In this document: one piece after another, positions 1-64,000 of the stretch
Position numbering within the stretch: position 1 is the stretch's first letter
Layout of the letters: each line of letters opens with the position of its first letter
NCBI GenBank assembly: GCA_946412015.1
Contig: CAMKGA010000003.1
Span: 12,932 to 76,931, forward strand
Reading direction: 5' to 3'
From: an uncultured Bacillales bacterium
GTDB lineage: Bacteria > Bacillota_I > Bacilli_A > RF39 > UBA660
Length of the DNA stretch: 64,000 nucleotides
Notes under the pieces: generated by a model
Told to the model about the DNA's origin: nothing
What the model saw: the letters and a program-made list of their open reading frames with translations, nothing else
The model's database searches: none
Position numbers and translations under genes: made by a program

Positions 1-97
1 TACTTTTACCATTATAAGTAATTTTACATATATCATTAACATCAATATTAATCTCATAATTATTCAATTTAAAATATATCTTTTTTATATCAAACAT
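1..97 (-). CDS. hypothetical protein, N-terminal part only (gene runs off window start)
   Basis: ATG at 97-95 preceded by GGAGG (rc of 101-105). Reads MFDIKKIYFKLNNYEINIDVNDICKITYNGKS and stays open to position 1. Lies directly downstream of the 1551-aa ORF. Confidence 0.4.
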   Translation of the reverse strand, partial: MFDIKKIYFKLNNYEINIDVNDICKITYNGKS

Positions 98-106
98 AAT
101 CCTCCA

Positions 107-3100
107 CTATTTTATTTTAATTTTATTCTCAATTTTTAAGGCATTATTAAATAATTTCATTGCATCACTATCAAGCATTGAAGTATCAAACTTACTATTA
201 TTTTTAATTTGCTTTAAAGCTAGAGACAATTGTTCTTCTACTATATTTGTAATATCTACGCTTTTACCATTTATTTCTACTTTATCATTAATAATGATAT
301 CATATAATTTAATTATATCATCATTAATACTATAAATAATTACAAAATTTGCACTCTTTAATACTTTAGTATCGGAAATGTTACAATTATAAGTTTTAGA
401 AATAGCTTTCATAGGAATACTATCTTCCTCAAAATATTCACTAATCTCCGAATAATCATACTTAAGTCTATCAAAACTTATAATATTGAAAAGTTCTTTA
501 CTATCTAGTGAGTATTCATCAAGTATCTTATATTCATCATTGAAAACAGCTAAATTCCTACCACTGTAAATAACACTGTTATCTACACTTTCTAAAACAT
601 ATTGTTCTTTAGAATCATTAGTATATGGTCCATAAGTTAACTTTACTGGGCCTTTATAATCTAGCGGATGTACAATATTTGTATCTTTTTTTGCATTATT
701 TCTAATGACGTCTGCTATATCATTATAACCTAAACCAACTGTTACTTTATTCAATATAAACTTACTATACTCATCCTCTGTAATAATTTTATTATCTAAT
801 AATTCTTTATATTTTTCTTTATCCTTTTCAATTATTTCTAGTGCAGCCTGTTTATATACATCATAAACTTTTTTTGCTATATATTCATCATCATACCTTT
901 CAAATACTTTATTAGGTATTTCAATATTATCAAAACAAATAGTATTATTATTTCTCCATACCCAACTTTGAGATATAATGTTTTCTTCAAAATCTTTAAC
1001 AACAAATACTCTACCATCAGCACTAGTCATAGAATGTTGCATACACCACTCTGCTTGATCACCTAACTCTTGACAACAATCAGTAAGAGTTCCAATCGCA
1101 AGTGCGAGCGGATCATCAAGCCTTAGCATCTCATAATTAAATTCATCGGTTTTATTTTCAATTCTAGGAATACTACTATAAACTCTTTGTTTTCCATAAT
1201 TGTATATATTCTGTAGTACCGCAAATTCTTCTTGTTCATATCCAGCAATAGATGAAATTCTTGCAACATTATCATTAACAGTATCTAATTCAGAATATTT
1301 TATTGTTGATACATAATTTAATGCCATATCTAATGTTAGTTTACGATTACTATTTATCGCACATATATTTTTAAAATTTCTTTGGATACTTGCAATATTT
1401 TTAGAATACTTATCATTACTTAAAATAGTACTCAAGTTATTAAATAAAAATTCTCTAAATTTTGGATCATATTGCAATTTAAATCTACCAAATAACGAGT
1501 GTGCTTTAAATCCTGTTAATACTGGATAATTAATCGCAACTGTTAAACAAATATTTAGTGTGCTAAACACATCTTTATTAACATTATTTTCTATTGTAAG
1601 TTCATATTCGCTATCATTTTTCTTAGTATATATTTTATCAATTAATTTATCACCCTTGATTCCTAAAGCATTTCTAACATCTCTAAAAGTATAACTATTA
1701 TCTTCTTTTTCTTTTAATAATTCATAAGTTTCTTTAGAAATAGTTTTAGGTGATGTGGTAAGTAATTCATATAGTTGATTATATCCTTTTGAATCATTGT
1801 CAAAAATTCCAAACGCATATGCAAGCTTTAAAAGTGCATCAACAGTCTCATCAGAATACGAAAACTCTTTAATACTCATAAGCTTACTCCATTTACGCCC
1901 ATTTGCTAAAAACTTGTCAGCCTCAGAAATATCAAATGCTTGCATTACTACATTATTTGGAATAAACCTTCCACCTGTTTTATCATACCATCTTTTTACC
2001 AAGTCAACACTTTCTTTAGAATGTAACATCTTATTAATAATATCAGGATATCTGAATCCAAGTTTTAAACCATCATTTTCACCTAATATATTAAAATAAT
2101 GAGTTATAATATCTTTGTCATAGTTTATATTTCGTAAAAAAACTTGTGATATTCTTTTATCCTTTAAATAAGGCAACCACTCAGGATGAATACTAATGGT
2201 ATCAAAATTTATATTATTAGATAAATTTGGATAATAACTATAATGTAAAATATCGGGTGCATTTTCATCTAGAAATAATTCTGGATGATTTTTCTTCAAA
2301 AATTCCGGTGCATCATGACGATAATAGTTACCACCTAAATAACAATATTTAACAATTGCATCCTCAATAGCTGTACAATAATACTCTAAAGGTTTTCCTT
2401 TTTCTAGTGAATTTTTTGAATCAAAGAATGCATCAGATAAATATTCTTGTGCATTTTCTAAATATGGGCCATACTTATAAAGAGCTTTTAAATAAGTTTC
2501 ATTACCCAAATAACTTATTAAATTGTAATAAATATCATAATCGCTATAATAAAAATTATTATCTAAAGAACTTGTATTATAATTATTTCTTGAATTCATT
2601 ATTAATTGTAAATTTTTATTTTTTAATATATCTATTAAAATAGGATATTGTTGAATAAATGTAGAATCTATACAGTAATCATAAAATTCATCTTCAATAT
2701 TCTTTACAGTACTTTTTTTATATTTACTATTTAATAATTCTATATCTTCTTCTGTTAAAAAGATTTGGGGATATTTATTATAGAATTCGGGAACATCTTT
2801 TAAATCTTTATATACTATACCTCCATCTTTTCTATAATCAAGAATAGCATTATAAATGTATCTAATAATTTCATCATCAATTTCTTCTTTAGTAATACCT
2901 TCATAAAAATCTGATGCTATTTTAAGACCTTTATTTTTAATTATAAAGCCATATTTAGTAAATATTTCAAGTAATGCAGGTGTACCAAATCTAGTAGAAT
3001 ATTGTTCAAGAAAATTTTCAGAAAGGCCATTTATATATAATTCATAATCTCCTTTAATTACATACTGTAAATGTTTATCATATAAATACTTAACATAATC

Positions 3101-4762
3101 TTTATATTTATATATTACATCACCATCAATATTACAATTATAAAATGCATCAATTAATTCATCCGGAGCATTCCTATCCATAAAAATACTTGGATATTTT
3201 TCTCTAAAAGAACCTTTTATTCTATCTAAATTATCCAAAGACATTTCTCCATATAACATAAGATGTTCAATATAGTTTACTATTTTCAAGCAAAAATCAT
3301 TATAATCTATTATATTTGCAGACAATTTCACCTTGTATGTTAAAAGCCTATATACTTCATTTAATATTTTTCTTGGGGAAGCTATTGATAAAATTCCTGT
3401 TTCTTTACATAATTTTTCTAAATTGTTTATATTAAAAGTATCTAAAACTTTATGTTGCTCACCATCTAAAACTAAGTCATACCTAGAATGATGAAAAAAA
3501 TCATTAATTGTATTATATGAACTTATTATATTGATATTCATAGAATTAAAATTACTATGAAGTATATATTTTTTCTTACCATTAATATCCATATAACTTT
3601 CTATAAGATATTGATGCTTATAAATATAATTTTTTATTACTTTTAAAAACCATCTTTCAAAACTATCGTTATTTAAATTAGTAGGAATATCTTTGCAATA
3701 ATCTTTAAAAAAATAAATACTAGCATAATTAAAATATTCAAATACATCATGATGATATTTTAAAATTAATCTAAGTGGTTCATATCCTACTTGATTAGCA
3801 AAGTTTATTACATTCTTATTAAAACCAGAGATAAAATAAACAAATGGAGCACCTTTAAATAGGTCAATATACTCAAGAAAATCATCGTAATTAACACTTT
3901 TTGAATACCAATCATTTCTTAAAAAATCCGGCATATTAACATTTCTTAAGTATATCTCTTCATGATTTTCTTTATATTTCTCTGGAGCATTATTTATAAG
4001 AATCCAATCAGGATCATATGGTGTCTTCTTTAGTATAGATTTAGTTAAAATATTATCTAAATATTTAGCAACACTATTAACGCTAATAACTTCAAGTACT
4101 TTCATAAATGTACTATCAAAATCTTGTAAATTGTTACCTACCTTATATTCATATAATACTTTAAAAATACTTTCAGCATATTCATAATCATCATGATAGT
4201 ATTCATATAACTCTAGTGCTCTAGTAAACCCTAAACAGTTTATAAATTCAATATAATGTATATCATTATTTAAATGTTTAACAATGTTTTTGTCTCTTAA
4301 TTCTTTTAATTGCTCAAAATCTAAACTGACTAAATCATCAAAAGTTAATAAAGCACCATCGTATTTATCTTTAATAGATTTAGAAAATCTATTTGATAAA
4401 AATATATCAGAATTATCTAAATAAACTTGCCTATCAAATGTCATTCCAAATGTTTTTCCTTCAATTGATTTTAGATTAATAATTTTACAGTTTCTAAAAT
4501 CAGCATATCCATTAATATCCATATAATTAAAATTAATTGTAGCATTAGTTTTTGAAAAATCAGCAATATGATTTTCATCACTTACAATTGTTAAGCCTTG
4601 CCATTTGTTCGGAAAAATACGTCCTAAATCATAAGATAATAAATTATTTAAAGTTTTATAGTATTCATCTAATACATCATTACCATCATTTATTTTATTT
4701 ACAAGATTAATTAGTTTTTCCTTATACTCTAAAAAAGTATCCTGATTCATTACCCCGTTCAT
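107..4762 (-). CDS. giant orphan protein (1551 aa), no family recognised; internal (K/N)(Y/H)P-x-(I/L)F...NAPD repeats and a Cys/His-rich core
   Basis: Uninterrupted 4.6 kb ORF with GAGGA upstream of the ATG. Repeated motifs: EKYPSIFMDRNAPDELIDAFY, NKYPQIFLTEEDIELL, KNHPELFLDENAPDILHYSYY. Core sequence: GTLTDCCQELGDQAEWCMQHSMTSADGRVFVV...QSWVWRNNNTICFDNIE. No signal peptide or TM segment seen. Confidence 0.85.
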   Translation of the reverse strand: MNGVMNQDTFLEYKEKLINLVNKINDGNDVLDEYYKTLNNLLSYDLGRIFPNKWQGLTIVSDENHIADFSKTNATINFNYMDINGYADFRNCKIINLKSIEGKTFGMTFDRQVYLDNSDIFLSNRFSKSIKDKYDGALLTFDDLVSLDFEQLKELRDKNIVKHLNNDIHYIEFINCLGFTRALELYEYYHDDYEYAESIFKVLYEYKVGNNLQDFDSTFMKVLEVISVNSVAKYLDNILTKSILKKTPYDPDWILINNAPEKYKENHEEIYLRNVNMPDFLRNDWYSKSVNYDDFLEYIDLFKGAPFVYFISGFNKNVINFANQVGYEPLRLILKYHHDVFEYFNYASIYFFKDYCKDIPTNLNNDSFERWFLKVIKNYIYKHQYLIESYMDINGKKKYILHSNFNSMNINIISSYNTINDFFHHSRYDLVLDGEQHKVLDTFNINNLEKLCKETGILSIASPRKILNEVYRLLTYKVKLSANIIDYNDFCLKIVNYIEHLMLYGEMSLDNLDRIKGSFREKYPSIFMDRNAPDELIDAFYNCNIDGDVIYKYKDYVKYLYDKHLQYVIKGDYELYINGLSENFLEQYSTRFGTPALLEIFTKYGFIIKNKGLKIASDFYEGITKEEIDDEIIRYIYNAILDYRKDGGIVYKDLKDVPEFYNKYPQIFLTEEDIELLNSKYKKSTVKNIEDEFYDYCIDSTFIQQYPILIDILKNKNLQLIMNSRNNYNTSSLDNNFYYSDYDIYYNLISYLGNETYLKALYKYGPYLENAQEYLSDAFFDSKNSLEKGKPLEYYCTAIEDAIVKYCYLGGNYYRHDAPEFLKKNHPELFLDENAPDILHYSYYPNLSNNINFDTISIHPEWLPYLKDKRISQVFLRNINYDKDIITHYFNILGENDGLKLGFRYPDIINKMLHSKESVDLVKRWYDKTGGRFIPNNVVMQAFDISEADKFLANGRKWSKLMSIKEFSYSDETVDALLKLAYAFGIFDNDSKGYNQLYELLTTSPKTISKETYELLKEKEDNSYTFRDVRNALGIKGDKLIDKIYTKKNDSEYELTIENNVNKDVFSTLNICLTVAINYPVLTGFKAHSLFGRFKLQYDPKFREFLFNNLSTILSNDKYSKNIASIQRNFKNICAINSNRKLTLDMALNYVSTIKYSELDTVNDNVARISSIAGYEQEEFAVLQNIYNYGKQRVYSSIPRIENKTDEFNYEMLRLDDPLALAIGTLTDCCQELGDQAEWCMQHSMTSADGRVFVVKDFEENIISQSWVWRNNNTICFDNIEIPNKVFERYDDEYIAKKVYDVYKQAALEIIEKDKEKYKELLDNKIITEDEYSKFILNKVTVGLGYNDIADVIRNNAKKDTNIVHPLDYKGPVKLTYGPYTNDSKEQYVLESVDNSVIYSGRNLAVFNDEYKILDEYSLDSKELFNIISFDRLKYDYSEISEYFEEDSIPMKAISKTYNCNISDTKVLKSANFVIIYSINDDIIKLYDIIINDKVEINGKSVDITNIVEEQLSLALKQIKNNSKFDTSMLDSDAMKLFNNALKIENKIKIK

Positions 4763-4826
4763 TACTTCATCCTCTCATTTAACACTTATATTTTATCATG
4801 TTTTTTATTATTATTCTATTATTTAT

Positions 4827-4853
4827 AAAAAAAAGATATGCAAAAACATATCC
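4827..4853 (-). terminator. rho-independent terminator after nuclease gene
   Basis: On the minus strand, GATATG-loop-CATATC stem (4835-4840 / 4847-4852) followed by a T8 run (rc of 4827-4834). Confidence 0.55.
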
Positions 4854-4901
4854 TAATTTTATAACACTAACACATTAATTAATACTTAATATATTTTCTG
4901 T

Positions 4902-5660
4902 TTATTCAAAACTTGCTTCTAAAATCATATCTTGAGTAATTGGCTTTGATAAGTCATATAATTCACCATCCAAAGTCCAACCAACAAATTTCTTATTTTT
5001 AGACTCAGGATTAGCAATAATATCCACCCTACTACCATTATTTACTTCAATTTCATCTAATACTTTAACATTTTTAAACAATACAATATATTTTTTATTT
5101 TTATAATTTTTTACTTTATATTCATTATACAAATTAATTTTACTTTCTATTACTTTTTTTTCTGATTTATAAAGCTGATCTAAATAAGTAAGATTTGTAT
5201 AAACATATTCAACATAAGCATATCCATTTTCAATAAGTAATTCTTGAAGTAGATTATCATCTACATATACCCATACTAAATGCCTTTGATATTTATCAGT
5301 TTTAATACTCGTCTTTTCGTAACTAACATAAATATTTTTAGCACTTTTTAATTTTTTACAAGTATAATTACTAGCATCTTTCCCATATCTTTCTACAACA
5401 GGATTTACCTCAGGTGTATTAATGCCAAGAAATCTATAAGTATAAATATTACCATTTTCTTTAAATCTTGCAGTATCACCATCAATACAATTTACAAGTT
5501 CAACTTTTATTTTTTTTAATTTATCATTATCACTTACAATAGCCTCATTAGCACTCTTTAAATACTTATTAAAATCGATGTGATAAATACCTGATATTAC
5601 AGCAATAAGCAATACTAGTAAAAAACCAAATATTATTTTAAATGTGGGTGAAAATTTCAT
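4902..5660 (-). CDS. membrane-anchored thermonuclease (staphylococcal nuclease/SNase family) with C-terminal Listeria-Bacteroides-type repeat
   Basis: N-terminal TM segment (IIFGFLLVLLIAVISGIY). SNase motifs CIDGDTARF...FLGINTPEV...YGKDASNY...RHLVWVYVDD. C-terminal KFVGWTLDGELYDLSKPITQDMILEASF. Confidence 0.85.
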   Translation of the reverse strand: MKFSPTFKIIFGFLLVLLIAVISGIYHIDFNKYLKSANEAIVSDNDKLKKIKVELVNCIDGDTARFKENGNIYTYRFLGINTPEVNPVVERYGKDASNYTCKKLKSAKNIYVSYEKTSIKTDKYQRHLVWVYVDDNLLQELLIENGYAYVEYVYTNLTYLDQLYKSEKKVIESKINLYNEYKVKNYKNKKYIVLFKNVKVLDEIEVNNGSRVDIIANPESKNKKFVGWTLDGELYDLSKPITQDMILEASFE

Positions 5661-6493
5661 TTTTTCTTATTTTGATAACAATAAATTGCATTTTTTATAA
5701 GCATAGTAACAGTCATTGGTCCTACCCCACCTGGAGTTTTAGTTATTAATGACACTTTATCAATTACGTTATCAAAATCTACATCTCCACTTATCTTTCC
5801 AGTATCATAATTAACTCCAACATCAATAACAACTGCACCATCTTTAACCATATCTTTAGTAATAATATTATTTACACCTGTTGCACTTACTAAGATATCT
5901 GCATCACGAGTATATTTTTCAAGTTCTAATGTTTTAGAATGGCATACTGTTACAGTTGCATTTTCATTTAAGAATAATTGAATTAGAGGTTTACAAGTTA
6001 ATTTACCCCTACCTACTAATACTACATGCTTTGATTCAATCTCTACATTACTTCTTTTTAACATTTCCATTACAGCAAGCGCAGTACAAGGTATTAAAGT
6101 CTTTCTACCACTTATTAATCTTCCTGTATTTATATCTGTAAGTCCATCAATATCTTTACTATTAATTATTGTATTAATTAGTCTCTTTTCATTATACCCT
6201 TCTGGAAGTGGTAATTGTACAATTATTCCATTAACATATTCATCATTATTTAATTCTTTAATTTTATTAATAACTGTTAACTCTGATGTACCTAAATCAT
6301 ATTTGAAATGTCTAAAATATATACCAACCTCATCACAAGCCTTTTCTTTAGCCCTTATATAAGAATTGCTAGCATCATTATCGCCAATTTGAATAACTGC
6401 AATAGATGGTTTAATCATTTCAAATTTTATACTTTGTTTTAACTCAGCTCTAATTTCTTCACTCATTAATCTTCCGTCTATTACTTTTTCCAT
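5657..6493 (-). CDS. folD: bifunctional methylenetetrahydrofolate dehydrogenase/methenyl-THF cyclohydrolase
   Basis: Full-length FolD-like sequence: [50 protein letters not shown]. Confidence 0.95.
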
Positions 6494-7710
6494 AATTCCT
6501 CCTTATAAATAGGAAACTTAGATGTAATATCTAATACTTCTTTTTTTAATTCATCTTTAGTTTTCCTACCGTATAAACATTGTACCATAATATTGGCAAT
6601 CATTTCAAATTCTTTTTCTTTAAAGCCTCTTGAAGTCATTGCAGGAGTTCCAATACGAATACCGCTTGCAACATTCATACTATTCTTCTCACCAGGAATT
6701 GTATTTTTATTTACAGTTATATTTATTTCATCTAACATCTCTTCAGCAATTTTACCAGTAAGTCCAATAGAAGCCACATCTAAAAGTAACAAATGATTAT
6801 CACTGCCATCAGATACAACCTTAATGTTATTCTTTTTAAATACATCAACAAGCACTTGTGTATTTTTTACTACTTGATTAATATATTCTTTAAAATCATC
6901 TTGCAATGCTTCATAAAAACATTCTGCTTTTGCTGCAATTACATGCATTAAAGGTCCACCTTGAATTCCTGGAAATATGGTTTTATTAATCTTTTTAATT
7001 ATTTCTTCATTATTTGTTAAAATCAATCCTCCACGAGGACCACGTAATGTTTTATGCGTTGTAGATGTTACTACATCTGCATAAGGAATTGGAGACATAT
7101 GAAAACCAGTTGCAACCAATCCTGCAATATGAGCCATATCAACCATTAAATATGCTCCAACTCTATCAGCTATTTCACGAAAACGTTTAAAGTCAATTTC
7201 TCTTGAATATGCAGATGCTCCTGCTATAATCATTTTTGGTCTTGCTGATAGTGCAATTTCTAATACATTATCATAATCAATTAAGCCCGTATTACTATCA
7301 ACCTTGTAATCAACTATATTATAATCAATTCCACTAAAACTAACTTTAGAACCATGTGTTAAATGTCCTCCATCTGTTAGGTTCATACCTAATACTGTAT
7401 CACCTTGTTTAAGTAACGCACGATATACTGCCATATTTGCAGAAGAACCACTATGAGGTTGAACATTTGCATACTTACATTTAAATAATTTACAAGCATA
7501 CTCTATTGCTATATTTTCAATAGTATCAACATTTATACATCCACCATAATATCTTTTTTTTGGATAACCTTCTGCATATTTATTAGTAAATATACTTCCC
7601 TGTAATTTTAAAATATCAGTAGATACATAATTTTCCGAAGCTATTAATTCTACATTATCATTTTGTCTTTTAAATTCATTATCAAGTGCTTCCTTTATTC
7701 TTTTATCCAT
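6481..7710 (-). CDS. glyA: serine hydroxymethyltransferase
   Basis: [40 protein letters not shown] (PLP-lysine motif). Overlaps folD by 13 nt. Confidence 0.96.
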
Positions 7711-8751
7711 TTAATCACTCCCACTTTCTTCTAATAATAAATCAAAGTCCGATTTATATAGTTTATCTTGTTTTATTCTATATTTTTCAAACTCAGTCAA
7801 TGCTTTGTCCATTGCTATTTCGTGTGATATTTTTCCAGCATCTTTCAATATATCTCTATCATCTGCAAGTAAAAATTTATCTATTCTTGTGGCCCAATCT
7901 TCCATTGTCATTGGAATATTTCGTTTTGCTCTTGATTCAGCTAAATCTAAAAATGCAGAAACAATTAATTCTAGTTGCTCTAATTCTCCTTTTGATAAAT
8001 AATTTTTAGCAATTACTACATCTGTTTCTAGAATTTTTCCATTAGGAGAATTCTTCCAAGATGTAAGTCCCATATTATTTTTTTCAGAATTAGCACGATT
8101 ATATATTATCTCTGCTGCAGTTTGATGGGAAATTGAATAATGAATTTTATTTTGAACTTTTTTGAAAAACTTAATAGTTGTTGGTGCCTTCGAATCATAA
8201 TCTACACTAGTTGCATATATATCTGTAATTTTTTGATAAAATCTTCTTTCAGATAATCTTATTTCCCTTATTTCAGCAAGTAATGAATCATAATAATCCT
8301 CATCAAAAAAAGCTCCATTTTCCATTCTTCGTTTATCAATTATATATCCTTTTTTAGAAAACTCTTTTAATATATTTGTCGCCCATCTTCTAAATTGAAT
8401 AGCTTTATCAGAGTTAACTCTATAACCTATAGAAATTACCATATCTAAATTATAATACTGTACATTTCTTTTTACTTCTCTATTACCTTCATTTTGAACT
8501 AGTAAGAATTTCTTACTAGTTGAATTTTCATCCATTTCGAAAGCATTATATATATCATTTATATGCATGGTAATATTATTTCTAGTTGTATTAAAAAGTT
8601 CTCCAATTGCTTTTTGTGTTAACCACAAATCACCATTTTCAAATCTAACTTGAATTCCTCTATCATGTGTTTGTCTTTCAAAAATCAAAAATTCAGCACT
8701 ACTACTTCTAACTACTAAATTATTAGTCAATTGAATCAACTCCTTACACAC
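7711..8751 (-). CDS. RhuM-family (virulence-associated, Fic/DOC-neighbour type) protein
   Basis: FENGDLWLTQKAIGELF...YYNLDMVISIGYRVNSDKAIQFRRWATNILKEF matches my memory of the RhuM family core. The stop codon directly abuts the glyA start (7710/7711). Confidence 0.75.
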   Translation of the reverse strand: MCKELIQLTNNLVVRSSSAEFLIFERQTHDRGIQVRFENGDLWLTQKAIGELFNTTRNNITMHINDIYNAFEMDENSTSKKFLLVQNEGNREVKRNVQYYNLDMVISIGYRVNSDKAIQFRRWATNILKEFSKKGYIIDKRRMENGAFFDEDYYDSLLAEIREIRLSERRFYQKITDIYATSVDYDSKAPTTIKFFKKVQNKIHYSISHQTAAEIIYNRANSEKNNMGLTSWKNSPNGKILETDVVIAKNYLSKGELEQLELIVSAFLDLAESRAKRNIPMTMEDWATRIDKFLLADDRDILKDAGKISHEIAMDKALTEFEKYRIKQDKLYKSDFDLLLEESGSD

Positions 8752-8771
8752 TATAATATATTATTAATAAT

Positions 8772-9233
8772 TTATTTTTTATATTCAAATATTACTGGAG
8801 ACGTAGAAAAAGCTTGTACTAACGGTGTCTTATTATCATAATTAATTTTATAATAATGGCATATAAACGCCGTTAAATTTACTCCACTTGTAACACATAT
8901 AATATTATCAGAATCATTACACTCATTAATAATATCTTCTATAGCATCTATATTTCTTTTTAAAAATTCTTCTTTAGTTTCACACTTTTTAAATTCATTA
9001 AATCTATCTTCATAAATAATATCAATATTTAAATTTTTATTTAATATTTCTGCAGTATGTTTACACCTTTTATATGGTGATGAAATAATTTTCGTAACAT
9101 TTAATTTCTCTATTTTACTAGATAACAATTCTGCATCTTTAACACCATCTAAAGTTATATCGTCAAATTGTCTTAAATCATCATTTAAATTACTAAAATC
9201 ACGTTCTGCATGATGAACATAAATTAATTTCAT
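8772..9233 (-). CDS. histidine phosphatase (phosphoglycerate-mutase-like) superfamily protein, atypical active-site motif
   Basis: N-terminal LIYVHHAERD where RHG-x-R is expected, then ITLDG...IISSPYKRCKHTAE. Small (153 aa). Confidence 0.5.
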   Translation of the reverse strand: MKLIYVHHAERDFSNLNDDLRQFDDITLDGVKDAELLSSKIEKLNVTKIISSPYKRCKHTAEILNKNLNIDIIYEDRFNEFKKCETKEEFLKRNIDAIEDIINECNDSDNIICVTSGVNLTAFICHYYKINYDNKTPLVQAFSTSPVIFEYKK

Positions 9234-9240
9234 AATCCTC

Positions 9241-10434
9241 CTAAAAATTAAACATTAACCATTCTGTTTTAAATGCCATAAGCAATCCTATTATTATCAT
9301 AATAATACCACCTATAAGATGTGAATACTTACTATACTTATTAGATATACCTGTCACCTTAAATGTAATCATAGCAATACTAAATACGATAATATCATCT
9401 ATCATAAAAAATAGTAAATATAAGAAGAAATAAATAAACGTTTCAAATGCACTAACATTATTCATAGCTATTATATTAGTAAACATAACAGGTAACCCTG
9501 CAGAACAAGCAAGTTCAATTAAGTTAACTGAAAAAGCTAGAAATATTATGCCAAAGAAAGCAAAAATAAAACTTTTTTCTGCCAATATTTTTTTAATTTT
9601 ATCAACTATTTTTCTTCTTTTTTTAGCATCAGTAACATCACATCCAACATCTTTTTTTCTACTTTTAATATATGATCTTAAATTAATTATACCACCTACT
9701 AGTGCAACTAGGGCAATAATATATTTAAACCATGTTTGTATAATTGCAGATGCTACTTGAAGATATGCAAGCATAAATAATAAATAAACTAAAGCTGATG
9801 ATATAATAAATGTAAAACCTAATATCCACATACGTCGTCTATCTTTTAAATTAATTAACATAGTAATTAAAAATAGTAAAATCCACATCGCACACGGATT
9901 AAATCCATCTACAAGACCTATCACTATAGAAACAAGTGGAAGAGATACTTTTTTTACATCTACCTTACCAATTAAAGGTAATTTTTTTATACTTGATTTT
10001 TTAATAATATCCTTATTCTGCTTTTTACACTTAGAAACATTTTTTTTGTTTAATATTGCATCTACTACATCACAATAATCACTACCATGATACTGCTCAA
10101 TTAATGATTCAATATCACTTTCAGTACTACTGCTAAATCCAATAATATAATCATTTCCAACAACAGTAATTGGAACATAACTTTCCTTTATCTTAAGACC
10201 ATCTCTAACTTGTTCAGTTACAGACATACTTTCATGAATTTCATACTCTTTTACCTTTATATAATCATATTTTTTCTTTAATTTTTTTAAATACGCTCTT
10301 TCTTCTTTACAATGCGGACATGATGAACTATGAAATAAATAAAGTTTCACGTCCTTTGCATTTACAAAAGAAACACTGAAAAAAATTGCAAAGAAAAATA
10401 CTAAGATATAAACTATTTTTTTCATTTTAATCAC
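9241..10434 (-). CDS. membrane thiol-disulfide protein: extracytoplasmic thioredoxin/glutaredoxin-like domain fused to CcdA/DsbD-like transmembrane domain
   Basis: Signal/TM segment, then SSCPHCKEE (CxxC), then a polytopic region with GFNPCAMWILLFL and ELACSAGLPV, typical of CcdA-type electron transporters. Confidence 0.7.
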   Translation of the reverse strand: MIKMKKIVYILVFFFAIFFSVSFVNAKDVKLYLFHSSSCPHCKEERAYLKKLKKKYDYIKVKEYEIHESMSVTEQVRDGLKIKESYVPITVVGNDYIIGFSSSTESDIESLIEQYHGSDYCDVVDAILNKKNVSKCKKQNKDIIKKSSIKKLPLIGKVDVKKVSLPLVSIVIGLVDGFNPCAMWILLFLITMLINLKDRRRMWILGFTFIISSALVYLLFMLAYLQVASAIIQTWFKYIIALVALVGGIINLRSYIKSRKKDVGCDVTDAKKRRKIVDKIKKILAEKSFIFAFFGIIFLAFSVNLIELACSAGLPVMFTNIIAMNNVSAFETFIYFFLYLLFFMIDDIIVFSIAMITFKVTGISNKYSKYSHLIGGIIMIIIGLLMAFKTEWLMFNF

Positions 10435-10672
10435 TCAAAAACTTTCTAATTTCTTCCTTAGTATGTTCTCCTACTAATCTTTTATCACCTTTTATATATA
10501 CTGGAAGAATATCGGTAACATTATATTTATCAACCATATCAGTATCAATATCATAATCATAATCGATAATATCAATATTAAGTTCACTAGCTACTTCATT
10601 AAATCTACTCTTCATAATCAAACAACTACTACACCATATCGCACTTATTCTAATTACTTTCAACTTTAACAC
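10427..10672 (-). CDS. small thioredoxin-like protein
   Basis: 81 aa with WCSSC (CxxC) in a thioredoxin-fold context. Overlaps both neighbours, suggesting translational coupling. Confidence 0.65.
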   Translation of the reverse strand: MLKLKVIRISAIWCSSCLIMKSRFNEVASELNIDIIDYDYDIDTDMVDKYNVTDILPVYIKGDKRLVGEHTKEEIRKFLSD

Positions 10673-11780
10673 TCCTTAGTTTTTCTACACACTCTTTAAA
10701 ATATTTAATAAATAATTCTATTTCCTCTTGAGTAGTTTTATAAGACAAACTAACTCTTATACTACTACTAGCTCTATCTTTAGAATTAGTAAGTGCCATA
10801 ACTGCCTTAGATATCGTAGATACTGAGCATGCTGATTGAGTTGAAATATATATTTCAAATTCTTCAAGTGAGTGCAGTAAAACCTCAGGTTTTATACCTA
10901 TAACACTCATATTTAATATTTGTGGTATACACTTATCATTACTATTTATATATACATTATCAACTTTAGATACTTCTTCTTTTAAATAAGCATTTAACTC
11001 TTTTACATAATTATATTTTTCATCAATTTTATCAAGCGCAAGTCTTAATGCCTTAGCTAAAGATACAATTAATTCTGTTGCAGGAGTACCACTACGATAA
11101 CTTGTAGTACTTTTACCACCATGAATTAAAGGAGTTATACTTACATTTTTCTTCTTAATTAAGCATCCAATACCTTTAAAACAAAATATTTTATGTCCCG
11201 AAAAACTTGCAAGATCTACATTAGTTAGATCTACTTTTACTTTTCCAATAGCTTGTGTTATATCAGAGTGAAAATAAAGTGACTTATATTTTTTTAGCAT
11301 TTGACCTATACCTTCAATATCTTGCCTAACACCTATTTCACTATTAACACAACCAATACTTACAAGTATAGTATCATCTGTTATTAGACTTTTTAAATCA
11401 TCTAAATCAACTAATCCATTATCTTTAATTTTTACAAAATCAACTTTATATCCCAAATCCACTAAATAATTAATTGGTCCATATATAGAAGAATGTTCAA
11501 AAGGAGTTGTAATAATATGTTTCTTATTAGGATGACTAAAACATATCCCTTTTATAACAGTATTATTAGACTCACTAGCTCCACTTGTATATATAACCTC
11601 ATCAGTTTTCACACCCAAAAGTTTTGCAATCTGCTTAGTAGAAGCACTAATTAAATTGTTTGCCTCAATTCCATATTTATGTAATGAATTAGGATTCCCT
11701 GCATAATTAGTTGCTTTAACAAAACTATCAATAACTTCATCTGAAGCTTTAGTAGTTGCACTATAATCTAAATAAACCAT
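10650..11780 (-). CDS. cysteine desulfurase, NifS/IscS type (class V aminotransferase)
   Basis: YLDYSATT, SGASESNN, FSGHKIFCFKGIG (PLP lysine), STQSACS (catalytic Cys loop). Confidence 0.88.
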   Translation of the reverse strand: MVYLDYSATTKASDEVIDSFVKATNYAGNPNSLHKYGIEANNLISASTKQIAKLLGVKTDEVIYTSGASESNNTVIKGICFSHPNKKHIITTPFEHSSIYGPINYLVDLGYKVDFVKIKDNGLVDLDDLKSLITDDTILVSIGCVNSEIGVRQDIEGIGQMLKKYKSLYFHSDITQAIGKVKVDLTNVDLASFSGHKIFCFKGIGCLIKKKNVSITPLIHGGKSTTSYRSGTPATELIVSLAKALRLALDKIDEKYNYVKELNAYLKEEVSKVDNVYINSNDKCIPQILNMSVIGIKPEVLLHSLEEFEIYISTQSACSVSTISKAVMALTNSKDRASSSIRVSLSYKTTQEEIELFIKYFKECVEKLRSVKVESN

Positions 11781-11878
11781 TTAACCACCAACTTTCAACA
11801 TACTAATTATAACATTTTCAAAATACCCTTGTAAATGAAAAATAGTTGAAAACTATTCAACTATAAATTATTTATTAT

Positions 11879-13735
11879 TTAATTTCTTATTTTTTTTATA
11901 AAATCATCTATATTATTTTCTAAATTATCTTTTAATATATAATCACTAAAACCAATTTCAAGGTAATGCTCTTTTATATTTTCCTTATTCTTCTCTAGCA
12001 TAACAATAACCGGAATATCAAAATTTGAAATATTTTTTAATTCATCCAAAACACTTTTCGCACTACCTTTTACTGTATCATCATCGAGAATAATATAATC
12101 ATATTTTTCGCCTACACGAATTCTATTAATTACATCAAGGCCATACATAGTTCCAACTGCATTAATAGAATTATTCGAAAATGCTTTTTTCTCTTTATAT
12201 AATAAATTTAAATCATCATCCATTATTAAAACAGTGCCATCATCATTTAAATTTTTATCTCTTTTTATCTTTTTTTCTTCAGCTATTTTTTGATCGATAA
12301 CTATAATGAATTCTGATCCTTTATCTACCTCGCTTTTAATCATTAAACTTCCACCAATAATATTTATTATTTTTTTAGAAATATTTAAATCGACATCCAT
12401 TTTGTTTAACTTTTTCTCATCTTCTTCATCGAGTTGTTTATCAAGGGTAAGAATATCATTAACTTGCTGAATATTCATACCTACTCCTGAATCTTCAACA
12501 GTAATAATTAAACGGCACATATCATATTTTATCATTACACTAATATTTATATCTATAAAACCTTTTTTAGTATTCTCAACAGAGTTTATTAATACTGACA
12601 TAATCGCTTGTTTTAATTTTATATAATCACCATAAAGATATTTAGGCATTTCACTACTAATATAATAATTATATGCAACATTCTTACCAATCTTATCTTT
12701 AATAAATAAATTTATCTCTTCAAATAATCTTCTTGCATCATATTTAGAATTAGTAATTTTTATTTTTCTAACATCTATATCGGTCACATCTAATATATTG
12801 TTTACAACATACGATATTTGCCTTGTATTATTTTTAATCGCACTTACAACATCTTCTAATTTAACATACTCATTTTCTACATCAATCATATTGACTAATG
12901 AATCAATATTACTTATTGGTTTTCTAACTTCTTGAGTCATTCTAAATAGTAAATTCGATCTTTCCTCGTTATTCTTCTCTAATATATCTTTATTTCTATT
13001 AAGTTCATTAATAACCTTAACATCAGGATTCTCAATTGTAAAATACATAATAATTGTTATAAGACTAAACGCAGAATTTATAACAATAATTCCAGGATTA
13101 ATTTCTCTTAAGGTTGCAACAATTATCATTACTAGTATTAAAACAAGTAATGGATAATTTTCTTTCTGCTTAATCTTCTTATAGTTTTTAATTAAACATA
13201 TTAAATCTATAATTATGCTTATAGCACCCATTACTAATAATGAATCAGCAGCTGGTCCATAGGAATATGTATATACATTATTACTAAAATAATAAATTGG
13301 AGCAATAAGTATAAAAGCAAATAAAACCATAAATGTAAAAAAACATATACCAACACATTCTTTTTTATGTTTTTGATAAAAACTTGTCCCCTTAAAAAAA
13401 GATATATAAATCATATAAAGAGTAAATATTATTAGCCATCCTAGAAGTCCTAATAAAAAAACTCTATTAACAATTGCATTAATTACCACATATGAACTAC
13501 GATGTGCGACAAAGAAACAACAACATACCTCTAATACCAAATTAAATATACTTATTAGTACCAAATAACTATACACTTTGTTTTCTACATTTCTAATTCT
13601 TGGTTTAGAAAAATAAACAATCGCAACAAGAATTAAGTACAATAAATTAGTTAAAATTATCGATAATCCAATAATCATCATATCACCTATCCTTAATAAA
13701 ATTATATCACGAATAAACTTGGATGTAAATTTCAT
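11879..13735 (-). CDS. membrane hybrid histidine-kinase-like protein (about 6 TM + HisKA-like + HATPase_c + receiver) with Gln at the expected phospho-His position
   Basis: The H-box region reads FRMTQEVRKPISNI (canonical SHELRTPL). N-box is NSVENTKKG, G1 is EDSGVGM, followed by GGSLMIKSEVDKGSEF. C-terminal receiver: VLIMDDD...YIILDDD. Confidence 0.75.
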   Translation of the reverse strand: MKFTSKFIRDIILLRIGDMMIIGLSIILTNLLYLILVAIVYFSKPRIRNVENKVYSYLVLISIFNLVLEVCCCFFVAHRSSYVVINAIVNRVFLLGLLGWLIIFTLYMIYISFFKGTSFYQKHKKECVGICFFTFMVLFAFILIAPIYYFSNNVYTYSYGPAADSLLVMGAISIIIDLICLIKNYKKIKQKENYPLLVLILVMIIVATLREINPGIIVINSAFSLITIIMYFTIENPDVKVINELNRNKDILEKNNEERSNLLFRMTQEVRKPISNIDSLVNMIDVENEYVKLEDVVSAIKNNTRQISYVVNNILDVTDIDVRKIKITNSKYDARRLFEEINLFIKDKIGKNVAYNYYISSEMPKYLYGDYIKLKQAIMSVLINSVENTKKGFIDINISVMIKYDMCRLIITVEDSGVGMNIQQVNDILTLDKQLDEEDEKKLNKMDVDLNISKKIINIIGGSLMIKSEVDKGSEFIIVIDQKIAEEKKIKRDKNLNDDGTVLIMDDDLNLLYKEKKAFSNNSINAVGTMYGLDVINRIRVGEKYDYIILDDDTVKGSAKSVLDELKNISNFDIPVIVMLEKNKENIKEHYLEIGFSDYILKDNLENNIDDFIKKIRN

Positions 13736-13758
13736 TAGTTAAAAAAATTCAAGATTTA

Positions 13759-15606
13759 TTAAATTCTTGAATTTCTAGTTAGTTTTTTAACTTTATTTTC
13801 TTCCTCTTCTTTTAATTTCATAAAATCTATTTTACCAATCGATGTTTTTGGAAGCTCTTTGATTGCAACAATTTCTGTAGGAATTAGATATTCTGCTAAC
13901 ATCTCTTTACATAAATCTTTTAATTCTTGCAATATTTTTTCTTTCTTTTTCTCATCTTTTAATACAACATATAATTTAGGAAGTTCACCTTGTGAAAAGT
14001 TTTTATCTCTAACACCAATCACCGTACTTGCACATACATTTGGATGTTTCATTGCAACTTCAGTAATTTGAATTGGATAAACCTTAAATCCATCATGCCT
14101 TATAATTATATTTTTCATTCTATCAATTACATAAATGCATCCATCTTGATCAATATATCCAATATCTCCTGAATGAACCCAAATTTTACCATCATTATGT
14201 TTTTTTAACATATTTTTAGTTTCAAGATCATTATTATAATAACCTAACATAGTATTAGGCCCTGTTATACATACTTCACCTACTTCACCATATTTTAATT
14301 CTCTATTCATATCAGATGGATCAAATATTGCTATTACAGTATGTGAAAAGGGAATTCCAACAGAACCAATTTTATTACACTCACTTTTAGAAGTTGCACA
14401 TACAGCCGCACATACTTCAGTAAGCCCATATCCTTTAGCTATTTTATAATTACAATTATGCTCGTCAAAATATTTATTTATTTTAACCTCACTATTAACA
14501 TCTAATTTATCTCCACCAACAATAGCAGAAAAAATAAAATTTAAATCTTCATTTTTTAAAATCTTGCTTAAAAGCAAAGAATCGTAATGCGTTGGAACAC
14601 CAGTCATATGATTAGGACGATTCTTATGAAGTAGCTTATCAAATTCATTTGGATTAAATTGCGGAATAAGACTAACTTCCATACCACAGGCTAAAGGAAG
14701 ATGCAATCCATTTCCGACTCCATAAGCAATAAATGGTGGCATAATGTTTAACCATTTGTGTTGACGTTGGAAATCAAAACCACAATTTTCACATTGGAAA
14801 GATGCAGCATTTATATTATCATTTGTAAGCATAACGCCTTTACTTCTACCCGTAGTACCTCCAGTATATACAATTACTACTGGTTTATCTTTTTCATATT
14901 TAGCCTCTATATTATCATTAATATATCCTTTTCCCATTTCTAAAAATTCGGAAAAATCAATATAATCTTTAAATTTAGTTTCCCTTTTCTTAGAAAGCGA
15001 AGATAATGTATTTTTTAATTTAAAAGGATATTTCAAATAACTAGGTAGTGAATTACCAGGTGAGAATAACACTATATCTTCAATATTTGTTTGTTTTTTT
15101 AAATTAACTAACTTATCAGCAACTACGTCTACTGCAAAAAACTTCTTTGAGCCTACTAAATTAACATATTCAGCAATCTCTTCAGGACTTTTTCTAGGAT
15201 CAATCATATTAGATACCGCACCTATTTTAGAAAGTGCATAAAATAAATATACTGTTTCAGGTAGCGTTGGCGCACTAATAGTAACAATATCTCCCTCTTT
15301 TACTCCCATACTAATAAGCGCAGCAGCAGTCTTATCTATATTCCTAAACATTTCATCATAAGATATCTTATTGCCAAAATAATTAAGCGCAGTACGATAA
15401 AAATACTTCTTATTATTATCATATATATATCTGTATATACTACATTTAGGCAAATCCTTAACAACTAAATCCATTGGATAATATTTAAGCCATGGCCTAT
15501 CAATACTTGGATAACCTGTTAATTTTCCATTAAAAATACTAGATTTTAAAACTTCAGGATTGTCAACACAGCTATAAATGTTTAAATTCTTAATTTTTGA
15601 ACTCAT
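13759..15606 (-). CDS. AMP-dependent synthetase/ligase (acyl-CoA ligase family)
   Basis: AMP-binding motif VIVYTGGTTGRSKGVMLTN, then GYGLTE, SGDIGYIDQDG, LPKTSIGKI. Confidence 0.88.
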   Translation of the reverse strand: MSSKIKNLNIYSCVDNPEVLKSSIFNGKLTGYPSIDRPWLKYYPMDLVVKDLPKCSIYRYIYDNNKKYFYRTALNYFGNKISYDEMFRNIDKTAAALISMGVKEGDIVTISAPTLPETVYLFYALSKIGAVSNMIDPRKSPEEIAEYVNLVGSKKFFAVDVVADKLVNLKKQTNIEDIVLFSPGNSLPSYLKYPFKLKNTLSSLSKKRETKFKDYIDFSEFLEMGKGYINDNIEAKYEKDKPVVIVYTGGTTGRSKGVMLTNDNINAASFQCENCGFDFQRQHKWLNIMPPFIAYGVGNGLHLPLACGMEVSLIPQFNPNEFDKLLHKNRPNHMTGVPTHYDSLLLSKILKNEDLNFIFSAIVGGDKLDVNSEVKINKYFDEHNCNYKIAKGYGLTEVCAAVCATSKSECNKIGSVGIPFSHTVIAIFDPSDMNRELKYGEVGEVCITGPNTMLGYYNNDLETKNMLKKHNDGKIWVHSGDIGYIDQDGCIYVIDRMKNIIIRHDGFKVYPIQITEVAMKHPNVCASTVIGVRDKNFSQGELPKLYVVLKDEKKKEKILQELKDLCKEMLAEYLIPTEIVAIKELPKTSIGKIDFMKLKEEEENKVKKLTRNSRI

Positions 15607-15825
15607 TTAGTCCCTCCAATCACTGTAACAAGACAACATTATTGTATTACATTTATTAATTAAATGTCAACTGTTTTTCAAAATTTTAAAGCAAATTAAA
15701 AAAACTATATAATATATAGCATAAAACAAATAATATCACAAATAACCAATTTTAAAAAAAGAAGAATTTATTAATCCAATTATTAATATTATCAATATGT
15801 TTTCTTAATTAATATACTTTAAAGT

Positions 15826-15857
15826 ATTATAAAATAAAAAAAGAGTTAAACTCTTTT
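15826..15857 (-). terminator. rho-independent terminator after tandem micro-ORFs
   Basis: Stem AAAAGAG / CTCTTTT (15839-15845 / 15851-15857) with a 5-nt loop, followed on the minus strand by TTTTTATTTTAT. Confidence 0.5.
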
Positions 15858-15981
15858 AAAATATACAAGAACCAAGTATGATTGCAAGTAAAATATATAA
15901 AACAATTATTATTATGTAACTATTATTATTACACTTTTTTACTGGTTCACAGTTATTGTTTTGATGATTATTGCAGCACAT
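15856..15981 (-). CDS. 41-aa Cys/Asn-rich small membrane protein (below the ORF-track cutoff)
   Basis: GGAGGTGCTTTT-ATG. Translates to MCCNNHQNNNCEPVKKCNNNSYIIIIVLYILLAIILGSCIF. Tandem with the next micro-ORF. Confidence 0.5.
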   Translation of the reverse strand: MCCNNHQNNNCEPVKKCNNNSYIIIIVLYILLAIILGSCIF

Positions 15982-15993
15982 AAAAGCACCTCC

Positions 15994-16077
15994 TTAAATA
16001 TATGCTCCAAGTATAATAATTAATAAAATAAATAATACTAAAACGATAGCTGCTGAAGATATTCCTTGGTTACACAT
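15994..16077 (-). CDS. 27-aa YjcZ-like small hydrophobic (sporulation-type) peptide
   Basis: GGAGGAATGTTTT-ATG. Translates to MCNQGISSAAIVLVLFILLIIILGAYI. The VLVLFILLII core resembles YjcZ-family peptides and the ORF at 54186-54356. Confidence 0.55.
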   Translation of the reverse strand: MCNQGISSAAIVLVLFILLIIILGAYI

Positions 16078-16231
16078 AAAACATTCCTCCTTTTTTTATT
16101 TCATAGTATTTTATGAAAAATTTGTAAAAAAGTGCAGAATTTAAGTAAGAAATGTTGTTTTTTCATATTTTTTTTGTTATCATTGATTTGTATGGTGCTT
16201 ATTACATCGTATTAGGAGAGGAGATAGAATT

Positions 16232-17587
16232 ATGGCAAAGGCTAGTAATAGTCAAAAGAAAACTACTAAAAGTACCTCAAAAGGTGCAAAAAAAACTACA
16301 ACTGCTAACACTAAAAAAGTCGCTCAAGCAAAGAAAGCTCCAGCTACTAAGAGTGTAACTAAAGCAAAGGAAGAAATAGTTGAAAAAGTTGAAGCAGTAA
16401 AGGTTGAAAAAGTTACAGACACAAAGAAAGTAACAAACAATAGAAAGGATACTAGAGATTCAGTTATATTAAGAGCTAAAAGAAGTGTTCAAGATAATTG
16501 GCAAAGAAGAAAAGAATTTGTAATTTCAATAATTGTAATTATTATATTAGTAATTATGGTTGTATTGCTTGCTCTATGTAAAAGAGTTCCAAAACTTAAA
16601 AATGGTGAAGAAGTTTTAGCTAGTGTTAAGGGATTAAATGTTACAGCTGATAAATTTTATACAAGTTTAAAAAACAGTTATGGTACAACAGATGTAATGA
16701 ATCAAATAGATCAATTTATCGCAGATGATTATGTAAAGAAATTTACTAAAGATGATAATAAATATATTGATCAAGTAGTTGATTACTACAAACAATATGC
16801 AGAATATTATGGTGTAAGTTTTGAAGATTTCTTAAGTCAATATGTTGGAATATCAGGAGTTACTTCTGAAAAAGAATTTAGAGCTTATGTAAAGAAAGAC
16901 TACAAGAAAACATTAGCTTTAAAGAAATATATTGGTTCTACTATTAGTGAAAAAGAATTAAAGAAAGAATACGAAAGCAATTATAAAGAAAAATTAACTG
17001 TAAGACACATTCTTATAGAAATTAATGATGAAGTTAGTGAAGAAGATGCTAAAAAGCAAGCTGAAGATTTAATTAAACAATTAGATGAAGTAAAAGATAA
17101 CGCAGATGAACTTGAAAAGAAATTTAAAGAATTAGCATATGATAATTCAAATGATTCAGGAACATATGAAGATGGTGGATTATTTAAAGACTTCAGTAAA
17201 AGCGGTGTTGATGAAGCATTCTATAATGCGTCTAAAAAGCTTAAAAAAGGTGAATATACTAAAGAGCCTGTAAAGAGTCAATATGGATACCATGTTATAT
17301 TAAAAGTATCAAGCAAGACAACTAAATATAAAGATGTTAAAGAAACTATAAAAAAAGATTTAGCTGAAAAGAAATTAAATGAAGATGCTACTTTACAAAC
17401 AACAGCTTGGGATGAATTAAGAAAGAAATACAAATTAAAAATTAATGATTCTGATGTTAAGAAAAATTACGAAAAATCTTTAAAAGATGCAACTAATAAG
17501 GAAGATACAAAAAAAGAATCTAATAAAGAAGAAAGTGAAGAAAATAAAGAAGATAACACATCAAGCGAAACTAAAGAAGAAGAATAA
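16232..17587 (+). CDS. membrane-anchored parvulin-type peptidyl-prolyl isomerase (PrsA/SurA-like foldase) with Lys/Thr/Ala-rich N-terminal tail
   Basis: TM segment ISIIVIIILVIMVVLLAL. PPIC-type core LTVRHILIE...DSGTYEDGGLF...SQYGYHVILK. Confidence 0.8.
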   Translation: MAKASNSQKKTTKSTSKGAKKTTTANTKKVAQAKKAPATKSVTKAKEEIVEKVEAVKVEKVTDTKKVTNNRKDTRDSVILRAKRSVQDNWQRRKEFVISIIVIIILVIMVVLLALCKRVPKLKNGEEVLASVKGLNVTADKFYTSLKNSYGTTDVMNQIDQFIADDYVKKFTKDDNKYIDQVVDYYKQYAEYYGVSFEDFLSQYVGISGVTSEKEFRAYVKKDYKKTLALKKYIGSTISEKELKKEYESNYKEKLTVRHILIEINDEVSEEDAKKQAEDLIKQLDEVKDNADELEKKFKELAYDNSNDSGTYEDGGLFKDFSKSGVDEAFYNASKKLKKGEYTKEPVKSQYGYHVILKVSSKTTKYKDVKETIKKDLAEKKLNEDATLQTTAWDELRKKYKLKINDSDVKKNYEKSLKDATNKEDTKKESNKEESEENKEDNTSSETKEEE

Positions 17588-17618
17588 AAGAAGATTTTAA
17601 AACAAATCTTCTTTTTTT
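17587..17618. terminator. bidirectional terminator between convergent prsA-like and recX genes
   Basis: Perfect 11-bp stem AAAGAAGATTT / AAATCTTCTTT (17587-17597 / 17604-17614) with a 6-nt loop. A T-run follows on the plus strand. The hairpin overlaps the recX stop. Confidence 0.75.
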
Positions 17619-18364
17619 ATATCTTCATATTTAAATCCTTTAGCATATAATCTATTTTTAATAATTCTTTCTAAATCATATTCTTTATATTTATTACAAT
17701 ATTTAGTATATATTTTTTTGTATTCTTTTATAAGTTTATTATAATCATCATTATTACTAATCATAGAATCGATAGTAATAATGATATCATCATAATTATA
17801 TCCTAAATTAGACAGTTCATTTATTATTTTATTTTTTAAAATATAATTAGAATATTTATGATTTGAATTAATTCTTTTTTTTACTAAATTATTTAATCTA
17901 GATAATTCATCATAATCTTCTACTTTATCTATTTCATCAAGTACTATATCAATTGAAATATTATTATTAATTAAATCATCTTTTATTTTATTTAAACTCA
18001 TTTTTGAAAAAAGCAATTTATCATTAATGTATGCTCTTACATATAATTTATCATTTAAAACGTAAGACTCTTTTAATTTTTTTATAATTTTATTAATACT
18101 ATTAATATCTATTTCATGTTTATTTAAATACTCAATTATTTCTTTTTCACATCTAACCTTTTTTGTTGCATATTTTAGTGTATCAAAGTATACATCATAA
18201 AATTTTGTATCATCTGCAATTTCTTTTAATAGTTTATTATCAATACTCTTTTTATATAGCAAATTATATTTAATAATAATCTCATCATATGTAACAATAT
18301 TTATACTATCTGTAACAATTTCATATTTTCCGCTTTTTAATTTCTTTACTTTACTTATTTTCAT
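17597..18364 (-). CDS. recX: RecX-family regulatory protein
   Basis: Three-repeat helical pattern with YVLNDKLYVRAYINDKLL...IKDDLINNNISIDIV. The start was moved to the ATG at 18364 (GGAGGATT-ATG); the track start at 18376 is a TTG inside the RBS. Confidence 0.7.
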   Translation of the reverse strand: MKISKVKKLKSGKYEIVTDSINIVTYDEIIIKYNLLYKKSIDNKLLKEIADDTKFYDVYFDTLKYATKKVRCEKEIIEYLNKHEIDINSINKIIKKLKESYVLNDKLYVRAYINDKLLFSKMSLNKIKDDLINNNISIDIVLDEIDKVEDYDELSRLNNLVKKRINSNHKYSNYILKNKIINELSNLGYNYDDIIITIDSMISNNDDYNKLIKEYKKIYTKYCNKYKEYDLERIIKNRLYAKGFKYEDIKKEDLF

Positions 18365-18426
18365 AATCCTCCACAATCAACTATAATAAGTATTATACTA
18401 TATTTTTAAAAAGAAAAAAAGATGAA

Positions 18427-20439
18427 TTAATTTCCATCTTTATTATTACGCATTTCAATTGTTGCTTCATTAACTGCATCATCAAATGTCTTAATAGCAT
18501 CATTAATCATACTATAGCCACTAGCAGCTCCAAAACTATGATCTAAATTTTTGAATGCTCTAGATAGTTTTCTTTGATATGCAATAACAGTTTTTTCAGG
18601 ATAACCAACTAGATATACCAAAAACTCATTACCATCTGTTCTAATAATTTCAGTATTAGGAAGCTGGCTCATAATTAGAATATTTGCAGCTTGCAAAATA
18701 ATCTTATCTCCTTCTTCTCTACCATAATTATCATTAATATATGCAATATTATTTAAATCAATTATCAAAACGCACTGAGGGTATATGTCTGACTCATCCC
18801 ACTTTTCCACCTTACTATTTAAATAAGCTCTATTTTTTAACGATGTTAATTGATCAATATATTTTAATTTCTCTTCTTTAGTAAGTGTCGACTTACGTTT
18901 TTTCTTTAGCTTTTTAAATAATAATCTAATTCTATTCAAAATTGCAAGAACGAACATTAAACCAACTATCAATATTATAGCAAGCATTACATAAAAGTAA
19001 TCAACAGTATGATATGAAAAACTACTATAATTTTCTTCAATTAAACTATTTACACCATTATAGTTATTATAAAAATCAAATAAACTTGCAAATGATGAAT
19101 TTATATTACTATTATTAATTACATAGTTATAACTATTATTATTAATAACATAATCAATCTTATAATTTTTTAAACTTCTTGTTTTATAATACTCATAATT
19201 CATTAAATCTAATACAATTACATCATTTTTGTTGTTTTTTAAAAGTGACGATATAGAATCGAATGAACTATACTTAATATTACTTTTACTTAAAATTGCT
19301 GAAATTTTACTATTCTTTATAGTGGATACACTATAGTTTCTTAAGTCATCTAAACTATTTAATACAATATTTTTTCTATAAGGAGATATTATAGCTATAC
19401 TATCATTAATTGCAGCTTTTGTATAATAACTATCCTTTTTTATAGTAAAATTATTATTATTAAGCATTATATCTACTTTTCCATTTTCATAATCATCAAT
19501 TAATTCATCAATATTATCATATTTTTTATATTTTATTTCAATATTTGCAAAATTACTAAATCTTTTTAATATCGTATAATTTATACCATTAAAAGAACTA
19601 TTTTTATAATTGTCATATATTCCATTATCAATAAAACCATAAATATATGTTTTTGATTTTATATCTGTTTGTTTTAAAGTCGAAGTTCCACTATAATCAT
19701 AATAATCATTTAATAAATGTTCATTATACGACTTTAAATAATTATCCTGATACCAATTATTATAAAGCTTTCTTAGTATACTATTTAATTCACTATTACC
19801 ATTAAGTGACAATACATAATACTTATTTTCACTTAAAAATTCGTACGAAATATTTAAATTTTTATTTAACATATATTTCATTGCATCAGTTTTTAATAAT
19901 ATAATAGAATCAACATTTGACGCATTCATAATAAGCTCATCTACAGACTTATACTTAGAATAAATATTAGAATCATTAAAATACTTACTAAAATCATCAC
20001 TATTTTCATCAACAATTCCAATATTATGATTAATTACATTTGATATATCATTTACTATAGACCCATCAGCATTTATCATAACATAATTATCCTTGTAAAA
20101 AACTAAGTCATTTTTTTCGGCTTTATTTTTTACAGTAAATGAATAATTATTTAAATCTGTATCAGTTAATCTAAATGCTGATGGATTAAAACTTAAATTT
20201 GTTTGTTTAGAAACATAATTTAAAAAATCAAATAAAACACCATTTCCATTATAAGTAAATGCTGGAACATCATTTAAAACTGAAATATCTACAACATTAG
20301 TCTTATTATTATCAATCCATTGCTTTTCTGAAATAGATAATGTATCTTTATGATTAAAAAATACAAAATACAAAAAAAACAAAGATAATATTACTAATAT
20401 TGTAAGTATTAATATTATTATTTTATTTTTTCTTTTCAC
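18427..20439 (-). CDS. membrane sensor protein with large extracytoplasmic region and C-terminal degenerate GGDEF domain
   Basis: TM1 (IIILILTILVILSLFF), about 440 aa outside the membrane, then TM2 (VMLAIILIVGLMFVLAIL). GGDEF domain: DQLTSLKNRAYL...IIDLNNIAYINDNYGREEGD...RTDGNEFLV, so the signature is DGNEF rather than GG(D/E)EF. Confidence 0.8.
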   Translation of the reverse strand: MKRKNKIIILILTILVILSLFFLYFVFFNHKDTLSISEKQWIDNNKTNVVDISVLNDVPAFTYNGNGVLFDFLNYVSKQTNLSFNPSAFRLTDTDLNNYSFTVKNKAEKNDLVFYKDNYVMINADGSIVNDISNVINHNIGIVDENSDDFSKYFNDSNIYSKYKSVDELIMNASNVDSIILLKTDAMKYMLNKNLNISYEFLSENKYYVLSLNGNSELNSILRKLYNNWYQDNYLKSYNEHLLNDYYDYSGTSTLKQTDIKSKTYIYGFIDNGIYDNYKNSSFNGINYTILKRFSNFANIEIKYKKYDNIDELIDDYENGKVDIMLNNNNFTIKKDSYYTKAAINDSIAIISPYRKNIVLNSLDDLRNYSVSTIKNSKISAILSKSNIKYSSFDSISSLLKNNKNDVIVLDLMNYEYYKTRSLKNYKIDYVINNNSYNYVINNSNINSSFASLFDFYNNYNGVNSLIEENYSSFSYHTVDYFYVMLAIILIVGLMFVLAILNRIRLLFKKLKKKRKSTLTKEEKLKYIDQLTSLKNRAYLNSKVEKWDESDIYPQCVLIIDLNNIAYINDNYGREEGDKIILQAANILIMSQLPNTEIIRTDGNEFLVYLVGYPEKTVIAYQRKLSRAFKNLDHSFGAASGYSMINDAIKTFDDAVNEATIEMRNNKDGN

Positions 20440-20448
20440 AAAACCACC

Positions 20449-20889
20449 TTACCAAGCAAAATTATCTCTTGAGTTATGTTTTGTAACATTAACTGGATAA
20501 GTTTCACTATCTTTATTATCACTAGTAACATACAATGAAAAATCGTAATATTTAAGTTCTCTTTTCTTAAAAGTATTTAACATTTCACTTGCAGCATTTT
20601 TAATTTGTTCTAAATCTGTATCTTCTTTTAAATTAACAACTACTTTAATAGTACACAACTGCGTATATATCTTAACTTTTTTGACACTCTCTATTTTTTC
20701 AAAAGGTTCTTTAGCTTTTTTTATTGTTTTATTAGATAACTCATAGTTTTCGTAATCACCACATCTATCACCATGTACGCTTTTATTACCACCTATTACC
20801 TTAACTAAAACAAAAAATAAGATTATTAAGATAATAATAAATGCAATTATAATAATTTTCTTATTTTTTATTAGATTTTTCATATACAC
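20449..20889 (-). CDS. hypothetical membrane-anchored protein
   Basis: N-terminal TM segment (IIIIAFIIILIILFFVLV) and a soluble 100-aa domain. No motif recognised. Confidence 0.6.
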   Translation of the reverse strand: MYMKNLIKNKKIIIIAFIIILIILFFVLVKVIGGNKSVHGDRCGDYENYELSNKTIKKAKEPFEKIESVKKVKIYTQLCTIKVVVNLKEDTDLEQIKNAASEMLNTFKKRELKYYDFSLYVTSDNKDSETYPVNVTKHNSRDNFAW

Positions 20890-20894
20890 CTCAA

Positions 20895-21314
20895 TTAATC
20901 ATTTTGTTTACTTTCTAATTTTTCTAATACATCTTTTGTTACATCAATTGCTTTACATCTAACTGCGCTTGCAGCTTTTTCCAGTGCAGGAGTTCCTTTA
21001 TCAACAACATATTCAACTAATTCTTCTGCCATTTCTCTAATCTTTTTACCTTGTTTTTTTGCTGCAGCTATAACAGTTTCTTTATCTAAATTAGAAATAG
21101 CTTCCTTTAACTCACTAATTTTAGTTTCAATAGCTATTTTTACATCTTCTTTAGTTATTTGTTTAGCTTTATCAATTAATTCATCCATCTTTTCCTTTAA
21201 CATTTTACGTGTATCTTTACCACTTCTTGGGGCAAACAAAATTCCAAGCCCCGCTCCTACTGCTGCTCCAACAGCAAACATTCCTAATCTACTTTTTTTA
21301 CTCATCAATATCAT
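20895..21314 (-). CDS. YtxH-like general stress protein
   Basis: GAAVGAGLGILFAPRSGKDTRKMLKEKM is the YtxH signature. Helical remainder. Confidence 0.8.
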   Translation of the reverse strand: MILMSKKSRLGMFAVGAAVGAGLGILFAPRSGKDTRKMLKEKMDELIDKAKQITKEDVKIAIETKISELKEAISNLDKETVIAAAKKQGKKIREMAEELVEYVVDKGTPALEKAASAVRCKAIDVTKDVLEKLESKQND

Positions 21315-21603
21315 TTCCTTTCTTTCTATTTACAAATCTACCAATTAAATTGGTTATTGCTACAACTATTTTATCACTAACACCATCAACAAAATCGCCA
21401 GTTTTTTCAGCTATATTAAATAATCCTGATGTTTGTGACAATTTATCATTTACATCATCAATGGTTTTTTCCACTTTTGAAATTAAACCAATTGATTTTA
21501 TAACAAATACAATTAATACAACCACAAGCACTATTAATGCAATAAATAACTGTGCTAGTAAAAAATCTGAAATATTAATCGTCATATTTTTCATCTCCTT
21601 CAT
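21298..21603 (-). CDS. DUF948 (YtxG-like) membrane protein
   Basis: N-terminal TM segment plus coiled region. Its position upstream of the YtxH homolog mirrors the Bacillus ytxG-ytxH order. Confidence 0.7.
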   Translation of the reverse strand: MKEMKNMTINISDFLLAQLFIALIVLVVVLIVFVIKSIGLISKVEKTIDDVNDKLSQTSGLFNIAEKTGDFVDGVSDKIVVAITNLIGRFVNRKKGNDIDE

Positions 21604-22516
21604 ACATTGTATCTATCAAATTAAATAAATCATCATCTTCAATATCGCTATTATCATTTATACTTTTATTATTATTAATATTAGCATTGGTATTATTATC
21701 TTTATTAAGTAGTGTATCAAGTTCTTTACCAATATCCATAGTAATATTTTCTAAATCTCTTAAATCTGTATCATTAGTTTTACTTTCCTCTTCAATATCA
21801 TCAAAAAAGTTATCATACTTGTTATCATCTTTTTTCTTTTCATCTTTAAATAAAATTGAATTACTACCAAATAAAGTATTTTCAAGTTCATCTTCAAGTG
21901 ATCCATAAGCTTTTTCACGAATTGAATCAACAGAAAGTCCATCTATCGACTTATAGTCTGTATCATTTTTACTTACAATATCTTCTTTATGATAATTTTT
22001 ATCAAGAATTCCATAAACTGGTGAAATAATTGGCGTTGGTTTAAATTTATGTGTTTTTACCTCAACTTTAATATTCCCTTGATATGGCTCTTTTACTCCA
22101 CTATTTTCTTCATTATACTTTTCTAAATATTCATTTGCACTTTTATGAGGATCATAATCCATTTTCTTAGGCTCAGTATCAACTACTTCATCTTTATTAC
22201 TATGAATACTACTTCTAGTATATTCTAAATTAGTATCTTTTTTTTCTTTAAAATCCTTTTCTTTATTAATATTTCTATTCGAATTTTTACTAAAATAATT
22301 ATCTAGATCATTAAAATCATCATCAGTAAAGAAAATTGGTTTTTTTTCTTCTTTTTTTTCTTCTTTTACTTTTGCTTGATTAAAATCTTCCAATGAAACA
22401 TCATTTTTTTTCTTTTTAGTTACGACTTGTTCAACCATCACTTCATCATTTTTCGGTTCTTCCTCAACAACTTCAGTAAACATATTTTTTACCTTATCTA
22501 AAAACTTCATAATCAT
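21575..22516 (-). CDS. hypothetical acidic low-complexity protein
   Basis: 313-aa ORF rich in D/E/K/N, coupled by overlap to both flanking genes. No motif recognised. Confidence 0.6.
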   Translation of the reverse strand: MIMKFLDKVKNMFTEVVEEEPKNDEVMVEQVVTKKKKNDVSLEDFNQAKVKEEKKEEKKPIFFTDDDFNDLDNYFSKNSNRNINKEKDFKEKKDTNLEYTRSSIHSNKDEVVDTEPKKMDYDPHKSANEYLEKYNEENSGVKEPYQGNIKVEVKTHKFKPTPIISPVYGILDKNYHKEDIVSKNDTDYKSIDGLSVDSIREKAYGSLEDELENTLFGSNSILFKDEKKKDDNKYDNFFDDIEEESKTNDTDLRDLENITMDIGKELDTLLNKDNNTNANINNNKSINDNSDIEDDDLFNLIDTMYEGDEKYDD

Positions 22517-23115
22517 TCTCCTTCTTTATCTTTTTGTAAAACAAATTTTTCTGTTTTATCATTAGTTTTATATAAATCGTATTTCCCGGTTTTATTAGTA
22601 AAATATTCATCATCTAACATAGTTTTTATTAATTTTTTATTATAATTTATAGTAGATAATATGTATGATGCATTCATTATCGTAGTATTTAAATTCTCTT
22701 TTGTAACTAATGCCTCAATTCTAGCATAATTATAATAAAAGTTAATATAATACAAATCATCTTGTTTTGTAACTTCTACATAGCCTTTTTGTTTTCCATT
22801 ATTAATTTTCTTGTAAAAGTATGAATTATTACTTTTCTTATAATTTATATCATTTTTATAATAATAACTTACTATATCAACATATAAATACAAATATTCT
22901 CCATTATAGTATAATGTATGCATTAAATCATTGGTATCAATATGATTAACACCATTAGGAATATAATATTTATAACCTTGACCATCTTCATTATACAGTG
23001 TATTTTTTTTAGATAATATAACATCTACTGTATTATCTATACTAGATACATCAATACGAACTATAGAGCACCCCGTAACTGTAAAAAGTAATAAAATGAT
23101 TAATATTTTTTTCAT
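22513..23115 (-). CDS. putative lipoprotein
   Basis: MKKILIILLLFTVTGCS provides a signal peptide and a lipobox Cys. Confidence 0.75.
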   Translation of the reverse strand: MKKILIILLLFTVTGCSIVRIDVSSIDNTVDVILSKKNTLYNEDGQGYKYYIPNGVNHIDTNDLMHTLYYNGEYLYLYVDIVSYYYKNDINYKKSNNSYFYKKINNGKQKGYVEVTKQDDLYYINFYYNYARIEALVTKENLNTTIMNASYILSTINYNKKLIKTMLDDEYFTNKTGKYDLYKTNDKTEKFVLQKDKEGE

Positions 23116-23213
23116 ACGGTCACCCTTTCTTAATCATTATATCAAAAAAAAATAGGATTTCCTAATTTTTTAGCAATTTGACATTTTTTATATGTAAACA
23201 TCATGTATAATAG

Positions 23214-23843
23214 CTATTTTTTTATTACATCTACCATATATATAGGATATCCCTTGTTAGAAAATTTAATTTCATATTCTGTTTCTACATTAGAAATATC
23301 ATCCTTATGCAAATCTAGAGAAATCATATTTATTCTATAACCATAATCAGTAAATGATTTTAGTGAATACTCAAATAATTTTCTATTATCAGTTTTAAAT
23401 GTAATATTTTTTTTACTTTTAAAAATATTATCATATTTTTTAAGAAAATTTTCTGATGTAAGTCTTCTTTTTTCATGCCTTTCCTTAGGCCAAGGATCAG
23501 AAAAATTTAAATATAATCTTTCTATCTCTTTATCAAACACTTCTATAATTTTTTCAGCATCCATTTTAATTAGTTTTAAATTAGGAATATCTTCAAATTC
23601 AAGTTTTTCAATTGCTCTTACCATAACACTATCAAATTTCTCAATTCCAATATAATTTATATCAGGATTATTTTTAGCCATATTAATAATAAACAATCCT
23701 TTTCCCATACCTATTTCTATATCAATAGGATTATTATTTAAAAACAAACTATTAAATTTTCCTTTATAATCTTGATAATTATTAATAATATAATTAGATG
23801 CATCTATTTTTTCTTTTGCACCTTTAACATTTCTAAGTCTCAT
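23214..23843 (-). CDS. trmB: tRNA (guanine46-N7)-methyltransferase
   Basis: IEIGMGKG, GIEKF, FSDPWPKERHEKRRL, typical of TrmB. Confidence 0.92.
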   Translation of the reverse strand: MRLRNVKGAKEKIDASNYIINNYQDYKGKFNSLFLNNNPIDIEIGMGKGLFIINMAKNNPDINYIGIEKFDSVMVRAIEKLEFEDIPNLKLIKMDAEKIIEVFDKEIERLYLNFSDPWPKERHEKRRLTSENFLKKYDNIFKSKKNITFKTDNRKLFEYSLKSFTDYGYRINMISLDLHKDDISNVETEYEIKFSNKGYPIYMVDVIKK

Positions 23844-23933
23844 AATACATCACTCAAATTAAGTATATCATTTTTAGTAAGTTTTGTAAATTAATTAGTT
23901 ATTTTACATATAATATTATGAATAGGAGGTTAT

Positions 23934-24161
23934 ATGAAAGATAAAAGAAATTGTAACATGTATCCAGTATACCCTAACATGCCTTATATGAATCAGATGC
24001 CTATGCCAATGCCATACTATGAAAATATGAACAATATGGATATTAATAGTATAGAAAGGCAAATTAATAATTTAGAAAATAGAGTTTCTGCTCTAGAACG
24101 AAAATTAATGAACCAGCAAGGTAAAAATACATATTCAGAATCAAATTATTACATGGTTTAA
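23934..24161 (+). CDS. hypothetical Met/Pro/Asn/Tyr-rich small protein with C-terminal coiled coil
   Basis: AGGAGG upstream. Reads MYPVYPNMPYMNQMPMPMPYYENMNNM then IERQINNLENRVSALERKL. Composition is reminiscent of spore-coat proteins, but that link is only inference. Confidence 0.55.
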   Translation: MKDKRNCNMYPVYPNMPYMNQMPMPMPYYENMNNMDINSIERQINNLENRVSALERKLMNQQGKNTYSESNYYMV

Positions 24162-24226
24162 TCCATGTTTTTTTATTATTATGAATAATTATTTTTTATT
24201 TAACCATTATATATTAGGAGGAATTT

Positions 24227-24433
24227 ATGAATATAGATATAAGAAACAGTATTAAAAATAATTTTAAAAAAAGTAATAGCAACGAAATATTTGAATCTAT
24301 TGAAAACGCTGTAAGTGATAAAGATGAAATTACACTTCCTGGATTAGGAGTATTTTTTGAATTACTTTGGAAAGAGGCAAGTAATACTGAGAAGAATAGT
24401 ATTATAGAAAAAATAAAGAAAGGCTTATTGTAA
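24227..24433 (+). CDS. sspI: small acid-soluble spore protein SspI
   Basis: NIDIRNSI...ITLPGLGVFFELLWKEASNTEKNSIIEKIKKGL aligns with B. subtilis SspI (LPGLGVLFEVIW...). AGGAGG RBS. Confidence 0.85.
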   Translation: MNIDIRNSIKNNFKKSNSNEIFESIENAVSDKDEITLPGLGVFFELLWKEASNTEKNSIIEKIKKGLL

Positions 24434-24445
24434 CCTTTCTTTTTA
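24416..24445. terminator. bidirectional terminator between sspI and glyQS
   Basis: 8-bp stem AAGAAAGG / CCTTTCTT (24416-24423 / 24434-24441), followed by a T-run. Confidence 0.55.
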
Positions 24446-25804
24446 AAATCTTACTTTTTCTTCGACAAACTTAACAATATCATCAACGCTTATTACTACT
24501 TGTTCCATAGTATCTCTAAATCTAACTGTAACTGTATTATTATTAATAGTTTCATCATCAATAGTTATACAAAATGGTGTACCTATAACGTCTGCCCTTC
24601 TATATCTTTTACCAATAGAACCAGATGAGTCTATATCTGTCATAAAGTATTTAGATAATTTAGTATATATATCATTTGCTTTATCACTATGATATTTCTT
24701 AACAAGTGGTAATACACATACTTTGTAAGGAGCTAGGAAGTTAGATAATTTTAATACTTCTCTTTCAGTTCCATCTTCTAATGTTTCCACATTATATGCA
24801 TCAAAAAGTAGTGCAAGTACTGTTCTATCAAGTCCATATGTAGATTCAACTATATATGGAATATATTTTTCATTAGTATCTGGATCTAAATATTCCATTG
24901 ATTTACCACTATATTCTTGGTGACGAGATAAATCATAGTTTGTACGATTATGAGTTCCATTAACCTCTCCCCAACCAAACGGAAATTTATATTCAATATC
25001 ACACGCAGCTTTTGCATAATGTGCAAGTTTTTCATGATCATGAAACCTTAACTTATCTTCTGGAAGGCCTAAATCCATATAGAATTTCTTACCATATTCT
25101 TTAAAATATTCATAAAGTTCCATATCATTTCCTTCCTTACAAAAAGTCTGATATTCCATTTGTTCGAATTCAATTGTCCTAAAAGTAAAATTACCTGGTG
25201 TAATTTCATTTCTAAATGCCTTGCCTATTTGTCCTATACTAAATGGTAATTTAGCACGCATACTTCTTTGAACGTTCAAAAAATTTACATATTCTCCCTG
25301 AGCATTTTCTGGTCTTAAATATACAATACTTTTAGAATCTTGAATAACACCTCTATGTGTTTCAAACATAAGCTTAAATTGTCTGATATCAGTAAAATTT
25401 GTTTTACCACATTTAGGACATGGTACATTATAATCATTAATATATTTAACCATCTCTTCATTACTCATAGCATCCCCTATAGAACTATCAGTAAAATCAT
25501 TTATTAAATTATCTGCACGATGTCTTGTTTTGCATTCCTTACAATCAAGTAAAGGATCTGCAAACGATTCAACATGTCCAGATGCTTCCCAAACTCTAGG
25601 ATGCATTAAAATATCTGCATCTACTTCATAAGCGTTACTTCTTTCTTGTATAAATCTTTTTCTCCAAGCATCTTTTACATTATTTTTAAGTCTTGTTCCA
25701 AGTGGCCCATAATCCCAAGTATTAGCAAGGCCACCATATATTTCACTACCTTGATAAATGAAACCATATTGTTTACAAAAATTAACTAATTTTTCCATTT
25801 CCAT
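24443..25804 (-). CDS. glyQS: glycine--tRNA ligase (single-chain, GlyQS type)
   Basis: Full-length class II GlyRS: YGGLANTWDYGPLG, FRNEITPGNFTFRTIEFEQME, GLDR. The start was set at the ATG at 25804 (AGGAGGG RBS). The 21 upstream codons in the track ORF are the translated T-box leader. Confidence 0.95.
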   Translation of the reverse strand: MEMEKLVNFCKQYGFIYQGSEIYGGLANTWDYGPLGTRLKNNVKDAWRKRFIQERSNAYEVDADILMHPRVWEASGHVESFADPLLDCKECKTRHRADNLINDFTDSSIGDAMSNEEMVKYINDYNVPCPKCGKTNFTDIRQFKLMFETHRGVIQDSKSIVYLRPENAQGEYVNFLNVQRSMRAKLPFSIGQIGKAFRNEITPGNFTFRTIEFEQMEYQTFCKEGNDMELYEYFKEYGKKFYMDLGLPEDKLRFHDHEKLAHYAKAACDIEYKFPFGWGEVNGTHNRTNYDLSRHQEYSGKSMEYLDPDTNEKYIPYIVESTYGLDRTVLALLFDAYNVETLEDGTEREVLKLSNFLAPYKVCVLPLVKKYHSDKANDIYTKLSKYFMTDIDSSGSIGKRYRRADVIGTPFCITIDDETINNNTVTVRFRDTMEQVVISVDDIVKFVEEKVRF

Positions 25805-25950
25805 AAATATCCCTCCTAAAAAATAAAGAGATTCTATAATATAGGGACGAATTAATCGTGGTTCCACCCTACTTAGAATCTCATTAAATAATCGCTCTTA
25901 AGTTTCCACCTTAGTCATCGCTTTCACATGTATTATATTATATTTAATTT
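25805..25950 (-). promoter_or_regulatory. T-box leader (tRNA-Gly-responsive transcription attenuator) of glyQS
   Basis: The minus strand shows GTGAAAGCGA (stem I distal element). It also shows the conserved T-box sequence AGTAGGGTGGAACCACG (rc of 25857-25873). A terminator stem GAGATTCTA...TAGAATCTC (25874-25882 / 25828-25836) encloses TAGGG/CCCTA and is followed by TTTATTTTTT. Confidence 0.8.
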
Positions 25951-27691
25951 ATTTTGTAAAGCTATTATCAGATACATTTATACCACTATCAATTTCTTTA
26001 TTTACACTTTGATTTGGAAATCTTTCTTCCATACTTTTAACATGATATATAATATCAGCACCTTGACAAATATAATCACTATTTTTACTTATTAATATAC
26101 TAGCTATTTTTCTACCTTCCATATCTTTACAATCAAAGTCTTTATTTACGGTTCTAACACAGTACAATATCTTATAATCACGAGCAAGCTCATCAACACA
26201 TTCTTTACTAAAATCATATTCTTTAAAATCTGTATTTTCACGAGCAACTATTTTATTACTCTCTTTATCATAATAAGATGAAACATCAACACCATCTTTT
26301 ATTAAAATCAAATCATATGAATCACTATTATTATCTTTATAATAATGAATAGAATGCCATTGATTTAAATACTTATAAAATTCCTCTTTATCTATTTCTT
26401 TTTTATATTCATATAAATCAGCAAGCTCAACAATATCTAAATCAATAGCTTTAGCAGTTTCACAAGTTATTATTATATCCATACCATGACTTTGATTCTT
26501 AAAATAAGTTTTATCTATATAAGTTCCATCAAAAACATATATATCATGATCATCCATAATATCTTGATTATACATATTTTTATATAATTTATGTATTAAA
26601 TTAGTAATTAATTCATGGTCAGGATTGCCATCAAAAGGTGACAATTTTAATTGATTTATTAAAACATTATAATCACTTTCACTCAAATTATCTCTAAGAA
26701 GCTTGTCAAACTCACTATCATCTCCACTAAAAATATAATTCCACATAACTTCAGGGCCTAGTGTTTCAATAAGTAATTTGAAATTAAAACAAGCTTCTTG
26801 ATAGGAATAAGCATCTCTATTAAAATATTCTGAAGATATAACCTCAGCAGATGCTTCCGCTAAATAAATATAACAATCAGCTTGCAAAGCATGTATAAAT
26901 TCATGGCCTACAACACTCTTTTTATAATTATCTTGTATACCAAGTTCTTTAAAATTATTTGCAAGGCACATCTCATTAATTCCATAATAAACGCCGGCCT
27001 CACCATTGTAAAATTCATCATAAACTATTCCGAAATTATTAAACCTATCATCAATTATATATTCCATGATTGTATTAGTATAATAAGGTATCACATCAGA
27101 TAGTAGTTGATAATTACTTAAAAATTCTTTTTCACCATTATTTAATCTATTAGAAGAATATATCATTTTTATGAATGACTCAACGGTTATATTATTAATC
27201 TGCATATTAATACTTGAATATGATATATTTAATCCACTTACAGAATTATTAATCTTTTCATTATCAAATTTAGCTGTTATTACAGAAAATATTAAAATAA
27301 TATTGCCAATAAGTGTAAATCCTTTTCTAGCAATTTGAATAAAGGTATCTTTTTTATTCTTATTAGATTTTAATTTATTATTATGAAGTACAGCACTCTT
27401 ACTATTAGCAAGCAAAAACATTAGCAAATCTTCTTTATTATCTTTTATATAATGATACAAATCACTATTATAATCATAGTATATATCATAGATTCCATTA
27501 TTTTTTACAAAGGCACAATTATCATTAATTCTAATGAAATCATACATTTCATTTAAAATATTTTTATTTAGTGCAGTGATATTATTATCACTAATAGTAA
27601 TGCCATGATATGCTAACGAATTATTTATTTGATCTAAATAAACTAAATACTCTATATTTTTTATTTTATTCTTAAAGCGAAAAGCAAGCAC
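25949..27691 (-). CDS. hypothetical membrane-associated protein with HExxH zinc-metalloprotease motif
   Basis: TM-like segment GFTLIGNIILIFSVITA, then VVGHEFIHALQ (HExxH). No family recognised. Confidence 0.65.
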   Translation of the reverse strand: MLAFRFKNKIKNIEYLVYLDQINNSLAYHGITISDNNITALNKNILNEMYDFIRINDNCAFVKNNGIYDIYYDYNSDLYHYIKDNKEDLLMFLLANSKSAVLHNNKLKSNKNKKDTFIQIARKGFTLIGNIILIFSVITAKFDNEKINNSVSGLNISYSSINMQINNITVESFIKMIYSSNRLNNGEKEFLSNYQLLSDVIPYYTNTIMEYIIDDRFNNFGIVYDEFYNGEAGVYYGINEMCLANNFKELGIQDNYKKSVVGHEFIHALQADCYIYLAEASAEVISSEYFNRDAYSYQEACFNFKLLIETLGPEVMWNYIFSGDDSEFDKLLRDNLSESDYNVLINQLKLSPFDGNPDHELITNLIHKLYKNMYNQDIMDDHDIYVFDGTYIDKTYFKNQSHGMDIIITCETAKAIDLDIVELADLYEYKKEIDKEEFYKYLNQWHSIHYYKDNNSDSYDLILIKDGVDVSSYYDKESNKIVARENTDFKEYDFSKECVDELARDYKILYCVRTVNKDFDCKDMEGRKIASILISKNSDYICQGADIIYHVKSMEERFPNQSVNKEIDSGINVSDNSFTK

Positions 27692-27695
27692 AAAA

Positions 27696-28418
27696 TCACC
27701 TCATAAGTTCATTAAATAGTTTTTTACTTTGTAAATAAATACCAGTATATTTTTCATAATATTCATAAATAAATTTATCAATTTTAATCATAACATCTTT
27801 AGAGACATTAATTTTATCTAACTTATTTAAATCAATCATATCATACATTTTAAAGAGTTTTAAAACTTTTATATCCATTTTAGCATTAGTGCAATTAGAA
27901 CACAAATACCCTGAATAATCAAGTGATAAATATACTATATTTTTAGAACCACAAATTGCACAATTATCAAGATTAAGTTTCAACCCTAAATATTTAAGTA
28001 ATTTTATCTCAACAATATTTACAACACCAAGAGCATTAATTTCATTATCAATTTTTATAAGAGCACTAAGTAATAAATCAAATATTTCATAGTTCATATT
28101 TTGCTTATAAACTTGAATACATAACTTAACCAGATAAGTGCTTGCACTAATTTTAACTATATCCTTTAATGTATTTTTAAAACTATTAATTAAGTCAACA
28201 CTTTTAAGTGTTGAAATACTTTTATTCTCATAAATGCAAAACTCTCCATATGATAAAAAATTAGTACCTTTAAAATTAGAATTTTTAACGTTTTTTGCAC
28301 CCTTAGCAATTATACTATAAATACCATTTTGAGTAATTACTTCAATAATCTTACTAGTATCTTTATAATCTATTTCTTTTATAACTATGCCTTTAATTTT
28401 TTTAATCATAATCTTCAA
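27696..28418 (-). CDS. recO: DNA repair protein RecO
   Basis: N-terminal OB region IKGIVIKEIDYKDTSKII and zinc motif CAICGS...CSNC. Conserved position downstream of era. Confidence 0.85.
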   Translation of the reverse strand: MKIMIKKIKGIVIKEIDYKDTSKIIEVITQNGIYSIIAKGAKNVKNSNFKGTNFLSYGEFCIYENKSISTLKSVDLINSFKNTLKDIVKISASTYLVKLCIQVYKQNMNYEIFDLLLSALIKIDNEINALGVVNIVEIKLLKYLGLKLNLDNCAICGSKNIVYLSLDYSGYLCSNCTNAKMDIKVLKLFKMYDMIDLNKLDKINVSKDVMIKIDKFIYEYYEKYTGIYLQSKKLFNELMR

Positions 28419-28656
28419 TAAGTTTAAAGCGATATTCCTGAATGATATCAGGATATATATCTTTATCTACTTTCTCACAAAAAAGTTCAATAGGACGTGT
28501 CCAAATCCTATGAATCCCATCTAATTGCTCATAAACAACAACTTCATTAAGTGGCTCTCCTTTAGGAGTAGTTGAATCACAAGCAATAAACAATACTCTA
28601 AAGTATTTACCTAAAAAATGTCTATAAACCTTCCCCACTATTACTTCCATCTTCAT
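28402..28656 (-). CDS. DUF1653-like small protein
   Basis: GKVYRHFLGKYFRV...VVVYEQL...IWTRPIELF resembles the DUF1653 pattern YRHYKG..Y...VVY..L...W.RP..MF. Confidence 0.6.
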   Translation of the reverse strand: MKMEVIVGKVYRHFLGKYFRVLFIACDSTTPKGEPLNEVVVYEQLDGIHRIWTRPIELFCEKVDKDIYPDIIQEYRFKLIEDYD

Positions 28657-28769
28657 CTTCCTTACTTTTATATTTTAAATAATATTCTATCTTACCTGTA
28701 TTTTTGAATAGAAGCCAATATAATTCTTTCATTTAATCACCTAATTAATTATGTAAAAAAAATTATTTT

Positions 28770-29654
28770 TTATTCTTTAAAATCATTAAATCCATATTCA
28801 TTTAAATACTTTTCTTTTTCTCGCCATTTTTTTACAGTTTTAACAAATAATTCTAAATATACTTTTTTTCCTATTAAGTTTTCTATCTCAACTCTAGCAA
28901 GTGTTCCAATTTTTTTTATTTTTTCACCTTTAGATCCAATAATAATTTTTTTAAGTGATTCTCTATCAACAATAATTGAAACTAAAATATTATAACTATT
29001 ATTATTCTTAATAACACTATCTAAAACACAAGTTATTCCATGTGGAACCTCATCGTGCGTATTTAAAAAAACTTTTTCTCTTACAATTTCTGCAATCTGA
29101 AATTCAATTGATTTATTAGTTATATCATTTTTACCATAATATAAAATATTATCAGGTAAATATTTTTTTAATACATTAATAAGTTCTTTTACATTATTCT
29201 TTTTTAATGCAGAAACAGGTACAATATCAGAAAAATTATATAAATTATTATAATCAGTTATTAATTTTATCAATTCTTCTTTTGTTATTTTATCTATTTT
29301 ATTAATTACTAAAATAACATCTTTATGTACTTTAGATATTTCATTTATGACAAATTCATCACCTTTTCCAATGCCACTCGTATCTACAACAAACATAATA
29401 AAATCAGTATCATTAATACTATAATAAGCTTGATTATTTAATGTTTTGCCAAGCTTAGAACTAGGTTTATGAATTCCTGGTGTATCTACAAAAATAATCT
29501 GTGTATCTTCTTCATTGTAAATTCCCTGAATAATATTACGAGTAGTTTGCGGTTTATTAGATGTGATTGCAACTTTTTTCCCTATAATGCTATTAATCAA
29601 AGTACTTTTCCCCACATTAGGTCTTCCTACAACACTTACAAATCCACTTTTCAT
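28770..29654 (-). CDS. era: GTPase Era
   Basis: GRPNVGKST (G1), DTPG (G3), NKID (G4), and a C-terminal KH domain (IIGSKGEKIKKIG). Confidence 0.96.
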   Translation of the reverse strand: MKSGFVSVVGRPNVGKSTLINSIIGKKVAITSNKPQTTRNIIQGIYNEEDTQIIFVDTPGIHKPSSKLGKTLNNQAYYSINDTDFIMFVVDTSGIGKGDEFVINEISKVHKDVILVINKIDKITKEELIKLITDYNNLYNFSDIVPVSALKKNNVKELINVLKKYLPDNILYYGKNDITNKSIEFQIAEIVREKVFLNTHDEVPHGITCVLDSVIKNNNSYNILVSIIVDRESLKKIIIGSKGEKIKKIGTLARVEIENLIGKKVYLELFVKTVKKWREKEKYLNEYGFNDFKE

Positions 29655-30109
29655 TTTTCCCTCGTTATTTCTAATTTATCTAAAATATCTTCTTGCTTTT
29701 GAAACATTACTTTTTCATCATTTATATTCATATGATCATACCCAAGTAAATGAAGTATTCCATGCACTGTTAAAAAACTTAATTCTCTTTTTTCAGAATG
29801 TCCATATTCTAACGCTTGAGATTTAACTTTATCAATTGATATATATATATCGCCTAAAACTCTAATAGGAAGTTTTACAAAAGTATCATCATCTTCTAAA
29901 GCAAATGATATAACATCTGTTTCCCTATCTACACCTCTATATTCTTTATTAATCTTATGTATATAAGAATTATCTACTATTATAATATTCAAAACAGCAT
30001 TAGATACTTTTTCATATTCTAATGCATAATTAGCTACTTTATATAATAATTCTTCATCAATAGATTCATTTGTATTATTAGTTATATTTATTTCATTCAT
30101 ATTTATCAC
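29651..30109 (-). CDS. ybeY: rRNA maturation endoribonuclease YbeY
   Basis: HGILHLLGYDH metal-binding signature. Overlaps the era start. Confidence 0.95.
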   Translation of the reverse strand: MINMNEINITNNTNESIDEELLYKVANYALEYEKVSNAVLNIIIVDNSYIHKINKEYRGVDRETDVISFALEDDDTFVKLPIRVLGDIYISIDKVKSQALEYGHSEKRELSFLTVHGILHLLGYDHMNINDEKVMFQKQEDILDKLEITREK

Positions 30110-30181
30110 ACTATAATTATATTATAAATTGTATTTTTTGTAAACTATGTCAAATAAAAAAGGCAATTATAAATTACCTTT

Positions 30182-31390
30182 TTATTTAATCTTCTCTTTA
30201 TTATTAATGCTATACTTAGAAGAAATATATTTTAGTACGCTATCTAATTCATTTTTTGTTGTCTTATCATTTTCATAATATGCTGGTATTACTAAATTTT
30301 CGTTATACATTTCATATCTCGTTCTATTGAAATCCATTATATAATTTAATGTGCAATTAGCCGTATATATTATATTGCTAGAGGCTTTATAAGAATAACC
30401 ATTAGGCATTTCCCTATATTTATTATCACCATTATCCATATAAATAGCTGTAAAATCATCATCACTTTCGTAAATACAAACTCTATTTGCTTTTTCCCTT
30501 AATCCATCATATCTTTTTATATATCCATCTTTATTATATAAATATTTACTAAATAAATGTGCACTATCACCAGTAATACCGATAATTTTATCATCTACAT
30601 GATCGATAATTTCATCATATAAATCAAATGTTCTTATATAGTCATTATACTTACTATGATCATAAGAATTATTATACATATAAATAATACTATACAAATT
30701 TAAAGTAGGAAATTTTAATAAAGAATAGTATTTTTCTTTTTCTATATTTGAAAGCTCATTATAAATTGATATCAATTGTTTGCTCTCTTTAAATAAATCA
30801 TATAATGTATCATAAAGATTTCTTTTTTCATTATTATTTAAACTTAGATAACTAACAACCAACATTCTAATTTCATTAATACTATTACTATATTCAGTAA
30901 TGCGATCTAATAATTTATTATCGTAAGATTTTACCTTGCTAGTATTACTATCAGATTCAGCTATTTTTCTTTTTATTTCTTCTTTAACAGTTTTACCATA
31001 ATCTATTCCTGTTTTAACTAGATCTTCTATTTTATCTTTTGCATATTTTTTATTATAATTAACCATTTCTTGTTTGACTTTTTCATTTACTTTTTTATAT
31101 GCCTCAGATATAACTTTAGAAAATTTCTTATCACTATTAGTATTGTTTTCATCTACTGTATCATTTGAAGAAATTGATGCATCATTAACATCATTATTAA
31201 TTTCATCTTTTCTTATCTCATCAAATTTCTCTTTCACAAATTTTTTTCCTGAATTAAATAATTCTTTAAACTTTAATTTTTCACTATCAGATAAATTAAA
31301 TATATCATTTTTAGGAAATTCATTATTTTTAATATCATTATCTATATTTTTTACAGCACTTTTTATTTTTTCAAATAATTCTTTATTCAT
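30182..31390 (-). CDS. hypothetical protein (orphan operon gene 4)
   Basis: 402-aa ORF overlapping the upstream gene by 8 nt. K/E/N-rich helical N-terminal half. No motif recognised. Confidence 0.7.
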   Translation of the reverse strand: MNKELFEKIKSAVKNIDNDIKNNEFPKNDIFNLSDSEKLKFKELFNSGKKFVKEKFDEIRKDEINNDVNDASISSNDTVDENNTNSDKKFSKVISEAYKKVNEKVKQEMVNYNKKYAKDKIEDLVKTGIDYGKTVKEEIKRKIAESDSNTSKVKSYDNKLLDRITEYSNSINEIRMLVVSYLSLNNNEKRNLYDTLYDLFKESKQLISIYNELSNIEKEKYYSLLKFPTLNLYSIIYMYNNSYDHSKYNDYIRTFDLYDEIIDHVDDKIIGITGDSAHLFSKYLYNKDGYIKRYDGLREKANRVCIYESDDDFTAIYMDNGDNKYREMPNGYSYKASSNIIYTANCTLNYIMDFNRTRYEMYNENLVIPAYYENDKTTKNELDSVLKYISSKYSINNKEKIK

Positions 31391-32351
31391 TATATCCTCC
31401 TTTAATACTCTTTTTAAAAGATAAAACTTTTTGTTTTTCTTTATTTATCATATTCCTTGATAAATCCTTATTTAATCTTAAATTAAATTTAGGTTCATGA
31501 GTCTTTATTAAGCATTCTTTTTCTAATTTTCTTGCATATTCCTTAGTATAAATTGTAATTGGGTATTCTTTTATTTCAACTATATATTTATCATAAGAGT
31601 AATATCTTACAGATACTTCTTCAATAGTAGTAATTTTATTATCTTTACCATCATTATTTCTTATGTATACTTTTCCTTCAAATACAAGCATATTTTTTGG
31701 AATATCATCCATTTCAATTTTATCTATTAGTTTTTTTGATAATTCTTTTGAGAAAGTTTCGTATGTATAGTATTTATCATCTGCCTTTCTATCTTCAAAA
31801 TCATCAAAAAAAACTTTATAAGCATTCTTTACTTTTTCAATTAAAAGATTATCACTTATTAATTTATTGTTAGTCATCCCTTTGTATATTCCATCTTCAT
31901 ATAAAAATACTTGGGGATTATTTAATTCCAAAAAGTCATTTAATTCTTTTTGTGTCATTATTTCATTTCTTTTAATAGAATTAATATGCTTATGTATTAC
32001 AAATATATCATCTTTATCCTTAAGTGCAAATAATTCATAAATTCCATAATCTGTTAATTGAATGTATGGCATATTAAATTTTAGCAATTGATTAATATAA
32101 TTAATTATTGTAGAATTATATGTAGAATTATATTTTTCTTTATGAATTGGAATATTAGAATATGGAAACGAAATATTATTCTCACTCATATAACTATTTA
32201 TATAAACGCTTGATCCTGGCTTGTTATGATATATCATTTCATCCGCATTTAAAATTGTCATTGAATCACCTATTTGTGGTATCATAATTTGTACTCTATC
32301 GTTATCCGCATAAACAGGATTTATTTTCTGTATAACTTCATTATTGTTCAT
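31383..32351 (-). CDS. hypothetical protein (orphan operon gene 3)
   Basis: ORF with the start moved to the ATG at 32351 (GGAGGAAATAAG-ATG, reads MNNNEVIQ). No motif recognised. Confidence 0.7.
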   Translation of the reverse strand: MNNNEVIQKINPVYADNDRVQIMIPQIGDSMTILNADEMIYHNKPGSSVYINSYMSENNISFPYSNIPIHKEKYNSTYNSTIINYINQLLKFNMPYIQLTDYGIYELFALKDKDDIFVIHKHINSIKRNEIMTQKELNDFLELNNPQVFLYEDGIYKGMTNNKLISDNLLIEKVKNAYKVFFDDFEDRKADDKYYTYETFSKELSKKLIDKIEMDDIPKNMLVFEGKVYIRNNDGKDNKITTIEEVSVRYYSYDKYIVEIKEYPITIYTKEYARKLEKECLIKTHEPKFNLRLNKDLSRNMINKEKQKVLSFKKSIKGGYNE

Positions 32352-32430
32352 CTTATTTCCTCCAATGTCATATATTATAAATAAAAAAGAAGTAAATTGC
32401 AATAAAAAACCGTGCCTAATTTATCACGAT

Positions 32431-33000
32431 TTAAATTTTTATTTTTTTATGTCCCAAAAAATAGAAGGAGAAAATATCATCAATTATAACTATAAAGTAA
32501 TTATATGACTGTTCATCATAATTTTTACTTTTTAAATCAACAATAATTGAATCATACAATCCTTTTAAATTGGATTTATTAGTTTTTTTTATATTATTAA
32601 ATCCATTTAAATATTTCTTCATACTATCAATTTCATAGTCTATTTTTTCATCTTCTATATTTTCTATTTTATCGAGAAGTTCATAAAGTTCAAGTGAAAC
32701 TTTATATGGATATACTTGCATTGGATTCTGCATTTCATACATTTGCATATATTTTTTTAATTCTTCAATTGAATAATCGTTTATATTTCTGCTTTTTAAA
32801 ATATTACATAAATCCGATCTTAAAATGTAATCTTTTAAAGATATTTTATTGCCTCTAATAGAATTTTCAATTTGATATTCACCATTTGTAATAGTTACAG
32901 CAACAGTTGCTTTAGTTATAAATTCATAAACAAGACTCTTATATTTTTCATCATATTCGCTTTTTTTCTTAAAAATTTCTAATATGCCATTATCATTCAT
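32431..33000 (-). CDS. hypothetical protein (orphan operon gene 2)
   Basis: 189-aa ORF starting 4 nt after the upstream stop. No motif recognised. Confidence 0.65.
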   Translation of the reverse strand: MNDNGILEIFKKKSEYDEKYKSLVYEFITKATVAVTITNGEYQIENSIRGNKISLKDYILRSDLCNILKSRNINDYSIEELKKYMQMYEMQNPMQVYPYKVSLELYELLDKIENIEDEKIDYEIDSMKKYLNGFNNIKKTNKSNLKGLYDSIIVDLKSKNYDEQSYNYFIVIIDDIFSFYFLGHKKIKI

Positions 33001-33004
33001 ACAC

Positions 33005-34462
33005 TTATACCCGATTAATAAATATAAACATTATACTGCATAATATGCCTGCAAAGAATCCTACAATAAGAGCTAAGGATATTGCATTTGCAAAACCACT
33101 ATGGTCATTAGGTTTTAAAAGAACCTTTTGCTTTCCTTTTTCATTTTGATTAACATTTTGCTTTACTTCCTGTTTTTGCATAACAATTGCTTTATTTTTC
33201 TCTCTTATATCATTTGCAATATCTATTTCTTTTTCACTTCTTTTATTAAAAGAATCTCTATTTGAAACGTCCACTACTTTATACATCTGAATTCTATTTA
33301 AAACATCTGGTCTAATCATATTTGTTTCATCAATTTTTTTTGAGTCAATTATGTCTTTCTCCATTTTAGAACTATCTTTGATTAATTTAATATATTCTAG
33401 TGACATAGTATCATAAACATTACCATCTTTTGACTTATATGAATTAACATAATCAGTAATCTCTTTAACTTCTAAGACTTTTTCTTTACATTCTTTAGTA
33501 TATGGGTCAAAACTGCGTTGTGTAATTTTCCCGTTTTCATAAATAAATGGATATATTCCCACAGGCACACCATCAATTACAATTTCAAAACCATAATCCT
33601 GTTGATCTTTAGAATGACCTAAGCTATCCCATTCAGGTATATATAATCCATTTTGTATAAATATTTGTCTTAAAGTCGAAATATCCTTCATATCACAAAT
33701 AGTATCTATATCACCGTGCATTCTATTTGAATCTTCATTTAAAAGAAAGTATGGGACAGTCCCACCAGCTAAAAATAACTTCAAATTTTCATTTGCTAAC
33801 ATCATCTTTAATTTTATAAAAGTTAATTTTATTAGGTCAAATGTATGATTTTTTATTTTCTCTAGTTTTTTATACTCTTCTACACTTTTGGTAATAATAC
33901 CATCAATTTCTTTTATAATATCATCATACTCTTTTTCACTATCTTTATATTCTTCTATTGCTTTATCAACTTTATCACTAGGTAAAATACCTGGATACTT
34001 AACATTTAAATCTTCTGCTTTTTCCATTAAATATGCTTTTACTTTTTCATTTTTATATTCATTTACAGCATTTATTGCTTCTTGATCAATATCTTTTATA
34101 ATTTCATCGTACTCTTTTTCATTATTCTTGTATTTTTCAATTATATTATCTACCTTATCACTTGGAGCTATTCCTTCATACTTAGTATTTAATTCTTCTG
34201 CCTTTTTTAAAATATAGTCTTTTACTTTTTTATTTTTAATATTTTTTTTATATTCTTCAACCATTTTTTCAGATAATTCATTAAATTCTTTTACAAGAGT
34301 ATCATATTCCATATCACTATTCAAAAACTTGTTAATAACTTCATTAACGCGATCTTTTGGAACAATATCTTCATATTCTTTATTAAGAGTATCAATTTGT
34401 TCTAATATATATTTTGTAATTTTATCATTTTTTTCCTCTATTAACATAATTCCTCCTATCAT
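33005..34462 (-). CDS. tail-anchored protein: three tandem ~61-65-aa helical repeats + Lnu/ANT(2'')-like nucleotidyltransferase domain + C-terminal TM
   Basis: Repeats such as KDYILKKAEELNTKYEGIAPSDKVDNIIEKYKNNEKEYDEIIKDID occur three times. NTase motif LFLAGGTVPYFLL...HGDIDTI and GFEIVIDGVPVGIYPF. C-terminal TM segment AISLALIVGFFAGILCSIMFIFI. An alternative start is the ATG at 34447. Confidence 0.75.
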   Translation of the reverse strand: MIGGIMLIEEKNDKITKYILEQIDTLNKEYEDIVPKDRVNEVINKFLNSDMEYDTLVKEFNELSEKMVEEYKKNIKNKKVKDYILKKAEELNTKYEGIAPSDKVDNIIEKYKNNEKEYDEIIKDIDQEAINAVNEYKNEKVKAYLMEKAEDLNVKYPGILPSDKVDKAIEEYKDSEKEYDDIIKEIDGIITKSVEEYKKLEKIKNHTFDLIKLTFIKLKMMLANENLKLFLAGGTVPYFLLNEDSNRMHGDIDTICDMKDISTLRQIFIQNGLYIPEWDSLGHSKDQQDYGFEIVIDGVPVGIYPFIYENGKITQRSFDPYTKECKEKVLEVKEITDYVNSYKSKDGNVYDTMSLEYIKLIKDSSKMEKDIIDSKKIDETNMIRPDVLNRIQMYKVVDVSNRDSFNKRSEKEIDIANDIREKNKAIVMQKQEVKQNVNQNEKGKQKVLLKPNDHSGFANAISLALIVGFFAGILCSIMFIFINRV

Positions 34463-34529
34463 ATAAGAACTCTATCATAAATTTATTATAACATATTTTT
34501 ATAAAAAGAAAAAGACTGCAGTACAATCT

Positions 34530-35720
34530 TTATAATAACTCATTTTTTATATTACTATTTTTTAAAGCTTTAACTAACGCATCAATATCTTCCTTAGTAT
34601 TATAAAAGTATAAACTAACTCGACACGTATTTTTTATTTTTAATTCATCTTTTAGTAACTTAGCACAGTGATTTCCAGCTCTTACGCATATATTATATTT
34701 ATCTAAGTATATAGCTAAATCTTGAGGAAATATATCTTTATAGTTAAAAGTTATAATTCCTGATTTAGAATTTGTGTTATAAATCTCTATATTTTCTATT
34801 TCGCTTAATCTATCTATTGCATAATTGCGCAACTCTTTTTCATAATTATAAATATTATCCATACCTATATTATTTAAATAATCAATTACACTACCAAAGC
34901 CTATAATTGATGCAATTGGGAGCGTTCCTGCTTCTAATTTTGATGGTAAGCTTTTATATTTAGTTATCCTATCAAATGTAAAAGATGCATTCATACCTCC
35001 TCCAAAACAAGTAGGATATAAATTATTTAAAAGTTCTTTTTTTCCATATAGTATTCCAAGTCCTGTAGGACCACACATTTTATGTGCAGAAAATGCAAGA
35101 AAATCAATATCAGTATCAATAACATCTATTTTCATATGGGCTACAGCTTGAGCACCATCTACTACAACTTTTATTCCAAGTTTATGTGCATATTCAATTA
35201 TTTCTTTAATAGGCCTTATATCGCCTACTACATTTGAAATATATGCAAGAGAAATCACTTTAGTATTTTTTGTAATGCTTTTTTTTACATTATCTAAAGT
35301 GATTTCATAATTTTCATTTAAAGGAATATAATTCACATTAATATTAATCTCATTAGATAACTCAAACCAAGGAAGTATATTACTTGCATGCTCCGCTTTT
35401 GTAATTAAAACCTCATCATTATCTTTTAAATTATACCTAAAATAACCAAATACAATTTTATTTAATGAATCAGTTGCATTACTAGTAAAAATAATCTCAT
35501 CACTACTACTTGCATTAATAAAATCTTTAATTTTATTTCTAGTATTTAATATTTCATTATCAACTAAAAGTGCAATCTTATAATCTCCTCTAGAAGCATT
35601 TGCACTATAATTATTATAATAATCACTTACTTTTTGTGATAATATTTTAGGTTTTAAAGTTGTTGCAGCATTATCAAGATAAACAACGTTTTTTAAAACA
35701 TTAAAATCTTCACGATACAT
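34530..35720 (-). CDS. sufS: cysteine desulfurase SufS
   Basis: YLDNAATT, FSAHKMCGPTGLG (PLP lysine), RAGNHCA (catalytic Cys loop). Last gene of the suf cluster. Confidence 0.9.
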   Translation of the reverse strand: MYREDFNVLKNVVYLDNAATTLKPKILSQKVSDYYNNYSANASRGDYKIALLVDNEILNTRNKIKDFINASSSDEIIFTSNATDSLNKIVFGYFRYNLKDNDEVLITKAEHASNILPWFELSNEININVNYIPLNENYEITLDNVKKSITKNTKVISLAYISNVVGDIRPIKEIIEYAHKLGIKVVVDGAQAVAHMKIDVIDTDIDFLAFSAHKMCGPTGLGILYGKKELLNNLYPTCFGGGMNASFTFDRITKYKSLPSKLEAGTLPIASIIGFGSVIDYLNNIGMDNIYNYEKELRNYAIDRLSEIENIEIYNTNSKSGIITFNYKDIFPQDLAIYLDKYNICVRAGNHCAKLLKDELKIKNTCRVSLYFYNTKEDIDALVKALKNSNIKNELL

Positions 35721-35723
35721 AAA

Positions 35724-36521
35724 TCACCTCCAATATTTTTTTATTGAATCTATAATTTTTTTTGATAAAAATTCATCAGTAATCCCACCAATCAGGAATC
35801 CTTTTATTAAAAGCTTGTAAGCATCATTTTTAGATATTCCCATAGTCTCTAAATAAAACAACTCTTCATTTTCAAAATTTCCAATGAGTGCAGAATGATT
35901 AGCATCAACGTTATCTGTATCGATATAAAGTATTGGTCTAATTTCACACTTATTATTTGTTAAATTAATAATTCTATTATATTGATTACAGATACATTCA
36001 GCAATATCTTTTTTTACACTACTAGATATTTGAATATTTGTATTACCGTCTAAATTAACACAATTATTAACTATATTACTATAAGTATTTTTATGATTAT
36101 GAAATACTGCATAATCGTACGATTCTTTGTTTTTTCCAATACTTTTAAAAATATAATCAATTTTTGCATTATATCCATTTAAGTTTACTTCAACCATTTC
36201 ATTAATTGATAGTATATCATTATATTTAAATACATTTAAACTACTATTTTCTTTAATAATATAATTATATTTAATTTTAGCTTTATCTCCCTTTGAATAA
36301 ATATATAAATTTGAACTACAATTTTCTTTAACACTAATATCTATTTTTAATTTAGTTAATAATTTATTATCAATACTTAAAATTAAATTTTCACTTTTAT
36401 TTATATTTATAGTAATCTTATTTATATCAAATAAATCTTTTTTTTCATATTCAAAAACATTAATACCTTTATTAATTTTTTTAGATTTTATTTTATCATT
36501 AACTACATCTATTTTATTCAT
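35724..36521 (-). CDS. short SufB/SufD-family Fe-S scaffold protein (265 aa)
   Basis: C-terminal NHSALIGNFENEELFYLETMGISKNDAYKLLIKGFL matches the SufB/D signature (H.A..G..dee.lFYl.sRGi). At 265 aa it looks much shorter than I recall for SufB or SufD. Confidence 0.75.
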   Translation of the reverse strand: MNKIDVVNDKIKSKKINKGINVFEYEKKDLFDINKITININKSENLILSIDNKLLTKLKIDISVKENCSSNLYIYSKGDKAKIKYNYIIKENSSLNVFKYNDILSINEMVEVNLNGYNAKIDYIFKSIGKNKESYDYAVFHNHKNTYSNIVNNCVNLDGNTNIQISSSVKKDIAECICNQYNRIINLTNNKCEIRPILYIDTDNVDANHSALIGNFENEELFYLETMGISKNDAYKLLIKGFLIGGITDEFLSKKIIDSIKKYWR

Positions 36522-37308
36522 TACTTATCATTTCCTTAACGGCGCATGTTCCAATTGATTCTTTTTTAGTTTCATTGATATATTTATTATAACCTTCTTT
36601 TTCAATTTCTTTAACTAATGAGTAATTTCCAGTCTTTACAATTTTTCCTGATACCATTATATGGACAAAATCAGGCTTAATATAATCTAATAATCTTTGA
36701 TAATGTGTAACTAAAAGTATTCCTGGCTTTTCTCTTTTAAAATAATCATATACCTCACTACCTACTGTTTTCAAACTATCAACGTCAAGCCCAGAATCAA
36801 TCTCATCCAGTAAAACCATAGTTGGTTTTAACATATTCATTTGTAAAATTTCATTTTTCTTTCTCTCTCCACCGCTAAAACCTTGATTAACTCCTCTATG
36901 GATCATATCTTTATTCATATTTAATTTTTCCACTGACGACTCTAAATCATTAATAAAATCATATAATTTAAAATTACTACCAAGTTTTGAATGTAAAGCT
37001 GTACGAAGCATATCAGCATTAGTAACTCCATCTATTTCAAGAGGCATCTGCATTCCTAAAAAAATTCCCAATAAAGCTCGTTTATCAGTAGTTAAATCGT
37101 TAAGTAAAGTATCATTATAATAAATACTTCCTTCTAATATTTCATAATCAGGATGCCCCATAATAACCTTTGATAATGTTGATTTTCCAACTCCATTAGG
37201 TCCCATTATTACGTGAATCTCACCTGATTTTATCTCTATATTAAAGTTATCCAATATTATTTTATCGGCAACTTTTACTTTTAATCCTTCAATTTTTAAC
37301 TTATTCAT
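36514..37308 (-). CDS. sufC: Fe-S cluster assembly ATPase SufC
   Basis: GPNGVGKST (Walker A), FSGGERKKNEILQ (ABC signature), LLDEIDSGLD (Walker B), VTHY. Confidence 0.93.
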   Translation of the reverse strand: MNKLKIEGLKVKVADKIILDNFNIEIKSGEIHVIMGPNGVGKSTLSKVIMGHPDYEILEGSIYYNDTLLNDLTTDKRALLGIFLGMQMPLEIDGVTNADMLRTALHSKLGSNFKLYDFINDLESSVEKLNMNKDMIHRGVNQGFSGGERKKNEILQMNMLKPTMVLLDEIDSGLDVDSLKTVGSEVYDYFKREKPGILLVTHYQRLLDYIKPDFVHIMVSGKIVKTGNYSLVKEIEKEGYNKYINETKKESIGTCAVKEMISNE

Positions 37309-37507
37309 AATAAATCACCAAATTAATTATACTAAAAATTTGATAAAATTTAAAGCTTATTAATAATATTTTTTGCGCCAAAAATTAAGTAAAATTGTAT
37401 AAAATTTGTTTAATCATACATTATAAATTAGAATATTCGCAGATATTCACACAAAAAGGGTTTAACTCTTTTTATTTTTTTGATAAAATATTTTAGGAGA
37501 TGATTAT

Positions 37508-37870
37508 ATGGATTGTTTATTTTGTAAGATAATTAATGGGGATATTAAAAGTTATAAGATTTATGAAGATGATATTGTTTTTTGTTTTTTAGATATAAAT
37601 CCTGATTCTAATGGTCATACATTATTAATACCTAAAAAGCATTATTTAGATATGGATGATATTCCAATTGATACTTTAACTCATATTTTTAAAATAGCAA
37701 AAAAAATTAAGTTAGATTTGGAAGAAAAGTTAAAATGTGATGGTGTTACTTTTGTACAAAATAATGGGGATATACAAGAAGTTAAACATTTTCACTTACA
37801 TTTAAAACCATATTATAAAAACAATATAATAAAAGAAGCTAGTGAGGTCTATGAATTATTAAAAAAATAG
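37508..37870 (+). CDS. HIT-family (histidine triad) nucleotide hydrolase
   Basis: CLFCKII...GHTLLIPKKH...HFHLHLKP (HxHxHxx triad). Confidence 0.9.
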   Translation: MDCLFCKIINGDIKSYKIYEDDIVFCFLDINPDSNGHTLLIPKKHYLDMDDIPIDTLTHIFKIAKKIKLDLEEKLKCDGVTFVQNNGDIQEVKHFHLHLKPYYKNNIIKEASEVYELLKK

Positions 37871-37884
37871 GGAAACTAAATTCT

Positions 37885-38550
37885 CTATTTTTTGTTTATT
37901 ATTTCTTCATTTTCATCAAGAGTAGCTAATTCTAAATCATCTATAATAGTATTATCCTTTAATTTATTTAAAAGATTATAGTTATTTATTTTTATATGTT
38001 TTTCTATACGTATAGTAAGATCTCTAAGATGAGTAAGAAAACTAACACTAAAATAATAGCCTTTATTTTCTCTATCATAAAATCTATTTGTAAATCTAAA
38101 CATATCCGAGTACATTATATTTTTTATATCAGTATAATCTAATAAGAAATTGTCATTATTAGCATATTTATTATATATTTCTAATGCTTTATTATCAATC
38201 CTATAACAATTAAGTAAAAAAATCTTTTTTCTTGCATTAATATCGCCGCTATATGCACTAATTATTAATTTATATTGCTCTTGTTTTAACTTTGAAAATT
38301 TATAATTATTTACAAACTTATTCATTTTTTCGTGAATAAATTTAGAAGGATTATGACTTTTTTCTCCTTCATGCATATAACTAACTATAATATCTTTTAA
38401 TTTTTCTTCTATAAGAGATTTATCTATTTCATGCTTATTAGACTCATATGTATTTAAAACAATATAATAATAGTGATAATACAATATATTTAATACCTCT
38501 TCACCATATTTCTCATAATTACTTTTAATTGAATTATAATTAAGTTTCAT
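37885..38550 (-). CDS. hypothetical protein
   Basis: 221-aa ORF downstream of pnp. No motif recognised. Confidence 0.55.
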   Translation of the reverse strand: MKLNYNSIKSNYEKYGEEVLNILYYHYYYIVLNTYESNKHEIDKSLIEEKLKDIIVSYMHEGEKSHNPSKFIHEKMNKFVNNYKFSKLKQEQYKLIISAYSGDINARKKIFLLNCYRIDNKALEIYNKYANNDNFLLDYTDIKNIMYSDMFRFTNRFYDRENKGYYFSVSFLTHLRDLTIRIEKHIKINNYNLLNKLKDNTIIDDLELATLDENEEIINKK

Positions 38551-38613
38551 AATTACCCCCTTAATGTGAAAGTATTATATCAAAATATAAAAAAAATACA
38601 AATTAATGTATTT

Positions 38614-40743
38614 TTATTTTAAAGCTGCTTTTCTAGATAAGTTAAGTCTTCCACGCTTATCATATCCTAAGCATTTAACTATCATATCATCACCAACGTT
38701 TGCAATATCAGTAACTTTTTCTACTCTTTTTACATCAAGTTCAGAAATATGTACAAGTCCATCACACCCTGGCCATAATTCTACAAAACATCCAGAATCA
38801 ATTACTTTAACAACTTTTCCTTTATATATAACTCCTTCTTCAGGAACTCTTACAACATCTTTGATCATTTTTGCTGTTTTTTCAATTATTTCTTTATCAG
38901 TGTGATAAATAATTACTTTACCGTCATCCTCTAAATCAACTTTAACTGCATTAATATCATTAACACTTACTACTCCTGATGCATCTTGAATAATCTTAGT
39001 AATAGTGTCTCCACCCTTACCAATAATATCTTTAATCTTTTCAGGGTCAACCATAAATGTTAATGTTTTAGGTGCATATTTAGATACTTCACTTCTTGGT
39101 TCTTTAATTGTATCAAGCATTACATCTAACACTTTCATTCTTGCTTCTTTCGCATTTGCTAATGCTTCTTTTAATATTTCTTTAGTAATTCCCTTAATTT
39201 TAATATCCATTTGAAGTGCACATATACCATCTTTTGTACCTGCTACTTTAAAGTCCATATCTCCTAAATGATCTTCCATACCTTGAATATCCGTTAAAAT
39301 TGTATATTCATCACCATATGTGATTAATCCCATAGCTATTCCTGCAACAGGACTTTTAATAGGAACTCCCGCTGCCATCAAACTCATGCATCCTGCACAA
39401 ATACTTGCTTGTGATGAAGAACCATTTGATTCAAGTATTTCTGATACAACACGAATAGTATATGGAAATTCTTCTTCTGAAGGAATTACTTGAGCAAGTG
39501 CTCTTTCTCCTAATGCACCATGCCCTATTTCACGTCTACCTGGAGCACCATATCTACCAGTTTCACCAACTGAGAATTGTGGAAAATTATAGTGTAACAT
39601 AAATCTTTTTTCAGTTTCCAAATCTAATCCATCTAATATTTGATGTTCTCCAAGTGCACCCAAAGTAGTTACAGATAAACTTTGTGTCTCACCACGAGTA
39701 AAAAGTGCTGAACCATGTGTTCTTGGAAGTAAGTCTACAGAAGCAGAAAGCGGTCTAATTTCAGTCATTTTTCTACCATCTGCACGTAGTTTTTCTTTAA
39801 CTACAATTGATCTAAATACTTCATACTCAATCTCTTCAAGAACAAGCTTAACTTTTGTAATTTCTTCTTTTTTCTCTTCATCATCAAGGTCATTATATTT
39901 TTCTTCATATTCTAATACAATGTTTTCTTTAATCTCATCAAGTTTATTATACTTTTCAAGCTTATCTTTAATACGCAAAGCACTATCAATATCACTTTTA
40001 CATTTGTCTTCTACTTCAGCCTTTAGATCATCAGATATTTCAAGAGCCTCGTACTCCATCTTTTCTTCACCAATATCATCGATAATCTTCTTTTGAAATT
40101 CATTAAGCTCTTTAATTGCATCAAAGCCAAACATTAATGCATCAAGCATATCGTCTTCACTAACTTCCTTAGCACCAGCTTCTACCATATTAATTGCATC
40201 AATTGACCCCGCAACTGTTAAATCTATATCAGAATTTTCTGCTTGTTCTACAGTAGGATTGATAACAAGTTTTCCATCTACTCTACCAACTTTAACACCT
40301 GCAATAGGTCCATCAAAAGGAATCTTAGAAATCGATGTAGCAAGTGATGATGCAAACATAGCTGTCATTTCAGGTGAATTATCAGGATCAACACTTAAAA
40401 TTGTATTAACAATTTGTACTTCATTTCTAAAATTATCTGGGAACATTGGACGCATTGGTCTATCAATCATACGTGCAGCAAGTGTTGCAGCTTCGGTTGG
40501 ACGTCCTTCTCTTTTTATAAATCCTCCAGGTATCTTACCTACAGAATATAACTTTTCTTGATATAAAACCATAAGTGGAAAAAAATCTGATAAAACATTT
40601 GCGTTTTTTGATACGACAACTGTAGATAATACTACAGTATCTCCATATCTAACAAGTACCGCACCTGTTGCCTGTTTTGCAAGCTCTCCAGTCTCGACAA
40701 TTAACTTTCTTCCTCTAAAATCTAATTCATATACTTTTTTCAT
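38614..40743 (-). CDS. pnp: polyribonucleotide nucleotidyltransferase (PNPase)
   Basis: Two RNase PH domains ([15 protein letters not shown]), a KH domain ([11 protein letters not shown]) and an S1 domain ([15 protein letters not shown]). Confidence 0.97.
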
Positions 40744-40756
40744 TCATTACCTCCTC

Positions 40757-40785
40757 AAAATAAAGACACTCAAAAAAGAGTGTCC
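40757..40785 (-). terminator. rpsO-pnp intergenic terminator/attenuator hairpin
   Basis: Minus strand GACACTC-TTTTTT-GAGTGTC (40778-40784 / 40765-40771) followed by TTTATTTT. It lies between the rpsO stop and the pnp RBS. Confidence 0.7.
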
Positions 40786-40796
40786 AGTTTTTATAT

Positions 40797-41066
40797 TTAT
40801 TTTCTTAATCCTAAATCTTTAACAATCTTACGATATCTAGTAACATCATGTTTAATTAAATAATTAAGTAAACTCTTTCTTTGACCAACTTTCTTAAGTA
40901 ATCCTCTTTTTGAATGATGATCATGCTTATGTTCTTTAAAATGTTCTGTTAAAGAATTAATTTCCTCTGTTAAAATAGCAATTTGTACTTCGATAGAACC
41001 AGTATCATTCTCATTCTTTCCAAATTTTTTAACAAGCTCTGCTTTCTTTTCTTTGTTTAAAGCCAT
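40797..41066 (-). CDS. rpsO: 30S ribosomal protein S15
   Basis: 89 aa: [48 protein letters not shown]. Confidence 0.97.
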
Positions 41067-41144
41067 AATAATCTCCTTTCTTCTTAATAAGCTTAAACCT
41101 AGTATAATGCGGAGTACATCAAACCAAGATTAAGTAGCAAATAT

Positions 41145-41173
41145 AATATACTATAAATTTAATTATTTTGCAA
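41145..41173 (-). promoter_or_regulatory. sigma-A-type promoter of rpsO
   Basis: Minus strand TTGCAA (41168-41173), 17 nt spacer, TATATT (41145-41150), about 75 nt upstream of the rpsO ATG. Confidence 0.55.
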
Positions 41174-41181
41174 GCATTTTT

Positions 41182-41277
41182 TTAACTTTCTATATCTAAA
41201 CTATCTAAATCAAAATATTCATTTAATTCTTCATTTACATCATTCTTTGTTTTCTCATCATTTGTCTTATCGTGCAT
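41182..41277 (-). CDS. possible 31-aa acidic micro-ORF
   Basis: AGGTGAATT-ATG. Translates to MHDKTNDEKTKNDVNEELNEYFDLDSLDIES. No homology recognised and it could be non-coding. Confidence 0.25.
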   Translation of the reverse strand: MHDKTNDEKTKNDVNEELNEYFDLDSLDIES

Positions 41278-41319
41278 AATTCACCTACTTTCAAAACCTT
41301 ATTTCAACCTATAAAATTT

Positions 41320-41898
41320 TTAATTACTTATTTGTAATAGTACTTGATGATGAACACTTGCGCTTCCTTTTTTTATGTATTTAATATCCTCCGCACCACC
41401 TATGATTAGTGCTGGGGTGAAGAAAAATATTTCATTATATTCTAAAGAGCCCAACTGGCTTACTGCAACATTATATAAGTTTTCTCTTAGGACATTCTTT
41501 TTTATTTCACTATCAATAATATAATCATTAAAAAAATCTTGGTATGAATAAGCACACACATCTATTTGTCTATAATGAATATCTAATAATGATATATCAT
41601 TTTCATTATCTTCCAGCTTTCTATAATAAAATATATCTCCAAAAGCACTCATCATTATCGGTATCTTATTAAAATCTTTTTCTCCTAACCAAGTGTATAA
41701 ACTATTCATATAATCTCTTGGATCAACAATTTTAATAATTCCATTACCATAGTTTCCGAATCCATAATTTTCCCATAGATATACTATTTCTTTAGGAAGC
41801 ATTTTTTTTGCAAATTCTAATATTTCATTATCTGGTTTTTTTAAATTATCTCCTGGTTTGTAATTTTCAATAAACTTTTTAACTAAATCTATATTCAT
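41320..41898 (-). CDS. GAD-like + DUF1851 (Tdi1-like) polymorphic-toxin immunity-type protein
   Basis: YLWENYGFGNYGNGIIKIVDPRDY...IPIMMSAFGDIFYYRK, with a C-terminal region FFTPALIIGGAEDIKYIKKGS, as in T6SS/Tdi1-type immunity proteins. Confidence 0.7.
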   Translation of the reverse strand: MNIDLVKKFIENYKPGDNLKKPDNEILEFAKKMLPKEIVYLWENYGFGNYGNGIIKIVDPRDYMNSLYTWLGEKDFNKIPIMMSAFGDIFYYRKLEDNENDISLLDIHYRQIDVCAYSYQDFFNDYIIDSEIKKNVLRENLYNVAVSQLGSLEYNEIFFFTPALIIGGAEDIKYIKKGSASVHHQVLLQISN

Positions 41899-41908
41899 AA
41901 TTCCTCCA

Positions 41909-42790
41909 TTAACTTTTATGCATATCTAAAAACGACTGTTTATGAAGTTCAAAAAGATTTTCATCTAAATTAACCATCTCTATACTAGTACCTTGTATTG
42001 CAAAATAATAAATTTTATCCATTTTTTTTATTTTAAATAATCCCTCATAGCCATGGCCTTCAATCAAATAAAGATATCCATATTCACAGCCTATACCATT
42101 ATAATCAGATATAATATTATTTGATACTAACAAATTAATTGCCATATTAGCAAATTTCTCTTTTTCCTGATTATTATTAATTAAATTTTGTTCCTGCCTT
42201 ATATTATTATTTACTTGTTCAGAATTAGTTACTACTTGCTGATTATTATTTAAAGCCTGTCCATTATTTACACCTTGTTCTATTTTACCGTTTTTACATT
42301 TATCCATAAATCTAGAAAAATTTCCTTCTTGATATGGAATTGATTTTTCAACTACACGAGCTAATTGATGTAAAACCATACCATCTTTTAGTTTAATTTT
42401 TACCTTTTTAGTCTTCTTATTTAAGAAACTAAAATTCTTAATAATAATTGAATCAATATTTTCATTTGCAACAAAAACAAATCTATCCAATAGTGGTTCC
42501 ATATTATCAATTTTAAGTGTTAATTGAATTTTCTTACTCTTTAATGGTATTATACCTAATCCCGTTTCTGTTAGATTAATAAGCATACCATCAAAACCTT
42601 GTATACCTTCAAGCATACCATTTGAAAATGAAGCTGCTGCACCAACTACTCCACCAACTGCGCCTAGTGCTCCATATTTAAATCCCTCTCTATTAGTATT
42701 TTTAAATGTTACAAAAATACAATTTTCATTTCCTATACAATCTAAACTTTTAAATATCTCCATTGCTCCTTCAAGCGTTTTAAAATTCAT
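41909..42790 (-). CDS. hypothetical protein (immunity-island member)
   Basis: 293-aa ORF with Gly-rich patch YGALGAVGGVVGAAASF and an N/Q-rich linker. No family recognised. Confidence 0.6.
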   Translation of the reverse strand: MNFKTLEGAMEIFKSLDCIGNENCIFVTFKNTNREGFKYGALGAVGGVVGAAASFSNGMLEGIQGFDGMLINLTETGLGIIPLKSKKIQLTLKIDNMEPLLDRFVFVANENIDSIIIKNFSFLNKKTKKVKIKLKDGMVLHQLARVVEKSIPYQEGNFSRFMDKCKNGKIEQGVNNGQALNNNQQVVTNSEQVNNNIRQEQNLINNNQEKEKFANMAINLLVSNNIISDYNGIGCEYGYLYLIEGHGYEGLFKIKKMDKIYYFAIQGTSIEMVNLDENLFELHKQSFLDMHKS

Positions 42791-42806
42791 AATTATCCTA
42801 CCTTTT

Positions 42807-43301
42807 CTAAAAAGCTATATCTTTATAACCTATTTTTTTAATTTCTTCATTAATTATTTGTACACCTATACCATTATCATCTATATCTTCTCCATATTTT
42901 TTACTAAATGTAAGATACACACATCTACCTGAATATACATCATCCATCATACTTGCATAAGGAATAATAATTCCATCTAATTCAATTTGTTTTTCCATTT
43001 CACTTGTAGTATTAATCTCTGGCCACCATCTATCAAACTCTTCTTTATCATCTGGCCCATAAGAACCTTTTTCTTCATCATTATAATAATCCAAAACTTT
43101 TTCGATAACATCGAGTTGTATTTTATCCCAATTTTCAATAAGTTTATTATAACTTTCATACTGTATATCATCTATCTTATCATCTTCAGTCTGAATAATT
43201 AAAATTGGCTTTACAGTTGTTCCTAAAAAATCAACTACAATTTCTCCTTGAAATCCTTCATCTTCAACATATTCTAATTTATTTAAATCTATTTCACTCA
43301 T
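42807..43301 (-). CDS. hypothetical acidic protein (immunity-island member)
   Basis: 164-aa ORF: FQGEIVVDFLG...YESYNKLIENWDKIQ...WWPEINT. Resembles small immunity-type domains, but the family is not confidently recalled. Confidence 0.55.
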   Translation of the reverse strand: MSEIDLNKLEYVEDEGFQGEIVVDFLGTTVKPILIIQTEDDKIDDIQYESYNKLIENWDKIQLDVIEKVLDYYNDEEKGSYGPDDKEEFDRWWPEINTTSEMEKQIELDGIIIPYASMMDDVYSGRCVYLTFSKKYGEDIDDNGIGVQIINEEIKKIGYKDIAF

Positions 43302-43330
43302 TTTTTTTCACCTTTATTTTACATAAACAC

Positions 43331-43918
43331 TTATCTATTCTGCATTGATTTAAAGTTTATGTTAAATCTTATTAATTCATCTATTGGAACTATTTTTCTA
43401 TCTCTTTTTTCTATATCATAACTTGATTGTAATAATGGATAAAAATGATATCCTTCTGTTAGTTTTAAACTCTTACAATCTTCTTTCCAATTATTCCATC
43501 TATATAATTCATAAAATTTACTAACATCATCTATTTTATTAATTAACCAATCTATAAATTGTGTATAATATACTTCTAAATTCTCCCATTCATTAGTATC
43601 TGGAGCAAAATAATATACATAACCATCTTTTAATCCAAACAAGCCACCTAATATATCTTCTCCAATTAATATATCAACACTTTTTGAACTATTATAGTTA
43701 TCATTTTTTAAAGTAACATTTAACTCTCCACATCCATACAATCTAATCCAATTATCTACTACTATTCCACCACATCTTATAAATTGTTCATAAAAGAATT
43801 TGTCTTTATATTGTGAATATTTTTTTTCAAATTCCTCTTTTACTTTATTATCTACATTTTCAATTATAAATATATTATCTTTATTTTTAATATCTTCAAA
43901 AAATAAATCCGTTTTCAT
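43331..43918 (-). CDS. DUF2625-family protein (immunity-island member)
   Basis: GGIVVDNWIRLYGCG...ILGGLFGLKDGYVYYFAPDTNEWENLEVYYTQFIDWL...FYELYRWNNW...YHFYPLL matches my memory of the DUF2625 consensus (GWLRILGSG...VYYFAPDTLEWE...). Confidence 0.75.
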   Translation of the reverse strand: MKTDLFFEDIKNKDNIFIIENVDNKVKEEFEKKYSQYKDKFFYEQFIRCGGIVVDNWIRLYGCGELNVTLKNDNYNSSKSVDILIGEDILGGLFGLKDGYVYYFAPDTNEWENLEVYYTQFIDWLINKIDDVSKFYELYRWNNWKEDCKSLKLTEGYHFYPLLQSSYDIEKRDRKIVPIDELIRFNINFKSMQNR

Positions 43919-43970
43919 GTATCCACCTTCTATTACAAACTATATTTATTATAATTCATTATTCTCCAAT

Positions 43971-44309
43971 TTATTTCATTTTAATAATTTCAAATTCTAT
44001 CCTTATAGGAAATTTATTATTTTTTATCCATTCTGAATATTTTTCTACAAAACTATAGAATTCTTGCTTTGGTTTGTTTGCTAAATTTATTTTGATCATA
44101 AATTCAGAATATTCTTTATTATTTGTAGCTTGTTTATATCCACCGTTCATTATATATGTTACATAGTTATTTAGTTTTTCTTGTAACAAATATAAATGTT
44201 CTTCTATGTGATGGTCCCATTGTACAGCATCACTGATACCTAAACATAATAAATTAGTATTATCTTTAAATGTTGTTAATAAGTCAACTTTATTCACATC
44301 TTGTAACAT
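43971..44309 (-). CDS. small immunity-type protein sharing an N-terminal module with 45849-46799 and pseudogene 44683-44963
   Basis: VDLLTTFKDNTNLLCLGISDAVQWDHHIEEHLYLLQEKLNNYVTYI parallels IDIAYTEDNKYILAIFDHLEWNFATRQEHAYILQDKINDYLDYI. Confidence 0.65.
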   Translation of the reverse strand: MLQDVNKVDLLTTFKDNTNLLCLGISDAVQWDHHIEEHLYLLQEKLNNYVTYIMNGGYKQATNNKEYSEFMIKINLANKPKQEFYSFVEKYSEWIKNNKFPIRIEFEIIKMK

Positions 44310-44640
44310 TATTCATGCCTCCTCTGACATAAAAATTCATATGCATATTCTTCAATACTTTCAATTAAATTATCATTTTCATCGAATAATTCATATTGAA
44401 TTTGTACATCACCTAATGATTTTTCTTCATCTGATTCTAATAATACTGTATAAAACTGTTTCATTAATAACTGAATCAATTAATTCTTTAGCTTCATCAG
44501 TTGAAATACCTTTAGAAACTAATTTTTTATTTGTTCTCCTACATATGTTTCTTTGACTTTGTCAAAATATATTTTTTGCATATTTTCTTTAGATAGCATT
44601 TTTTTGCAAATTCTTCAGCAGTCATATATTTCCTATAATT
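44310..44640 (-). pseudogene. decayed ORF (multiple frameshifts)
   Basis: Minus-strand fragments lie in different frames: MQKIYFDKVKETYVGEQIKN*, then VSKGISTDEAKELIDSVINETVLYSIIRIR*, then QFYTVLLESDEEKSLGDVQIQYELFDENDNLIESIEEYAYEFLCQRRHE*. No single frame is open. Confidence 0.5.
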
Positions 44641-44682
44641 AATCTATATTCATTATTTTATTGTTCCATAGTCAACCACTAT

Positions 44683-44963
44683 TTAATATCTTTTTACATT
44701 ATCATCATATTTATATAACATCCATGCCATATTATAACCATATTCCTTAAGCAATTCTTTAAACTTTTTCAAATACTTTTCATCTAACTGTCCAGAATAT
44801 AGATATCCAACATAACTATCTATTTTTGCAGTTAAAATTTTTCAATGCTCTTCTAAAAAATCTTACTCCCAATTTAAATGATCTAATATTTCTAGAACTA
44901 TTTCATTATCTTCAATATACATTAAATCTATTAATCTATTTTATCTAATTGATCAACTGCCAT
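44683..44963 (-). pseudogene. pseudogene of the DHL(E/N)W-module immunity-type family (1 frameshift + in-frame TAA and TGA)
   Basis: MAVDQLDKID, a frameshift, then LIDLMYIEDNEIVLEILDHLNWE*DFLEEH*KILTAKIDSYVGYLYSGQLDEKYLKKFKELLKEYGYNMAWMLYKYDDNVKRY*. Length is 281 nt, not a multiple of 3. Confidence 0.65.
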
Positions 44964-44977
44964 AATAACTATCCTTT

Positions 44978-45637
44978 CTAAAATACTGACTTTCTATTGT
45001 AATTTGTTATATCACTACCAATTTTCTCATACAGTGATTTAACATCAATATTTTTATCCTTTACAGCTAATAATTCATCATTTGTAACCCCAATAAATTC
45101 TACAAATATTAATTTACCATTTGGAGTATCTATTGGATTAAAATCAGTATCTGGTATTGTTATAAAACCTGTGATATTAGACTTCATTTTTGCATCAATT
45201 CCTTGAGTTTGCCCAGTGTATAAAAATTCATAAGGCTTAAATATTTCTCCTTTTGTAAAAGTAAGTCTCGCAATTGATTGCAAAATATTACAAATGCATT
45301 TTATTTCATCCTCTTCATTTTCATAATTATCTTTCTTAAGTTTAAAAGTAAATTCCATACCATAACCACTTATATCTTTATTTTCACTTTCTTTTTCATA
45401 CAATTCAGAAAGACCATATGTTACAAAATGAAAGTAATCTCCACCATCATAAATACTTATTCCATCTAACGGATCATTACCACCAAAATTCCACTTTATT
45501 AATGTTCCAAAGTGTTGTGGATTTTGACCTTTATATCTTCTTTCACATTCTTTAGTAATTGCATCCCAACCTAACATATTATTTTCATTTACCTCTTTAT
45601 TATTTTTATCTTTTTTAAATTTATCAAATATTCCCAT
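44978..45637 (-). CDS. SUFU-like (suppressor-of-fused family) immunity-type protein
   Basis: GWDAITKECERRYKGQNPQHFGTLIKWNFGGNDPLDGISIYDGGDYFHFVTYGLSELYEKESENKDISGYGMEFTFKL is the bacterial SUFU-domain consensus as I recall it. Confidence 0.8.
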   Translation of the reverse strand: MGIFDKFKKDKNNKEVNENNMLGWDAITKECERRYKGQNPQHFGTLIKWNFGGNDPLDGISIYDGGDYFHFVTYGLSELYEKESENKDISGYGMEFTFKLKKDNYENEEDEIKCICNILQSIARLTFTKGEIFKPYEFLYTGQTQGIDAKMKSNITGFITIPDTDFNPIDTPNGKLIFVEFIGVTNDELLAVKDKNIDVKSLYEKIGSDITNYNRKSVF

Positions 45638-45669
45638 ATTAATATTTCTCCAATCTTAATCAATTGTTT

Positions 45670-45848
45670 CTATTTTTTCCAATGATTATTAATTATTTCA
45701 ATAAGTTCTATTACTTGTTATAGTTTTAATTCCTTAAATTAGGACATTATCTATAGCATTTGGATAGTCAAATGATTCTTTACCTTCTGTATATAATAAT
45801 CTATTATCATCTATTAAATAAATTTATAACTCATAAACTTCTCCACTA
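45670..45848 (-). pseudogene. degraded 3' fragment of a paralog of gene 47608-48699
   Basis: Ends with IELIEIINNHWKK* (the intact gene ends KLIEIINNHWKNREK*). Upstream frames are broken by stops. The DNA at 45669-45710 matches 47615-47655. Confidence 0.55.
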
Positions 45849-46799
45849 CTACAGACTATATTTACTACTTACACTTATCTTTTTACTTTCTCTTGAATAA
45901 ACGAATATATCTTTGCAAAATATAAGATTAGAATTTTCTTTTATGTTCCTGTTAAAATTATCTCTTGATTTATTAATCATTTTATTTCTTAATTTTTTAT
46001 CGTTTAATTTTGTAAAGAATACTAAATCTTTAGTAGGGATACTAATGATAATGTCATCATCTAATTGTTTTGCCAAATCATCCCATATTCCTAATAAGAT
46101 GCTTTCCGCTTCAAAATCTCCACCAGCCATGATTCCGAAAATTCCTGGCTCATTTAATTCAATCCATCTAAATTGTATATTTTTAATTAAATTATTGAAT
46201 GCAATTTCTTGTAATTTTTCTGGTGTCATATTTTTTGGCATCATATCATATGTAAAATACCCAAATTTATCCCCTAAATCTACCATTATTAACCCTATAA
46301 AACTATCCCAATATCTAAATAAAACTAAATTATCTGGATAATCTGGTTGGTTATTATCTATATTCATTAATGAAACTTCTTTCAATGGTTTCTTTGAATA
46401 ATTCTTTTTTATTCTTGGATAGATTTTATCAGGTTCAAAGACATAATCATCACTAAAACCATCATCAAATGGTCCTTCATCTTCTGAGTGTGTCCATTCG
46501 ATATCACAAATATCATCTTTTTCTTTTATAAATTTTTTTATTCTTTCAAGAAATTCAATACAATACTTACTATATGGATATTTTGCAATTATTCTTATAA
46601 CTGGACGTAAACCTGGCTTTGCTTTCTCGGCTTGCTCACTTGTAATATAATCTAGATAATCATTTATTTTATCTTGTAAAATATATGCATGTTCTTGTCT
46701 TGTAGCAAAGTTCCATTCTAAATGATCAAATATCGCTAATATATATTTATTATCTTCTGTATATGCAATATCAATTTTATTTCTATCTACTACTGTCAT
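45849..46799 (-). CDS. immunity-island protein (316 aa) with DHLEW N-terminal module
   Basis: MTVVDRNKIDIAYTEDNKYILAIFDHLEWNFATRQEHAYILQDKINDYLDYI. The C-terminal domain was not recognised. Confidence 0.65.
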   Translation of the reverse strand: MTVVDRNKIDIAYTEDNKYILAIFDHLEWNFATRQEHAYILQDKINDYLDYITSEQAEKAKPGLRPVIRIIAKYPYSKYCIEFLERIKKFIKEKDDICDIEWTHSEDEGPFDDGFSDDYVFEPDKIYPRIKKNYSKKPLKEVSLMNIDNNQPDYPDNLVLFRYWDSFIGLIMVDLGDKFGYFTYDMMPKNMTPEKLQEIAFNNLIKNIQFRWIELNEPGIFGIMAGGDFEAESILLGIWDDLAKQLDDDIIISIPTKDLVFFTKLNDKKLRNKMINKSRDNFNRNIKENSNLIFCKDIFVYSRESKKISVSSKYSL

Positions 46800-46865
46800 T
46801 ATTTCTCCCCTCTTAATTATTTTTCTCTATTTTTCCAATGATTATTAATAATTTCAATAAGTTCT
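46760..46865. repeat. ~105-bp duplicated gene junction, copy 1
   Basis: TATATGCAATATCAATTTTATTTCTATCTACTACTGTCATTATTTCTCCCCTCTTAATTATTTTTCTCTATTTTTCCAATGATTATTAATAATTTCAATAAGTTCT. Differs at 3 positions from 47551-47655. Confidence 0.85.
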
Positions 46866-46900
46866 AGTTTTAATTTTTTAATCGAAGACATTATCATAGA
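46817..46900 (-). pseudogene. 3' fragment of a paralog of gene 47608-48699
   Basis: Reads ...SSIKKLKLELIEIINNHWKNREK* with a stop (TGA) about 30 codons upstream. Only the C-terminal ~12 aa match the intact gene. Confidence 0.55.
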
Positions 46901-46938
46901 ATAATCATATTGTCATTTTTTTATTTTATCCAACATAT

Positions 46939-47481
46939 TTATTCTACTTTCACAGCATTATTAATATCTAATGTTATTGTCCAATAAACATCCATATCAA
47001 TTTCTTCTAAATTATCAAGTTCATCTTTACCTCCTAAAGATAAAGGAACTTTAAATCCAACACATTCACCATACTTTATTATTTTATTGTTATTCTTCTC
47101 TAACCATTGATGAAAATAATTTGATGAAAATATACCGTCAGTATTATTTACAATTTCTTCATGAAATTTAACAATATCCATATCAGTAGCGTAACATTCG
47201 TGTTCTTCAGGATCAAACATAATTATCATCTTTGAATTGTTTTCAATAGCATAAATTTTTCCTATCCAATCATATGAAAATACTGAAAAACCACCTTTAT
47301 AATTTGAAAAATACTCACCGACAATACCGTTCCATTTTTCAATATCTTCTTTCTTAAATATGGTATATAATCCATTTAAGAAAGATTTCCCTGATGTATT
47401 TTCAAGAAATTCATCAATAGAATTACATTTTACACCATTATCATAATTAACATATTTTAAAAATTTATCAAACAAATTCAT
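46939..47481 (-). CDS. DUF1851 (Tdi1 C-terminal-like) immunity-type protein
   Basis: GGFSVFSYDWIGKIYAIE...FDPEEHECYATDMDIVKFHEE...GFKVPLSLGGKDELDNLEEIDMDVYW, typical of DUF1851. Confidence 0.75.
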   Translation of the reverse strand: MNLFDKFLKYVNYDNGVKCNSIDEFLENTSGKSFLNGLYTIFKKEDIEKWNGIVGEYFSNYKGGFSVFSYDWIGKIYAIENNSKMIIMFDPEEHECYATDMDIVKFHEEIVNNTDGIFSSNYFHQWLEKNNNKIIKYGECVGFKVPLSLGGKDELDNLEEIDMDVYWTITLDINNAVKVE

Positions 47482-47590
47482 TCCTCCTATTATATTGTAT
47501 CTTGCTTTTAATTATTTTACTTGTTGTAAAATGGATACAAGTACTTTTTTTATATGCAATATCATTTTTATTTCTATCTACTACTGTCAT
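47468..47590 (-). pseudogene. 5' fragment (first ~13 codons) of a paralog of gene 45849-46799, reading through into unrelated sequence
   Basis: MTVVDRNKNDIAYKKSTCIHFTT... compared with MTVVDRNKIDIAYTEDN... in the intact gene. Overlaps the RBS and start of 46939-47481. Confidence 0.6.
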
Positions 47591-47655
47591 TATTTCTCCC
47601 CTCTTAATTATTTTTCTCTATTTTTCCAATGATTATTAATTATTTCAATAAGTTT
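47551..47655. repeat. ~105-bp duplicated gene junction, copy 2
   Basis: Near-identical to 46760-46865. Spans the 3' end of 47608-48699, the intergenic RBS and the first codons of an MTVVDRNK... gene. Confidence 0.85.
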
Positions 47656-48699
47656 TATTGCTTGATTCTTATAATTATCCTTTACCTCTTCAAATTCACT
47701 AAATGTATTACCGCTATTTCTAGAAGTAATTTTATCCTTTTCATATCCCCCTGATACACCTAGCATGTACTCTTTAACTCTAAAACTATTACTTTTAAAC
47801 CTGTAAATATAATAGATAAGCCCATCATACTCTAATTTATCAATAAGTTCTATATTATCTGGTTTATTTCCTAATTCAGTTGGATACATAAGCCAATCAA
47901 TCATTTGTGATTTTGCAATATCTTCCTGTGTTATTTTATCAAGGGATATTTTATTAAGTACATTTGCATTTTCAAATATAGAAATTACTCTATATAAGTT
48001 TTTTTCACTTTTTAAAAGTTCATCTATTTCATTTGAATTAACGTCTAAATTATTAACTAATTTGTATTTTGCAATAAATAATTTACATTCAAAGTTTAAA
48101 TTAAGTTTCGATAATTCTTTTATTAGTTCATCTATTCTTTTATCATCCAAATGTATTGATAAATCTATAATTATTTCTAAATCTGCATAAACTGAATCAT
48201 CTATTGCTTCATTATTCTTTATATAATTAATAATATCTGTTAATTTTCTAACTGTATTATTAGCTATATTATCTTTCTCATCATCATTAAACATTTTAAA
48301 CTCAGGATCATTATTTAATATAATAAGTGCCATACAATTAGCAATACCATTGTCAACATGTTCATATACTGTTATTAATGTGTGTTTTAATGTTTTAAAT
48401 TTTTCTTTAAACAGAGGATACTCTTCTAAATTAGGTATAAATGGTAAATATTCACAAGTAGATTCAATTAACATACAACATAGCATAAACTTAAATTTAT
48501 CATCAGATTTATATAATTCTTCAATTACATATGGTAACTTTTCAAAATCAAGATCATCTATTTCATCACTAAAAATATCATCTATCCATAAATCTAAGTT
48601 TTCAGGACTAATATCAATATTGTCAACTATATTTTTTAATTCTTCTTGTGATTCAATATTCAAGTTATTAATCTCTTCCCTTAATTTATCAAAATTCAT
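47608..48699 (-). CDS. immunity-island protein (363 aa), family not recognised
   Basis: ORF with the start moved to the ATG at 48699, immediately after the upstream stop (the track start is a GTG inside GAGGTGG). The C-terminal tail IEIINNHWKNREK recurs in two remnants. Confidence 0.65.
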   Translation of the reverse strand: MNFDKLREEINNLNIESQEELKNIVDNIDISPENLDLWIDDIFSDEIDDLDFEKLPYVIEELYKSDDKFKFMLCCMLIESTCEYLPFIPNLEEYPLFKEKFKTLKHTLITVYEHVDNGIANCMALIILNNDPEFKMFNDDEKDNIANNTVRKLTDIINYIKNNEAIDDSVYADLEIIIDLSIHLDDKRIDELIKELSKLNLNFECKLFIAKYKLVNNLDVNSNEIDELLKSEKNLYRVISIFENANVLNKISLDKITQEDIAKSQMIDWLMYPTELGNKPDNIELIDKLEYDGLIYYIYRFKSNSFRVKEYMLGVSGGYEKDKITSRNSGNTFSEFEEVKDNYKNQAIKLIEIINNHWKNREK

Positions 48700-48701
48700 A
48701 A

Positions 48702-49493
48702 TTAGTTGTTCCACCTCTCAACAAATATTTCTTTATCCTTATTATCTATTTCAAACACATTACTAGATGTCCTAATAATCGTTGTTCCAATATCATATTC
48801 TAAATATTCTTCAATACTAGGCTCTAATAAAATAACATCATATAATCTTATTAAGGCAATGTTATCACTATTGTTTATATAATCATCAGATTCATCACCT
48901 GCAACAAATGACCATCCACTATCTTCATTATTTAATGGTTCTTCTCTATGCATATAACCAATCTTATAGTTATCATCAATAATTCTTTTTGATACATATG
49001 CCATCTTATTTAATAACTCTTTACGCTTCTTTATATTATCATAATAAGATTCGTGACTTTTAAATTCAGAAATCATTTCATTAGTTATTTCAATATCTGT
49101 ATCTATTTTTGATATGTCACCATCAAATATGCGTTTATCATCTGCTTCATTTTTAAGTGCTATAGCTAATTTAAATAATTCATCAGAATTGACATCAATA
49201 GTGTCTTTTATTTCTTTAAAAAGATGTTTACCTCTTTCATCATAAATATATAAATATATGCTACAGTTACTATGAATAATTAATTTCACTGCTCCTAAAT
49301 TATCTTTATCATTATAAAACACCATAAAATTAGATAACTTCTGATTTACATACCAATCAAATTCAGTACCATTGTTACCATTCATATAGTATATTGCACC
49401 ATTATCTTCTAAATCCTTATTTTTTACATTAGGAAGATATTGGTTTATACCGTTATTAATTATTTCTTTTATTTTAAGTATTACTTTATTCAT
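48702..49493 (-). CDS. protein with C-terminal DUF2185/Imm33-like immunity domain
   Basis: YVSKRIIDDNYKIGYMHREEPLNNEDSGWSFVAGDESDDYINNSDNIALIRLYDVILLEPSIEEYL. Confidence 0.7.
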   Translation of the reverse strand: MNKVILKIKEIINNGINQYLPNVKNKDLEDNGAIYYMNGNNGTEFDWYVNQKLSNFMVFYNDKDNLGAVKLIIHSNCSIYLYIYDERGKHLFKEIKDTIDVNSDELFKLAIALKNEADDKRIFDGDISKIDTDIEITNEMISEFKSHESYYDNIKKRKELLNKMAYVSKRIIDDNYKIGYMHREEPLNNEDSGWSFVAGDESDDYINNSDNIALIRLYDVILLEPSIEEYLEYDIGTTIIRTSSNVFEIDNKDKEIFVERWNN

Positions 49494-49513
49494 TTAGCCT
49501 CCCAATTAATATA

Positions 49514-49918
49514 CTACTTATACATAAATAAATTATTAATTATTTCTTCAAATTGACAAGTAGCCATTTTATCAAAATAAAGTACATAACCATTAAATTT
49601 TATTTTACCTTCATTAAATACTACTACTTTATTTAAATTAATTCTAAAATAAGTATTCTTTATAAATAAGAACTTATTTTCTTCTTTTCTACAGTCAACA
49701 ATGTCATCTAAAATATTTATTTTAAAAGTAACAGAACCATTATCTATAAAAATGTTTTTATTAGTCATAGTTAGTTTTGCATCTATTCCAAGATTTTGTT
49801 GTTTTTCTGTACCAAACGTTTTTAATTTAGATGTAAATACTACTTTTTCATCTTCTGTAATCTTAGCATCATATATATTATCTACTTCATTTAATTTATT
49901 AAGATATTCAATATTCAT
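49514..49918 (-). CDS. hypothetical protein (immunity-island member)
   Basis: 134-aa ORF. No motif recognised. Confidence 0.55.
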   Translation of the reverse strand: MNIEYLNKLNEVDNIYDAKITEDEKVVFTSKLKTFGTEKQQNLGIDAKLTMTNKNIFIDNGSVTFKINILDDIVDCRKEENKFLFIKNTYFRINLNKVVVFNEGKIKFNGYVLYFDKMATCQFEEIINNLFMYK

Positions 49919-49954
49919 ATTTTGTTTCTCCTTTTTTTCATTTATAAAACTATT

Positions 49955-50554
49955 TTAGCACCAATCAAATTGAAATCCATATTTTTCTTCTATATCGTTT
50001 ACAATTTCATCATCTTGAGCTGACAAAAATATATCATTTTCAGATACAAACCCTATTGCTTTATCAGTATAACAATAAACACAATAATTACCATCAATTT
50101 CTGACATTTTAATAAAATTTTTGTTTAATATATCTAGGCATGATGTATCAGTTTGTACAATACAGTTTAAAAAGCCTGTCCCTTGTATAGCTAACAAATA
50201 TAAAATAAAATCTTTAATATCTAAATTAATCTCTTCCTTATAGTCATCAGTAAAATAAACTATCTTTTGATTTTTTACATTTAATCCATAACTACAAACT
50301 CCTTGATTTTCAACAGCAAGTGTTAATATATCATTTTTAACTTCTAACTTTTCTGGTGAAATAATGCTATACAAACATTCTAAAAAATCTGTTTTGTTCC
50401 CAAACATTATATAAAACACTTGTAATGGTTCTGGTATACTAATATTTAATTTTTTCTCAATTGAAACTATTTTATCTTTTTTTAAAATATTTTTATTATC
50501 TTGTTCAAAATAAATTTTACTTATTAATTCTAATTTTTCTTTAAAATTTTTCAT
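49955..50554 (-). CDS. SMI1/KNR4 (SUKH superfamily) immunity-type protein
   Basis: VSIEKKLNISIPEPLQVFYIMFGN... then NQGVCSYGLNVKNQKIVYF, the SUKH-type pattern. Confidence 0.7.
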   Translation of the reverse strand: MKNFKEKLELISKIYFEQDNKNILKKDKIVSIEKKLNISIPEPLQVFYIMFGNKTDFLECLYSIISPEKLEVKNDILTLAVENQGVCSYGLNVKNQKIVYFTDDYKEEINLDIKDFILYLLAIQGTGFLNCIVQTDTSCLDILNKNFIKMSEIDGNYCVYCYTDKAIGFVSENDIFLSAQDDEIVNDIEEKYGFQFDWC

Positions 50555-50583
50555 ATCATTATCTTTCCTATCTAATAATTTTA

Positions 50584-51231
50584 CTATTTATTCTTTTTAC
50601 TATATTTATTAAATTCATTAATAAAATCTTTAGGGCTGCGATTATTAACTGACAACAATTCAAAATTAGTAATATCTCTAATTTTAATACCATCAATTTC
50701 ATAATTCAAAAATTGTTCTAAACTCATAGCATCAGAAAAATTAATATAACAGTCTCCAATTTCTGCCTTTTCGTCTAAATCAGGAATTTTTTTTAATTGT
50801 GCTTCAAAATAGTAAATCTTACTATTAATTCTTACATACATTGCCATAAACCCGGCGAATGTTAAACTAAAGTCAAAAACTTCTTTAGGCATATTAACAT
50901 TATCATATTCAAAATGTTTTTGCTCACTTAAATATTTATATATTTTTTTAGCATAAAACAAATTTCGAAATGTCAAAAAAACTGTCGCTAAAAAGATTAA
51001 AACCATAATACCCACTAATATTATGGATAATCTTGCTAGGAATCCCAAAATCCAATCTAATTGTTTTACATCATTCTTCCACCTTACAATTGAAAAGAAA
51101 AAGAAAACTAATATTAAAATTAATATTTTATAAAAATCTTTTAAAAGATAATTTACATGCTTTTTTTTAATTTTTTTCTTATCTATTTGATATTCCTGCT
51201 GTAAATTAATCAAATATTCATCTTTATTCAT
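50584..51231 (-). CDS. hypothetical two-TM membrane protein (immunity-island member)
   Basis: Start set at the ATG at 51231 (AAGGAGATAATGAT-ATG). TM segments ILILILVFFFFSIV and LARLSIILVGIMVLIFLATVFLTF. Confidence 0.6.
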   Translation of the reverse strand: MNKDEYLINLQQEYQIDKKKIKKKHVNYLLKDFYKILILILVFFFFSIVRWKNDVKQLDWILGFLARLSIILVGIMVLIFLATVFLTFRNLFYAKKIYKYLSEQKHFEYDNVNMPKEVFDFSLTFAGFMAMYVRINSKIYYFEAQLKKIPDLDEKAEIGDCYINFSDAMSLEQFLNYEIDGIKIRDITNFELLSVNNRSPKDFINEFNKYSKKNK

Positions 51232-51244
51232 ATCATTATCTCCT

Positions 51245-52120
51245 TTATCTATTTCCTGACGCATACTCTAAAGTATTAACATCAATAACTTCTCGAATAG
51301 GTTGTATTAGCGAATCTTCATATTGTAACTTCCATTTTGTAATATTATTACTATCTTTATTTTTCAATCCATCAATTGTATCCCCATTTTTTATTGGATT
51401 ATCATTATCAAATATATATTTAAGAAAACTATATGCATGATTTATAATTTGATCTGGATTAATGGCATGAAAATGATACTGTAAATCGGGCATAAAAAGT
51501 GTACTCATACCTAATGTATCAACCAGCATATCATTTGTTCCAGTAATATTAAAGTATCTCATATTAACAGCATAATGAATAAAGCGATGTTCTTTAGATA
51601 TCTTACAATTTACTATATCTTCCCTTTTTAACATTTTTTTTGATGTATCAAATACTACTGCTTTACATGTTGGATATAATTCAACTAAAGCTTCAATATA
51701 TTCAACTAACATGTTAGCTCTAACTTTATAATTTAAAAAGTCAGCTAAAAAGTCTGTTGCAACTACTTGATAATTACAACTATCTAAGATATCTATTCCA
51801 TTTTCAACATCCCATAATTGTGTTTTCGCAATATCGTCCATAATTGGTTCGTTAATTTCTACACACTCTGATATTAAAAGATGTACGGGAAGATCAATTT
51901 CTTTTTCATTCTTAATTAGATATTTTTTAGATACAAAATCTACCACTTTTTTATCATAATGCATACATTCAACATTTTCAAGGTGCTTATTCATTATTTC
52001 TATCATATTATCTCGATTTGGCATATCACAAGGCTTACCCATAAGTAAACGAATAACAAATACAGATCCTGGTCTTTCTCCTAAATCACTTAAATCCTGT
52101 TTTAATTCTTTTTCTTTCAA
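51245..52120 (-). CDS. immunity-island protein, possibly DUF4261-like
   Basis: TLGMSTLFMPDLQYHFHAINPDQIINHAYSFLKYIFDNDNPIKNGDTIDG. The family name is recalled only tentatively. Confidence 0.5.
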   Translation of the reverse strand: MKEKELKQDLSDLGERPGSVFVIRLLMGKPCDMPNRDNMIEIMNKHLENVECMHYDKKVVDFVSKKYLIKNEKEIDLPVHLLISECVEINEPIMDDIAKTQLWDVENGIDILDSCNYQVVATDFLADFLNYKVRANMLVEYIEALVELYPTCKAVVFDTSKKMLKREDIVNCKISKEHRFIHYAVNMRYFNITGTNDMLVDTLGMSTLFMPDLQYHFHAINPDQIINHAYSFLKYIFDNDNPIKNGDTIDGLKNKDSNNITKWKLQYEDSLIQPIREVIDVNTLEYASGNR

Positions 52121-52131
52121 AATGTCATCAC

Positions 52132-52527
52132 CTAATTTTTTAATATTTCTTCTAATGTAGTATCTTTATCATTTTTTAAATCATAAAAACCTGTAAAATT
52201 GCCTTTTTTATCATACATCCAACATAAATCTGTACCATATGGTGCATCAAATATTTTAAGTATCAATGGATTAATTTTATTAATCGATGTTGCAGATAAA
52301 ATCATAAAGTTATCTGGATTATTAACATATTCCTGTGTATCATCACATGAATATATTGTCCAACCATTTAAGCTCTCATTTGAACTTTTCTCTCTATACG
52401 TATATCTTATAGGCCTATTTGCACATACATTCTTTGATACCATAAATCCTCCATAAGCACTATCATTTATATCATCATTTACATAATTATTTATTGCATT
52501 TTGTTTTGCTTTTTTATTAAAAAACAT
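52132..52527 (-). CDS. DUF2185/Imm33-like immunity-type protein
   Basis: VSKNVCANRPIRYTYREKSSNESLNGWTIYSCDDTQEYVNNPDNFMILSATSINKINPLILKIF parallels the C-terminus of 48702-49493. Confidence 0.7.
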   Translation of the reverse strand: MFFNKKAKQNAINNYVNDDINDSAYGGFMVSKNVCANRPIRYTYREKSSNESLNGWTIYSCDDTQEYVNNPDNFMILSATSINKINPLILKIFDAPYGTDLCWMYDKKGNFTGFYDLKNDKDTTLEEILKN

Positions 52528-52590
52528 ATTTTTTACCTTCTTTCATTATTAATCTTTAAAATATTCATCCATTATAATCGTCTCCTTAAA

Positions 52591-52917
52591 CTATTTTTCA
52601 AACGGACAAACTATAGTTTGATTATTAACTGTATCATTATACTCAGCTTTCCAATAATGTCTATCATTTATATTTCTATAAACTACACTTTCTAAATCAT
52701 TTTTTATTTCTGCTTTAAATGGATACTCTAAAAAAATAAAAATTGAATCATCAGGTATATTTGTAAATCTACCCTTATATATTTCTTTGATTTTATTACC
52801 ACATTTTAATTCATTATCTAATATTTCTTTCATAGTATTGCTTAATTCATTAATAAGTGAATAGTCCAGTTCCTTAGAAAGAATATCTTTAGTATTCTTT
52901 TTTTTAAATAACCACAT
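52591..52917 (-). CDS. hypothetical protein (first gene of immunity island)
   Basis: 108-aa ORF starting 12 nt after the SEDS gene stop. No motif recognised. Confidence 0.5.
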   Translation of the reverse strand: MWLFKKKNTKDILSKELDYSLINELSNTMKEILDNELKCGNKIKEIYKGRFTNIPDDSIFIFLEYPFKAEIKNDLESVVYRNINDRHYWKAEYNDTVNNQTIVCPFEK

Positions 52918-52929
52918 ATCTATTATAAC

Positions 52930-54063
52930 CTACTTTCCAGTTTCAATACTTACTCTTTGTACTAGTGCAATAGATATTAATAATGATAATGTAAAACTAC
53001 CTCCATAGGATAAAAATGGAAGTGGTACACCAGTTAAAGGAATAAGGCCAAATAACCCTCCTAAGTTGATTGCAATATGCATAAATATGTATGTTGCAAC
53101 TCCAATACAAGTATACTTATTTTTTATAGAGTTAGTCATTCTAGAAAGTCTAAGTATTCTATATATAAGTATAATATAGTTTAAAAATATAATGCTTCCC
53201 CCAATAAGACCGTTCTCTTCAGAAATTATAGAAAATACCATATCAGTATGAGGTTCTGGTATATAAGAATACTTTTGTGTACTCTTTCCTATTCCAAGCC
53301 CAAATACATTACCTTTATTAATAGCTATAAAAGCATTACAAATCTGATATCCTGTTGTAGAATAATTAGCACATGGATTACGATAATCAAATCTTGATAA
53401 CTGAGCTTTAGTAAGTGGATTCCCTTTAATAATAAATATTCCAAGAATTCCTATAAACATTAATATAATACCAATAACAATTGTTTTAAACTTATCATTT
53501 GATGTAATTGGACTAGTTAAATATATTACAAAATATATAACTGCTAATATTGCTGCCGTTCCTAAATCCTTTTGCAAACATACAAGTAGTATTAATGGAA
53601 TACCAATTAATAATATAATAATTAAGTACTTTAAGTGACTTACTTTTTCACTAACTAAAACTTTATTAAACTTCTCAAGCATAAATGATAATGTAACTAT
53701 CATAATTGGCTTTGCCAGTTCACTAGGCTGCAAATTAAAAAAGCCAAGCTGAATCCAGTTTGCTGCACCTCTAGTAGTTCCACCTTGAAATATTAAAAAA
53801 GCATTTAAAAATAGTATTCCAAAAAATAGAATTGGTATAAAATTATAATACCGTTTTAAAGGGATATTAATTACTATTACACTTGCAACAAACGATATAA
53901 CAAGAATAGCTAAATGCCTATAAAAATAATAATATAATGACTTGTCTAAATGAATAACTGCTTCTCTACTTGATGCAGTAACAATATTAAAAAGTCCATA
54001 CAAACTAAGTAAAATAGTAATAAATAATATAACTTTATCCATATCTTTTAGTGTCTTTCTCAT
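52930..54063 (-). CDS. SEDS-family peptidoglycan polymerase (FtsW/RodA/SpoVE)
   Basis: About 10 TM segments. Motifs include GAANWIQLGFFNLQPSELAKP, YIPEPHTDMVFSIISEENG and LPFLSYGGS. Confidence 0.9.
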   Translation of the reverse strand: MRKTLKDMDKVILFITILLSLYGLFNIVTASSREAVIHLDKSLYYYFYRHLAILVISFVASVIVINIPLKRYYNFIPILFFGILFLNAFLIFQGGTTRGAANWIQLGFFNLQPSELAKPIMIVTLSFMLEKFNKVLVSEKVSHLKYLIIILLIGIPLILLVCLQKDLGTAAILAVIYFVIYLTSPITSNDKFKTIVIGIILMFIGILGIFIIKGNPLTKAQLSRFDYRNPCANYSTTGYQICNAFIAINKGNVFGLGIGKSTQKYSYIPEPHTDMVFSIISEENGLIGGSIIFLNYIILIYRILRLSRMTNSIKNKYTCIGVATYIFMHIAINLGGLFGLIPLTGVPLPFLSYGGSFTLSLLISIALVQRVSIETGK

Positions 54064-54185
54064 TTTACCACCTATTTTAATTTTAACATATATTATTTTG
54101 TTTTACAACAAATCAAAATAGGTATTTTTGATGAGCAAATTAATAATTATGTAATACAATATATTGAATAGATAGGAGGTATTAT

Positions 54186-54356
54186 ATGTATTACTATGGT
54201 GGATACCAAGGCTATGGTGGAGCACCAGGATATGGTTGTTGTAACCAAGGAGGATACTCTACAGGTTACGGTGCAGCTATAATCCTAGTATTATTTATTC
54301 TTTTAGTAATTGTAATTGGTGCACGCACTTGGGGCGGAAATAACTTTAATAATTAA
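54186..54356 (+). CDS. 56-aa YjcZ-like Gly/Tyr-rich small membrane (sporulation-type) protein
   Basis: AGGAGGTATTAT-ATG. Translates to MYYYGGYQGYGGAPGYGCCNQGGYSTGYGAAIILVLFILLVIVIGARTWGGNNFNN. Below the ORF-track cutoff. Confidence 0.7.
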   Translation: MYYYGGYQGYGGAPGYGCCNQGGYSTGYGAAIILVLFILLVIVIGARTWGGNNFNN

Positions 54357-54360
54357 TAAG

Positions 54361-54390
54361 AAAACACTATCATTTTTTTGATAGTGTTTT
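54361..54390. terminator. bidirectional terminator (perfect 12-bp stem)
   Basis: AAAACACTATCA-TTTTTT-TGATAGTGTTTT, flanked by A- and T-runs. Lies between the convergent 54186-54356 (+) and 54389-54685 (-) genes. Confidence 0.8.
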
Positions 54391-54685
54391 AATTATTGTT
54401 TACCTTGTATTTTTTCAATTCATCATCAACCATTTTGATATAACTATTATAATCATCTGTCATATATCCAATATGATATATTTTTTTTACAACTTCTTTA
54501 TTAAATACAATTGTCTCTTGATGTGATGAAAATCCATAAGGATAAACTACAGCATAGTAATCATAAGGTTTTTTTGTTTTACTATTTATAGGAGAATATC
54601 CAATAATCATAAATTTGTTTTCATTGAACCTAATTGAAACAACAGAGCCAACCGGTAACCAATCGTTTTCTAAATCAAAACTCAT
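54389..54685 (-). CDS. DUF4176-family protein (paralog 3)
   Basis: DWLPVGSVVSIRFNENKFMIIGYSPINSKTKKPYDYYAVVYPYGFSSHQETIVFNKEVVKKIYHIGY. Start set at the ATG at 54685 (GGAGGAATTG-ATG). Confidence 0.75.
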   Translation of the reverse strand: MSFDLENDWLPVGSVVSIRFNENKFMIIGYSPINSKTKKPYDYYAVVYPYGFSSHQETIVFNKEVVKKIYHIGYMTDDYNSYIKMVDDELKKYKVNNN

Positions 54686-54932
54686 CAATTCCTCCATTTT
54701 TAACAATTTCTTTTATTTCTGAAAATTCTACAATTAACTCTTTTGCAAGATTATCAGATTTTACTCTTTCAAATATCCACCCATCATCTTTTCTAATTAA
54801 CTTACAAAAATATCCACATTCACTTTCTTCATCTACAAGAAAAGCGTACCAATCTCCATTAAACATTTTTACATCATAAACATATAAATCGTTTTCACCA
54901 TTACTTATATATTGCCCTTTTTCTATATTCAT
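54675..54932 (-). CDS. hypothetical 85-aa cytoplasmic protein in toxin-like operon
   Basis: ORF overlapping both neighbours. MNIEKGQYISNGENDLYVYDVKMFNGDWYAFLVDEE... No motif recognised. Confidence 0.6.
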   Translation of the reverse strand: MNIEKGQYISNGENDLYVYDVKMFNGDWYAFLVDEESECGYFCKLIRKDDGWIFERVKSDNLAKELIVEFSEIKEIVKNGGIDEF

Positions 54933-55312
54933 TTCTTTTTTCCACCTACTTCATAATCATCATCATAATCATCATCATAATCATCATCATAATCATCATA
55001 GTCTTTATTTTCCTTTTTATGAAATATATCTGGCTTCACTGCCTTAAAAAATGATGCAAATCCAACTACTCCAAGTGCTAATAATGGACCGTCTAAAGCA
55101 ATTTCTGCAAAAATATCATTTCTAGGTATTTCAAAAATTGCAGGAATAGATCCATATACAATCATAGAAGCACAACATATAAGAAATCTTTTTATGTTCT
55201 TCCCAAAATCATTTTTTTTTGCTTTCTTTTTAAAATCTTTTATTTGTTTATCTGTCATATAAAATGTATCTATAACCTCGTGATTATTTAAATTCATTTT
55301 CCCATTTTTCAT
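54929..55312 (-). CDS. two-TM membrane protein with poly-(Asp/Tyr) acidic C-terminal tail; candidate immunity protein
   Basis: TM segments FLICCASMIVYGSIPAIF and LLALGVVGFASFF. Tail is KDYDDYDDDYDDDYDDDYEVGGKKK. Confidence 0.7.
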   Translation of the reverse strand: MKNGKMNLNNHEVIDTFYMTDKQIKDFKKKAKKNDFGKNIKRFLICCASMIVYGSIPAIFEIPRNDIFAEIALDGPLLALGVVGFASFFKAVKPDIFHKKENKDYDDYDDDYDDDYDDDYEVGGKKK

Positions 55313-55581
55313 TGTTTTTTCTCCTTTTTAGCTACAACTTCTAACATTTCTTTATATTTTTTATCCTTATATCCATTATAATAAATCAATTTTATATCAT
55401 CTGAATTAAAAACATAATTTTTTTCTTTGGTTAAAAAACCTTCCGGATATGTATATCCAATGTAATCATATCTTTCCCCTGGCTTACTTGGATCAGTTGC
55501 ACCATACCCTATTATAAAAAACTTTTTATCTGTACCATTTAATTTTACAACAGTTCCTATTGGTAAATATTTATCATTCAT
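55309..55581 (-). CDS. DUF4176-family protein (paralog 2)
   Basis: KYLPIGTVVKLNGTDKKFFIIGYGATDPSKPGERYDYIGYTYPEGFLTKEKNYVFNSDDIKLIYYNGY. The ATG at 55581 is preferred over the GTG at 55593. Confidence 0.75.
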   Translation of the reverse strand: MNDKYLPIGTVVKLNGTDKKFFIIGYGATDPSKPGERYDYIGYTYPEGFLTKEKNYVFNSDDIKLIYYNGYKDKKYKEMLEVVAKKEKKQ

Positions 55582-55861
55582 TTTTTTCACCACTCTTTTT
55601 CATAGCCCATAAAACATCTTCATAATATTCTTCTAATTCCTTATCAGCAAATCCCAAATGATATACTTTTTCAATATTATCATTATTAAACATAAATAAC
55701 TCATCAGAATTTAAATAGCCATAAGGATAAAGGCAGGCACTATATTCATATATTTTTTTATTTTCACTTGAAATTTGATTAACACCAATTATCATAAGTT
55801 TCCTCGTTCCTTTTTTCAAAGAAACTAAACTACCTATTGGTAATAAAGAAATATTTTTCAT
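55574..55861 (-). CDS. DUF4176-family protein (paralog 1)
   Basis: LLPIGSLVSLKKGTRKLMIIGVNQISSENKKIYEYSACLYPYGYLNSDELFMFNNDNIEKVYHLGF. Confidence 0.75.
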   Translation of the reverse strand: MKNISLLPIGSLVSLKKGTRKLMIIGVNQISSENKKIYEYSACLYPYGYLNSDELFMFNNDNIEKVYHLGFADKELEEYYEDVLWAMKKSGEKNE

Positions 55862-55880
55862 AAATTATACACCTTCCATA

Positions 55881-57317
55881 TCATCCAAATAAAGATCCAA
55901 AAATATTGGTTCCAAATGAGCCAATGGCGCCAAGAGCTTCTTCGGCTAAATTTTTAACATTATTAACAGCACCAGATACATCGATAGAAAAACCAAATTC
56001 AAAACCAATACCAAGTGCTAGTCCTATTTTAAAATTAAATTTACCATCTACAAGTCCAGCATTGAATTGAGCCCCAGCTCCAATTTTAACTTTTCCAGCA
56101 GCTTGTATTCCAAGTCCACCTAAATTAATATTCGCACTTCCTCCTGCACTACATAGCTCTGCATTCGCTTCCAACTTAACACCTGCATCTACTTTCCACT
56201 TCCCATTTTCATCTTTATAAACTCCGAAAGACCCAGAAGCTGAAGCATCTGCAGCTAAAGCATTTGCTTCACCATTGATTCCTGCAGAAGCTACTTCATA
56301 ACTTTTACCATTAATCTCAGCTGTTCTAGCAAATCCTGCTTCGCCTTCAACATGAACTACGGAAGCTTCAACGTTTGCACCTATATTAATATTAGACGGT
56401 CCAATTTCCCAATTACCATTAGCTTCTGCGTGAAGAAAGTCTGCTTCTCCTCTTAAATTAAAAGTAGTAGTTCCCAGTTCATCATGCCAATCTTTTTTTA
56501 CGTGTCCTTCAGCTTGCAATAAGTTAAATTCTGCATGACCATCAGATAACTCATAAGCTCCAACTCCTACAGACATTCCTTCATTTTCATTATAATCATC
56601 TGATTTTATACTTCCGCCCAAATAATCCTTCTGATCTTCTTCTACTTCCCATAAACCACCACCTGCAATTGTGTACCAACTTTTTTTAGGCCTAAAACCA
56701 GGTATGTAATCTGAATCTCCACGAACTACATTAACATTTCTTCCTTCTTTAACTAAATCCTTTAACTTACTATTTTTTTTATTATCTTTAAGTTCTTGTC
56801 GCATACTTTTTTTACCGTGTTTATAATTAATTGCATCCTTTACACCGAACTTATCACTAGAGTCTCTAATGCTTTTATAATCTTTATTGTCATAATCATA
56901 CTTTTTTGCATAATCTTTTCTCGCTTTTTTATATTTTTTCATATGAGTAATATAGTCGCTTTGATCATGTTCTATAAAAAAGTTACCTCTTCTATTTAAT
57001 GCATTACCGCCAATTTGTGCCACTACAAATATGTTATGTGGATTATGTATATTTTTTTTTAAAATTTTATCTCTATTTACATTTCTCAATCCAGCATCAA
57101 CATATGTCATTTTAATATGATTCTCTATAAAATCTATAATATCTTTATTTCTTTGTACACCAGGATCAAATACATCTGTATTATAATCTAAATCCTCATA
57201 ATCCTGAGTTTGAGGCATTATAAATTCTTCATTTTTCGTTTTAGAATTATTATAATTTTTTATATTTAATGCATTAGTATTACGTAAATTAATGTTTTGA
57301 ACAGCAGAGCTAGCCAT
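55881..57317 (-). CDS. 478-aa candidate secreted membrane-active toxin: unrecognised N-terminal region + Ala/Gly/Glu beta-repeat region + C-terminal glycine zipper
   Basis: Start at the ATG at 57317 (GGAGGGTGATGAC-ATG, reads MASSAVQN). No signal peptide. The C-terminal ~230 aa has about 7 units with paired (A/V)E(A/G) motifs (GHAEFNLLQAEGHV, GEADFLHAEANG, GANVEASVVHVEGEAG, INGEANALAADASASG, GVKLEANAELCSAGG). It ends KIGLALGIGFEFGFSIDVSG...GAIGSFGTNIFGSLFG. Confidence 0.6.
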   Translation of the reverse strand: MASSAVQNINLRNTNALNIKNYNNSKTKNEEFIMPQTQDYEDLDYNTDVFDPGVQRNKDIIDFIENHIKMTYVDAGLRNVNRDKILKKNIHNPHNIFVVAQIGGNALNRRGNFFIEHDQSDYITHMKKYKKARKDYAKKYDYDNKDYKSIRDSSDKFGVKDAINYKHGKKSMRQELKDNKKNSKLKDLVKEGRNVNVVRGDSDYIPGFRPKKSWYTIAGGGLWEVEEDQKDYLGGSIKSDDYNENEGMSVGVGAYELSDGHAEFNLLQAEGHVKKDWHDELGTTTFNLRGEADFLHAEANGNWEIGPSNINIGANVEASVVHVEGEAGFARTAEINGKSYEVASAGINGEANALAADASASGSFGVYKDENGKWKVDAGVKLEANAELCSAGGSANINLGGLGIQAAGKVKIGAGAQFNAGLVDGKFNFKIGLALGIGFEFGFSIDVSGAVNNVKNLAEEALGAIGSFGTNIFGSLFG

Positions 57318-57362
57318 GTCATCACCCTCCAGCCATATCATTACCCTAGCTATTATACGTTA

Positions 57363-57391
57363 AGTATATCACAGCCTGATAACATTGTCAA
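57363..57391 (-). promoter_or_regulatory. near-consensus sigma-A promoter of the toxin-like operon
   Basis: Minus strand TTGACA (57386-57391), 17 nt spacer, TATACT (57363-57368), about 45 nt upstream of the ATG at 57317. Confidence 0.7.
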
Positions 57392-57400
57392 CAAAGATTT

Positions 57401-57436
57401 ACATATTGGATAGTGTTTACATATTGGATAGTGTTT
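57401..57436. repeat. perfect 18-bp tandem direct repeat (x2) immediately upstream of the -35 box; candidate activator/operator site
   Basis: ACATATTGGATAGTGTTT ACATATTGGATAGTGTTT. On the minus strand this reads AAACACTATCCAATATGT twice. Confidence 0.85.
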
Positions 57437-57581
57437 ACACAAATAATTGATTTTTTAAATCAAGATTTGCTCAATATAAATTTATAAATATTTGACATAT
57501 ATCTATTAATATTATAAGAATTATAACCATTATTGATTTTTATTTTTTTTAATTGTATGTTATAATGTTTTCGGTGGTTTT

Positions 57582-58130
57582 ATGTTTAAAAAATTAAATA
57601 TATTGGATGAAAAAGAAAAGTCATTGCGCAAAGTAAGTGTTGATGTCAAATTTCCAATTAGTAAAAAGTATAAAGATTTAGTAAAACAGATTATTGATGA
57701 ATTAACATACAGTCAAATAGAAGAGTTAGCTGAAAAATATAATTTAAGACCTGGTATGGGTCTTGCATTTCCACAACTTGGAATTAATGAAAGAATTATC
57801 GTTATAGTTCACGAAATTGATGAGGGTAAATTTGATAATTATGTCGTTGTAAACCCTAAAATAATAAGTTATTCTAGTGAAATGATAGCAGCTGAAGCTG
57901 GTGAAGGTTGCCTTAGTGTAAATAGGGAAATAGAAGGACATGTAAAAAGATATGCCAGAGTTAGAATTGAAGGATATGATCTTGACGGAAATAAAATCGT
58001 AATAAGAGCACGTGATGAACTTTCAATAGCCTTTCAACATGAAATTGATCATTTAAATGGAATTCTATTTTATGATAGAATAGATCCTAAACATAAATTT
58101 TATAGTGAGATTGAATTGAGGTTGATATAA
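57582..58130 (+). CDS. def: peptide deformylase
   Basis: GLAFPQLG, EGCLS, HEIDHLNG. Confidence 0.95.
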   Translation: MFKKLNILDEKEKSLRKVSVDVKFPISKKYKDLVKQIIDELTYSQIEELAEKYNLRPGMGLAFPQLGINERIIVIVHEIDEGKFDNYVVVNPKIISYSSEMIAAEAGEGCLSVNREIEGHVKRYARVRIEGYDLDGNKIVIRARDELSIAFQHEIDHLNGILFYDRIDPKHKFYSEIELRLI

Positions 58131-58131
58131 A

Positions 58132-58212
58132 ATGTTAAAATATATGATGAAATATATTATTTTAGTTGTTATTGCTTGTGCATTGTCTATTTTAATTTAC
58201 TATACAGTATAA
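58132..58212 (+). CDS. possible 26-aa hydrophobic micro-ORF after def
   Basis: GAGGT lies 9 nt upstream of the ATG. Translates to MLKYMMKYIILVVIACALSILIYYTV. Uncertain in AT-rich DNA. Confidence 0.3.
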   Translation: MLKYMMKYIILVVIACALSILIYYTV

Positions 58213-58243
58213 AAAAGATAAGTATTATATTATACCTATCTTT

Positions 58244-58915
58244 TTATTTTGTTTTCTTCATAGATTTTAGCTTTGGAGTAACATCTTTTTCTAATACAGA
58301 TGTTACATTATTAAATGATAACTCATCAATTTTGCTTGTAGCATTAGTTAACACATTTATATTAGTATCACAAGCTTTAATATTTTTAATTGCAATTTTT
58401 TTATTTCTTTGCGCATTTTCTCTTTTTTCAACTAATTCCTTTTTTTTATTAACTAAAGCCTTATATTCAGTCTCGAGAGCTTGCCTTTCATAATTAAGTT
58501 TGCATAAAATGTCAATATTCTTTTTATGGGCAAATTTATTCTTTTTTAAAAAACTATCAATTTTTAAACTTTTTTCTAAAAATTCATCCTCATTAATAAT
58601 ACTATTTGATAAATCAAATGATAACTTTTTTCTGTCATGTGACGCATCTTTGTAATCATTTTCAATAATTACAAGTTTCCTATCTACATCATTCATTCGT
58701 GCATCATACACTTTTAAATCTGCAATTACAACCTTAATTTTCTCAATTATATCATTAAGAGCTCTTTCAACATGAATTAATTGCCTATTACATAAAGCAA
58801 CAATTTCCTTGTTTTTATTCTTATTACTAATTTCTTTTTTTATTAAATTATAATAATTTGTCTTTAATTTCTCCTGCGTAGCATCACTAAAATCCTTACG
58901 TTTCTTATTAAACAT
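58244..58915 (-). CDS. hypothetical 223-aa coiled-coil protein
   Basis: GGGAGG RBS. K/E/N-rich heptad-like sequence throughout. No family recognised. Confidence 0.65.
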   Translation of the reverse strand: MFNKKRKDFSDATQEKLKTNYYNLIKKEISNKNKNKEIVALCNRQLIHVERALNDIIEKIKVVIADLKVYDARMNDVDRKLVIIENDYKDASHDRKKLSFDLSNSIINEDEFLEKSLKIDSFLKKNKFAHKKNIDILCKLNYERQALETEYKALVNKKKELVEKRENAQRNKKIAIKNIKACDTNINVLTNATSKIDELSFNNVTSVLEKDVTPKLKSMKKTK

Positions 58916-58942
58916 AGCAAACCTCCCTTTTTTGCAAGTGAT

Positions 58943-58971
58943 ATACTACCACTTTATTTAAAAAATGTCAA
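58943..58971 (-). promoter_or_regulatory. sigma-A-type promoter of 58244-58915
   Basis: Minus strand TTGACA (58966-58971), 17 nt spacer, TAGTAT (58943-58948). Confidence 0.6.
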
Positions 58972-58986
58972 TTTCATCTAAAATGA

Positions 58987-58997
58987 GGATAGTGTTT
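58987..58997 (-). promoter_or_regulatory. single copy of the AAACACTATCC motif 15 nt upstream of the -35 box
   Basis: The plus strand reads GGATAGTGTTT. The same 11-mer occurs twice at 57408-57418 and 57426-57436, the nearer copy 16 nt upstream of the other TTGACA. Confidence 0.5.
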
Positions 58998-59043
58998 CTA
59001 AAGTGGGGATATTTGATAGAATATCCATTATAAACAAACAAAA

Positions 59044-59112
59044 ATGGTTATTACCTAAAAAATGCTTTATAATTGAGTTGTTAGAAAACAATAGAAAGCA
59101 GGTAATAACCAT
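59044..59112. repeat. perfect 13-bp inverted repeat with 43-nt spacer
   Basis: ATGGTTATTACCT (59044-59056) and AGGTAATAACCAT (59100-59112), in the 370-bp non-coding gap between gltX and 58244-58915. Confidence 0.8.
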
Positions 59113-59285
59113 ATGAAAATTATATCATTAATTAATTAATTTACAAAGGATTTTAATAAAAATTTTTCAAAAAATTTGAATCCACTTAATTTAAAAAGTA
59201 AAATTAGGAATATAGGAGATAACTTTACTTTAAATCTCTATGAACAATTTTTAAACTATTTAGATGAAAAGTTAAAAAAATAGAC

Positions 59286-60923
59286 TTAATCTATTTTACT
59301 AAATCTATTTTTTATTCTATCAACATTAAACAACTTTAATATTTCATATAAATCTGGAGTATTTTTTTTGCCAGTTAGCGCAACTCTAATAACAGTCGCA
59401 ATATCAGCAACATTTCCTTTGTAGCTATCAGGATTTTTCTTATAATCTTTCATATTTGCTGCATAACCTAAAGATTCGGCTAATTCTTTAATCTTATTAA
59501 ACCAAGTATCTTTATCATCATTAATATCATAATAATCATTAATATAAGTATTAATAATATTTTTTATCTCACTCTTATCAGTAATTTTCATCCACTCATA
59601 ATCTGGTTCAAATAAGTTATCATACATATAATATATTAAATCATATATATCTGAGTATTTAGCTATATCTTTACGAGGCTTAGCCTGCTCTCTTTCAATA
59701 TTAATAATACTTTTATAATATTCTACATCACTATCTATTAACTCTTTTAATCTTTTATCATAAATACATGCCCATGCATAAGACTCATTATATAATTCAT
59801 CTTTATTCATGCGTGATACAATGTTTTTTGAAATATCTTCTAGTTTCATTAAATCATATAATGCACCTGATGAACTCATCTTTTTAGGATCAAACTTAAA
59901 CTCAGTAAAAGGTAGGTTAGGATTATTATCCCTCCACTCTTCATAATTAGAATTAATGATAGTAAGTAATGATTCAACTACTGCACTTTTAGGATAACCT
60001 TTTTCTTTAAAGTACTCCATATTAGCTTCAGGATCTTTTCTTTTACTAATTTTGCGAAGCTTTCCATCTTCTTTTTTTTGAATTAATGGCGTATGAATAT
60101 ATTTAGGTGCCTCAAAACCAAATGAAGCAAACATTTCTAAATGTTTGGTTACACTAGGTAACCATTCCTCACCACGAACAACAATTGTTGTATGCATCAA
60201 ATGATCATCAACTACATGCGCAAAGTGATAAGTTGGAAGCATATTATCACTCTTCATAATTACATCATCAATATCATTTTCACTTAAATGAAGTCTACCT
60301 TTAGCAAGATCATCATACCAAATCTTGTTTTCAAAATCTCCTTTAGATTTAAAACGTATAACAAACTTTTCACCATTTTTAATACGATTATATGCTTCAT
60401 CTACACTAATCTTACGACACTTACTAAATCTACCGTAATATCCAGTTCTAACCTTCATACCTTCTTGTTTTTCTCTTAGATGAGATAATTCATCGGCTGT
60501 ACAAAAACATGGATAAGCTCTTCCTATGCTAATTAAATGTTTAATAAATACATGATATATCTCTTTACGCTTACTTTGAATATATGGCCCATAATTACCT
60601 ACTACTTCATCGTTATATTCATATTCATCTGGAACAATATTATAATAATTTAATATATCCATTATAACTTTAACTGCATCTTCTTTTTCACGTGCCTTAT
60701 CTGTATCTTCGTTTCTTAAATAGAATATTCCATTAGTATTTTTAGCTATCAAATAATCAGTTATCGCTTGATAGCATCCCCCTATATGCATAAATCCTGT
60801 TGGAGAAGGAGCAAAACGAGTAACCTCACCATCAACTTCCCTTTTAGGATACATTTTTTCAATATCTTCTATAGTCTTAGTAATATTTGGAAATATTAAA
60901 TTAGCTAAATCAACAGTTGTCAT
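59286..60923 (-). CDS. gltX: glutamate--tRNA ligase
   Basis: RFAPSPTGFMHIGG (HIGH-type motif), KISKRK (KMSKS-type motif), class I catalytic core. 545 aa. Confidence 0.92.
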   Translation of the reverse strand: MTTVDLANLIFPNITKTIEDIEKMYPKREVDGEVTRFAPSPTGFMHIGGCYQAITDYLIAKNTNGIFYLRNEDTDKAREKEDAVKVIMDILNYYNIVPDEYEYNDEVVGNYGPYIQSKRKEIYHVFIKHLISIGRAYPCFCTADELSHLREKQEGMKVRTGYYGRFSKCRKISVDEAYNRIKNGEKFVIRFKSKGDFENKIWYDDLAKGRLHLSENDIDDVIMKSDNMLPTYHFAHVVDDHLMHTTIVVRGEEWLPSVTKHLEMFASFGFEAPKYIHTPLIQKKEDGKLRKISKRKDPEANMEYFKEKGYPKSAVVESLLTIINSNYEEWRDNNPNLPFTEFKFDPKKMSSSGALYDLMKLEDISKNIVSRMNKDELYNESYAWACIYDKRLKELIDSDVEYYKSIINIEREQAKPRKDIAKYSDIYDLIYYMYDNLFEPDYEWMKITDKSEIKNIINTYINDYYDINDDKDTWFNKIKELAESLGYAANMKDYKKNPDSYKGNVADIATVIRVALTGKKNTPDLYEILKLFNVDRIKNRFSKID

Positions 60924-60992
60924 AAAAACACTCTCCTTTAATTCACTACAAAGAATTATAACAAATTATAACTAAATTGTAAACAAAAATGA

Positions 60993-61703
60993 TTACCTAT
61001 GGTAACCATTCAATCCTATTGCATCTAACTCATCATCTTTCAAGTTACTATATAAATCATCAAGAGAATAAGTATTCAACACTTCATCTAATAATCCATA
61101 TTGATATAAACTGTATACTTTATCAAAATATTCATTATCAGTATCATAATTAATATCATCATTAACACTTAATTTAGTACTATTATTTTTTTTATTATCT
61201 TCTATATATGCATCATATATTTCCTTTTTACTTGGTAGTTTTGGATACATTTTTCTATATTCATCATATTTTTTTACAATACTTAAAAGAACTAAATAAT
61301 AATCTATTCTTTTTTTTAATACTTCCTTAATACTTTTTTTATAAGATTTATTATCTCTAAACATAATAATTCTATAATCATATTCAGATAAATTATTAAT
61401 TATGTTTTTATCAACTAAGTGTTGAATATATTTTTGACTTAACATCAAATTTTTCGCAACTATATAATCTTTTTTATAAAGAACTTTAATTCTTCTATTA
61501 TTATTTTCATCATTAATTATAACAATATCACCATAATCTTGAAATACTTCTTCAAAATCATTTACTATTTTTTTGTTTTTTTCTCTTATTTCTTTTGAAT
61601 CCATAAACCTGATTGTATATTTTGATATAAAATTATAATCTCCTGATTTAATAGGTAAATATTTTTTGCACTCTTTATCTTTAGCTATAACTAAATGATA
61701 CAT
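60993..61703 (-). CDS. hypothetical protein
   Basis: Start set at the ATG at 61703 (GGTGGTTAT-ATG, reads MYHLVIAKDKE), which removes the overlap with the upstream gene. No motif recognised. Confidence 0.6.
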   Translation of the reverse strand: MYHLVIAKDKECKKYLPIKSGDYNFISKYTIRFMDSKEIREKNKKIVNDFEEVFQDYGDIVIINDENNNRRIKVLYKKDYIVAKNLMLSQKYIQHLVDKNIINNLSEYDYRIIMFRDNKSYKKSIKEVLKKRIDYYLVLLSIVKKYDEYRKMYPKLPSKKEIYDAYIEDNKKNNSTKLSVNDDINYDTDNEYFDKVYSLYQYGLLDEVLNTYSLDDLYSNLKDDELDAIGLNGYHR

Positions 61704-61750
61704 ATAACCACCAACTTGATTATATAATAAATATAAATATGTGTCAAAGA

Positions 61751-63310
61751 TTACTTTATATTCATATTTCTTATCCTGTATAAAAAAGCTATTAATACCG
61801 CACAAAAGATTAATGATATACCTATAATTACAAATATTACTGATATATATTTACTTGTATTATCTACTGATACAATTTGTTTTTTTATTGGAATAGTTAT
61901 ATTAACATTATTAGTTTTTTTAGTATATGAATTACTATTATCATCAATATTTAAAATAGCTATATTCGATATAATATACTCGTTAGCACTCTTATTCTTA
62001 TATTTAGATAATATCTCTGAATCATTAACTTTTGTATTTATCATAAATACATACTCATGCCCATAAAAGTTTGGATCATTTAAAAAATCTGTTTTCGCAC
62101 TTATATATACTTTTTTTAAACCATCTTCTTTAACAATATTAATATCAAAATTTGAAGTAACATCTTTATTCTCGTCGTTTTTAATTGTAATATCTTCCTT
62201 TGTTATTTCAAAACATTCTTCAAGATTATCAATAATATTATACTTACTGTAAATATTTATATTATCTTTATTAATATAAGGAACTCTATGAGTTATTTTA
62301 TAAGTGAAATATTCATTTTTTTCTACAACAATTTTATTAGAACTATTTACTGGGTCTTCAATAGAAAAAGAAATTAAAGAAGGAGTTATAAATTCAAATG
62401 TTCCTGAACCAAATCCCTCATAATCAAGGGGATTATCCCACCAAGACCTTAAATAATCTATCTTACCCAAGTAATAAGTTAACTCAAATTCGCTACCACT
62501 AAATAATAGTGTAGACCAAGCATATTTATAATTGGAATCACTATAAGTTTCATAGTTTGAAGATTGAACCGCATTTTCTAAAATTCTAGTTTTAGTAAAA
62601 TCTGTTTCGGTTGTTAATGTATTAGCCATTAAATGTCTTGAAGAATCATAATTTTCATAAATATATGCTTTATCTATACCAGAATTTATTTTAAACGCTT
62701 TACCCTGGTCTAAATCACTTAACGTTCCATATCCTTTAATGTTTATTTTTTTCCCATTATCATCTATAAACTCATACTTTAAAGTTGCAAATCTAAGTCC
62801 ATTTAATGTTATTTTCATACTCTCCTTATCAAAACCAATACTTGGCTTTAATGCTCTTATTTTATTACCATTATACAAATATGATTTTAAAATAAATTCT
62901 TTATTTGAATCACCAGGATTAGAATAACCAAATACACAATTATTTAAAGTAATTTTTAGATTAACAGCATTACCTTTATACATTCCAATATTATTATACA
63001 TAATATATATTTTTTTATCTTTACAATCAGATTCATTATCTAAATAATAATAATTCCATTTACTATAATCAATATTATTATCATAATATATCTTTTTATC
63101 TATTATATCTCTATCTGATAAAATTAAGTGATAATTACTACTTGTTGTACTTACATTATTCATATTAAAAGTAAATCCATAATTAGTATCTACTTTATAA
63201 TTTGCCTCTTGTCCTTGATTTATAACTTGTATTACACTCTTGGCTTGAACTATACTTAATGAAAATATAAAAAATATTAATACAAATAAACATTTTTTTA
63301 ATACCATCAT
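61751..63310 (-). CDS. secreted surface protein with C-terminal membrane anchor
   Basis: Start at the ATG at 63310 (AGGTGATAAT-ATG). Signal peptide MMVLKKCLFVLIFFIFSLSIVQAKS. C-terminal TM segment ISVIFVIIGISLIFCAVLIAFL followed by a basic tail. No LPxTG motif seen. Confidence 0.7.
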   Translation of the reverse strand: MMVLKKCLFVLIFFIFSLSIVQAKSVIQVINQGQEANYKVDTNYGFTFNMNNVSTTSSNYHLILSDRDIIDKKIYYDNNIDYSKWNYYYLDNESDCKDKKIYIMYNNIGMYKGNAVNLKITLNNCVFGYSNPGDSNKEFILKSYLYNGNKIRALKPSIGFDKESMKITLNGLRFATLKYEFIDDNGKKINIKGYGTLSDLDQGKAFKINSGIDKAYIYENYDSSRHLMANTLTTETDFTKTRILENAVQSSNYETYSDSNYKYAWSTLLFSGSEFELTYYLGKIDYLRSWWDNPLDYEGFGSGTFEFITPSLISFSIEDPVNSSNKIVVEKNEYFTYKITHRVPYINKDNINIYSKYNIIDNLEECFEITKEDITIKNDENKDVTSNFDINIVKEDGLKKVYISAKTDFLNDPNFYGHEYVFMINTKVNDSEILSKYKNKSANEYIISNIAILNIDDNSNSYTKKTNNVNITIPIKKQIVSVDNTSKYISVIFVIIGISLIFCAVLIAFLYRIRNMNIK

Positions 63311-63384
63311 ATTATCACCTACTATAAAAATAGTACCAAAAAATAATACTTTTTTCAATAAAAAAGAAATATTAACTATTATTT

Positions 63385-64000
63385 TTAATATTTTTTTTTA
63401 ATATATACATTATAGGTTATTAAAAGTACGATTGAAACAAAAGACATCAAAACACCAGGTACAATTCCTTCTGAATAATATTTCATCTTTATTTTATGAT
63501 TTCCTTTATTAAGTTTAATTCCAATAAAATCTCCTGCTACTTTTTCATATTTTACTTTTTTACCATCTACATATACATTCCATCCCTTATCATATGGAAT
63601 TGCCATAAATAATGTCTTATCTTTTAGAACAGTAATATCACCACTTACAGTGTTATTCTTAACAGTAACATTTTTTAATTGATTTTTCTTTAATTTATTA
63701 ATTATTTTATTAAATAAATTCATATCTAAATAATATAAATCAATTTTATCTTTTGGTTTTGACATACTATTTTCAAGTCTAACTTCAATCTCACTATTTT
63801 TATACTTATTTTCTATTACAACTGTACCTATATTTTCACTATCAAGTGATGTAACATATTCATCATTTATATAAATAGTATCATAAACTGACCAGTTAAT
63901 CGCAACATCATAATTTGTTGTAAGATATATATCATTATCATTATCAATTATAAATTTATATTTATTATCACCTAAATACTCTTTTTTATAAGGCTTTAAT
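63385..64000 (-). CDS. YfhO-family membrane protein, C-terminal part (gene continues beyond window end)
   Basis: The frame is open from position 64000 (LKPYKKEYLGDNKYKFIIDND...). It continues through the track ORF to GWNVYVDGKKVKYEKVAGDFIGIKLNKGNHKIKMKYYSEGIVPGVLMSFVSIVLLI, a typical YfhO C-terminus. Confidence 0.7.
   Translation of the reverse strand, partial: LKPYKKEYLGDNKYKFIIDNDNDIYLTTNYDVAINWSVYDTIYINDEYVTSLDSENIGTVVIENKYKNSEIEVRLENSMSKPKDKIDLYYLDMNLFNKIINKLKKNQLKNVTVKNNTVSGDITVLKDKTLFMAIPYDKGWNVYVDGKKVKYEKVAGDFIGIKLNKGNHKIKMKYYSEGIVPGVLMSFVSIVLLITYNVYIKKKY

Follow-up and report, generated by a model that had tools for sequence, protein, structure and literature searches.

A giant protein from an undescribed family of small-genome Bacilli: helical repeats and a possible GNAT-like head

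Organization of the locus

The window, that is the whole stretch of 64,000 nucleotides of DNA analyzed in this work, carries on the minus strand a single open frame without interruption encoding a protein of 1551 amino acids (Table 1), referred to below as the giant. It is preceded by a ribosome binding site GAGAGGA (~4769-4775). No transmembrane segment was detected in the giant (Kyte-Doolittle 19-mer maximum of 1.44) and the protein is predicted to be cytoplasmic, as originally proposed. The 139-nt spacer between the upstream SNase gene and the giant gene holds a hairpin followed by a T8 run, which is likely to act as a terminator, so that the giant would open its own transcription unit; the hairpin was passed over by the terminator consensus scan because it has fewer than three G-C pairs. 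The SNase protein has an N-terminal membrane anchor (being membrane-anchored or secreted), and no SNase gene adjoins the orthologs sharing 91% and 65% identity with the giant. Judged from these features the adjoining nuclease gene looks unrelated to the giant, and its proximity, earlier taken as a hint of a defence function, loses its value as evidence.

The giant is encoded by the first gene of a tight five-gene array (giant B, a 103-aa protein, a 615-aa protein, giant A and a ProA-like protein) with gaps of 9, 15 and 7 nt and an overlap of 11 nt. The predicted coupling to a downstream gene has been borne out, as the 103-aa gene begins 9 nt past the giant stop with a GGAGG site ahead of it; no homolog of this gene was detected in 87 other loci. 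The ProA-like gene is not adjacent to the window giant and comes after the second giant (three genes downstream). These last two genes of the array form the canonical giant/ProA-like pair, giants in related genomes being translationally coupled to the ProA-like gene in 63 of 78 cases.

The partner protein has 322 amino acids and lacks the segment with the catalytic cysteine of ProA. It matches NF001221 with E = 8e-18 and 64 bits against a cut-off of 289 bits, aligns with Thermotoga maritima ProA (1o20) over 98-249 and 333-380, skipping chain residues 250-332, and skips model positions 235-308 of TIGR00407. Neither proB nor a true proA was found in the genome of the organism.

Table 1 Features of the giant gene and its flanks (all on the minus strand; positions are those of the window)
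Position	Feature	Extent in protein	Basis or remark
1..97	103-aa downstream gene, start part		full gene L005:12717-13028
107..4762	giant ORF P0001, complete, "B-type" (partner-less)	1551 aa	
110..565	C-terminal alpha/beta lobe 2, weakly conserved	aa ~1400-1551	model secondary structure, tandem-GNAT matches
563..1180	core domain, putative GNAT-like lobe 1	aa ~1195-1400	common to all six paralogs of the genome
1070..1078	Cys1229-Cys1230-Gln1231, candidate nucleophile or metal ligand		conservation
1193..1975	helical "neck", strongly conserved	aa ~930-1190	all-helical in model maa1ff2dd94e0
1973..2335	helical repeat R3, holds KNHPELFLDENAPDILHYSYY	aa ~810-930	hhalign of sub-profiles
2333..2815	helical repeat R2, holds NKYPQIFLTEEDIELL	aa ~650-810	hhalign R2-R3 E = 3e-13
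2813..3250	helical repeat R1, holds EKYPSIFMDRNAPDELIDAFY	aa ~505-650	hhalign R1-R2 E = 1e-20, R1-R3 1e-19
3563..4030	helical repeat R0, holds NNAPEKYKENHEEIYLRNVNMPDFL	aa ~245-400	hhalign R0-R1 E = 8e-9, R0-R2 1e-8
4013..4762	N-terminal region, helices and a short beta-strand stretch (aa ~57-95)	aa 1-250	model m16597a8a5615, pLDDT 87
4827..4852	AT-rich hairpin GATATG-TTTTTG-CATATC, then T8; likely terminator		between SNase stop and giant gene; read from sequence

The giant family and its clades

In agreement with the original prediction that no known domain could be recognized, the giant gave no match in Pfam, NCBIfam, PHROGs, PADLOC or the PDB sequences. The view of it as an orphan has to be abandoned, since at least 286 full-length homologs exist at 32-43% identity, the clusters at the 50% identity level that carry the core domain number 2711 (of which 281 have E ≤ 1e-30), and the organism's own genome contains six core-bearing ORFs. 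The homologs come from small-genome gut and rumen bacteria labelled as uncultured Bacilli, Tenericutes, CAG:877, CAG:710 or CAG:914. By these sequence comparisons the giant belongs to an undescribed and unnamed family of large, presumably cytoplasmic proteins.

The window giant falls into a clade of its own (support 100) together with P0002, the L012 ortholog, L013 and P0004, whose sister is formed by the upstream tandem giants of L077 and L082, whereas giant A of the same genome groups with the paired clade (support 99). The A-type, ProA-coupled giants resemble the window giant along the full-length architecture of repeats, neck and CCQ core, at 32-43% identity and with all core residues kept; unlike them, the window giant has no ProA-like gene directly downstream and, in the A/B alignment, lacks the C-terminal "...D.ERGxxxxR" tail, whose ERG codons also provide the ProA-like gene with its Shine-Dalgarno site. 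The order of B-type giants, A-type giant and ProA-like gene recurs in an unrelated metagenome-assembled genome (L082). No ProA-like gene lies near the P0002 and L012 orthologs within the DNA available. The L012 ortholog is broken into two ORFs, so B-type giants are perhaps dispensable.

The helical scaffold

The giant was modelled by AlphaFold in two segments, aa 1-900 (m16597a8a5615, pLDDT 87.3) and aa 881-1551 (maa1ff2dd94e0, pLDDT 87.8, pTM 0.83). In these models aa 1-1190 form a mostly helical scaffold with four homologous repeats of ~140 aa and a conserved neck, for which Foldseek found no structural relative; the best match of the N-terminal region (aa 1-250) alone reached only E = 1. 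This region displays the family consensus motifs DLSxIP..W and DFSKT.ANIDF, and the neck the motifs WYDKTGG.FIP, LKLAY.FG.FD and NSNR.LT.

Modules of ~20 aa had been noticed before in this part of the protein. Their P-x-(I/L)F-x3-(N/D)AP-x-EL motifs truly recur but are not units in themselves, being the best-conserved portions of the repeats R0-R3, each of ~120-150 aa and homologous to one another by hhalign of sub-profiles (E from 1e-20 to 8e-9).

Comparison with the 91%-identical P0002 gave a dN/dS of 0.36 for the whole giant, indicative of purifying selection, with values of 0.09 for the N-terminal region, 0.53 for the repeat region (the most relaxed part), 0.19 for the neck and 0.08 for the core domain (strong purifying selection). 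The dS along the gene is mosaic.

The conserved block of the head

The last ~360 residues of the giant, referred to as the head, are folded in the model into two alpha/beta lobes sharing no sequence similarity with each other. Lobe 1 contains the motifs IPRI, YE.L..DDP, T-D-C-C-Q, H1243, GR, SWVWRN, CFDNIE and TVG.GYNDIA. At nt ~920-1129 lies the block previously described as looking conserved; it corresponds to aa ~1212-1281 and has proved to be the most conserved stretch of the family. Among 113 diverse members, C1229, C1230, H1243, R1270, C1276, D1278 and E1281 each show a conservation of at least 95%. The CC-x9-C-x2-H pattern assigned to it holds for the Cys pair and H1243 and fails for C1240, whose conservation is below 95%; moreover, C1240 and H1243 are both lost in several subfamilies, namely the tandem copies of L077 and L082 and the distant paralogs within the genome itself. 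Of the Cys pair, the second residue is always retained, also in these distant paralogs, and CCQ is present in a cyanophage homolog too. The block is taken to be the functional heart of the giant, so that a catalytic or metal site, as was suggested, is plausible.

A metal site could mean that the head is a non-catalytic pseudo-enzyme in which CC...C..H...C binds structural zinc (or Fe-S), the giant being a scaffold or adaptor for binding partners including the dead ProA-like protein. The spacing of CC-x9-C-x2-H together with C1276 suits such a site, lobe 2 is weakly conserved, and the ProA-like partner is also a dead enzyme. The candidate ligands C1229, C1230, H1243 and C1276 each reach at least 95% in close and mid-distance members (C1240 being lower). 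However, where C1240 and H1243 are gone, CCQ, SW.W and CFDN.E persist, which points to a catalytic constellation more readily than to a metal site with four ligands; Gln1231, Arg1270, Asp1278 and Glu1281, which are not metal ligands, are conserved equally, and the dN/dS of the core is as low as expected of an active site. We regard the pseudo-enzyme as unlikely.

Similarity of the head to GNAT-fold transferases

The GNAT fold consists of a mixed beta-sheet in the order beta1-alpha1-alpha2-beta2-beta3-beta4-alpha3-beta5-alpha4-beta6. The order of strands and helices assigned by DSSP in the head model fits it, with weak Foldseek support (best TM-score 0.52). GNAT-fold proteins were the sole structural relatives of the head and constituted 47 of its 50 top PDB matches (among them 3n7z, 2i00, VipF 6wqb/7wx5, FemX, GCN5 1m1d and SpeG), all weak: the best E was 5e-3 (none ≤ 1e-3), the probability at most 0.97, the target-normalised TM-score at most 0.52 and the rmsd 7-22 Å. 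GNAT acetyltransferases were also retrieved in the BFVD structure search.

Tandem-GNATs (Eis-like 3n7z and 2i00, Legionella VipF 6wqb and 7wx5, clavulanate 2wpw) and FemX (1ne9, 7z6a) appear to share with aa ~1195-1551 two consecutive alpha/beta lobes with the GNAT strand order, aligned over 300-390 columns across both lobes at E from 5e-3 to 0.2 and 7-10% identity; the rmsd of ~22 Å to tandem-GNATs indicates that the lobes of the head are oriented differently. Single-domain GNATs (Tetrahymena GCN5 1m1d and 1qst, SpeG, RimI 5isv, CBU0801 9mto) align across 150-210 columns with target-normalised TM-scores of 0.49-0.52, probabilities of 0.87-0.97 and rmsd of 6-10 Å. Neither group gave a sequence-profile match: the GNAT models of Pfam and NCBIfam (Acetyltransf_1, _10 and related) did not match the giant at E ≤ 1 or any of 20 diverse members, and the PDB profile search was negative for the giant.

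Motif A of GNATs is the CoA pyrophosphate loop Q/R-x-x-G-x-G/A located between beta4 and alpha3. Unlike both groups of GNATs, the head lacks this loop, beta4 (TICFDNIE) being followed by IPNKVFERYDDEY, and the loop after beta4 differs among family members in both its length and its sequence. The missing motif would also suit a pseudo-enzyme, and it means that no donor can be named. The Cys-Cys-Gln/His/Arg/Asp-x-x-Glu set of the head and its junction to a ~1190-aa helical scaffold are likewise not present in tandem-GNATs or single-domain GNATs.

The presence of one conserved Cys and one conserved His might alternatively suggest a Cys/His peptidase, a transglutaminase-type enzyme or a PcfJ-like domain, and three "PcfJ-like" names occurred among weak BFVD matches (probability 0.25-0.41). 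Papain-like and transglutaminase-like structures were nevertheless absent from the Foldseek matches in PDB and BFVD, PF14284 did not match in the organism's genome at E ≤ 10, hhalign of the core profile with 12 genuine PcfJ proteins gave a probability of 0.1, and His1243 is not kept universally. These identities are disfavoured, and we consider that the head is very improbably anything of this kind.

Possible mode of action

We give about an even chance to the reading in which the giant consists of a helical repeat scaffold and a GNAT-like, transferase-type head, and represents an undescribed family of small-genome gut and rumen Bacilli. The head would be a transferase-type enzyme with unusual chemistry, Cys1230 serving in an acyl or aminoacyl transfer that is probably CoA-independent or covalent (via thioester). 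The repeats may recruit a macromolecular target. The B-type giant could share the single ProA-like subunit of the operon or work without it; the absence of a ProA-like gene in the vicinity of the P0002 and L012 orthologs weakens the idea of a shared partner.

In ProA the catalytic Cys normally carries an activated acyl group, e.g. gamma-glutamyl, as a thioester. It is conceivable, if improbable, that giants and the inactivated ProA-like subunit build a new CoA-independent machine modifying a protein or another macromolecule. With the catalytic Cys of the ProA-like subunit missing, the invariant Cys-Cys of the head would carry the acyl group instead and pass it to a target selected by the helical repeats, with partner-less B-type giants as alternative targeting subunits borrowing the ProA-like subunit of the operon. 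If it existed, such a system could act in conflicts with mobile elements.

Neighbourhoods and a possible role in conflicts

A different proposal, in line with the defence function considered originally, makes the giant the effector or the sensor in a conflict system directed against phages or acting between elements, with the repeats recognizing the invader and the head modifying the target. The patchy distribution (60 of the order's 201 genomes, 38 of its 99 genera; 10 of 41 relatives), the expansion to six copies in one genome, the repeat region with its relaxed or diversifying dN/dS and the mosaic dS would agree with it, as would phage-encoded relatives (a BFVD match with E = 9e-10; cyanophage MaMV-DH01). 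Such a distribution and the variable genomic sites, some beside serine recombinases, also differ from the universal conservation in a syntenic core context that, by the original account, would refute it.

Against a conflict role, PADLOC 2.0 yielded 0 families at E ≤ 1, and the genes directly flanking 80 homologous loci are mostly of the housekeeping kind; 276 neighbouring genes were grouped into 208 clusters, again mostly housekeeping and not defence islands. The search of 2.9 million IMG/VR contigs gave one match only and that of plasmids no family member; the giant has no toxin-like or nuclease-like domain, and its SNase neighbour, as described above, is exported or anchored and not kept beside orthologs. 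We judge this role rather unlikely.

The surroundings of some members of the family would also agree with a conflict role. The 91%- and 65%-identical orthologs reside in differing neighbourhoods, where genes for a Y-family polymerase and a Bro-N protein lie close by. Of 129 immediate neighbours 5 are large serine recombinases, which makes these the most frequent kind. An 887-aa member is encoded behind an AAA/STAND-like ATPase inside a mobile element with two serine recombinases, TnpV, Mob_Pre and an integrase.

The giant protein belongs to a large, unnamed family

The giant protein of the window (giant B) had been regarded as an orphan. Searches of Pfam, NCBIfam, PHROGs, PADLOC and the PDB, the last by phmmer and profile, gave no matches, and a literature search on the family found nothing relevant. 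The orphan status was nevertheless not upheld, since a word-indexed search recovered at least 286 full-length homologs, mostly of 1500-1700 aa (98-100% query coverage, 32-43% identity; 91% identity for the closest one), and a profile of the ~310-aa C-terminal core, derived from four paralogs that the organism itself encodes, matched 2711 representative clusters at 50% identity, 1138 of them at E≤1e-10 and 281 at E≤1e-30. The proteins matched by the core profile range from 180 to 1885 aa, with a median of ~160 aa from the core to the C-terminus. The core-domain family has no name and is absent as a model from all libraries searched.

The species-representative loci carry the labels uncultured Bacilli, Tenericutes, Erysipelotrichaceae, Mycoplasma sp. 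CAG:877 and Clostridium sp. CAG:710 and CAG:914, and their hosts are represented by human, rabbit, goat and chicken gut. The distribution is patchy: the family was found in 10 of the 41 nearest genomes and, order-wide, in 60 of 201 high-quality genomes (38 of 99 genera). In this order of Bacilli, which live in gut and rumen and have small genomes, about a third of the genomes sampled encode at least one core-domain protein, and among the closest full-length relatives a giant of ~5 kb coding sequence occupies a large share of a ~1-Mb genome. The genome analyzed here (1.69 Mb; 0.8-1.5 Mb in its relatives) contains six core-bearing ORFs of 1555, 1334, 1099, 1040, 967 and 710 codons, the highest count among the 201 sampled genomes. 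In two homologs on short metagenome contigs the core is joined to an incomplete domain, the first half of either a C-5 DNA methylase (P0286) or a GT8 glycosyltransferase domain (P0282); possibly real, these fusions were set aside as they look like assembly or gene-calling chimeras.

Coordinates of the giant B gene, its neighbors and related loci
Feature	Location	Strand	Remarks
Giant B ORF	window 107-4762	minus	single open frame, 1551 codons
SNase/thermonuclease (NucI-like) gene	window 4902-5660	minus	N-terminal hydrophobic anchor, KD 2.67
615-aa protein gene	L005:10854-12701 (G000:C3, just outside window start)		between two giants; H-E-N-G-H (HExxH-type) motif
3' end of giant A gene	L005:6857-6900		overlapping GTG start of ProA-like gene
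232-aa protein gene	L005:3538-4236	minus	weak NuiA (nuclease A inhibitor-like) match
91% ortholog (P0002)	L011:7664-12334
65% ortholog	L012:9243-13925		two ORFs, 955 and 593 aa
ATPase and core-domain gene pair, IMG/VR contig	L106:4467-8714		521 and 887 aa
Cyanophage MaMV-DH01 protein gene	L093:2846-4933		695 aa

Repeats and helical scaffold

Two AlphaFold2 models, both of high confidence, were obtained with a 92-sequence alignment, one for aa 1-900 (pLDDT 87.3, pTM 0.58) and one for aa 881-1551 (pLDDT 87.8, pTM 0.83). The first ~1190 residues are predicted to be nearly all helical with a few short strands, and the N-terminal 900-aa model had no significant Foldseek match, the best ones (E 1.0) being generic solenoids. 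This part of the protein contains four homologous repeats, at aa ~245-400, 505-650, 650-810 and 810-930 (profile-profile E 1e-20 to 8e-9), with the common layout P-E-F..hPEIFl..(N/D)AP.ELK..FY followed by LKDKNL and then FGNEKfL.L..KYG. The short recurring modules of the original prediction are real and constitute the conserved cores of these longer repeats.

Comparison with the 91%-identical ortholog gave an overall dN/dS of 0.36. The regional values were lowest for the core (0.08) and the first 250 aa (0.09), followed by the neck (aa ~930-1190; 0.19) and the repeats (0.53). The synonymous divergence is mosaic (dS 0.03-0.25), with 0.03-0.04 in aa 1-250 and 930-1190 and 0.15-0.25 elsewhere, which suggests recombination between alleles. 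In the mechanism that we propose the repeats would pick the target.

The predicted C-terminal head weakly resembles the GNAT fold

The C-terminal ~360 residues are modeled as two α/β lobes. Among the top 50 Foldseek matches of the C-terminal model in the PDB 47 were GNAT-fold proteins, including tandem-GNAT Eis-like proteins, VipF, FemX, GCN5, SpeG and RimI. The similarity is weak (best E 5e-3, probability 0.94; best TM-score 0.52) and none of the matches reached E≤1e-3, so the head is termed GNAT-like, with modest confidence in the predicted fold, and not a member of the GNAT family. In GNATs the CoA pyrophosphate loop Q/R-x-x-G-x-G/A sits after one particular strand, whereas the equivalent strand of lobe 1 ends with CFDNIE-IP and is followed by a loop variable in length and sequence, from which the Q/R-x-x-G-x-G/A motif is absent. 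Comparison of the two lobes detected no duplication. A link to PcfJ, suspected from three weak BFVD matches, was rejected after the PF14284 HMM remained silent in the organism's own genome and hhalign gave a probability of 0.1; both papain-like and PcfJ-like readings of the head are disfavored.

Conservation of at least 95% in 113 diverse members was found for R1193, I1198, P1199, G1224, C1229, C1230, H1243, G1250, R1251, S1266, W1267, W1269, R1270, N1271, C1276, F1277, D1278, I1280, E1281, Y1303, T1341, G1343, G1345 and Q1387. Of the CC-x9-C-x2-H core proposed earlier, this set includes the Cys pair and H1243; the conservation of C1240 is lower. A head that is a pseudo-enzyme with a zinc site would be a less likely alternative, consistent with the conserved Cys pair and H1243; against it, the tandem copies of loci L077 and L082 and the distant paralogs of the own genome have other residues in place of C1240 and H1243, while the second Cys of the pair and the glutamate of the (D/N)(N/S)IE motif are retained in all of them. 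This pattern favors Cys1230 as a functional residue rather than part of a strict four-ligand zinc site, and the head may be a transferase-type enzyme using Cys1230.

Operon organization

G+C makes up 22-28% of this very AT-rich DNA. The ATG of giant B is preceded by the ribosome-binding site GAGAGGA, and its product has no hydrophobic segment (top Kyte-Doolittle 19-mer 1.44). Five genes are arrayed on one strand in the order giant B, a 103-aa gene, a 615-aa gene, the second giant (giant A, 1329 aa) and a ProA-like gene of 322 aa; the part beyond the start of the 103-aa gene was read from the contig sequence that precedes the window. The 103-aa gene begins 9 nt past the stop of giant B with GGAGG ahead of it, 15 nt separate it from the 615-aa gene, which lies 7 nt before giant A, and giant A overlaps the ProA-like gene by 11 nt.

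The 103-aa and 615-aa genes were rejected as conserved partners, as tblastn of 87 other giant loci gave no matches. Library searches with the 615-aa protein also gave none; its relatives are one paralog in the own genome (contig C14, 38% identity) and, in one congener, a homolog of 32% identity that has no linkage to a giant. A 555-aa gene upstream of the giant at locus L006 was considered as its counterpart, but BLASTP lent this no support (no significant similarity).

The ProA-like partner and the clade lacking it

The product of the last gene scores far under the cut-offs of ProA models (64 bits vs 289 for NF001221). It aligns to residues 98-249 and 333-380 of the Thermotoga maritima ProA chain, and its TIGR00407 match omits model positions 235-308, the missing stretch being presumably the one with the catalytic Cys. 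In the own genome (93% complete) neither proB nor a genuine proA was found, the truncated partner gene being its sole ProA-like sequence, and therefore this gene does not work in proline synthesis. The Cys-Cys-Gln head, the GNAT-like fold lacking the CoA loop and the usual partner lacking the catalytic-Cys region would together point to a chemistry outside the known transferases.

In 80 loci from other species a ProA-like gene follows the giant in 63 of 78 assessable cases, usually with an overlap of 10-28 nt. In a maximum-likelihood tree built on the C-terminal 680 aa, giant A fell within the mainstream paired clade (support 99) and giant B in a clade with its 91% and 65% orthologs, L013 and P0004 (support 100), the sister of which is formed by the upstream tandem giants of L077 and L082 (support 88). 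No ProA-like gene was seen with any member of the giant B clade and this sister group. Giant B represents a distinct clade that has lost the ProA-like coupling and still retains all core residues. The A-type, ProA-coupled giants end with D.ERGxxxxR, and the partner-less B-type proteins stop earlier. At the end of giant A the ERG codons GAA-AGG-GGA form the Shine-Dalgarno sequence for the overlapping GTG start of the ProA-like gene, so translational coupling at the RNA level, and not a function as protein motif, may be what keeps the ERG tail conserved.

The order of B-type giants, A-type giant and ProA-like gene also occurs in an unrelated MAG (L082). Giant B might share the ProA-like subunit or do without it, and an operon in which a B-type gene precedes a canonical pair constitutes a natural experiment on the role of the partner.

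Neighborhood, mobile elements and phages

The neighborhood analysis used simple ORF calls made for this work. The flanks of 80 loci comprised 276 genes in 208 clusters, the largest with n=7, and among 129 immediate neighbors the commonest Pfam family was the large serine recombinase (5), the remainder being ordinary housekeeping genes. The 91% ortholog follows genes for a Y-family polymerase, NUDIX, LOG and DnaG-zinc-ribbon proteins. The 65% ortholog, split by either pseudogenization or a sequencing error, has an ABC transporter on one side and a Y-family polymerase on the other, and a Bro-N gene is close by.

Family members occur on mobile elements and in phages, and a search of the plasmid collection found none. 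On one IMG/VR contig (IMGVR_UViG_3300029743_000253) an AAA/STAND-like ATPase gene precedes a core-domain gene. Around this pair lie two large serine recombinases, TnpV, a Mob_Pre relaxase, a tyrosine integrase and an M78 peptidase, the whole resembling a mobilizable element with a two-gene cargo that includes a distant family member. In BFVD a 656-aa phage protein matched the C-terminal model (E=9e-10, 571 columns), and the phage GenBank collection gave a single marginal match, later confirmed by HMM. This match, the hypothetical protein of Cyanophage MaMV-DH01 (OP394178.1; HMM E=5e-14), keeps TKCCQ...IIAQSWTW...LCFDNCE, and with this CCQ...SW.W...CFDN.E pattern the core domain extends past Bacilli into a cyanophage. 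Such carriage would fit a possible, though less likely, role of the family in defense or conflict; against defense, no PADLOC match was obtained and the flanks of the 80 loci showed no defense-island signature.

The nuclease gene adjacent to giant B, earlier taken as a hint of defense, lends no weight to it: neither the 91% nor the 65% ortholog is near an SNase gene, and the hairpin GATATG-TTTTTG-CATATC followed by T8 lies between the SNase stop and the giant B ribosome-binding site. This AT-rich hairpin, read as a putative terminator, was not called by a consensus terminator scanner; promoter and terminator scans were uninformative in such AT-rich DNA, with counts equal to those in shuffled sequence. 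The SNase product is probably secreted or membrane-bound. The NuiA-like match of the 232-aa protein (E=1e-4) was observed ~9 kb from the SNase gene.

Follow-up and report, generated by a model that had tools for sequence, protein, structure and literature searches.

A strain-variable array of immunity-type genes with no toxin gene between SEDS and rpsO in an uncultured Bacilli lineage

Genes and limits of the island

Between a SEDS gene and rpsO, the window (the 64-kb stretch of DNA that was analyzed) carries 17 co-directional ORFs (>=50 aa) on the minus strand, at 41320-52917, together with one pseudogene. The ORF layout is as described in an earlier note made from the sequence alone. The host DNA is very AT-rich (~24% GC), and the host's public relatives are uncultured gut/rumen Bacilli MAGs labeled Erysipelotrichaceae, Tenericutes, or Mollicutes. 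The note had called the host spore-forming, but none of the ~55 window ORFs scanned belonged to a sporulation-specific family.

Synteny of SEDS and rpsO is kept in 52 related loci (loci and contigs used for comparison are referred to here by L numbers). In the contig L062, which encodes an S15 protein identical to that of the window, the site is empty, with 20 bp in place of the 11.66-kb island. Alignment to this empty site by blastn set the limits of the inserted island at 41278-52939 (minus strand): window position 52940 corresponds to L062 position 6410, and window position 41277 to L062 position 6431. Junction alignment with L062 revealed GAAAGTAGGT at each island end. The GC content of the island is 24.2%, versus 24.8% for the window. 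The genes of the interval are as follows.

40797-41066 (minus): rpsO, downstream core flank (Pfam Ribosomal_S15, E 5.6e-36)
~41183-41278: conserved 31-aa ORF preceding rpsO (translation; called in L053-L062)
41320-41898 (minus): A01, 192 aa, full-length GAD-like plus Tdi1_C immunity-type protein (Pfam E 1.8e-11 for GAD-like, 5.9e-17 for T6SS_Tdi1_C/DUF1851)
41909-42790 (minus): A02, 293 aa, two predicted PH-like modules (AF2 model, pLDDT 69)
42807-43301 (minus): A03, DUF6985 protein (Pfam E 8.5e-16)
43331-43918 (minus): A04, DUF2625 protein (Pfam E 1.5e-30)
43971-44309 (minus): A05, 112 aa, stand-alone DUF6572, strain-variable cassette (Pfam E 3.8e-19)
44309-44479 (minus): A06, 56 aa, probable gene remnant within the strain-variable segment 43923-44959
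44656-44940 (minus): decayed DUF6572-like pseudogene with three in-frame stops (translation)
44978-45637 (minus): A07, SUFU-family immunity-type protein (Pfam E 6.3e-28, full profile covered)
45674-45717: third, partial repeat copy, upstream of A07 (repeat search and translation)
45849-46799 (minus): A08, 316 aa, N-terminal DUF6572 (Pfam E 8.9e-21, residues 1-95)
46755-46866: 112-nt direct repeat, copy 1 (repeat search, 96% identity to 47546-47657)
46939-47481 (minus): A09, 180 aa, Tdi1_C (DUF1851), strain-variable cassette (Pfam Tdi1_C only, E 2.2e-10)
47546-47657: 112-nt junction repeat, copy 2 (repeat search and alignment)
47608-48714 (minus): A10, 368 aa (alternative start, 363 aa), uncharacterized family of ~110 clusters (homologue search)
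48702-49493 (minus): A11, 263 aa, C-terminal Imm33 (Pfam E 1.5e-24, residues 166-247)
49514-49918 (minus): A12, 134 aa, recurs in a mini-array of another organism
49955-50554 (minus): A13, 199 aa, possible SUKH (SMI1/KNR4), sub-threshold Pfam match
50584-51264 (minus): A14, 226 aa (alternative start, 215 aa), membrane protein (hydropathy)
51245-52120 (minus): A15, 291 aa, DUF4261 domain at the C terminus (Pfam E 1.9e-22)
52132-52527 (minus): A16, Imm33 (DUF2185) immunity-family protein (Pfam E 1.9e-17, 63.3 bits versus gathering score 25.4)
52591-52917 (minus): A17, 108 aa, start 12 nt past the SEDS stop codon
52930-54063 (minus): SEDS gene (FtsW/RodA/SpoVE family), upstream core flank (Pfam FTSW_RODA_SPOVE, E 1.8e-76)

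Terminator-like sites were found solely after rpsO and upstream of SEDS; the stretch running from the SEDS promoter region to the end of rpsO contained none. The promoter scan performed at chance level (145 found versus 151 expected). The proximity of the SEDS stop codon, the shared orientation, the median spacer of ~29 nt between array genes, and the lack of a terminator-like site suggest that transcription of the SEDS-rpsO housekeeping unit most likely includes the array or runs through it.

Family content of the array

Pfam gathering scores were passed by 10-11 of the 17 ORFs, in the families GAD-like/Tdi1 (two ORFs), SUFU, Imm33 (two), DUF6572 (two), DUF2625, DUF6985, and DUF4261. The earlier note's assignments to GAD-like/DUF1851, DUF2625, SUFU, and Imm33/DUF2185 thus all hold above these scores, with the qualification that 46939-47481 (A09) matches Tdi1_C/DUF1851 and the GAD-like profile is matched only at 41320-41898 (A01). 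A local family that the note had recognized by its "DHL(E/N)W module" proved to be DUF6572, present in A05, at the N terminus of A08, and in the decayed copy at 44656-44940 (blastp E 2e-11 to A08 and 4e-5 to A05). DUF6985 (A03) and DUF4261 (A15) are additions to its list. The SMI1/KNR4 assignment of A13 was weaker than claimed (E 0.0046, 18.0 bits, under the gathering score of 25.4), and PF09346 was matched in only one of eight A13 homologue clusters, by a homologue 57% identical to A13.

Four of the families, accounting for seven ORFs, have been tied to immunity by experiment or in the literature: Tdi1 (two ORFs), SUFU, Imm33 (two), and DUF6572 (two). Orphan Tdi1 proteins of AID systems protect against Ntox15 (PMC10470768), and SUFU and Imm33 are listed among the components of polyimmunity loci (PMC3482391). 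DUF6572 is a conserved module of Streptococcus suis T7SSb immunity proteins that is reported to bind EssC and to aid effector export rather than toxin neutralization (PMC12558993); on that basis, A05 and A08 might serve as export adaptors. A literature search for DUF2625, DUF4261, and DUF6985 returned no published immunity evidence, and only association makes these three immunity candidates. The N-terminal domain of A11, outside the Imm33 match, and the C-terminal ~220 aa of A08, beyond DUF6572, are uncharacterized.

Six of the 17 ORFs (A02, A06, A10, A12, A14, and A17) had no family match: A12, A14, and A17 had none in Pfam, NCBIfam, or PADLOC, and A06 had no credible one in Pfam. A hydropathy scan of A14 found two hydrophobic spans, at residues 37-66 and 68-105. 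In the AF2 models, A10 and A02, the two largest ORFs without a family, show predicted binding-type folds rather than enzymes. The A10 model is an alpha-solenoid with a small beta sheet (pLDDT 93.5); Foldseek against the PDB returned nothing at E<=0.001, the best weak likenesses being ARM/HEAT proteins. In the A02 model, the two PH-like modules are joined by a disordered Q/N-rich linker and give weak PH/PTB matches in Foldseek (E 3e-3 to 5e-2). Elsewhere, A10 and A02 homologues occur singly amid housekeeping genes with no toxin nearby, and an immunity role for this pair is by association only.

The earlier note had seen no toxin or recombinase in the array, and Pfam and NCBIfam searches agreed: no array ORF matched such a family at E<=0.1. 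The island also yielded no tRNA, Rfam RNA, or phage-defense family. The ORFs without a family likewise yielded no toxin domain in Pfam, NCBIfam, or PADLOC, and the models gave only the solenoid and PH-like folds. An accessory, strain-variable island in a hotspot is also typical of defense islands, and the array could in principle serve anti-phage defense or be a toxin-antitoxin island instead of conferring interbacterial immunity. This reading had no positive sequence evidence. PADLOC models gave no significant match to 10 array proteins (best E 0.003-0.008, below a meaningful score); Pfam and NCBIfam found no nuclease, ATPase, methylase, TA toxin, or other enzymatic domain in the array; and the modeled folds are binding scaffolds. 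We therefore give the anti-phage or toxin-antitoxin reading almost no weight.

Strain variation and the neighboring operon

Comparison of the interval across relatives, which the earlier note had proposed, showed that the island is accessory and strain-variable, not invariant core. In addition to the empty site of L062, SEDS adjoins rpsO at a distance of ~140-250 bp in the closest species representatives, L001 and L002, and in ~20 further species. Contigs ~99% identical to the window carry the same array with gains and losses of whole cassettes: window segment 43923-44959 is missing from L054/L068, L055, and L059, and the A09 cassette (46823-47590) from L055 and L059. The whole architecture is reproduced in L068, an independent assembly. 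L053, from a lineage ~80% identical, has a shorter array in which eight cassettes are common to the window and keep their order (59-88% protein identity), along with cassettes of its own. A01 is the rpsO-proximal cassette of every array variant (77-100% identical in L053-L061). At the other end, the A17 slot holds a 59%-identical copy in L053 and a SUKH gene instead in L055. The A03 gene is split in L053, L056, and L073, and the A12 alleles are 87% identical in L054 and L055 and 98% identical in L059.

The A09 cassette is bracketed by both 112-nt copies of the A10-end/A08-start junction, which comprise the 3' end of A10, an RBS, and the 5' start of A08. The partial third copy, at 45674-45717, is a remnant of an A10-type 3' end ('ELIEIINNHWKK*'). 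In L053, SUFU follows the A10 homologue, and a called 45-aa ORF is all that separates them.

Unrelated cargo occupies the SEDS-rpsO interval in other species: genes for pilin-like N_methyl proteins in L016 and L018, for Tim44-like proteins in L015, and genes without an assigned family in L010 and L011. One could thus take the interval to be a generic insertion hotspot for miscellaneous genes with no common function, the immunity flavor being partly an annotation artifact. The six ORFs without a family, the three Pfam DUFs without functional evidence, and the singleton A10 and A02 homologues outside a conflict context fit that reading. However, seven ORFs and one pseudogene in four immunity-linked families would be an unlikely random sample of accessory genes, and the uniform orientation and tight spacing suit an operon, not a junkyard. 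Moreover, the cassette types recur together in independent arrays: SUFU accompanies A12 and Tdi1, Tdi1 accompanies Imm42 and DUF4261, and SMI1 accompanies Imm45 and Tdi1. Mini-arrays of other organisms, at other chromosomal sites, hold SUFU (70% identity), A12 (43%), and Tdi1 (68-71%). The 43%-identical A12 copy lies ~1.5 kb from SUFU in the L079-L085 mini-array, a DUF4261 fragment stands beside Tdi1 and Imm42 in the L076 mini-array, and an A02-type gene adjoins a Tdi1-type gene in L076 and L087 too. We consider a generic hotspot very improbable.

A second insertion lies on the other side of the SEDS gene:

54356-57531 (minus): separate 3.2-kb insertion between def and SEDS (context; Pfam, hydropathy)
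54929-55312: two-span membrane protein, candidate immunity gene of this DUF4176 operon (Pfam, hydropathy)

The insertion codes for a 486-aa protein whose C-terminal module is Gly/Ala-rich, for three DUF4176 proteins, and for the two-span membrane protein, which has an acidic tail; it also contains an 85-aa ORF. The earlier note had placed the array directly downstream of a candidate T7SS-type effector operon. The three DUF4176 genes support part of that description, since DUF4176 proteins are chaperones of T7SSb toxins (PMC12478183), but Pfam found no LXG, WXG100, or EssC within the 64-kb window, and the SEDS gene separates operon and array.

The array might accordingly be a store of self-immunity genes for the host's own T7SSb toxins, encoded in this operon or elsewhere, and so be cognate rather than orphan. 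The candidate effector operon is 1.4 kb upstream, and the EssC-binding DUF6572 module belongs to T7SSb immunity proteins. The array and the DUF4176 insertion are also jointly missing from L062, L001, and L002 and jointly present in L068. The analysis covers 64 kb of the genome, so matching toxins could lie elsewhere, and some cassettes would then be cognate. In L053, however, the array is present while UvrD takes the place of the DUF4176 operon upstream of SEDS, which makes the array independent of the operon. A candidate immunity gene also lies within the operon itself, and the single 486-aa candidate effector would explain one or two cassettes at most. Cognate immunity genes normally follow their toxin directly, as on Bacillus mycoides plasmid p397, whereas here 17 genes stand together with no toxin. 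Self-immunity is thus an unlikely account of the array.

Plasmid p397 (NZ_CP035969.1, 97.9-108.4 kb) carries SMI1/KNR4, Tdi1, and SUFU genes in a co-directional array in which immunity genes alternate with orphan toxin cassettes (HNH, AHH, NucA-type, and GH-E), whereas the window array has no toxin cassette. This alternation with nuclease toxins shows that the families act in immunity in Bacilli and makes the lack of toxins in the window array stand out.

A probable polyimmunity locus among known immunity islands

Taken together, these results suggest, with a probability of about 0.8, that the locus is a heterogeneous polyimmunity locus, or orphan-immunity island: an accessory, strain-variable, operon-like set of structurally unrelated immunity genes with no toxin. 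Zhang, de Souza, Anantharaman, Iyer and Aravind 2012 (Biol Direct 7:18; PMC3482391) defined this class, and all five applicable, testable features of the definition given there are present in the array. As in the loci described there, unrelated immunity genes including SuFu, Imm33/DUF2185, and SUKH (the SUKH match here being sub-threshold) stand in tandem, in one orientation, with short spacers and no intervening toxin genes; content varies among strains of one species; and the host belongs to the Firmicutes. An XerC/D-type recombinase, adjacent "in several cases" in that description, is not adjacent here. Relative to those loci, the island is set between the core genes SEDS and rpsO at a precisely defined empty site, and its host is an uncultured gut/rumen Bacilli lineage of ~24% GC. 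DUF2625, DUF4261, DUF6985, DUF6572, A02, A10, A12, A14, and A17 were matched to none of the immunity families consulted from that paper.

The earlier note had called the array an orphan immunity repertoire analogous to acquired interbacterial defense islands. The repertoire reading stands, but the likeness is more than analogy, since the class was already defined (PMC3482391). Like Bacteroidales AID-1/2 and rAID-1 (Ross et al. 2019; bioRxiv 10.1101/471110), the island consolidates orphan immunity genes of strain-variable content in a gut bacterium, and like AID (PMC10470768) it includes Tdi1-type orphan immunity genes. Both rAID-1 and the window array are co-directional; rAID-1 arrays reach 31 genes and lengths above 16 kb, compared with 17 genes and 11.7 kb here. 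Features of rAID-1 were absent: we found no 5' XerD-like recombinase, no GC skew (24.2% versus 24.8%), and no integron-like motif common to the array intergenic regions. Whereas AID-1/2 are carried by ICEs or other mobile elements, the island is not. As the host is of a Gram-positive-type Bacilli lineage, it would be expected to face T7SSb or other non-T6SS toxins, unlike the hosts of Bacteroidales AID.

Orphan immunity clusters that combine membrane-bound and soluble proteins are also known in Bacillota from the T7SS "antitoxin islands" of Staphylococcus aureus, in which orphan ExiCD and DUF600/EsaG-type genes occur in strains without the matching T7SSb toxin (PMC12744356). Those islands are dominated by paralogues, whereas the window array is heterogeneous and contains no DUF600, DUF5079, or DUF5080; no link of the array to a T7SS core locus was seen within the 64 kb.

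Toxin-free immunity islands are therefore already known as a kind, and the island is a further case. In the polyimmunity reading, each array product would bind and neutralize one class of toxin domain from neighboring bacteria, as family knowledge suggests: the Tdi1-type proteins might act against Ntox15 DNases, the SUFU, Imm33, and SUKH types against HNH/AHH-type and other nucleases, and the membrane protein A14 against a membrane-acting toxin. Cassette gains, losses, and junction duplications are the directly shown part of the remodeling of this repertoire, which may proceed cassette by cassette through gene-junction recombination and exchange via the conserved core flanks, with no dedicated recombinase. 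The outcome for the host would be pre-emptive protection in a dense gut/rumen community.

An accessory array between SEDS and rpsO

The earlier note had described a single-strand array of about 17 genes wedged between a SEDS gene and rpsO. This layout is real: the minus strand of positions 41320-52917 carries 17 open reading frames (ORFs) of at least 50 aa, A01 to A17 counted from the rpsO side, all of them co-directional. Its surroundings are as follows.

40797-41066, minus strand: rpsO, which with pnp (38614-40743) forms one flank
52930-54063, minus strand: SEDS gene, the other flank, 5' of the array
54356-57531, minus strand: a 3.2-kb insertion between def and SEDS, independent of the island, with an operon at 54389-57341

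Only 12 nt separate the SEDS stop codon from the first array gene, and the median spacer inside the array is approximately 29 nt. Four spacers exceed 100 nt (126, 139, 211, and 498 nt), and these contain a decayed gene together with duplicated remnants of gene junctions. No terminator-like sites were found within the array, and a promoter scan yielded 145 sites against 151 expected, which is uninformative in AT-rich DNA. A compositional island was ruled out because the G+C content of the insertion (24.2%) matches that of its flanks (24.8 to 25.8%) and of the window (24.8%), which is close to 25% throughout.

Comparison of the rpsO-SEDS interval across relatives revealed that it is accessory and variable rather than core. 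A search with the SEDS protein recovered 52 loci from metagenome-assembled genomes (MAGs) of uncultured Bacilli, "Tenericutes," and Erysipelotrichaceae. In approximately 20 of them, SEDS is followed within 140 to 250 bp by rpsO and pnp, with no array, and def is typically divergent and a few hundred base pairs upstream of SEDS. The closest two species, L001 (80% identity in SEDS and 94% in PNPase) and L002, likewise have SEDS directly before rpsO and pnp. No array protein was detected in the 52 species-level SEDS loci at E < 1e-5, and the flanking core genes SEDS, rpsO, and pnp are syntenic in more than 20 species. An exact-sequence look-up of the SEDS protein returned no record; the S15 protein of the window gave ten contigs that encode an identical copy. 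One of these, L062, whose flanks are 92 to 94% identical to the window, has an empty site: L062 positions 6410-6431, set against window positions 52940-41277, have 20 bp in place of 11.66 kb. The 3.2-kb insertion between def and SEDS (54356-57531) is also missing from this contig. Both ends of the island carry the decamer GAAAGTAGGT; the SEDS stop codon is part of it.

Some species (L010, L011, L015, L016, and L018) carry inserts of 1 to 3 kb at the SEDS-rpsO site, with type IV pilin-like N_methyl, Tim44-like, and unassigned genes rather than immunity genes as cargo. Because this cargo is unrelated to the array, the site is a general insertion hotspot. The def-SEDS spacer is variable as well, differing, for example, by approximately 7 kb in L036.

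Several other features of the window were recorded. Upstream of rpsO is a 31-aa ORF (MHDKTNDEKTKNDVNEELNEYFDLDSLDIES; approximately 41183-41278, minus strand) that is conserved and was called in every related contig (L053 to L062); at the empty site its ATG is 4 nt past the stop codon of SEDS. The ORF may encode a small protein or serve as a leader peptide; no Rfam S15-leader match was found upstream of rpsO. A gene for a RhuM-family "virulence protein" (7711-8751, minus strand; E = 3.6e-107) separates glyA (SHMT) from a histidine-phosphatase gene and is possibly a further small accessory insertion. A 1,551-aa ORF (107-4762, minus strand) with no Pfam family at E ≤ 0.001 adjoins a staphylococcal-nuclease-homolog gene (4902-5660). 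Finally, a 485-aa ORF without a Pfam family (33005-34462) contains an internal tandem duplication (33902-34243) of two segments of approximately 158 nt, 78% identical, which is seen as secondary blastn matches in all conspecific contigs.

Gene families of the array

The array genes had been assigned from sequence alone to several polymorphic-toxin immunity families. Pfam searches upheld GAD-like/DUF1851 (the two domains of Tdi1), DUF2625, SUFU, and Imm33, and left SMI1/KNR4 (SUKH) weak. The Pfam matches, all on the minus strand, are listed below.

A01, 41320-41898, minus strand: GAD-like (44.3 bits) and T6SS_Tdi1_C (61.7 bits)
A03, 42807-43301, minus strand: DUF6985
A04, 43331-43918, minus strand: DUF2625
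A05, 43971-44309, minus strand: DUF6572
A07, 44978-45637, minus strand: SUFU
A08, 45849-46799, minus strand: DUF6572, N-terminal
A09, 46939-47481, minus strand: Tdi1_C only (40.7 bits)
A11, 48702-49493, minus strand: Imm33, C-terminal
A15, 51245-52120, minus strand: DUF4261
A16, 52132-52527, minus strand: Imm33

Gathering scores were exceeded by the two Tdi1 genes, SUFU, both Imm33 genes, and both DUF6572 genes, and in A01 both Tdi1 domains were above their thresholds. A Tdi1 homolog on a plasmid overlaps a gene annotated as "polymorphic toxin type 15." The match of A13 to the SMI1/KNR4 profile (18.0 bits) is below the gathering score of 25.4, and PF09346 is present in one of eight clusters of A13 homologs. 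The DHL(E/N)W family of the earlier note corresponds to Pfam DUF6572; a decayed third copy with three in-frame stops is located at 44656-44940 and matches A08 in blastp (E = 2e-11).

Neither Pfam nor NCBIfam assigned a family to A02, A06, A10, A12, A14, or A17, and PADLOC likewise gave none for A02, A10, A12, A14, or A17. A10 (368 aa) belongs to a family of approximately 110 clusters from MAGs of gut Bacilli and Clostridia, nearly all 355 to 390 aa long. In its AlphaFold2 (AF2) model (pLDDT 93.5), an alpha-solenoid leads into a sheet of three strands and then a helix; a Foldseek search of the PDB found nothing at E ≤ 0.001, the weaker similarities being to ARM/HEAT scaffolds. The AF2 model of A02 (293 aa; pLDDT 69) contains two PH-like modules separated by a disordered Q/N-rich linker, and its closest PDB resemblances in Foldseek are PH/PTB domains. 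A14 has two hydrophobic spans. PDB sequence searches with A02, A13, and a 486-aa protein from the upstream operon found no match. An immunity role for A10 and A02 is suggested by association only. Toxin adjacency elsewhere does not support it, as their homologs in other genomes are mostly singletons between housekeeping genes, for example, between QueH and a lactamase_B protein, between argG and argH, or beside Ham1.

Toxin and recombinase genes, which the note had reported as absent, were not detected by profile searches either. Searched against Pfam and NCBIfam with a cutoff of E ≤ 0.1, none of the array ORFs, taken from a length of 50 aa, matched a toxin, nuclease, deaminase, or ADP-ribosyltransferase family, or a recombinase or transposase family. 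A toxin hidden in an unassigned ORF was rejected on the strength of these negative Pfam and NCBIfam results and by the lack of an enzyme fold in the A10 and A02 models; A12, A14, and A17 were covered by sequence profiles, and A10 and A02 by structure models as well. A phage defense island was rejected because PADLOC gave no significant match for 10 array proteins. Of the window ORFs scanned to check the note's mention of a spore-forming host, none belonged to a sporulation family.

Cassette turnover and insertion scars

Seven contigs approximately 99% identical to the window contain the same array with whole-cassette differences. The segment 43923-44959 (A05, A06, and the pseudogene) is missing from L054/L068, L055, and L059; 46823-47590 (A09) is missing from L055 and L059; and L055 has a SUKH gene at the position of A17. 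The A12 protein (49514-49918) is 87% identical in L054 and L055, against 96 to 100% for neighboring cassettes and a background of 97 to 100%, and 98% identical in L059. This divergence suggests allelic replacement of, or diversifying selection on, a single cassette. The full order def, DUF4176 operon (the operon in the insertion upstream of SEDS), SEDS, array, and rpsO is reproduced in the independent assembly L068, and the architecture is therefore not an assembly artifact. Contig NODE_1655 of ERZ12289772 includes the complete locus.

L053, L056, and L073 represent a lineage with approximately 80 to 88% nucleotide identity to the window; of the three, L053 alone spans the whole interval. Its array of approximately 8 kb consists of A17, SMI1 fragments, A11, A10, A07, A04, a unique 205-aa gene, a split A03, A02, and A01, and the cassettes it has in common with the window are 59 to 88% identical in protein sequence. 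L053 has UvrD upstream of SEDS and lacks the DUF4176 operon, indicating that the array is independent of that operon.

Scars of insertion are visible at the gene junctions. A 112-nt segment flanks A09 on both sides (96% identity between copies) and consists of the last A10 codons ("LIEIINNHWKNREK*"), a ribosome-binding site (RBS), and the first A08 codons. A third remnant, corresponding to an A10-type 3' end, closely precedes A07. In L053, nothing but a called 45-aa ORF separates the A10 homolog from the SUFU gene that comes after it. The simplest reading of these sequences is that A08, and later A09, would have been inserted at the A10/A07 junction, duplicating it each time. The segment 43923-44959 occupies the short gap that separates the A07 stop codon from the RBS of A04. 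A repeat search identified the three-copy A10-end junction segment as the only repeat family; the other spacers share no motif.

Mobility by a recombinase, an integron, or an integrative and conjugative element (ICE) was rejected, since there is no recombinase family, no tRNA, and only the one three-copy repeat. The scanned ORFs between 27.7 and 63.8 kb contained no recombinase or integrase family, the window has no tRNA genes, the island neighborhood has no conjugation or integrase genes, and no Rfam family reached its gathering score within 38000-58500. We infer that cassettes could turn over without a recombinase, by recombining at gene junctions and by being exchanged via the conserved flanking genes.

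Scanning metagenomes with A01 turned up mini-arrays in other organisms, located elsewhere on the chromosome. In L079 to L085, a Tdi1 fragment, DUF4272, SUFU (70% identical to A07), a 274-aa gene, and an A12 homolog (43%) are located between a tRNA methyltransferase gene and Ham1. L076 has an A02-like fragment, Tdi1 (71%), Imm42, and a DUF4261 fragment, and in L066 SMI1/KNR4, Imm45, and Tdi1 genes are 5 kb from an A10 homolog. No toxin or recombinase family was detected among the scanned ORFs of L083 and L076. In L076 (9238-10803), a more distant organism, the sporulation genes YabP and YqfD adjoin the Tdi1/Imm42 mini-array. The Ham1 neighborhood may be a second recurrent cassette site: in the gut Bacilli contigs L083 and L085 (10001-13643) the mini-array is just upstream of Ham1 (ITPase), and in another genome, L066 (8386-10098), an A10 homolog is directly downstream of it.

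Relation to polyimmunity loci and other defense systems

The 2012 description of heterogeneous polyimmunity loci by Zhang et al. (PMC3482391) defines them by many unrelated immunity genes in tandem that toxins never interrupt, in one orientation and with short spacers and strain-variable content; Firmicutes are named among other phyla, SuFu, Imm33, and SUKH are typical components, and an adjacent XerC/D-type recombinase is mentioned in "several cases." The island resembles these loci in its unrelated immunity families without toxin cassettes, in its single strand and small spacers, which suggest a polycistronic unit, and in the variation of gene number and type between contigs that are approximately 99% identical, with another set in L053 and none in L062. 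It differs in lacking an adjacent XerC/D-type recombinase, which is not obligatory in the class. As far as sequence can tell, all obligatory features of a polyimmunity locus are present. The proposal of an orphan immunity repertoire is thus supported, and by these features the island is a member of the 2012 class, for which experimental validation exists in other phyla. We infer toxin neutralization by the island, the identity of the toxins, and its mode of transcription.

The recombinase-associated acquired interbacterial defense loci (rAID-1) of Bacteroidales are recognized by an XerD-like recombinase, GC skew, integron-like spacers, and a Bacteroidales host (Ross et al. 2019, bioRxiv 10.1101/471110). 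The island shares with them at least two co-directional downstream genes (it has 17), but its 5' gene is SEDS, with no recombinase in the neighborhood, and it has neither a G+C skew nor repetitive integron-like intergenic sequences. The locus would therefore work like an acquired interbacterial defense (AID) system but stand outside that group. Whereas AID-1 and AID-2 are carried on ICEs whose transfer confers resistance, the island is flanked by core genes and accompanied by neither conjugation, integrase, nor tRNA genes. Regular polymorphic-toxin loci, in which full-length toxins and/or orphan toxin C-terminal cassettes are each followed by their immunity gene, are exemplified by Bacillus mycoides plasmid p397, where SMI1/KNR4, Tdi1, and SUFU alternate with HNH, AHH, NucA-type, and GH-E toxin cassettes; in contrast, the island has no toxin domain. 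[quoted passage not shown]

The upstream operon had been called a candidate T7SS-type effector operon. It contains genes for the 486-aa protein, to which Pfam assigns no family, for three DUF4176 proteins, and for a membrane protein with two spans and an acidic DDYDDDY tail, as well as an 85-aa ORF. DUF4176 proteins are chaperones of toxins exported by T7SSb (PMC12478183). No LXG, WXG100, or EssC family was found in the window or in 45 homologs of the 486-aa protein, and the window has no T7SS core gene. The last ~180 residues of the 486-aa protein are Gly/Ala rich and recur C-terminally in 232 representative proteins with diverse N termini. An LXG toxin is not supported, as this C-terminal part alone is shared and neither the protein nor 45 scanned homologs have an LXG domain. 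A T7SSb effector locus would combine an LXG or WXG100-type substrate, Lap/DUF4176 helpers, an immunity gene next to its toxin, and usually an EssC core in the vicinity. A T7SS-type effector operon is plausible here but unproven; the three DUF4176 genes and the 486-aa gene are upstream of the array, and L053 has the array without them. The T7SSb immunity proteins of S. suis have DUF6572 as their conserved module, which binds EssC D1 and is dispensable for neutralization (PMC12558993). For A05 and A08, this points to a possible role in export instead of neutralization.

Taken jointly, these observations could describe a recombinase-free, "hitch-hiking" polyimmunity locus, a reading to which we assign a probability of roughly one in four. 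Insertion within a housekeeping transcription unit (SEDS, rpsO leader, rpsO, and pnp) would lead to constitutive expression. The array would grow by capture of single cassettes at gene junctions, which would leave duplicated 3'-end/5'-start segments such as the 112-nt repeat at A09 and the remnant before A07, and related gut Bacilli would carry some of the same cassettes in mini-arrays at other junctions between core genes. New immunity families would include the A10 solenoid (approximately 110 clusters), the A02 tandem-PH protein, DUF2625, DUF4261, DUF6985, and A12, and stand-alone or N-terminal DUF6572 modules would target EssC rather than a toxin.

The island embodies no new principle, as polyimmunity loci were defined in 2012 and the protective role of AID was demonstrated in 2019. 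Specific to it are the host lineage, the recombinase-free insertion in a string of housekeeping genes, the exact empty site, the junction-duplication scars, and the set of uncharacterized candidate immunity families. It offers a shortlist of candidate new immunity proteins (A10, A02, A12, DUF2625, DUF4261, and DUF6985). It is also a clean natural case of an orphan-immunity island beyond the much-studied Bacteroidales and staphylococci, found in an uncultured gut or rumen Bacilli lineage of approximately 24% G+C, for which a precise empty site, a number of strain variants, and recognizable scars of cassette insertion are available. Its presence suggests that contact-dependent toxin warfare, probably of the T7SSb type, shapes these poorly known community members.

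Follow-up and report, generated by a model that had tools for sequence, protein, structure and literature searches.

The window, by which we mean the whole 64,000-nucleotide stretch of DNA analysed here, carries a six-gene operon, effector-A-B-TM127-s85-C (57317-54389, minus strand), in which a 478-aa candidate effector is accompanied by three DUF4176 genes (A, B and C), a small membrane protein (TM127) and an 85-aa soluble protein (s85). Sequence comparison identifies A, B and C as three anciently diverged orthologous classes that have been kept in four lineages, and dN/dS ratios of 0.09-0.51 indicate purifying selection on all genes of the operon. We consider it probable (roughly 60%) that the operon encodes a T7SSb-type antibacterial effector with its dedicated helpers, the DUF4176 classes serving as a multi-chaperone and immunity set, probably arranged as A:B and s85:C pairs.

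The operon, its DUF4176 genes and the candidate effector

The six genes are flanked by one promoter and one terminator (Table 1). The effector gene is immediately preceded by the promoter, beyond which the next gene, def, is divergent. The stem of the terminator-like hairpin is formed by AACACTATC as an inverted pair. The five junctions within the operon consist of overlaps or of a 19-nt spacer, and no coding space is unassigned. The gene overlaps given in the preliminary description were exact: 8 nt at 55574-55581 (end of class A and start of class B), ATGA at 55309-55312 and again at 54929-54932, and 11 nt at 54675-54685 (end of s85 and start of class C). The likely starts of the three DUF4176 genes are each preceded by a GGAGG-like site and are consistent with those of their orthologues.

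Table 1 Features of the operon and its flanks. Positions are those of the window.
Feature	Position	Strand	Basis or remark
18-bp tandem repeat	57398-57439		just upstream of the promoter-like site; AACACTATC present twice
Promoter-like site	57363-57391	-	TTGACA-17-TATACT, TG-extended; 11/12 to consensus, best in region; predicted function
Effector candidate, 478 aa	55881-57317	-	no Pfam or NCBIfam match
DUF4176 class A (D1), 95 aa, ATG 55861	55574-55861	-	PF13780
DUF4176 class B (D2), 90 aa, ATG 55581	55309-55581	-	PF13780
TM127, two-helix membrane hairpin	54929-55312	-	hydropathy
12-nt tandem repeat within the TM127 gene	54951-54999	-	TRF; 4.1 copies, 100% matches
s85, 85 aa, acidic, soluble	54675-54932	-	AF2 model
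DUF4176 class C (D3), 98 aa, ATG 54685	54389-54685	-	PF13780
Intrinsic-terminator-like hairpin	54361-54390	-	12-bp stem then CTTATT; operon end

The assignment of three open reading frames to DUF4176 was confirmed, as all matched Pfam PF13780 far above the 25-bit cut-off: D1 with 93.7 bits (E 7e-27), D2 (ORF 55309-55593) with 78 bits (E 5.8e-22) and D3 (ORF 54389-54706) with 74.6 bits (E 6.7e-21). The alignments span nearly all of each protein, and the lengths of 95, 90 and 98 aa lie within the 70-130 aa of the small subfamily, which is without the N-lobe (PMC12478183). With D1 as the query, the solved small DUF4176 structure 9DCS was matched at E 3.4e-9, and 9MNO and 9DCR were matched weakly. 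The three proteins share 35-40% pairwise identity; they form one family, as had been proposed from a shared LP(I/V)GS pattern, but the pattern itself does not hold throughout, since D2 reads LPIGTVV. The genome from which the window comes has five DUF4176 genes, three of them in this operon.

The 478-aa protein is probably a secreted antibacterial toxin. Its stretch of residues 111-240 is hydrophilic with a high density of charges, whereas the C-terminal part (about 245-446) is rich in beta structure and in Gly and Ala, with a glycine-zipper-like tail at its end. The protein had been called non-LXG, and searches agreed: there was no LXG or WXG match in Pfam (nothing but noise at E<=1), PF04740 and the WXG100 N-terminal domain were both absent, and no Lap-type genes (two small alpha-helical genes upstream of the toxin) were found in cis. 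None of the six operon proteins, the effector included, matched a family in NCBIfam. The AF2 model of the effector was poor (pLDDT 33, from a five-sequence alignment) and uninformative. Homologues were found at 36% identity; the C-terminal domain is common to 12 distinct loci, and in most members of the family the N-terminus has a helical hairpin that carries a Y-x-x-x-D/E-like motif.

Conserved gene classes and linkage to the effector

The preliminary description had placed the DUF4176 genes with the 478-aa protein, and this linkage is conserved across the effector family: in 11 of 12 distinct loci, one to five DUF4176 genes lie just downstream. They go with the shared C-terminal domain of the effector, whatever the N-terminus, and longer effectors tend to have more copies (rho 0.87, n=11, the loci not being phylogenetically independent). 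The comparative data are mostly metagenome contigs, and a scan of genome contigs for effector homologues gave one locus only.

Each DUF4176 copy of the window is nearer to an orthologue in three other metagenomic lineages (48-58% identity) than to its best paralogue. Identities with the orthologues of locus L003 are 58% for D1 (L003_2), 48% for D2 (L003_3) and 51% for D3 (L003_4), against 35-40% among the window copies. In the phylogeny, D1 grouped with L003_2, L005_2 and L032_1 as class A (support 98/94), D2 with L032_2, L003_1/3 and L005_1/3 as class B (93/90), and D3 with L003_4, L005_4 and L032_3 as class C (87/84, rising to 100/99 in the tree without L032). The 8-nt overlap of A with B and the 11-nt overlap of s85 with C are identical in the window locus, L003, L005 and L032, that is, in all four lineages. 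Under a strict criterion and with four sequences per class, no residue was fixed within a class and different between classes. Comparison of L003 with L005 gave dN/dS values of 0.14 for A, 0.09 for B, 0.36 for C, 0.51 for B', 0.47 for s84, 0.27 for TM and 0.36 for the effector. Identity was 92% for class A and 84% for class B, against 62% for the effector.

The type VII context of the locus is clearest among its relatives. In L032, essC and the genes for a WXG100 protein (PF06013, 2e-9) and for a 510-aa effector homologue (E 5e-32) are directly followed by A-B-TM-s85-C; the effector homologue is itself preceded by WXG100-type and 182-aa helical genes. The L006 locus sits among four WXG100 genes. 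Across the bacterial family, DUF4176 co-occurs with EssC (49/54 vs 29/147, p 1e-20). The window's own genome encodes EssC (contig C23; TIGR03928, 967.8 bits against a cut-off of 778.4), a YukD-like protein and weak WXG-like proteins; EssB/YukC was not found in it, and a six-frame scan of this genome gave no WXG100 match at E 0.1. The locus is accessory: neither the sister species nor 200 other genera of the family have it. In the sister species, contigs break on either side of the expected site, and def faces a different, signal-peptide-bearing gene.

TM127 and s85

The two genes interleaved with the DUF4176 genes had been described as unknown small genes. They are real and have orthologues elsewhere, but the preliminary description did not recognize them as part of the same conserved module. 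The helices of TM127 span approximately residues 43-59 and 67-92, its N-terminus is Lys-rich and its C-terminal tail is an acidic (DDDY)n repeat. The tail is encoded by the 12-nt tandem repeat, whose copy number differs among strains: in a strain 98.4% identical (L039), 24 nt, or two repeat units, are missing. Orthologues of TM127 are present in L003 and L005 (37% identity), L032, L034 and L035, and searches with TM127 matched no Pfam or NCBIfam family and no known immunity family. TM127 is the best candidate for a membrane immunity protein, which would act against re-entering toxin.

The AF2 model of s85 (pLDDT 83.6) has five beta strands, forming a small beta-barrel, and two helices. Foldseek gave no match of this model to the PDB at E<0.001, and neither s85 nor its family matched Pfam, a known immunity family or DUF5085 with its GyrI-like SHS2 fold. 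The family is rare and unnamed: a profile search of 1.84 billion cluster representatives recovered just 20 members. Its orthologue in L003 is 46% identical, and in 6 of 7 loci an s85-like gene is the immediate upstream neighbour of a DUF4176 gene. The idea that s85 is a detached N-lobe of a large DUF4176 (Ltc) protein was rejected: Foldseek matched none of 9DCR, 9DCT and 9MNO, and no s85-DUF4176 fusions occurred among the 1.84 billion representatives. Two other possible relationships of s85 found no support. Similarity to DUF1292 came down to a weak match from 1 of 20 members, and hhalign gave a probability of 0.5% for a relationship with the 75-aa gene in front of the DUF4176 gene on contig C2.

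Genes resembling TM127 and s85 are likewise found beside a 588-aa protein without detectable similarity to the effector (L034/L035). With such a companion, a role as general accessory factors would fit the two better than toxin-specific immunity.

Proposed mechanism and alternative explanations

DUF4176 proteins are dimeric, toxin-specific chaperones (PMC12478183), and among the closest known arrangements is the TelD/TipD/MQE10_09270 system of Streptococcus intermedius GC1825 (9DCS; PMC12478183), in which a DUF4176 protein of about 100 aa is encoded downstream of a membrane-acting T7SSb toxin and a membrane immunity gene, much as is proposed here. MQE10_09270 is dimeric and is needed for the stability of TelD, and it has been proposed that small DUF4176 proteins act as shields for membrane-inserting helices (PMC12478183). 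In the TelD system there is one DUF4176 protein, the toxin is of the LXG type and has Lap partners, and immunity is provided by a polytopic DUF443 protein (PMC12478183). In the present operon, by contrast, three classes accompany an effector that lacks LXG, the membrane protein is a two-helix hairpin, and there is an additional partner family of 85 aa. The S. suis modules likewise have DUF4176 downstream of the toxin, where it co-varies with the C-terminal part and not with the N-terminal targeting domain; they have one DUF4176 group per CT type (PMC12482557), in contrast to the one to five, in position-specific classes, of the CT family described here. LtcA and LtcB (9DCR, 9DCT, 9MNO; PMC12478183) belong to the same C-lobe fold family and bind a disordered amphipathic toxin segment, yet they are proteins of 200-250 aa with an extra N-lobe, encoded between the lap and LXG genes (PMC12478183). 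Compared with the canonical LXG module (Lap1-Lap2-LXG toxin-immunity-DUF4176), the operon has no LXG/WXG100 domain and no upstream Lap genes, and the candidates for the downstream immunity slot are TM127 and s85, both conserved with the module.

The glycine-zipper T7SS toxins EsxX and TelE require cytoplasmic neutralisers and membrane immunity proteins, and the DUF5085 proteins ExiAB and TipE neutralise them inside the producer (PMC12744356; 10.64898/2026.03.12.711312). In the seven-protein pre-secretion complex of TelE from S. gallolyticus, the glycine-zipper toxin is held by several small soluble partners (10.64898/2026.03.12.711312). The soluble partners of TelE and of EsxX (with ExiAB/ExiCD, S. 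aureus, PMC12744356) include a heterodimer of paralogues, and membrane proteins of the same operon protect producers. Those systems use DUF5085 neutralisers, one DUF4176 (LcpE) or none, and six-helix membrane proteins; here, multiple DUF4176 proteins and s85 stand in the place of the neutralisers, next to a two-helix membrane protein.

In the mechanism that we favour, A, B and C would probably all be needed together, keeping a membrane-active toxin with a glycine-zipper end soluble and harmless in the cytoplasm of the producer until export. Different parts of the effector would be bound by A and B as a heterodimer and by s85 paired with C, the candidate targets being its charged, probably disordered middle and its hydrophobic, beta-rich glycine-zipper end, while the TM127 hairpin would guard the producer membrane against re-entering toxin. 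Published DUF4176 work suggests that A, B and C may have chaperone activity, and the proposal in the preliminary description that the copies are chaperones for different regions of the effector is plausible. The pairs are suggested by two observations together: DUF4176 proteins are obligate dimers, and A with B and s85 with C are coupled by identical overlaps in every lineage. The net charges of A and B are not consistently complementary across lineages, so the A:B heterodimer is without specific sequence support. These pairings, together with the binding regions, the immunity role and the T7SS export of an LXG-less effector, are what we infer from the locus; T7SS targeting has this standing because the effector has no LXG/WXG domain and no Lap-like genes in cis. 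In an extended form of the proposal, which we regard as rather doubtful, a hetero-oligomeric DUF4176 holder (A:B + s85:C) would not only neutralise the glycine-zipper toxin but also provide the signal by which the T7SS recognizes it. For effectors without LXG, one chaperone-based system would thereby replace the LXG domain, Lap factors and DUF5085 proteins. If that were true, s85 would represent a new class of DUF4176 co-chaperone.

An explanation that we consider unlikely, though it deserves consideration, is that the DUF4176 proteins, s85 or both are cytoplasmic antitoxins that mainly neutralise the glycine-zipper end in the producer and have little part in targeting or export. Neither DUF5085 nor any other family of soluble immunity proteins is present in the operon, the last segment of the effector is hydrophobic and rich in Gly, the zipper is sequestered in the published case by ExiAB, two paralogues that form a heterodimer (PMC12744356), and the dN/dS values of s85 and TM127 (0.47 and 0.27) are similar to that of the effector, as in immunity proteins. 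This explanation overlaps with the favoured mechanism and does not exclude it; however, published DUF4176 deletions led to loss of the toxin and not to self-intoxication (PMC12478183), and conservation is much stronger in A and B than in the effector. It is improbable that the paralogues form a pool of trans-acting chaperones that serve effectors encoded elsewhere and are merely clustered here. One S. aureus DUF4176 protein has been suggested to serve several substrates (PMC11322744), and the genome holds at least two other effector candidates, a 477-aa protein after essC and a lipase-like 554-aa protein on contig C2, but each of these has its own adjoining DUF4176 gene. Furthermore, A, B and C travel with the effector family in the window locus, L003, L005 and L032 at any genomic site, and published chaperones are toxin-specific (PMC12478183; PMC12482557).

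Very little probability attaches to the view that the 478-aa protein is a membrane protein that inserts by itself or is exported in some other way, the small genes being unrelated to type VII secretion. The lack of LXG/WXG and Lap genes, the location of operon and essC on different contigs of the window's genome and the negative EssB search would all fit such a protein, but the homologous module of L032 directly follows essC and WXG100 genes, L006 lies among WXG100 genes, the N-terminal hairpin and Y-x-x-x-D/E-like motif recur in most family members, and DUF4176 tracks EssC across the bacterial family. The suggestion in the preliminary description that the copies are remnants of swapped effector cassettes, with the extra DUF4176, TM127 and s85 genes left from toxin-immunity-DUF4176 modules whose toxin was lost or replaced, is scarcely credible and is already largely refuted. 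It has a precedent in group B Streptococcus (GBS), where loci carry 2-3 DUF4176 genes, each behind a small TM gene, owing to partial modules of LXG fragment, TM gene and DUF4176 (10.1101/2023.01.25.525443); the sub-order TM-s85-DUF4176 also resembles the published toxin-TM-(hypothetical)-DUF4176, and the locus is accessory in the bacterial family. In GBS, however, each DUF4176 gene is the last of an LXG module of its own, complete or fragmentary, whereas here the coupled classes stand beside one effector and no toxin fragments or pseudogenes precede the extra genes, which overlap and so leave no room for such a fragment. Orthologues of every class occur in four lineages, in conserved order and with the same 8-nt and 11-nt overlaps, and dN/dS is below 1 for every gene and lowest in A and B.

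The role of DUF4176 proteins as toxin-specific T7SS chaperones was shown only in 2025, and the published picture is of one per toxin or CT type (PMC12478183; PMC12482557). The operon and its relatives provide a conserved case of one effector with three to five diverged, translationally coupled DUF4176 genes, and this LXG-less effector also keeps a previously unnamed partner family (s85) and a small membrane protein. They offer a compact system for asking whether DUF4176 proteins form heterodimers, which toxin segments they shield and how an effector that lacks LXG is recognized. Adjacent DUF4176 pairs are common in this family of uncultured, small-genome Bacillota, and the one-to-one rule derived from streptococci may therefore not be general.

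Anatomy of the operon

The effector gene, which encodes a candidate toxin, heads a row of six minus-strand genes running from 57317 to 54389. Three DUF4176 genes, D1, D2 and D3, are interleaved in this row with the genes for a two-helix membrane protein (TM127) and an 85-aa protein (s85). A 19-nt spacer containing GGAAGGTG separates the effector gene from D1, and the next four junctions are overlaps of 8, 4 (ATGA), 4 (ATGA) and 11 nt, in exact agreement with the preliminary description. The best promoter-like site in the region precedes the effector gene and a terminator-like hairpin follows D3; by this anatomy, the six genes appear to form a single operon.

The 9-mer AACACTATC occurs 7 times in the window against 0.63 expected, a count reached in 0 of 100 shuffles. 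Both arms of the terminator hairpin are made of this 9-mer, an 18-bp tandem repeat just 5' of the operon's -35 box contains it twice, and one further copy precedes the promoter of the next coiled-coil gene. The 9-mer may bind a regulator or mark the edge of the inserted cassette. Between the terminator and the SEDS gene lies a 56-aa ORF with a Gly/Tyr-rich N-terminus followed by one hydrophobic helix. Because this ORF is kept in the sister species, with the same reading frame visible at the end of locus L037, it is probably a genuine small membrane protein gene.

Coordinates of the operon and of associated features (window positions unless a contig is named)
Feature	Position	Strand	Remarks
Effector, 478 aa	55881-57317	minus	first gene
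D1, 95 aa	55574-55861	minus	DUF4176
D2, 90 aa from ATG	55309-55581	minus	DUF4176; GTG 55593 is the start in the mechanical ORF list
TM127, 127 aa	54929-55312	minus	
s85, 85 aa	54675-54932	minus	
D3, 98 aa from ATG	54389-54685	minus	DUF4176
Promoter-like site	57391-57363		TTGACA-17-TATACT
Terminator-like hairpin	54390-54361		12-bp stem, then T-rich stretch
AACACTATC sites	54363-54388, 57409-57435, 58988-58996, 23625, 29013		
TM127 tail repeat	54951-54999		perfect 12-nt tandem repeat, 4.1 copies
56-aa ORF	54186-54356	plus	probable small membrane protein gene
Immunity-gene island	41320-52917		11.6 kb
Core T7SS locus (L001)	C23:12881-23935		
Second satellite cassette	C2:32936-35589		

Orthologous classes of DUF4176 proteins

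Profile searches bore out the assignment of all three ORFs to DUF4176 (PF13780, cut-off 25 bits; E 7e-27 for D1, 5.8e-22 for D2 and 6.7e-21 for D3), and D1 also matched the solved small DUF4176 protein 9DCS (E 3.4e-9). The paralogs had been described as only loosely similar, and their mutual identity is indeed only 35-40%. No family was found in Pfam or NCBIfam for the effector, TM127 or s85. The window's genome (1.69 Mb, 57 contigs) contains five DUF4176 genes: these three, a fourth that follows essC (contig C23) and a fifth on contig C2.

An effector homologue with 36% identity was found on the JGI metagenome contig L003 (identical in sequence to L004 and L010), and a second in L005. In both loci the effector gene is followed by genes for a DUF4176 protein, a 120-aa protein, two DUF4176 proteins, an 84-aa protein and a further DUF4176 protein. 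Each window DUF4176 gene is nearer to an L003 gene than to its own paralogues (D1 to L003_2, 58% identity; D2 to L003_3 and L003_1, 48% each; D3 to L003_4, 51%), while TM127 and s85 are 37% and 46% identical to the L003 120-aa and 84-aa proteins, respectively. A fourth lineage, L032, was reached via s85 homologues and has the order essC, WXG100 protein (PF06013, E 2e-9), 182-aa gene, 510-aa effector homologue (E 5e-32), two DUF4176 genes, TM131, s85-like gene and three DUF4176 genes.

A maximum likelihood tree of 34 DUF4176 proteins resolved three clades: class A (WIN_D1, L003_2, L005_2, L032_1; support 98/94), class B (WIN_D2, L032_2 and two sub-clades from L003 and L005; 93/90) and class C (WIN_D3, L003_4, L005_4, L032_3; 87/84, or 100/99 in a tree without L032). 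The order A-B-TM-s85-C is therefore common to the window and L032. The 8-nt A/B overlap and the 11-nt s85/C overlap were present in all four lineages. Between L003 and L005, each of the seven genes gave a dN/dS value below 1: A 0.14, B 0.09, C 0.36, the extra B copy 0.51, s84 (the s85 counterpart) 0.47, TM 0.27 and effector 0.36. Judged from these sequences, D1, D2 and D3 are three old orthologous classes. The preliminary description had also offered the paralogs as remnants of swapped effector cassettes; orthology, fixed order and overlaps, dN/dS below 1 and the lack of intergenic room for toxin fragments in the window operon are grounds for rejecting this reading.

The effector family and its small partners

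Profile HMMs built from the window and homologue proteins were run over all collected loci. Linkage was kept, with DUF4176 genes directly 3' of the effector gene in 11 of the 12 distinct loci encoding the effector's C-terminal domain. L009 and L015 each have a single copy and the truncated L011 has at least one; L006, L012, L013, L017 and L018 have two, the window three, L003 and L005 four, and L032 five. No copy follows the effector gene in L007/L008, where the contig is short and a partial DUF4176 gene lies upstream. In the tree, first and second copies of the two-gene loci likewise group by position: those in second place in L006, L012 and L013 form one clade (99/91). Effector length correlated positively with copy number (Spearman 0.87, n=11), which is only suggestive because the loci are phylogenetically non-independent.

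Most family members start with a ~100-aa helical hairpin bearing a Y-x-x-x-D/E-like motif. The subfamily of the window, L003 and L005 is without this head, and no Lap-like genes were found in cis. Residues 111-240 of the window effector are 40% charged (mean hydropathy -1.35), and residues 401-478 are hydrophobic and Gly/Ala-rich (+0.60).

The confident s85 model (pLDDT 83.6) has five beta strands and two helices, and its fold has no PDB match at E<0.001. Only 20 of 1.84 billion cluster representatives belong to this rare family, whose members are 75-117 aa long, bar one of 346 aa. In that protein, P0018, the family part is the C-terminal 64 residues and the first 280 resemble a phage head-morphogenesis (SPP1 gp7 / Mu F-like) protein. 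This is a gene fusion or else an error of gene calling, and it hints at a prophage context. Of seven distinct loci, six (window, L003, L005, L032, L034, L035) have an s85-like gene directly 5' of a DUF4176 gene, with an overlap in all four complete ones (window, L003, L005, L032). In L036 the s85-like gene comes after a small TM gene (two helices), and the next gene encodes a 416-aa protein whose C-terminus is of the glycine-zipper type.

TM127 consists of a two-helix hairpin between a Lys-rich N-terminus and an acidic tail, and has relatives in L003, L005, L032, L034 and L035. Its DDDY tail is encoded by a tandem repeat. The metagenomic strain L039, which shares 98.4% identity over 1.76 kb, differs chiefly in having two repeat units fewer (TM127 of 119 vs 127 aa), and tail length thus varies by slippage. 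The order in L034 and L035 is a WXG-like 207-aa protein, DUF4176, s85-like, DUF4176, a 198-aa protein, TM113 (TM127-like), a 588-598-aa protein and DUF4176; the second DUF4176 gene of L035 is broken by a run of masked or unknown bases. The 588-598-aa protein has no detectable similarity to the effector family, so the helpers are not tied to one toxin domain.

T7SS linkage and a proposed mechanism

The window's genome has an EssC that exceeds the TIGR03928 cut-off, and beside its gene lie others that are YukD-like or weakly WXG-like; EssB/YukC was not found anywhere in this genome at E<=0.1. The core locus looks minimal, comprising genes for a YukD-like 85-aa protein, EssC (1525 aa), a 100-aa protein, a 241-aa weak WXG100 protein, 75-aa and 477-aa proteins, and a 167-aa DUF4176 protein with a 70-aa Asn/Ser/Asp-rich tail; an IS110-like transposase gene is next. 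The cassette on C2 encodes a 554-aa lipase-like protein (GYSLGG motif), a 158-aa probable lipoprotein, a 75-aa protein (weakly DUF1292-like, E 8e-4, below cut-off) and a 93-aa DUF4176 protein, whose start the 75-aa gene overlaps much as s85 overlaps D3. Among the effector homologues, that of L006 sits among four WXG100 genes.

Across 201 family genomes from 200 genera, the effector was found in the window's genome alone, DUF4176 in 54 and EssC in 78, and the latter two co-occurred strongly (49/54 vs 29/147; odds ratio 40, p 1e-20). No effector, DUF4176 or EssC was found in the sister species, G069. When its locus L037 (G069:C2) was compared with window 38323-41285 and 52940-54319, its SEDS gene abutted the equivalent of 41285; the immunity-gene island is therefore absent there, and the comparison confirms it as an insertion. 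DUF4176 pairs adjoining unrelated effectors were seen in at least five of the loci inspected. The pairs of L040-L044 (genomes G055, G057, G138, G114 and G164), which belong to other genera of the family, often overlap; the effector candidates beside them, such as 628-aa and over-1076-aa proteins, did not match the window effector's profile, and the G055 pair is flanked by WXG-like genes within the core T7SS locus.

DUF4176 proteins form dimers and act as toxin-specific chaperones; TelD stability in S. intermedius requires a small DUF4176 protein, and small members of the family have been proposed as shields for membrane-inserting helices (PMC12478183). S. suis has DUF4176 groups that correspond one to one with toxin C-terminal types and bind pre-toxin and toxin parts alike (PMC12482557). 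For EsxX and TelE, both glycine-zipper toxins, pairs of soluble paralogues hold the toxin until export, and membrane proteins counteract it (PMC12744356; 10.64898/2026.03.12.711312). On the best reading, A with B and s85 with C would form two coupled pairs that jointly keep the effector soluble, harmless and export-ready, and TM127 would protect the membrane. We infer these pairings, the effector regions bound and T7SS export of the LXG-less effector; no sequence feature, net charge of A and B included, specifically favours a heterodimer.

Chaperones of the small DUF4176 type are a known kind of part, as is a T7SS effector that acts on membranes. In the published work compared, we found no account of one effector with three to five diverged DUF4176 classes conserved as a set in fixed order and with fixed overlaps, of the s85 partner family, of the two-helix membrane partner, or of the lack of LXG and Lap. 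Because adjacent DUF4176 pairs are common in this bacterial family, the streptococcal one-to-one picture of DUF4176 proteins may be too narrow.
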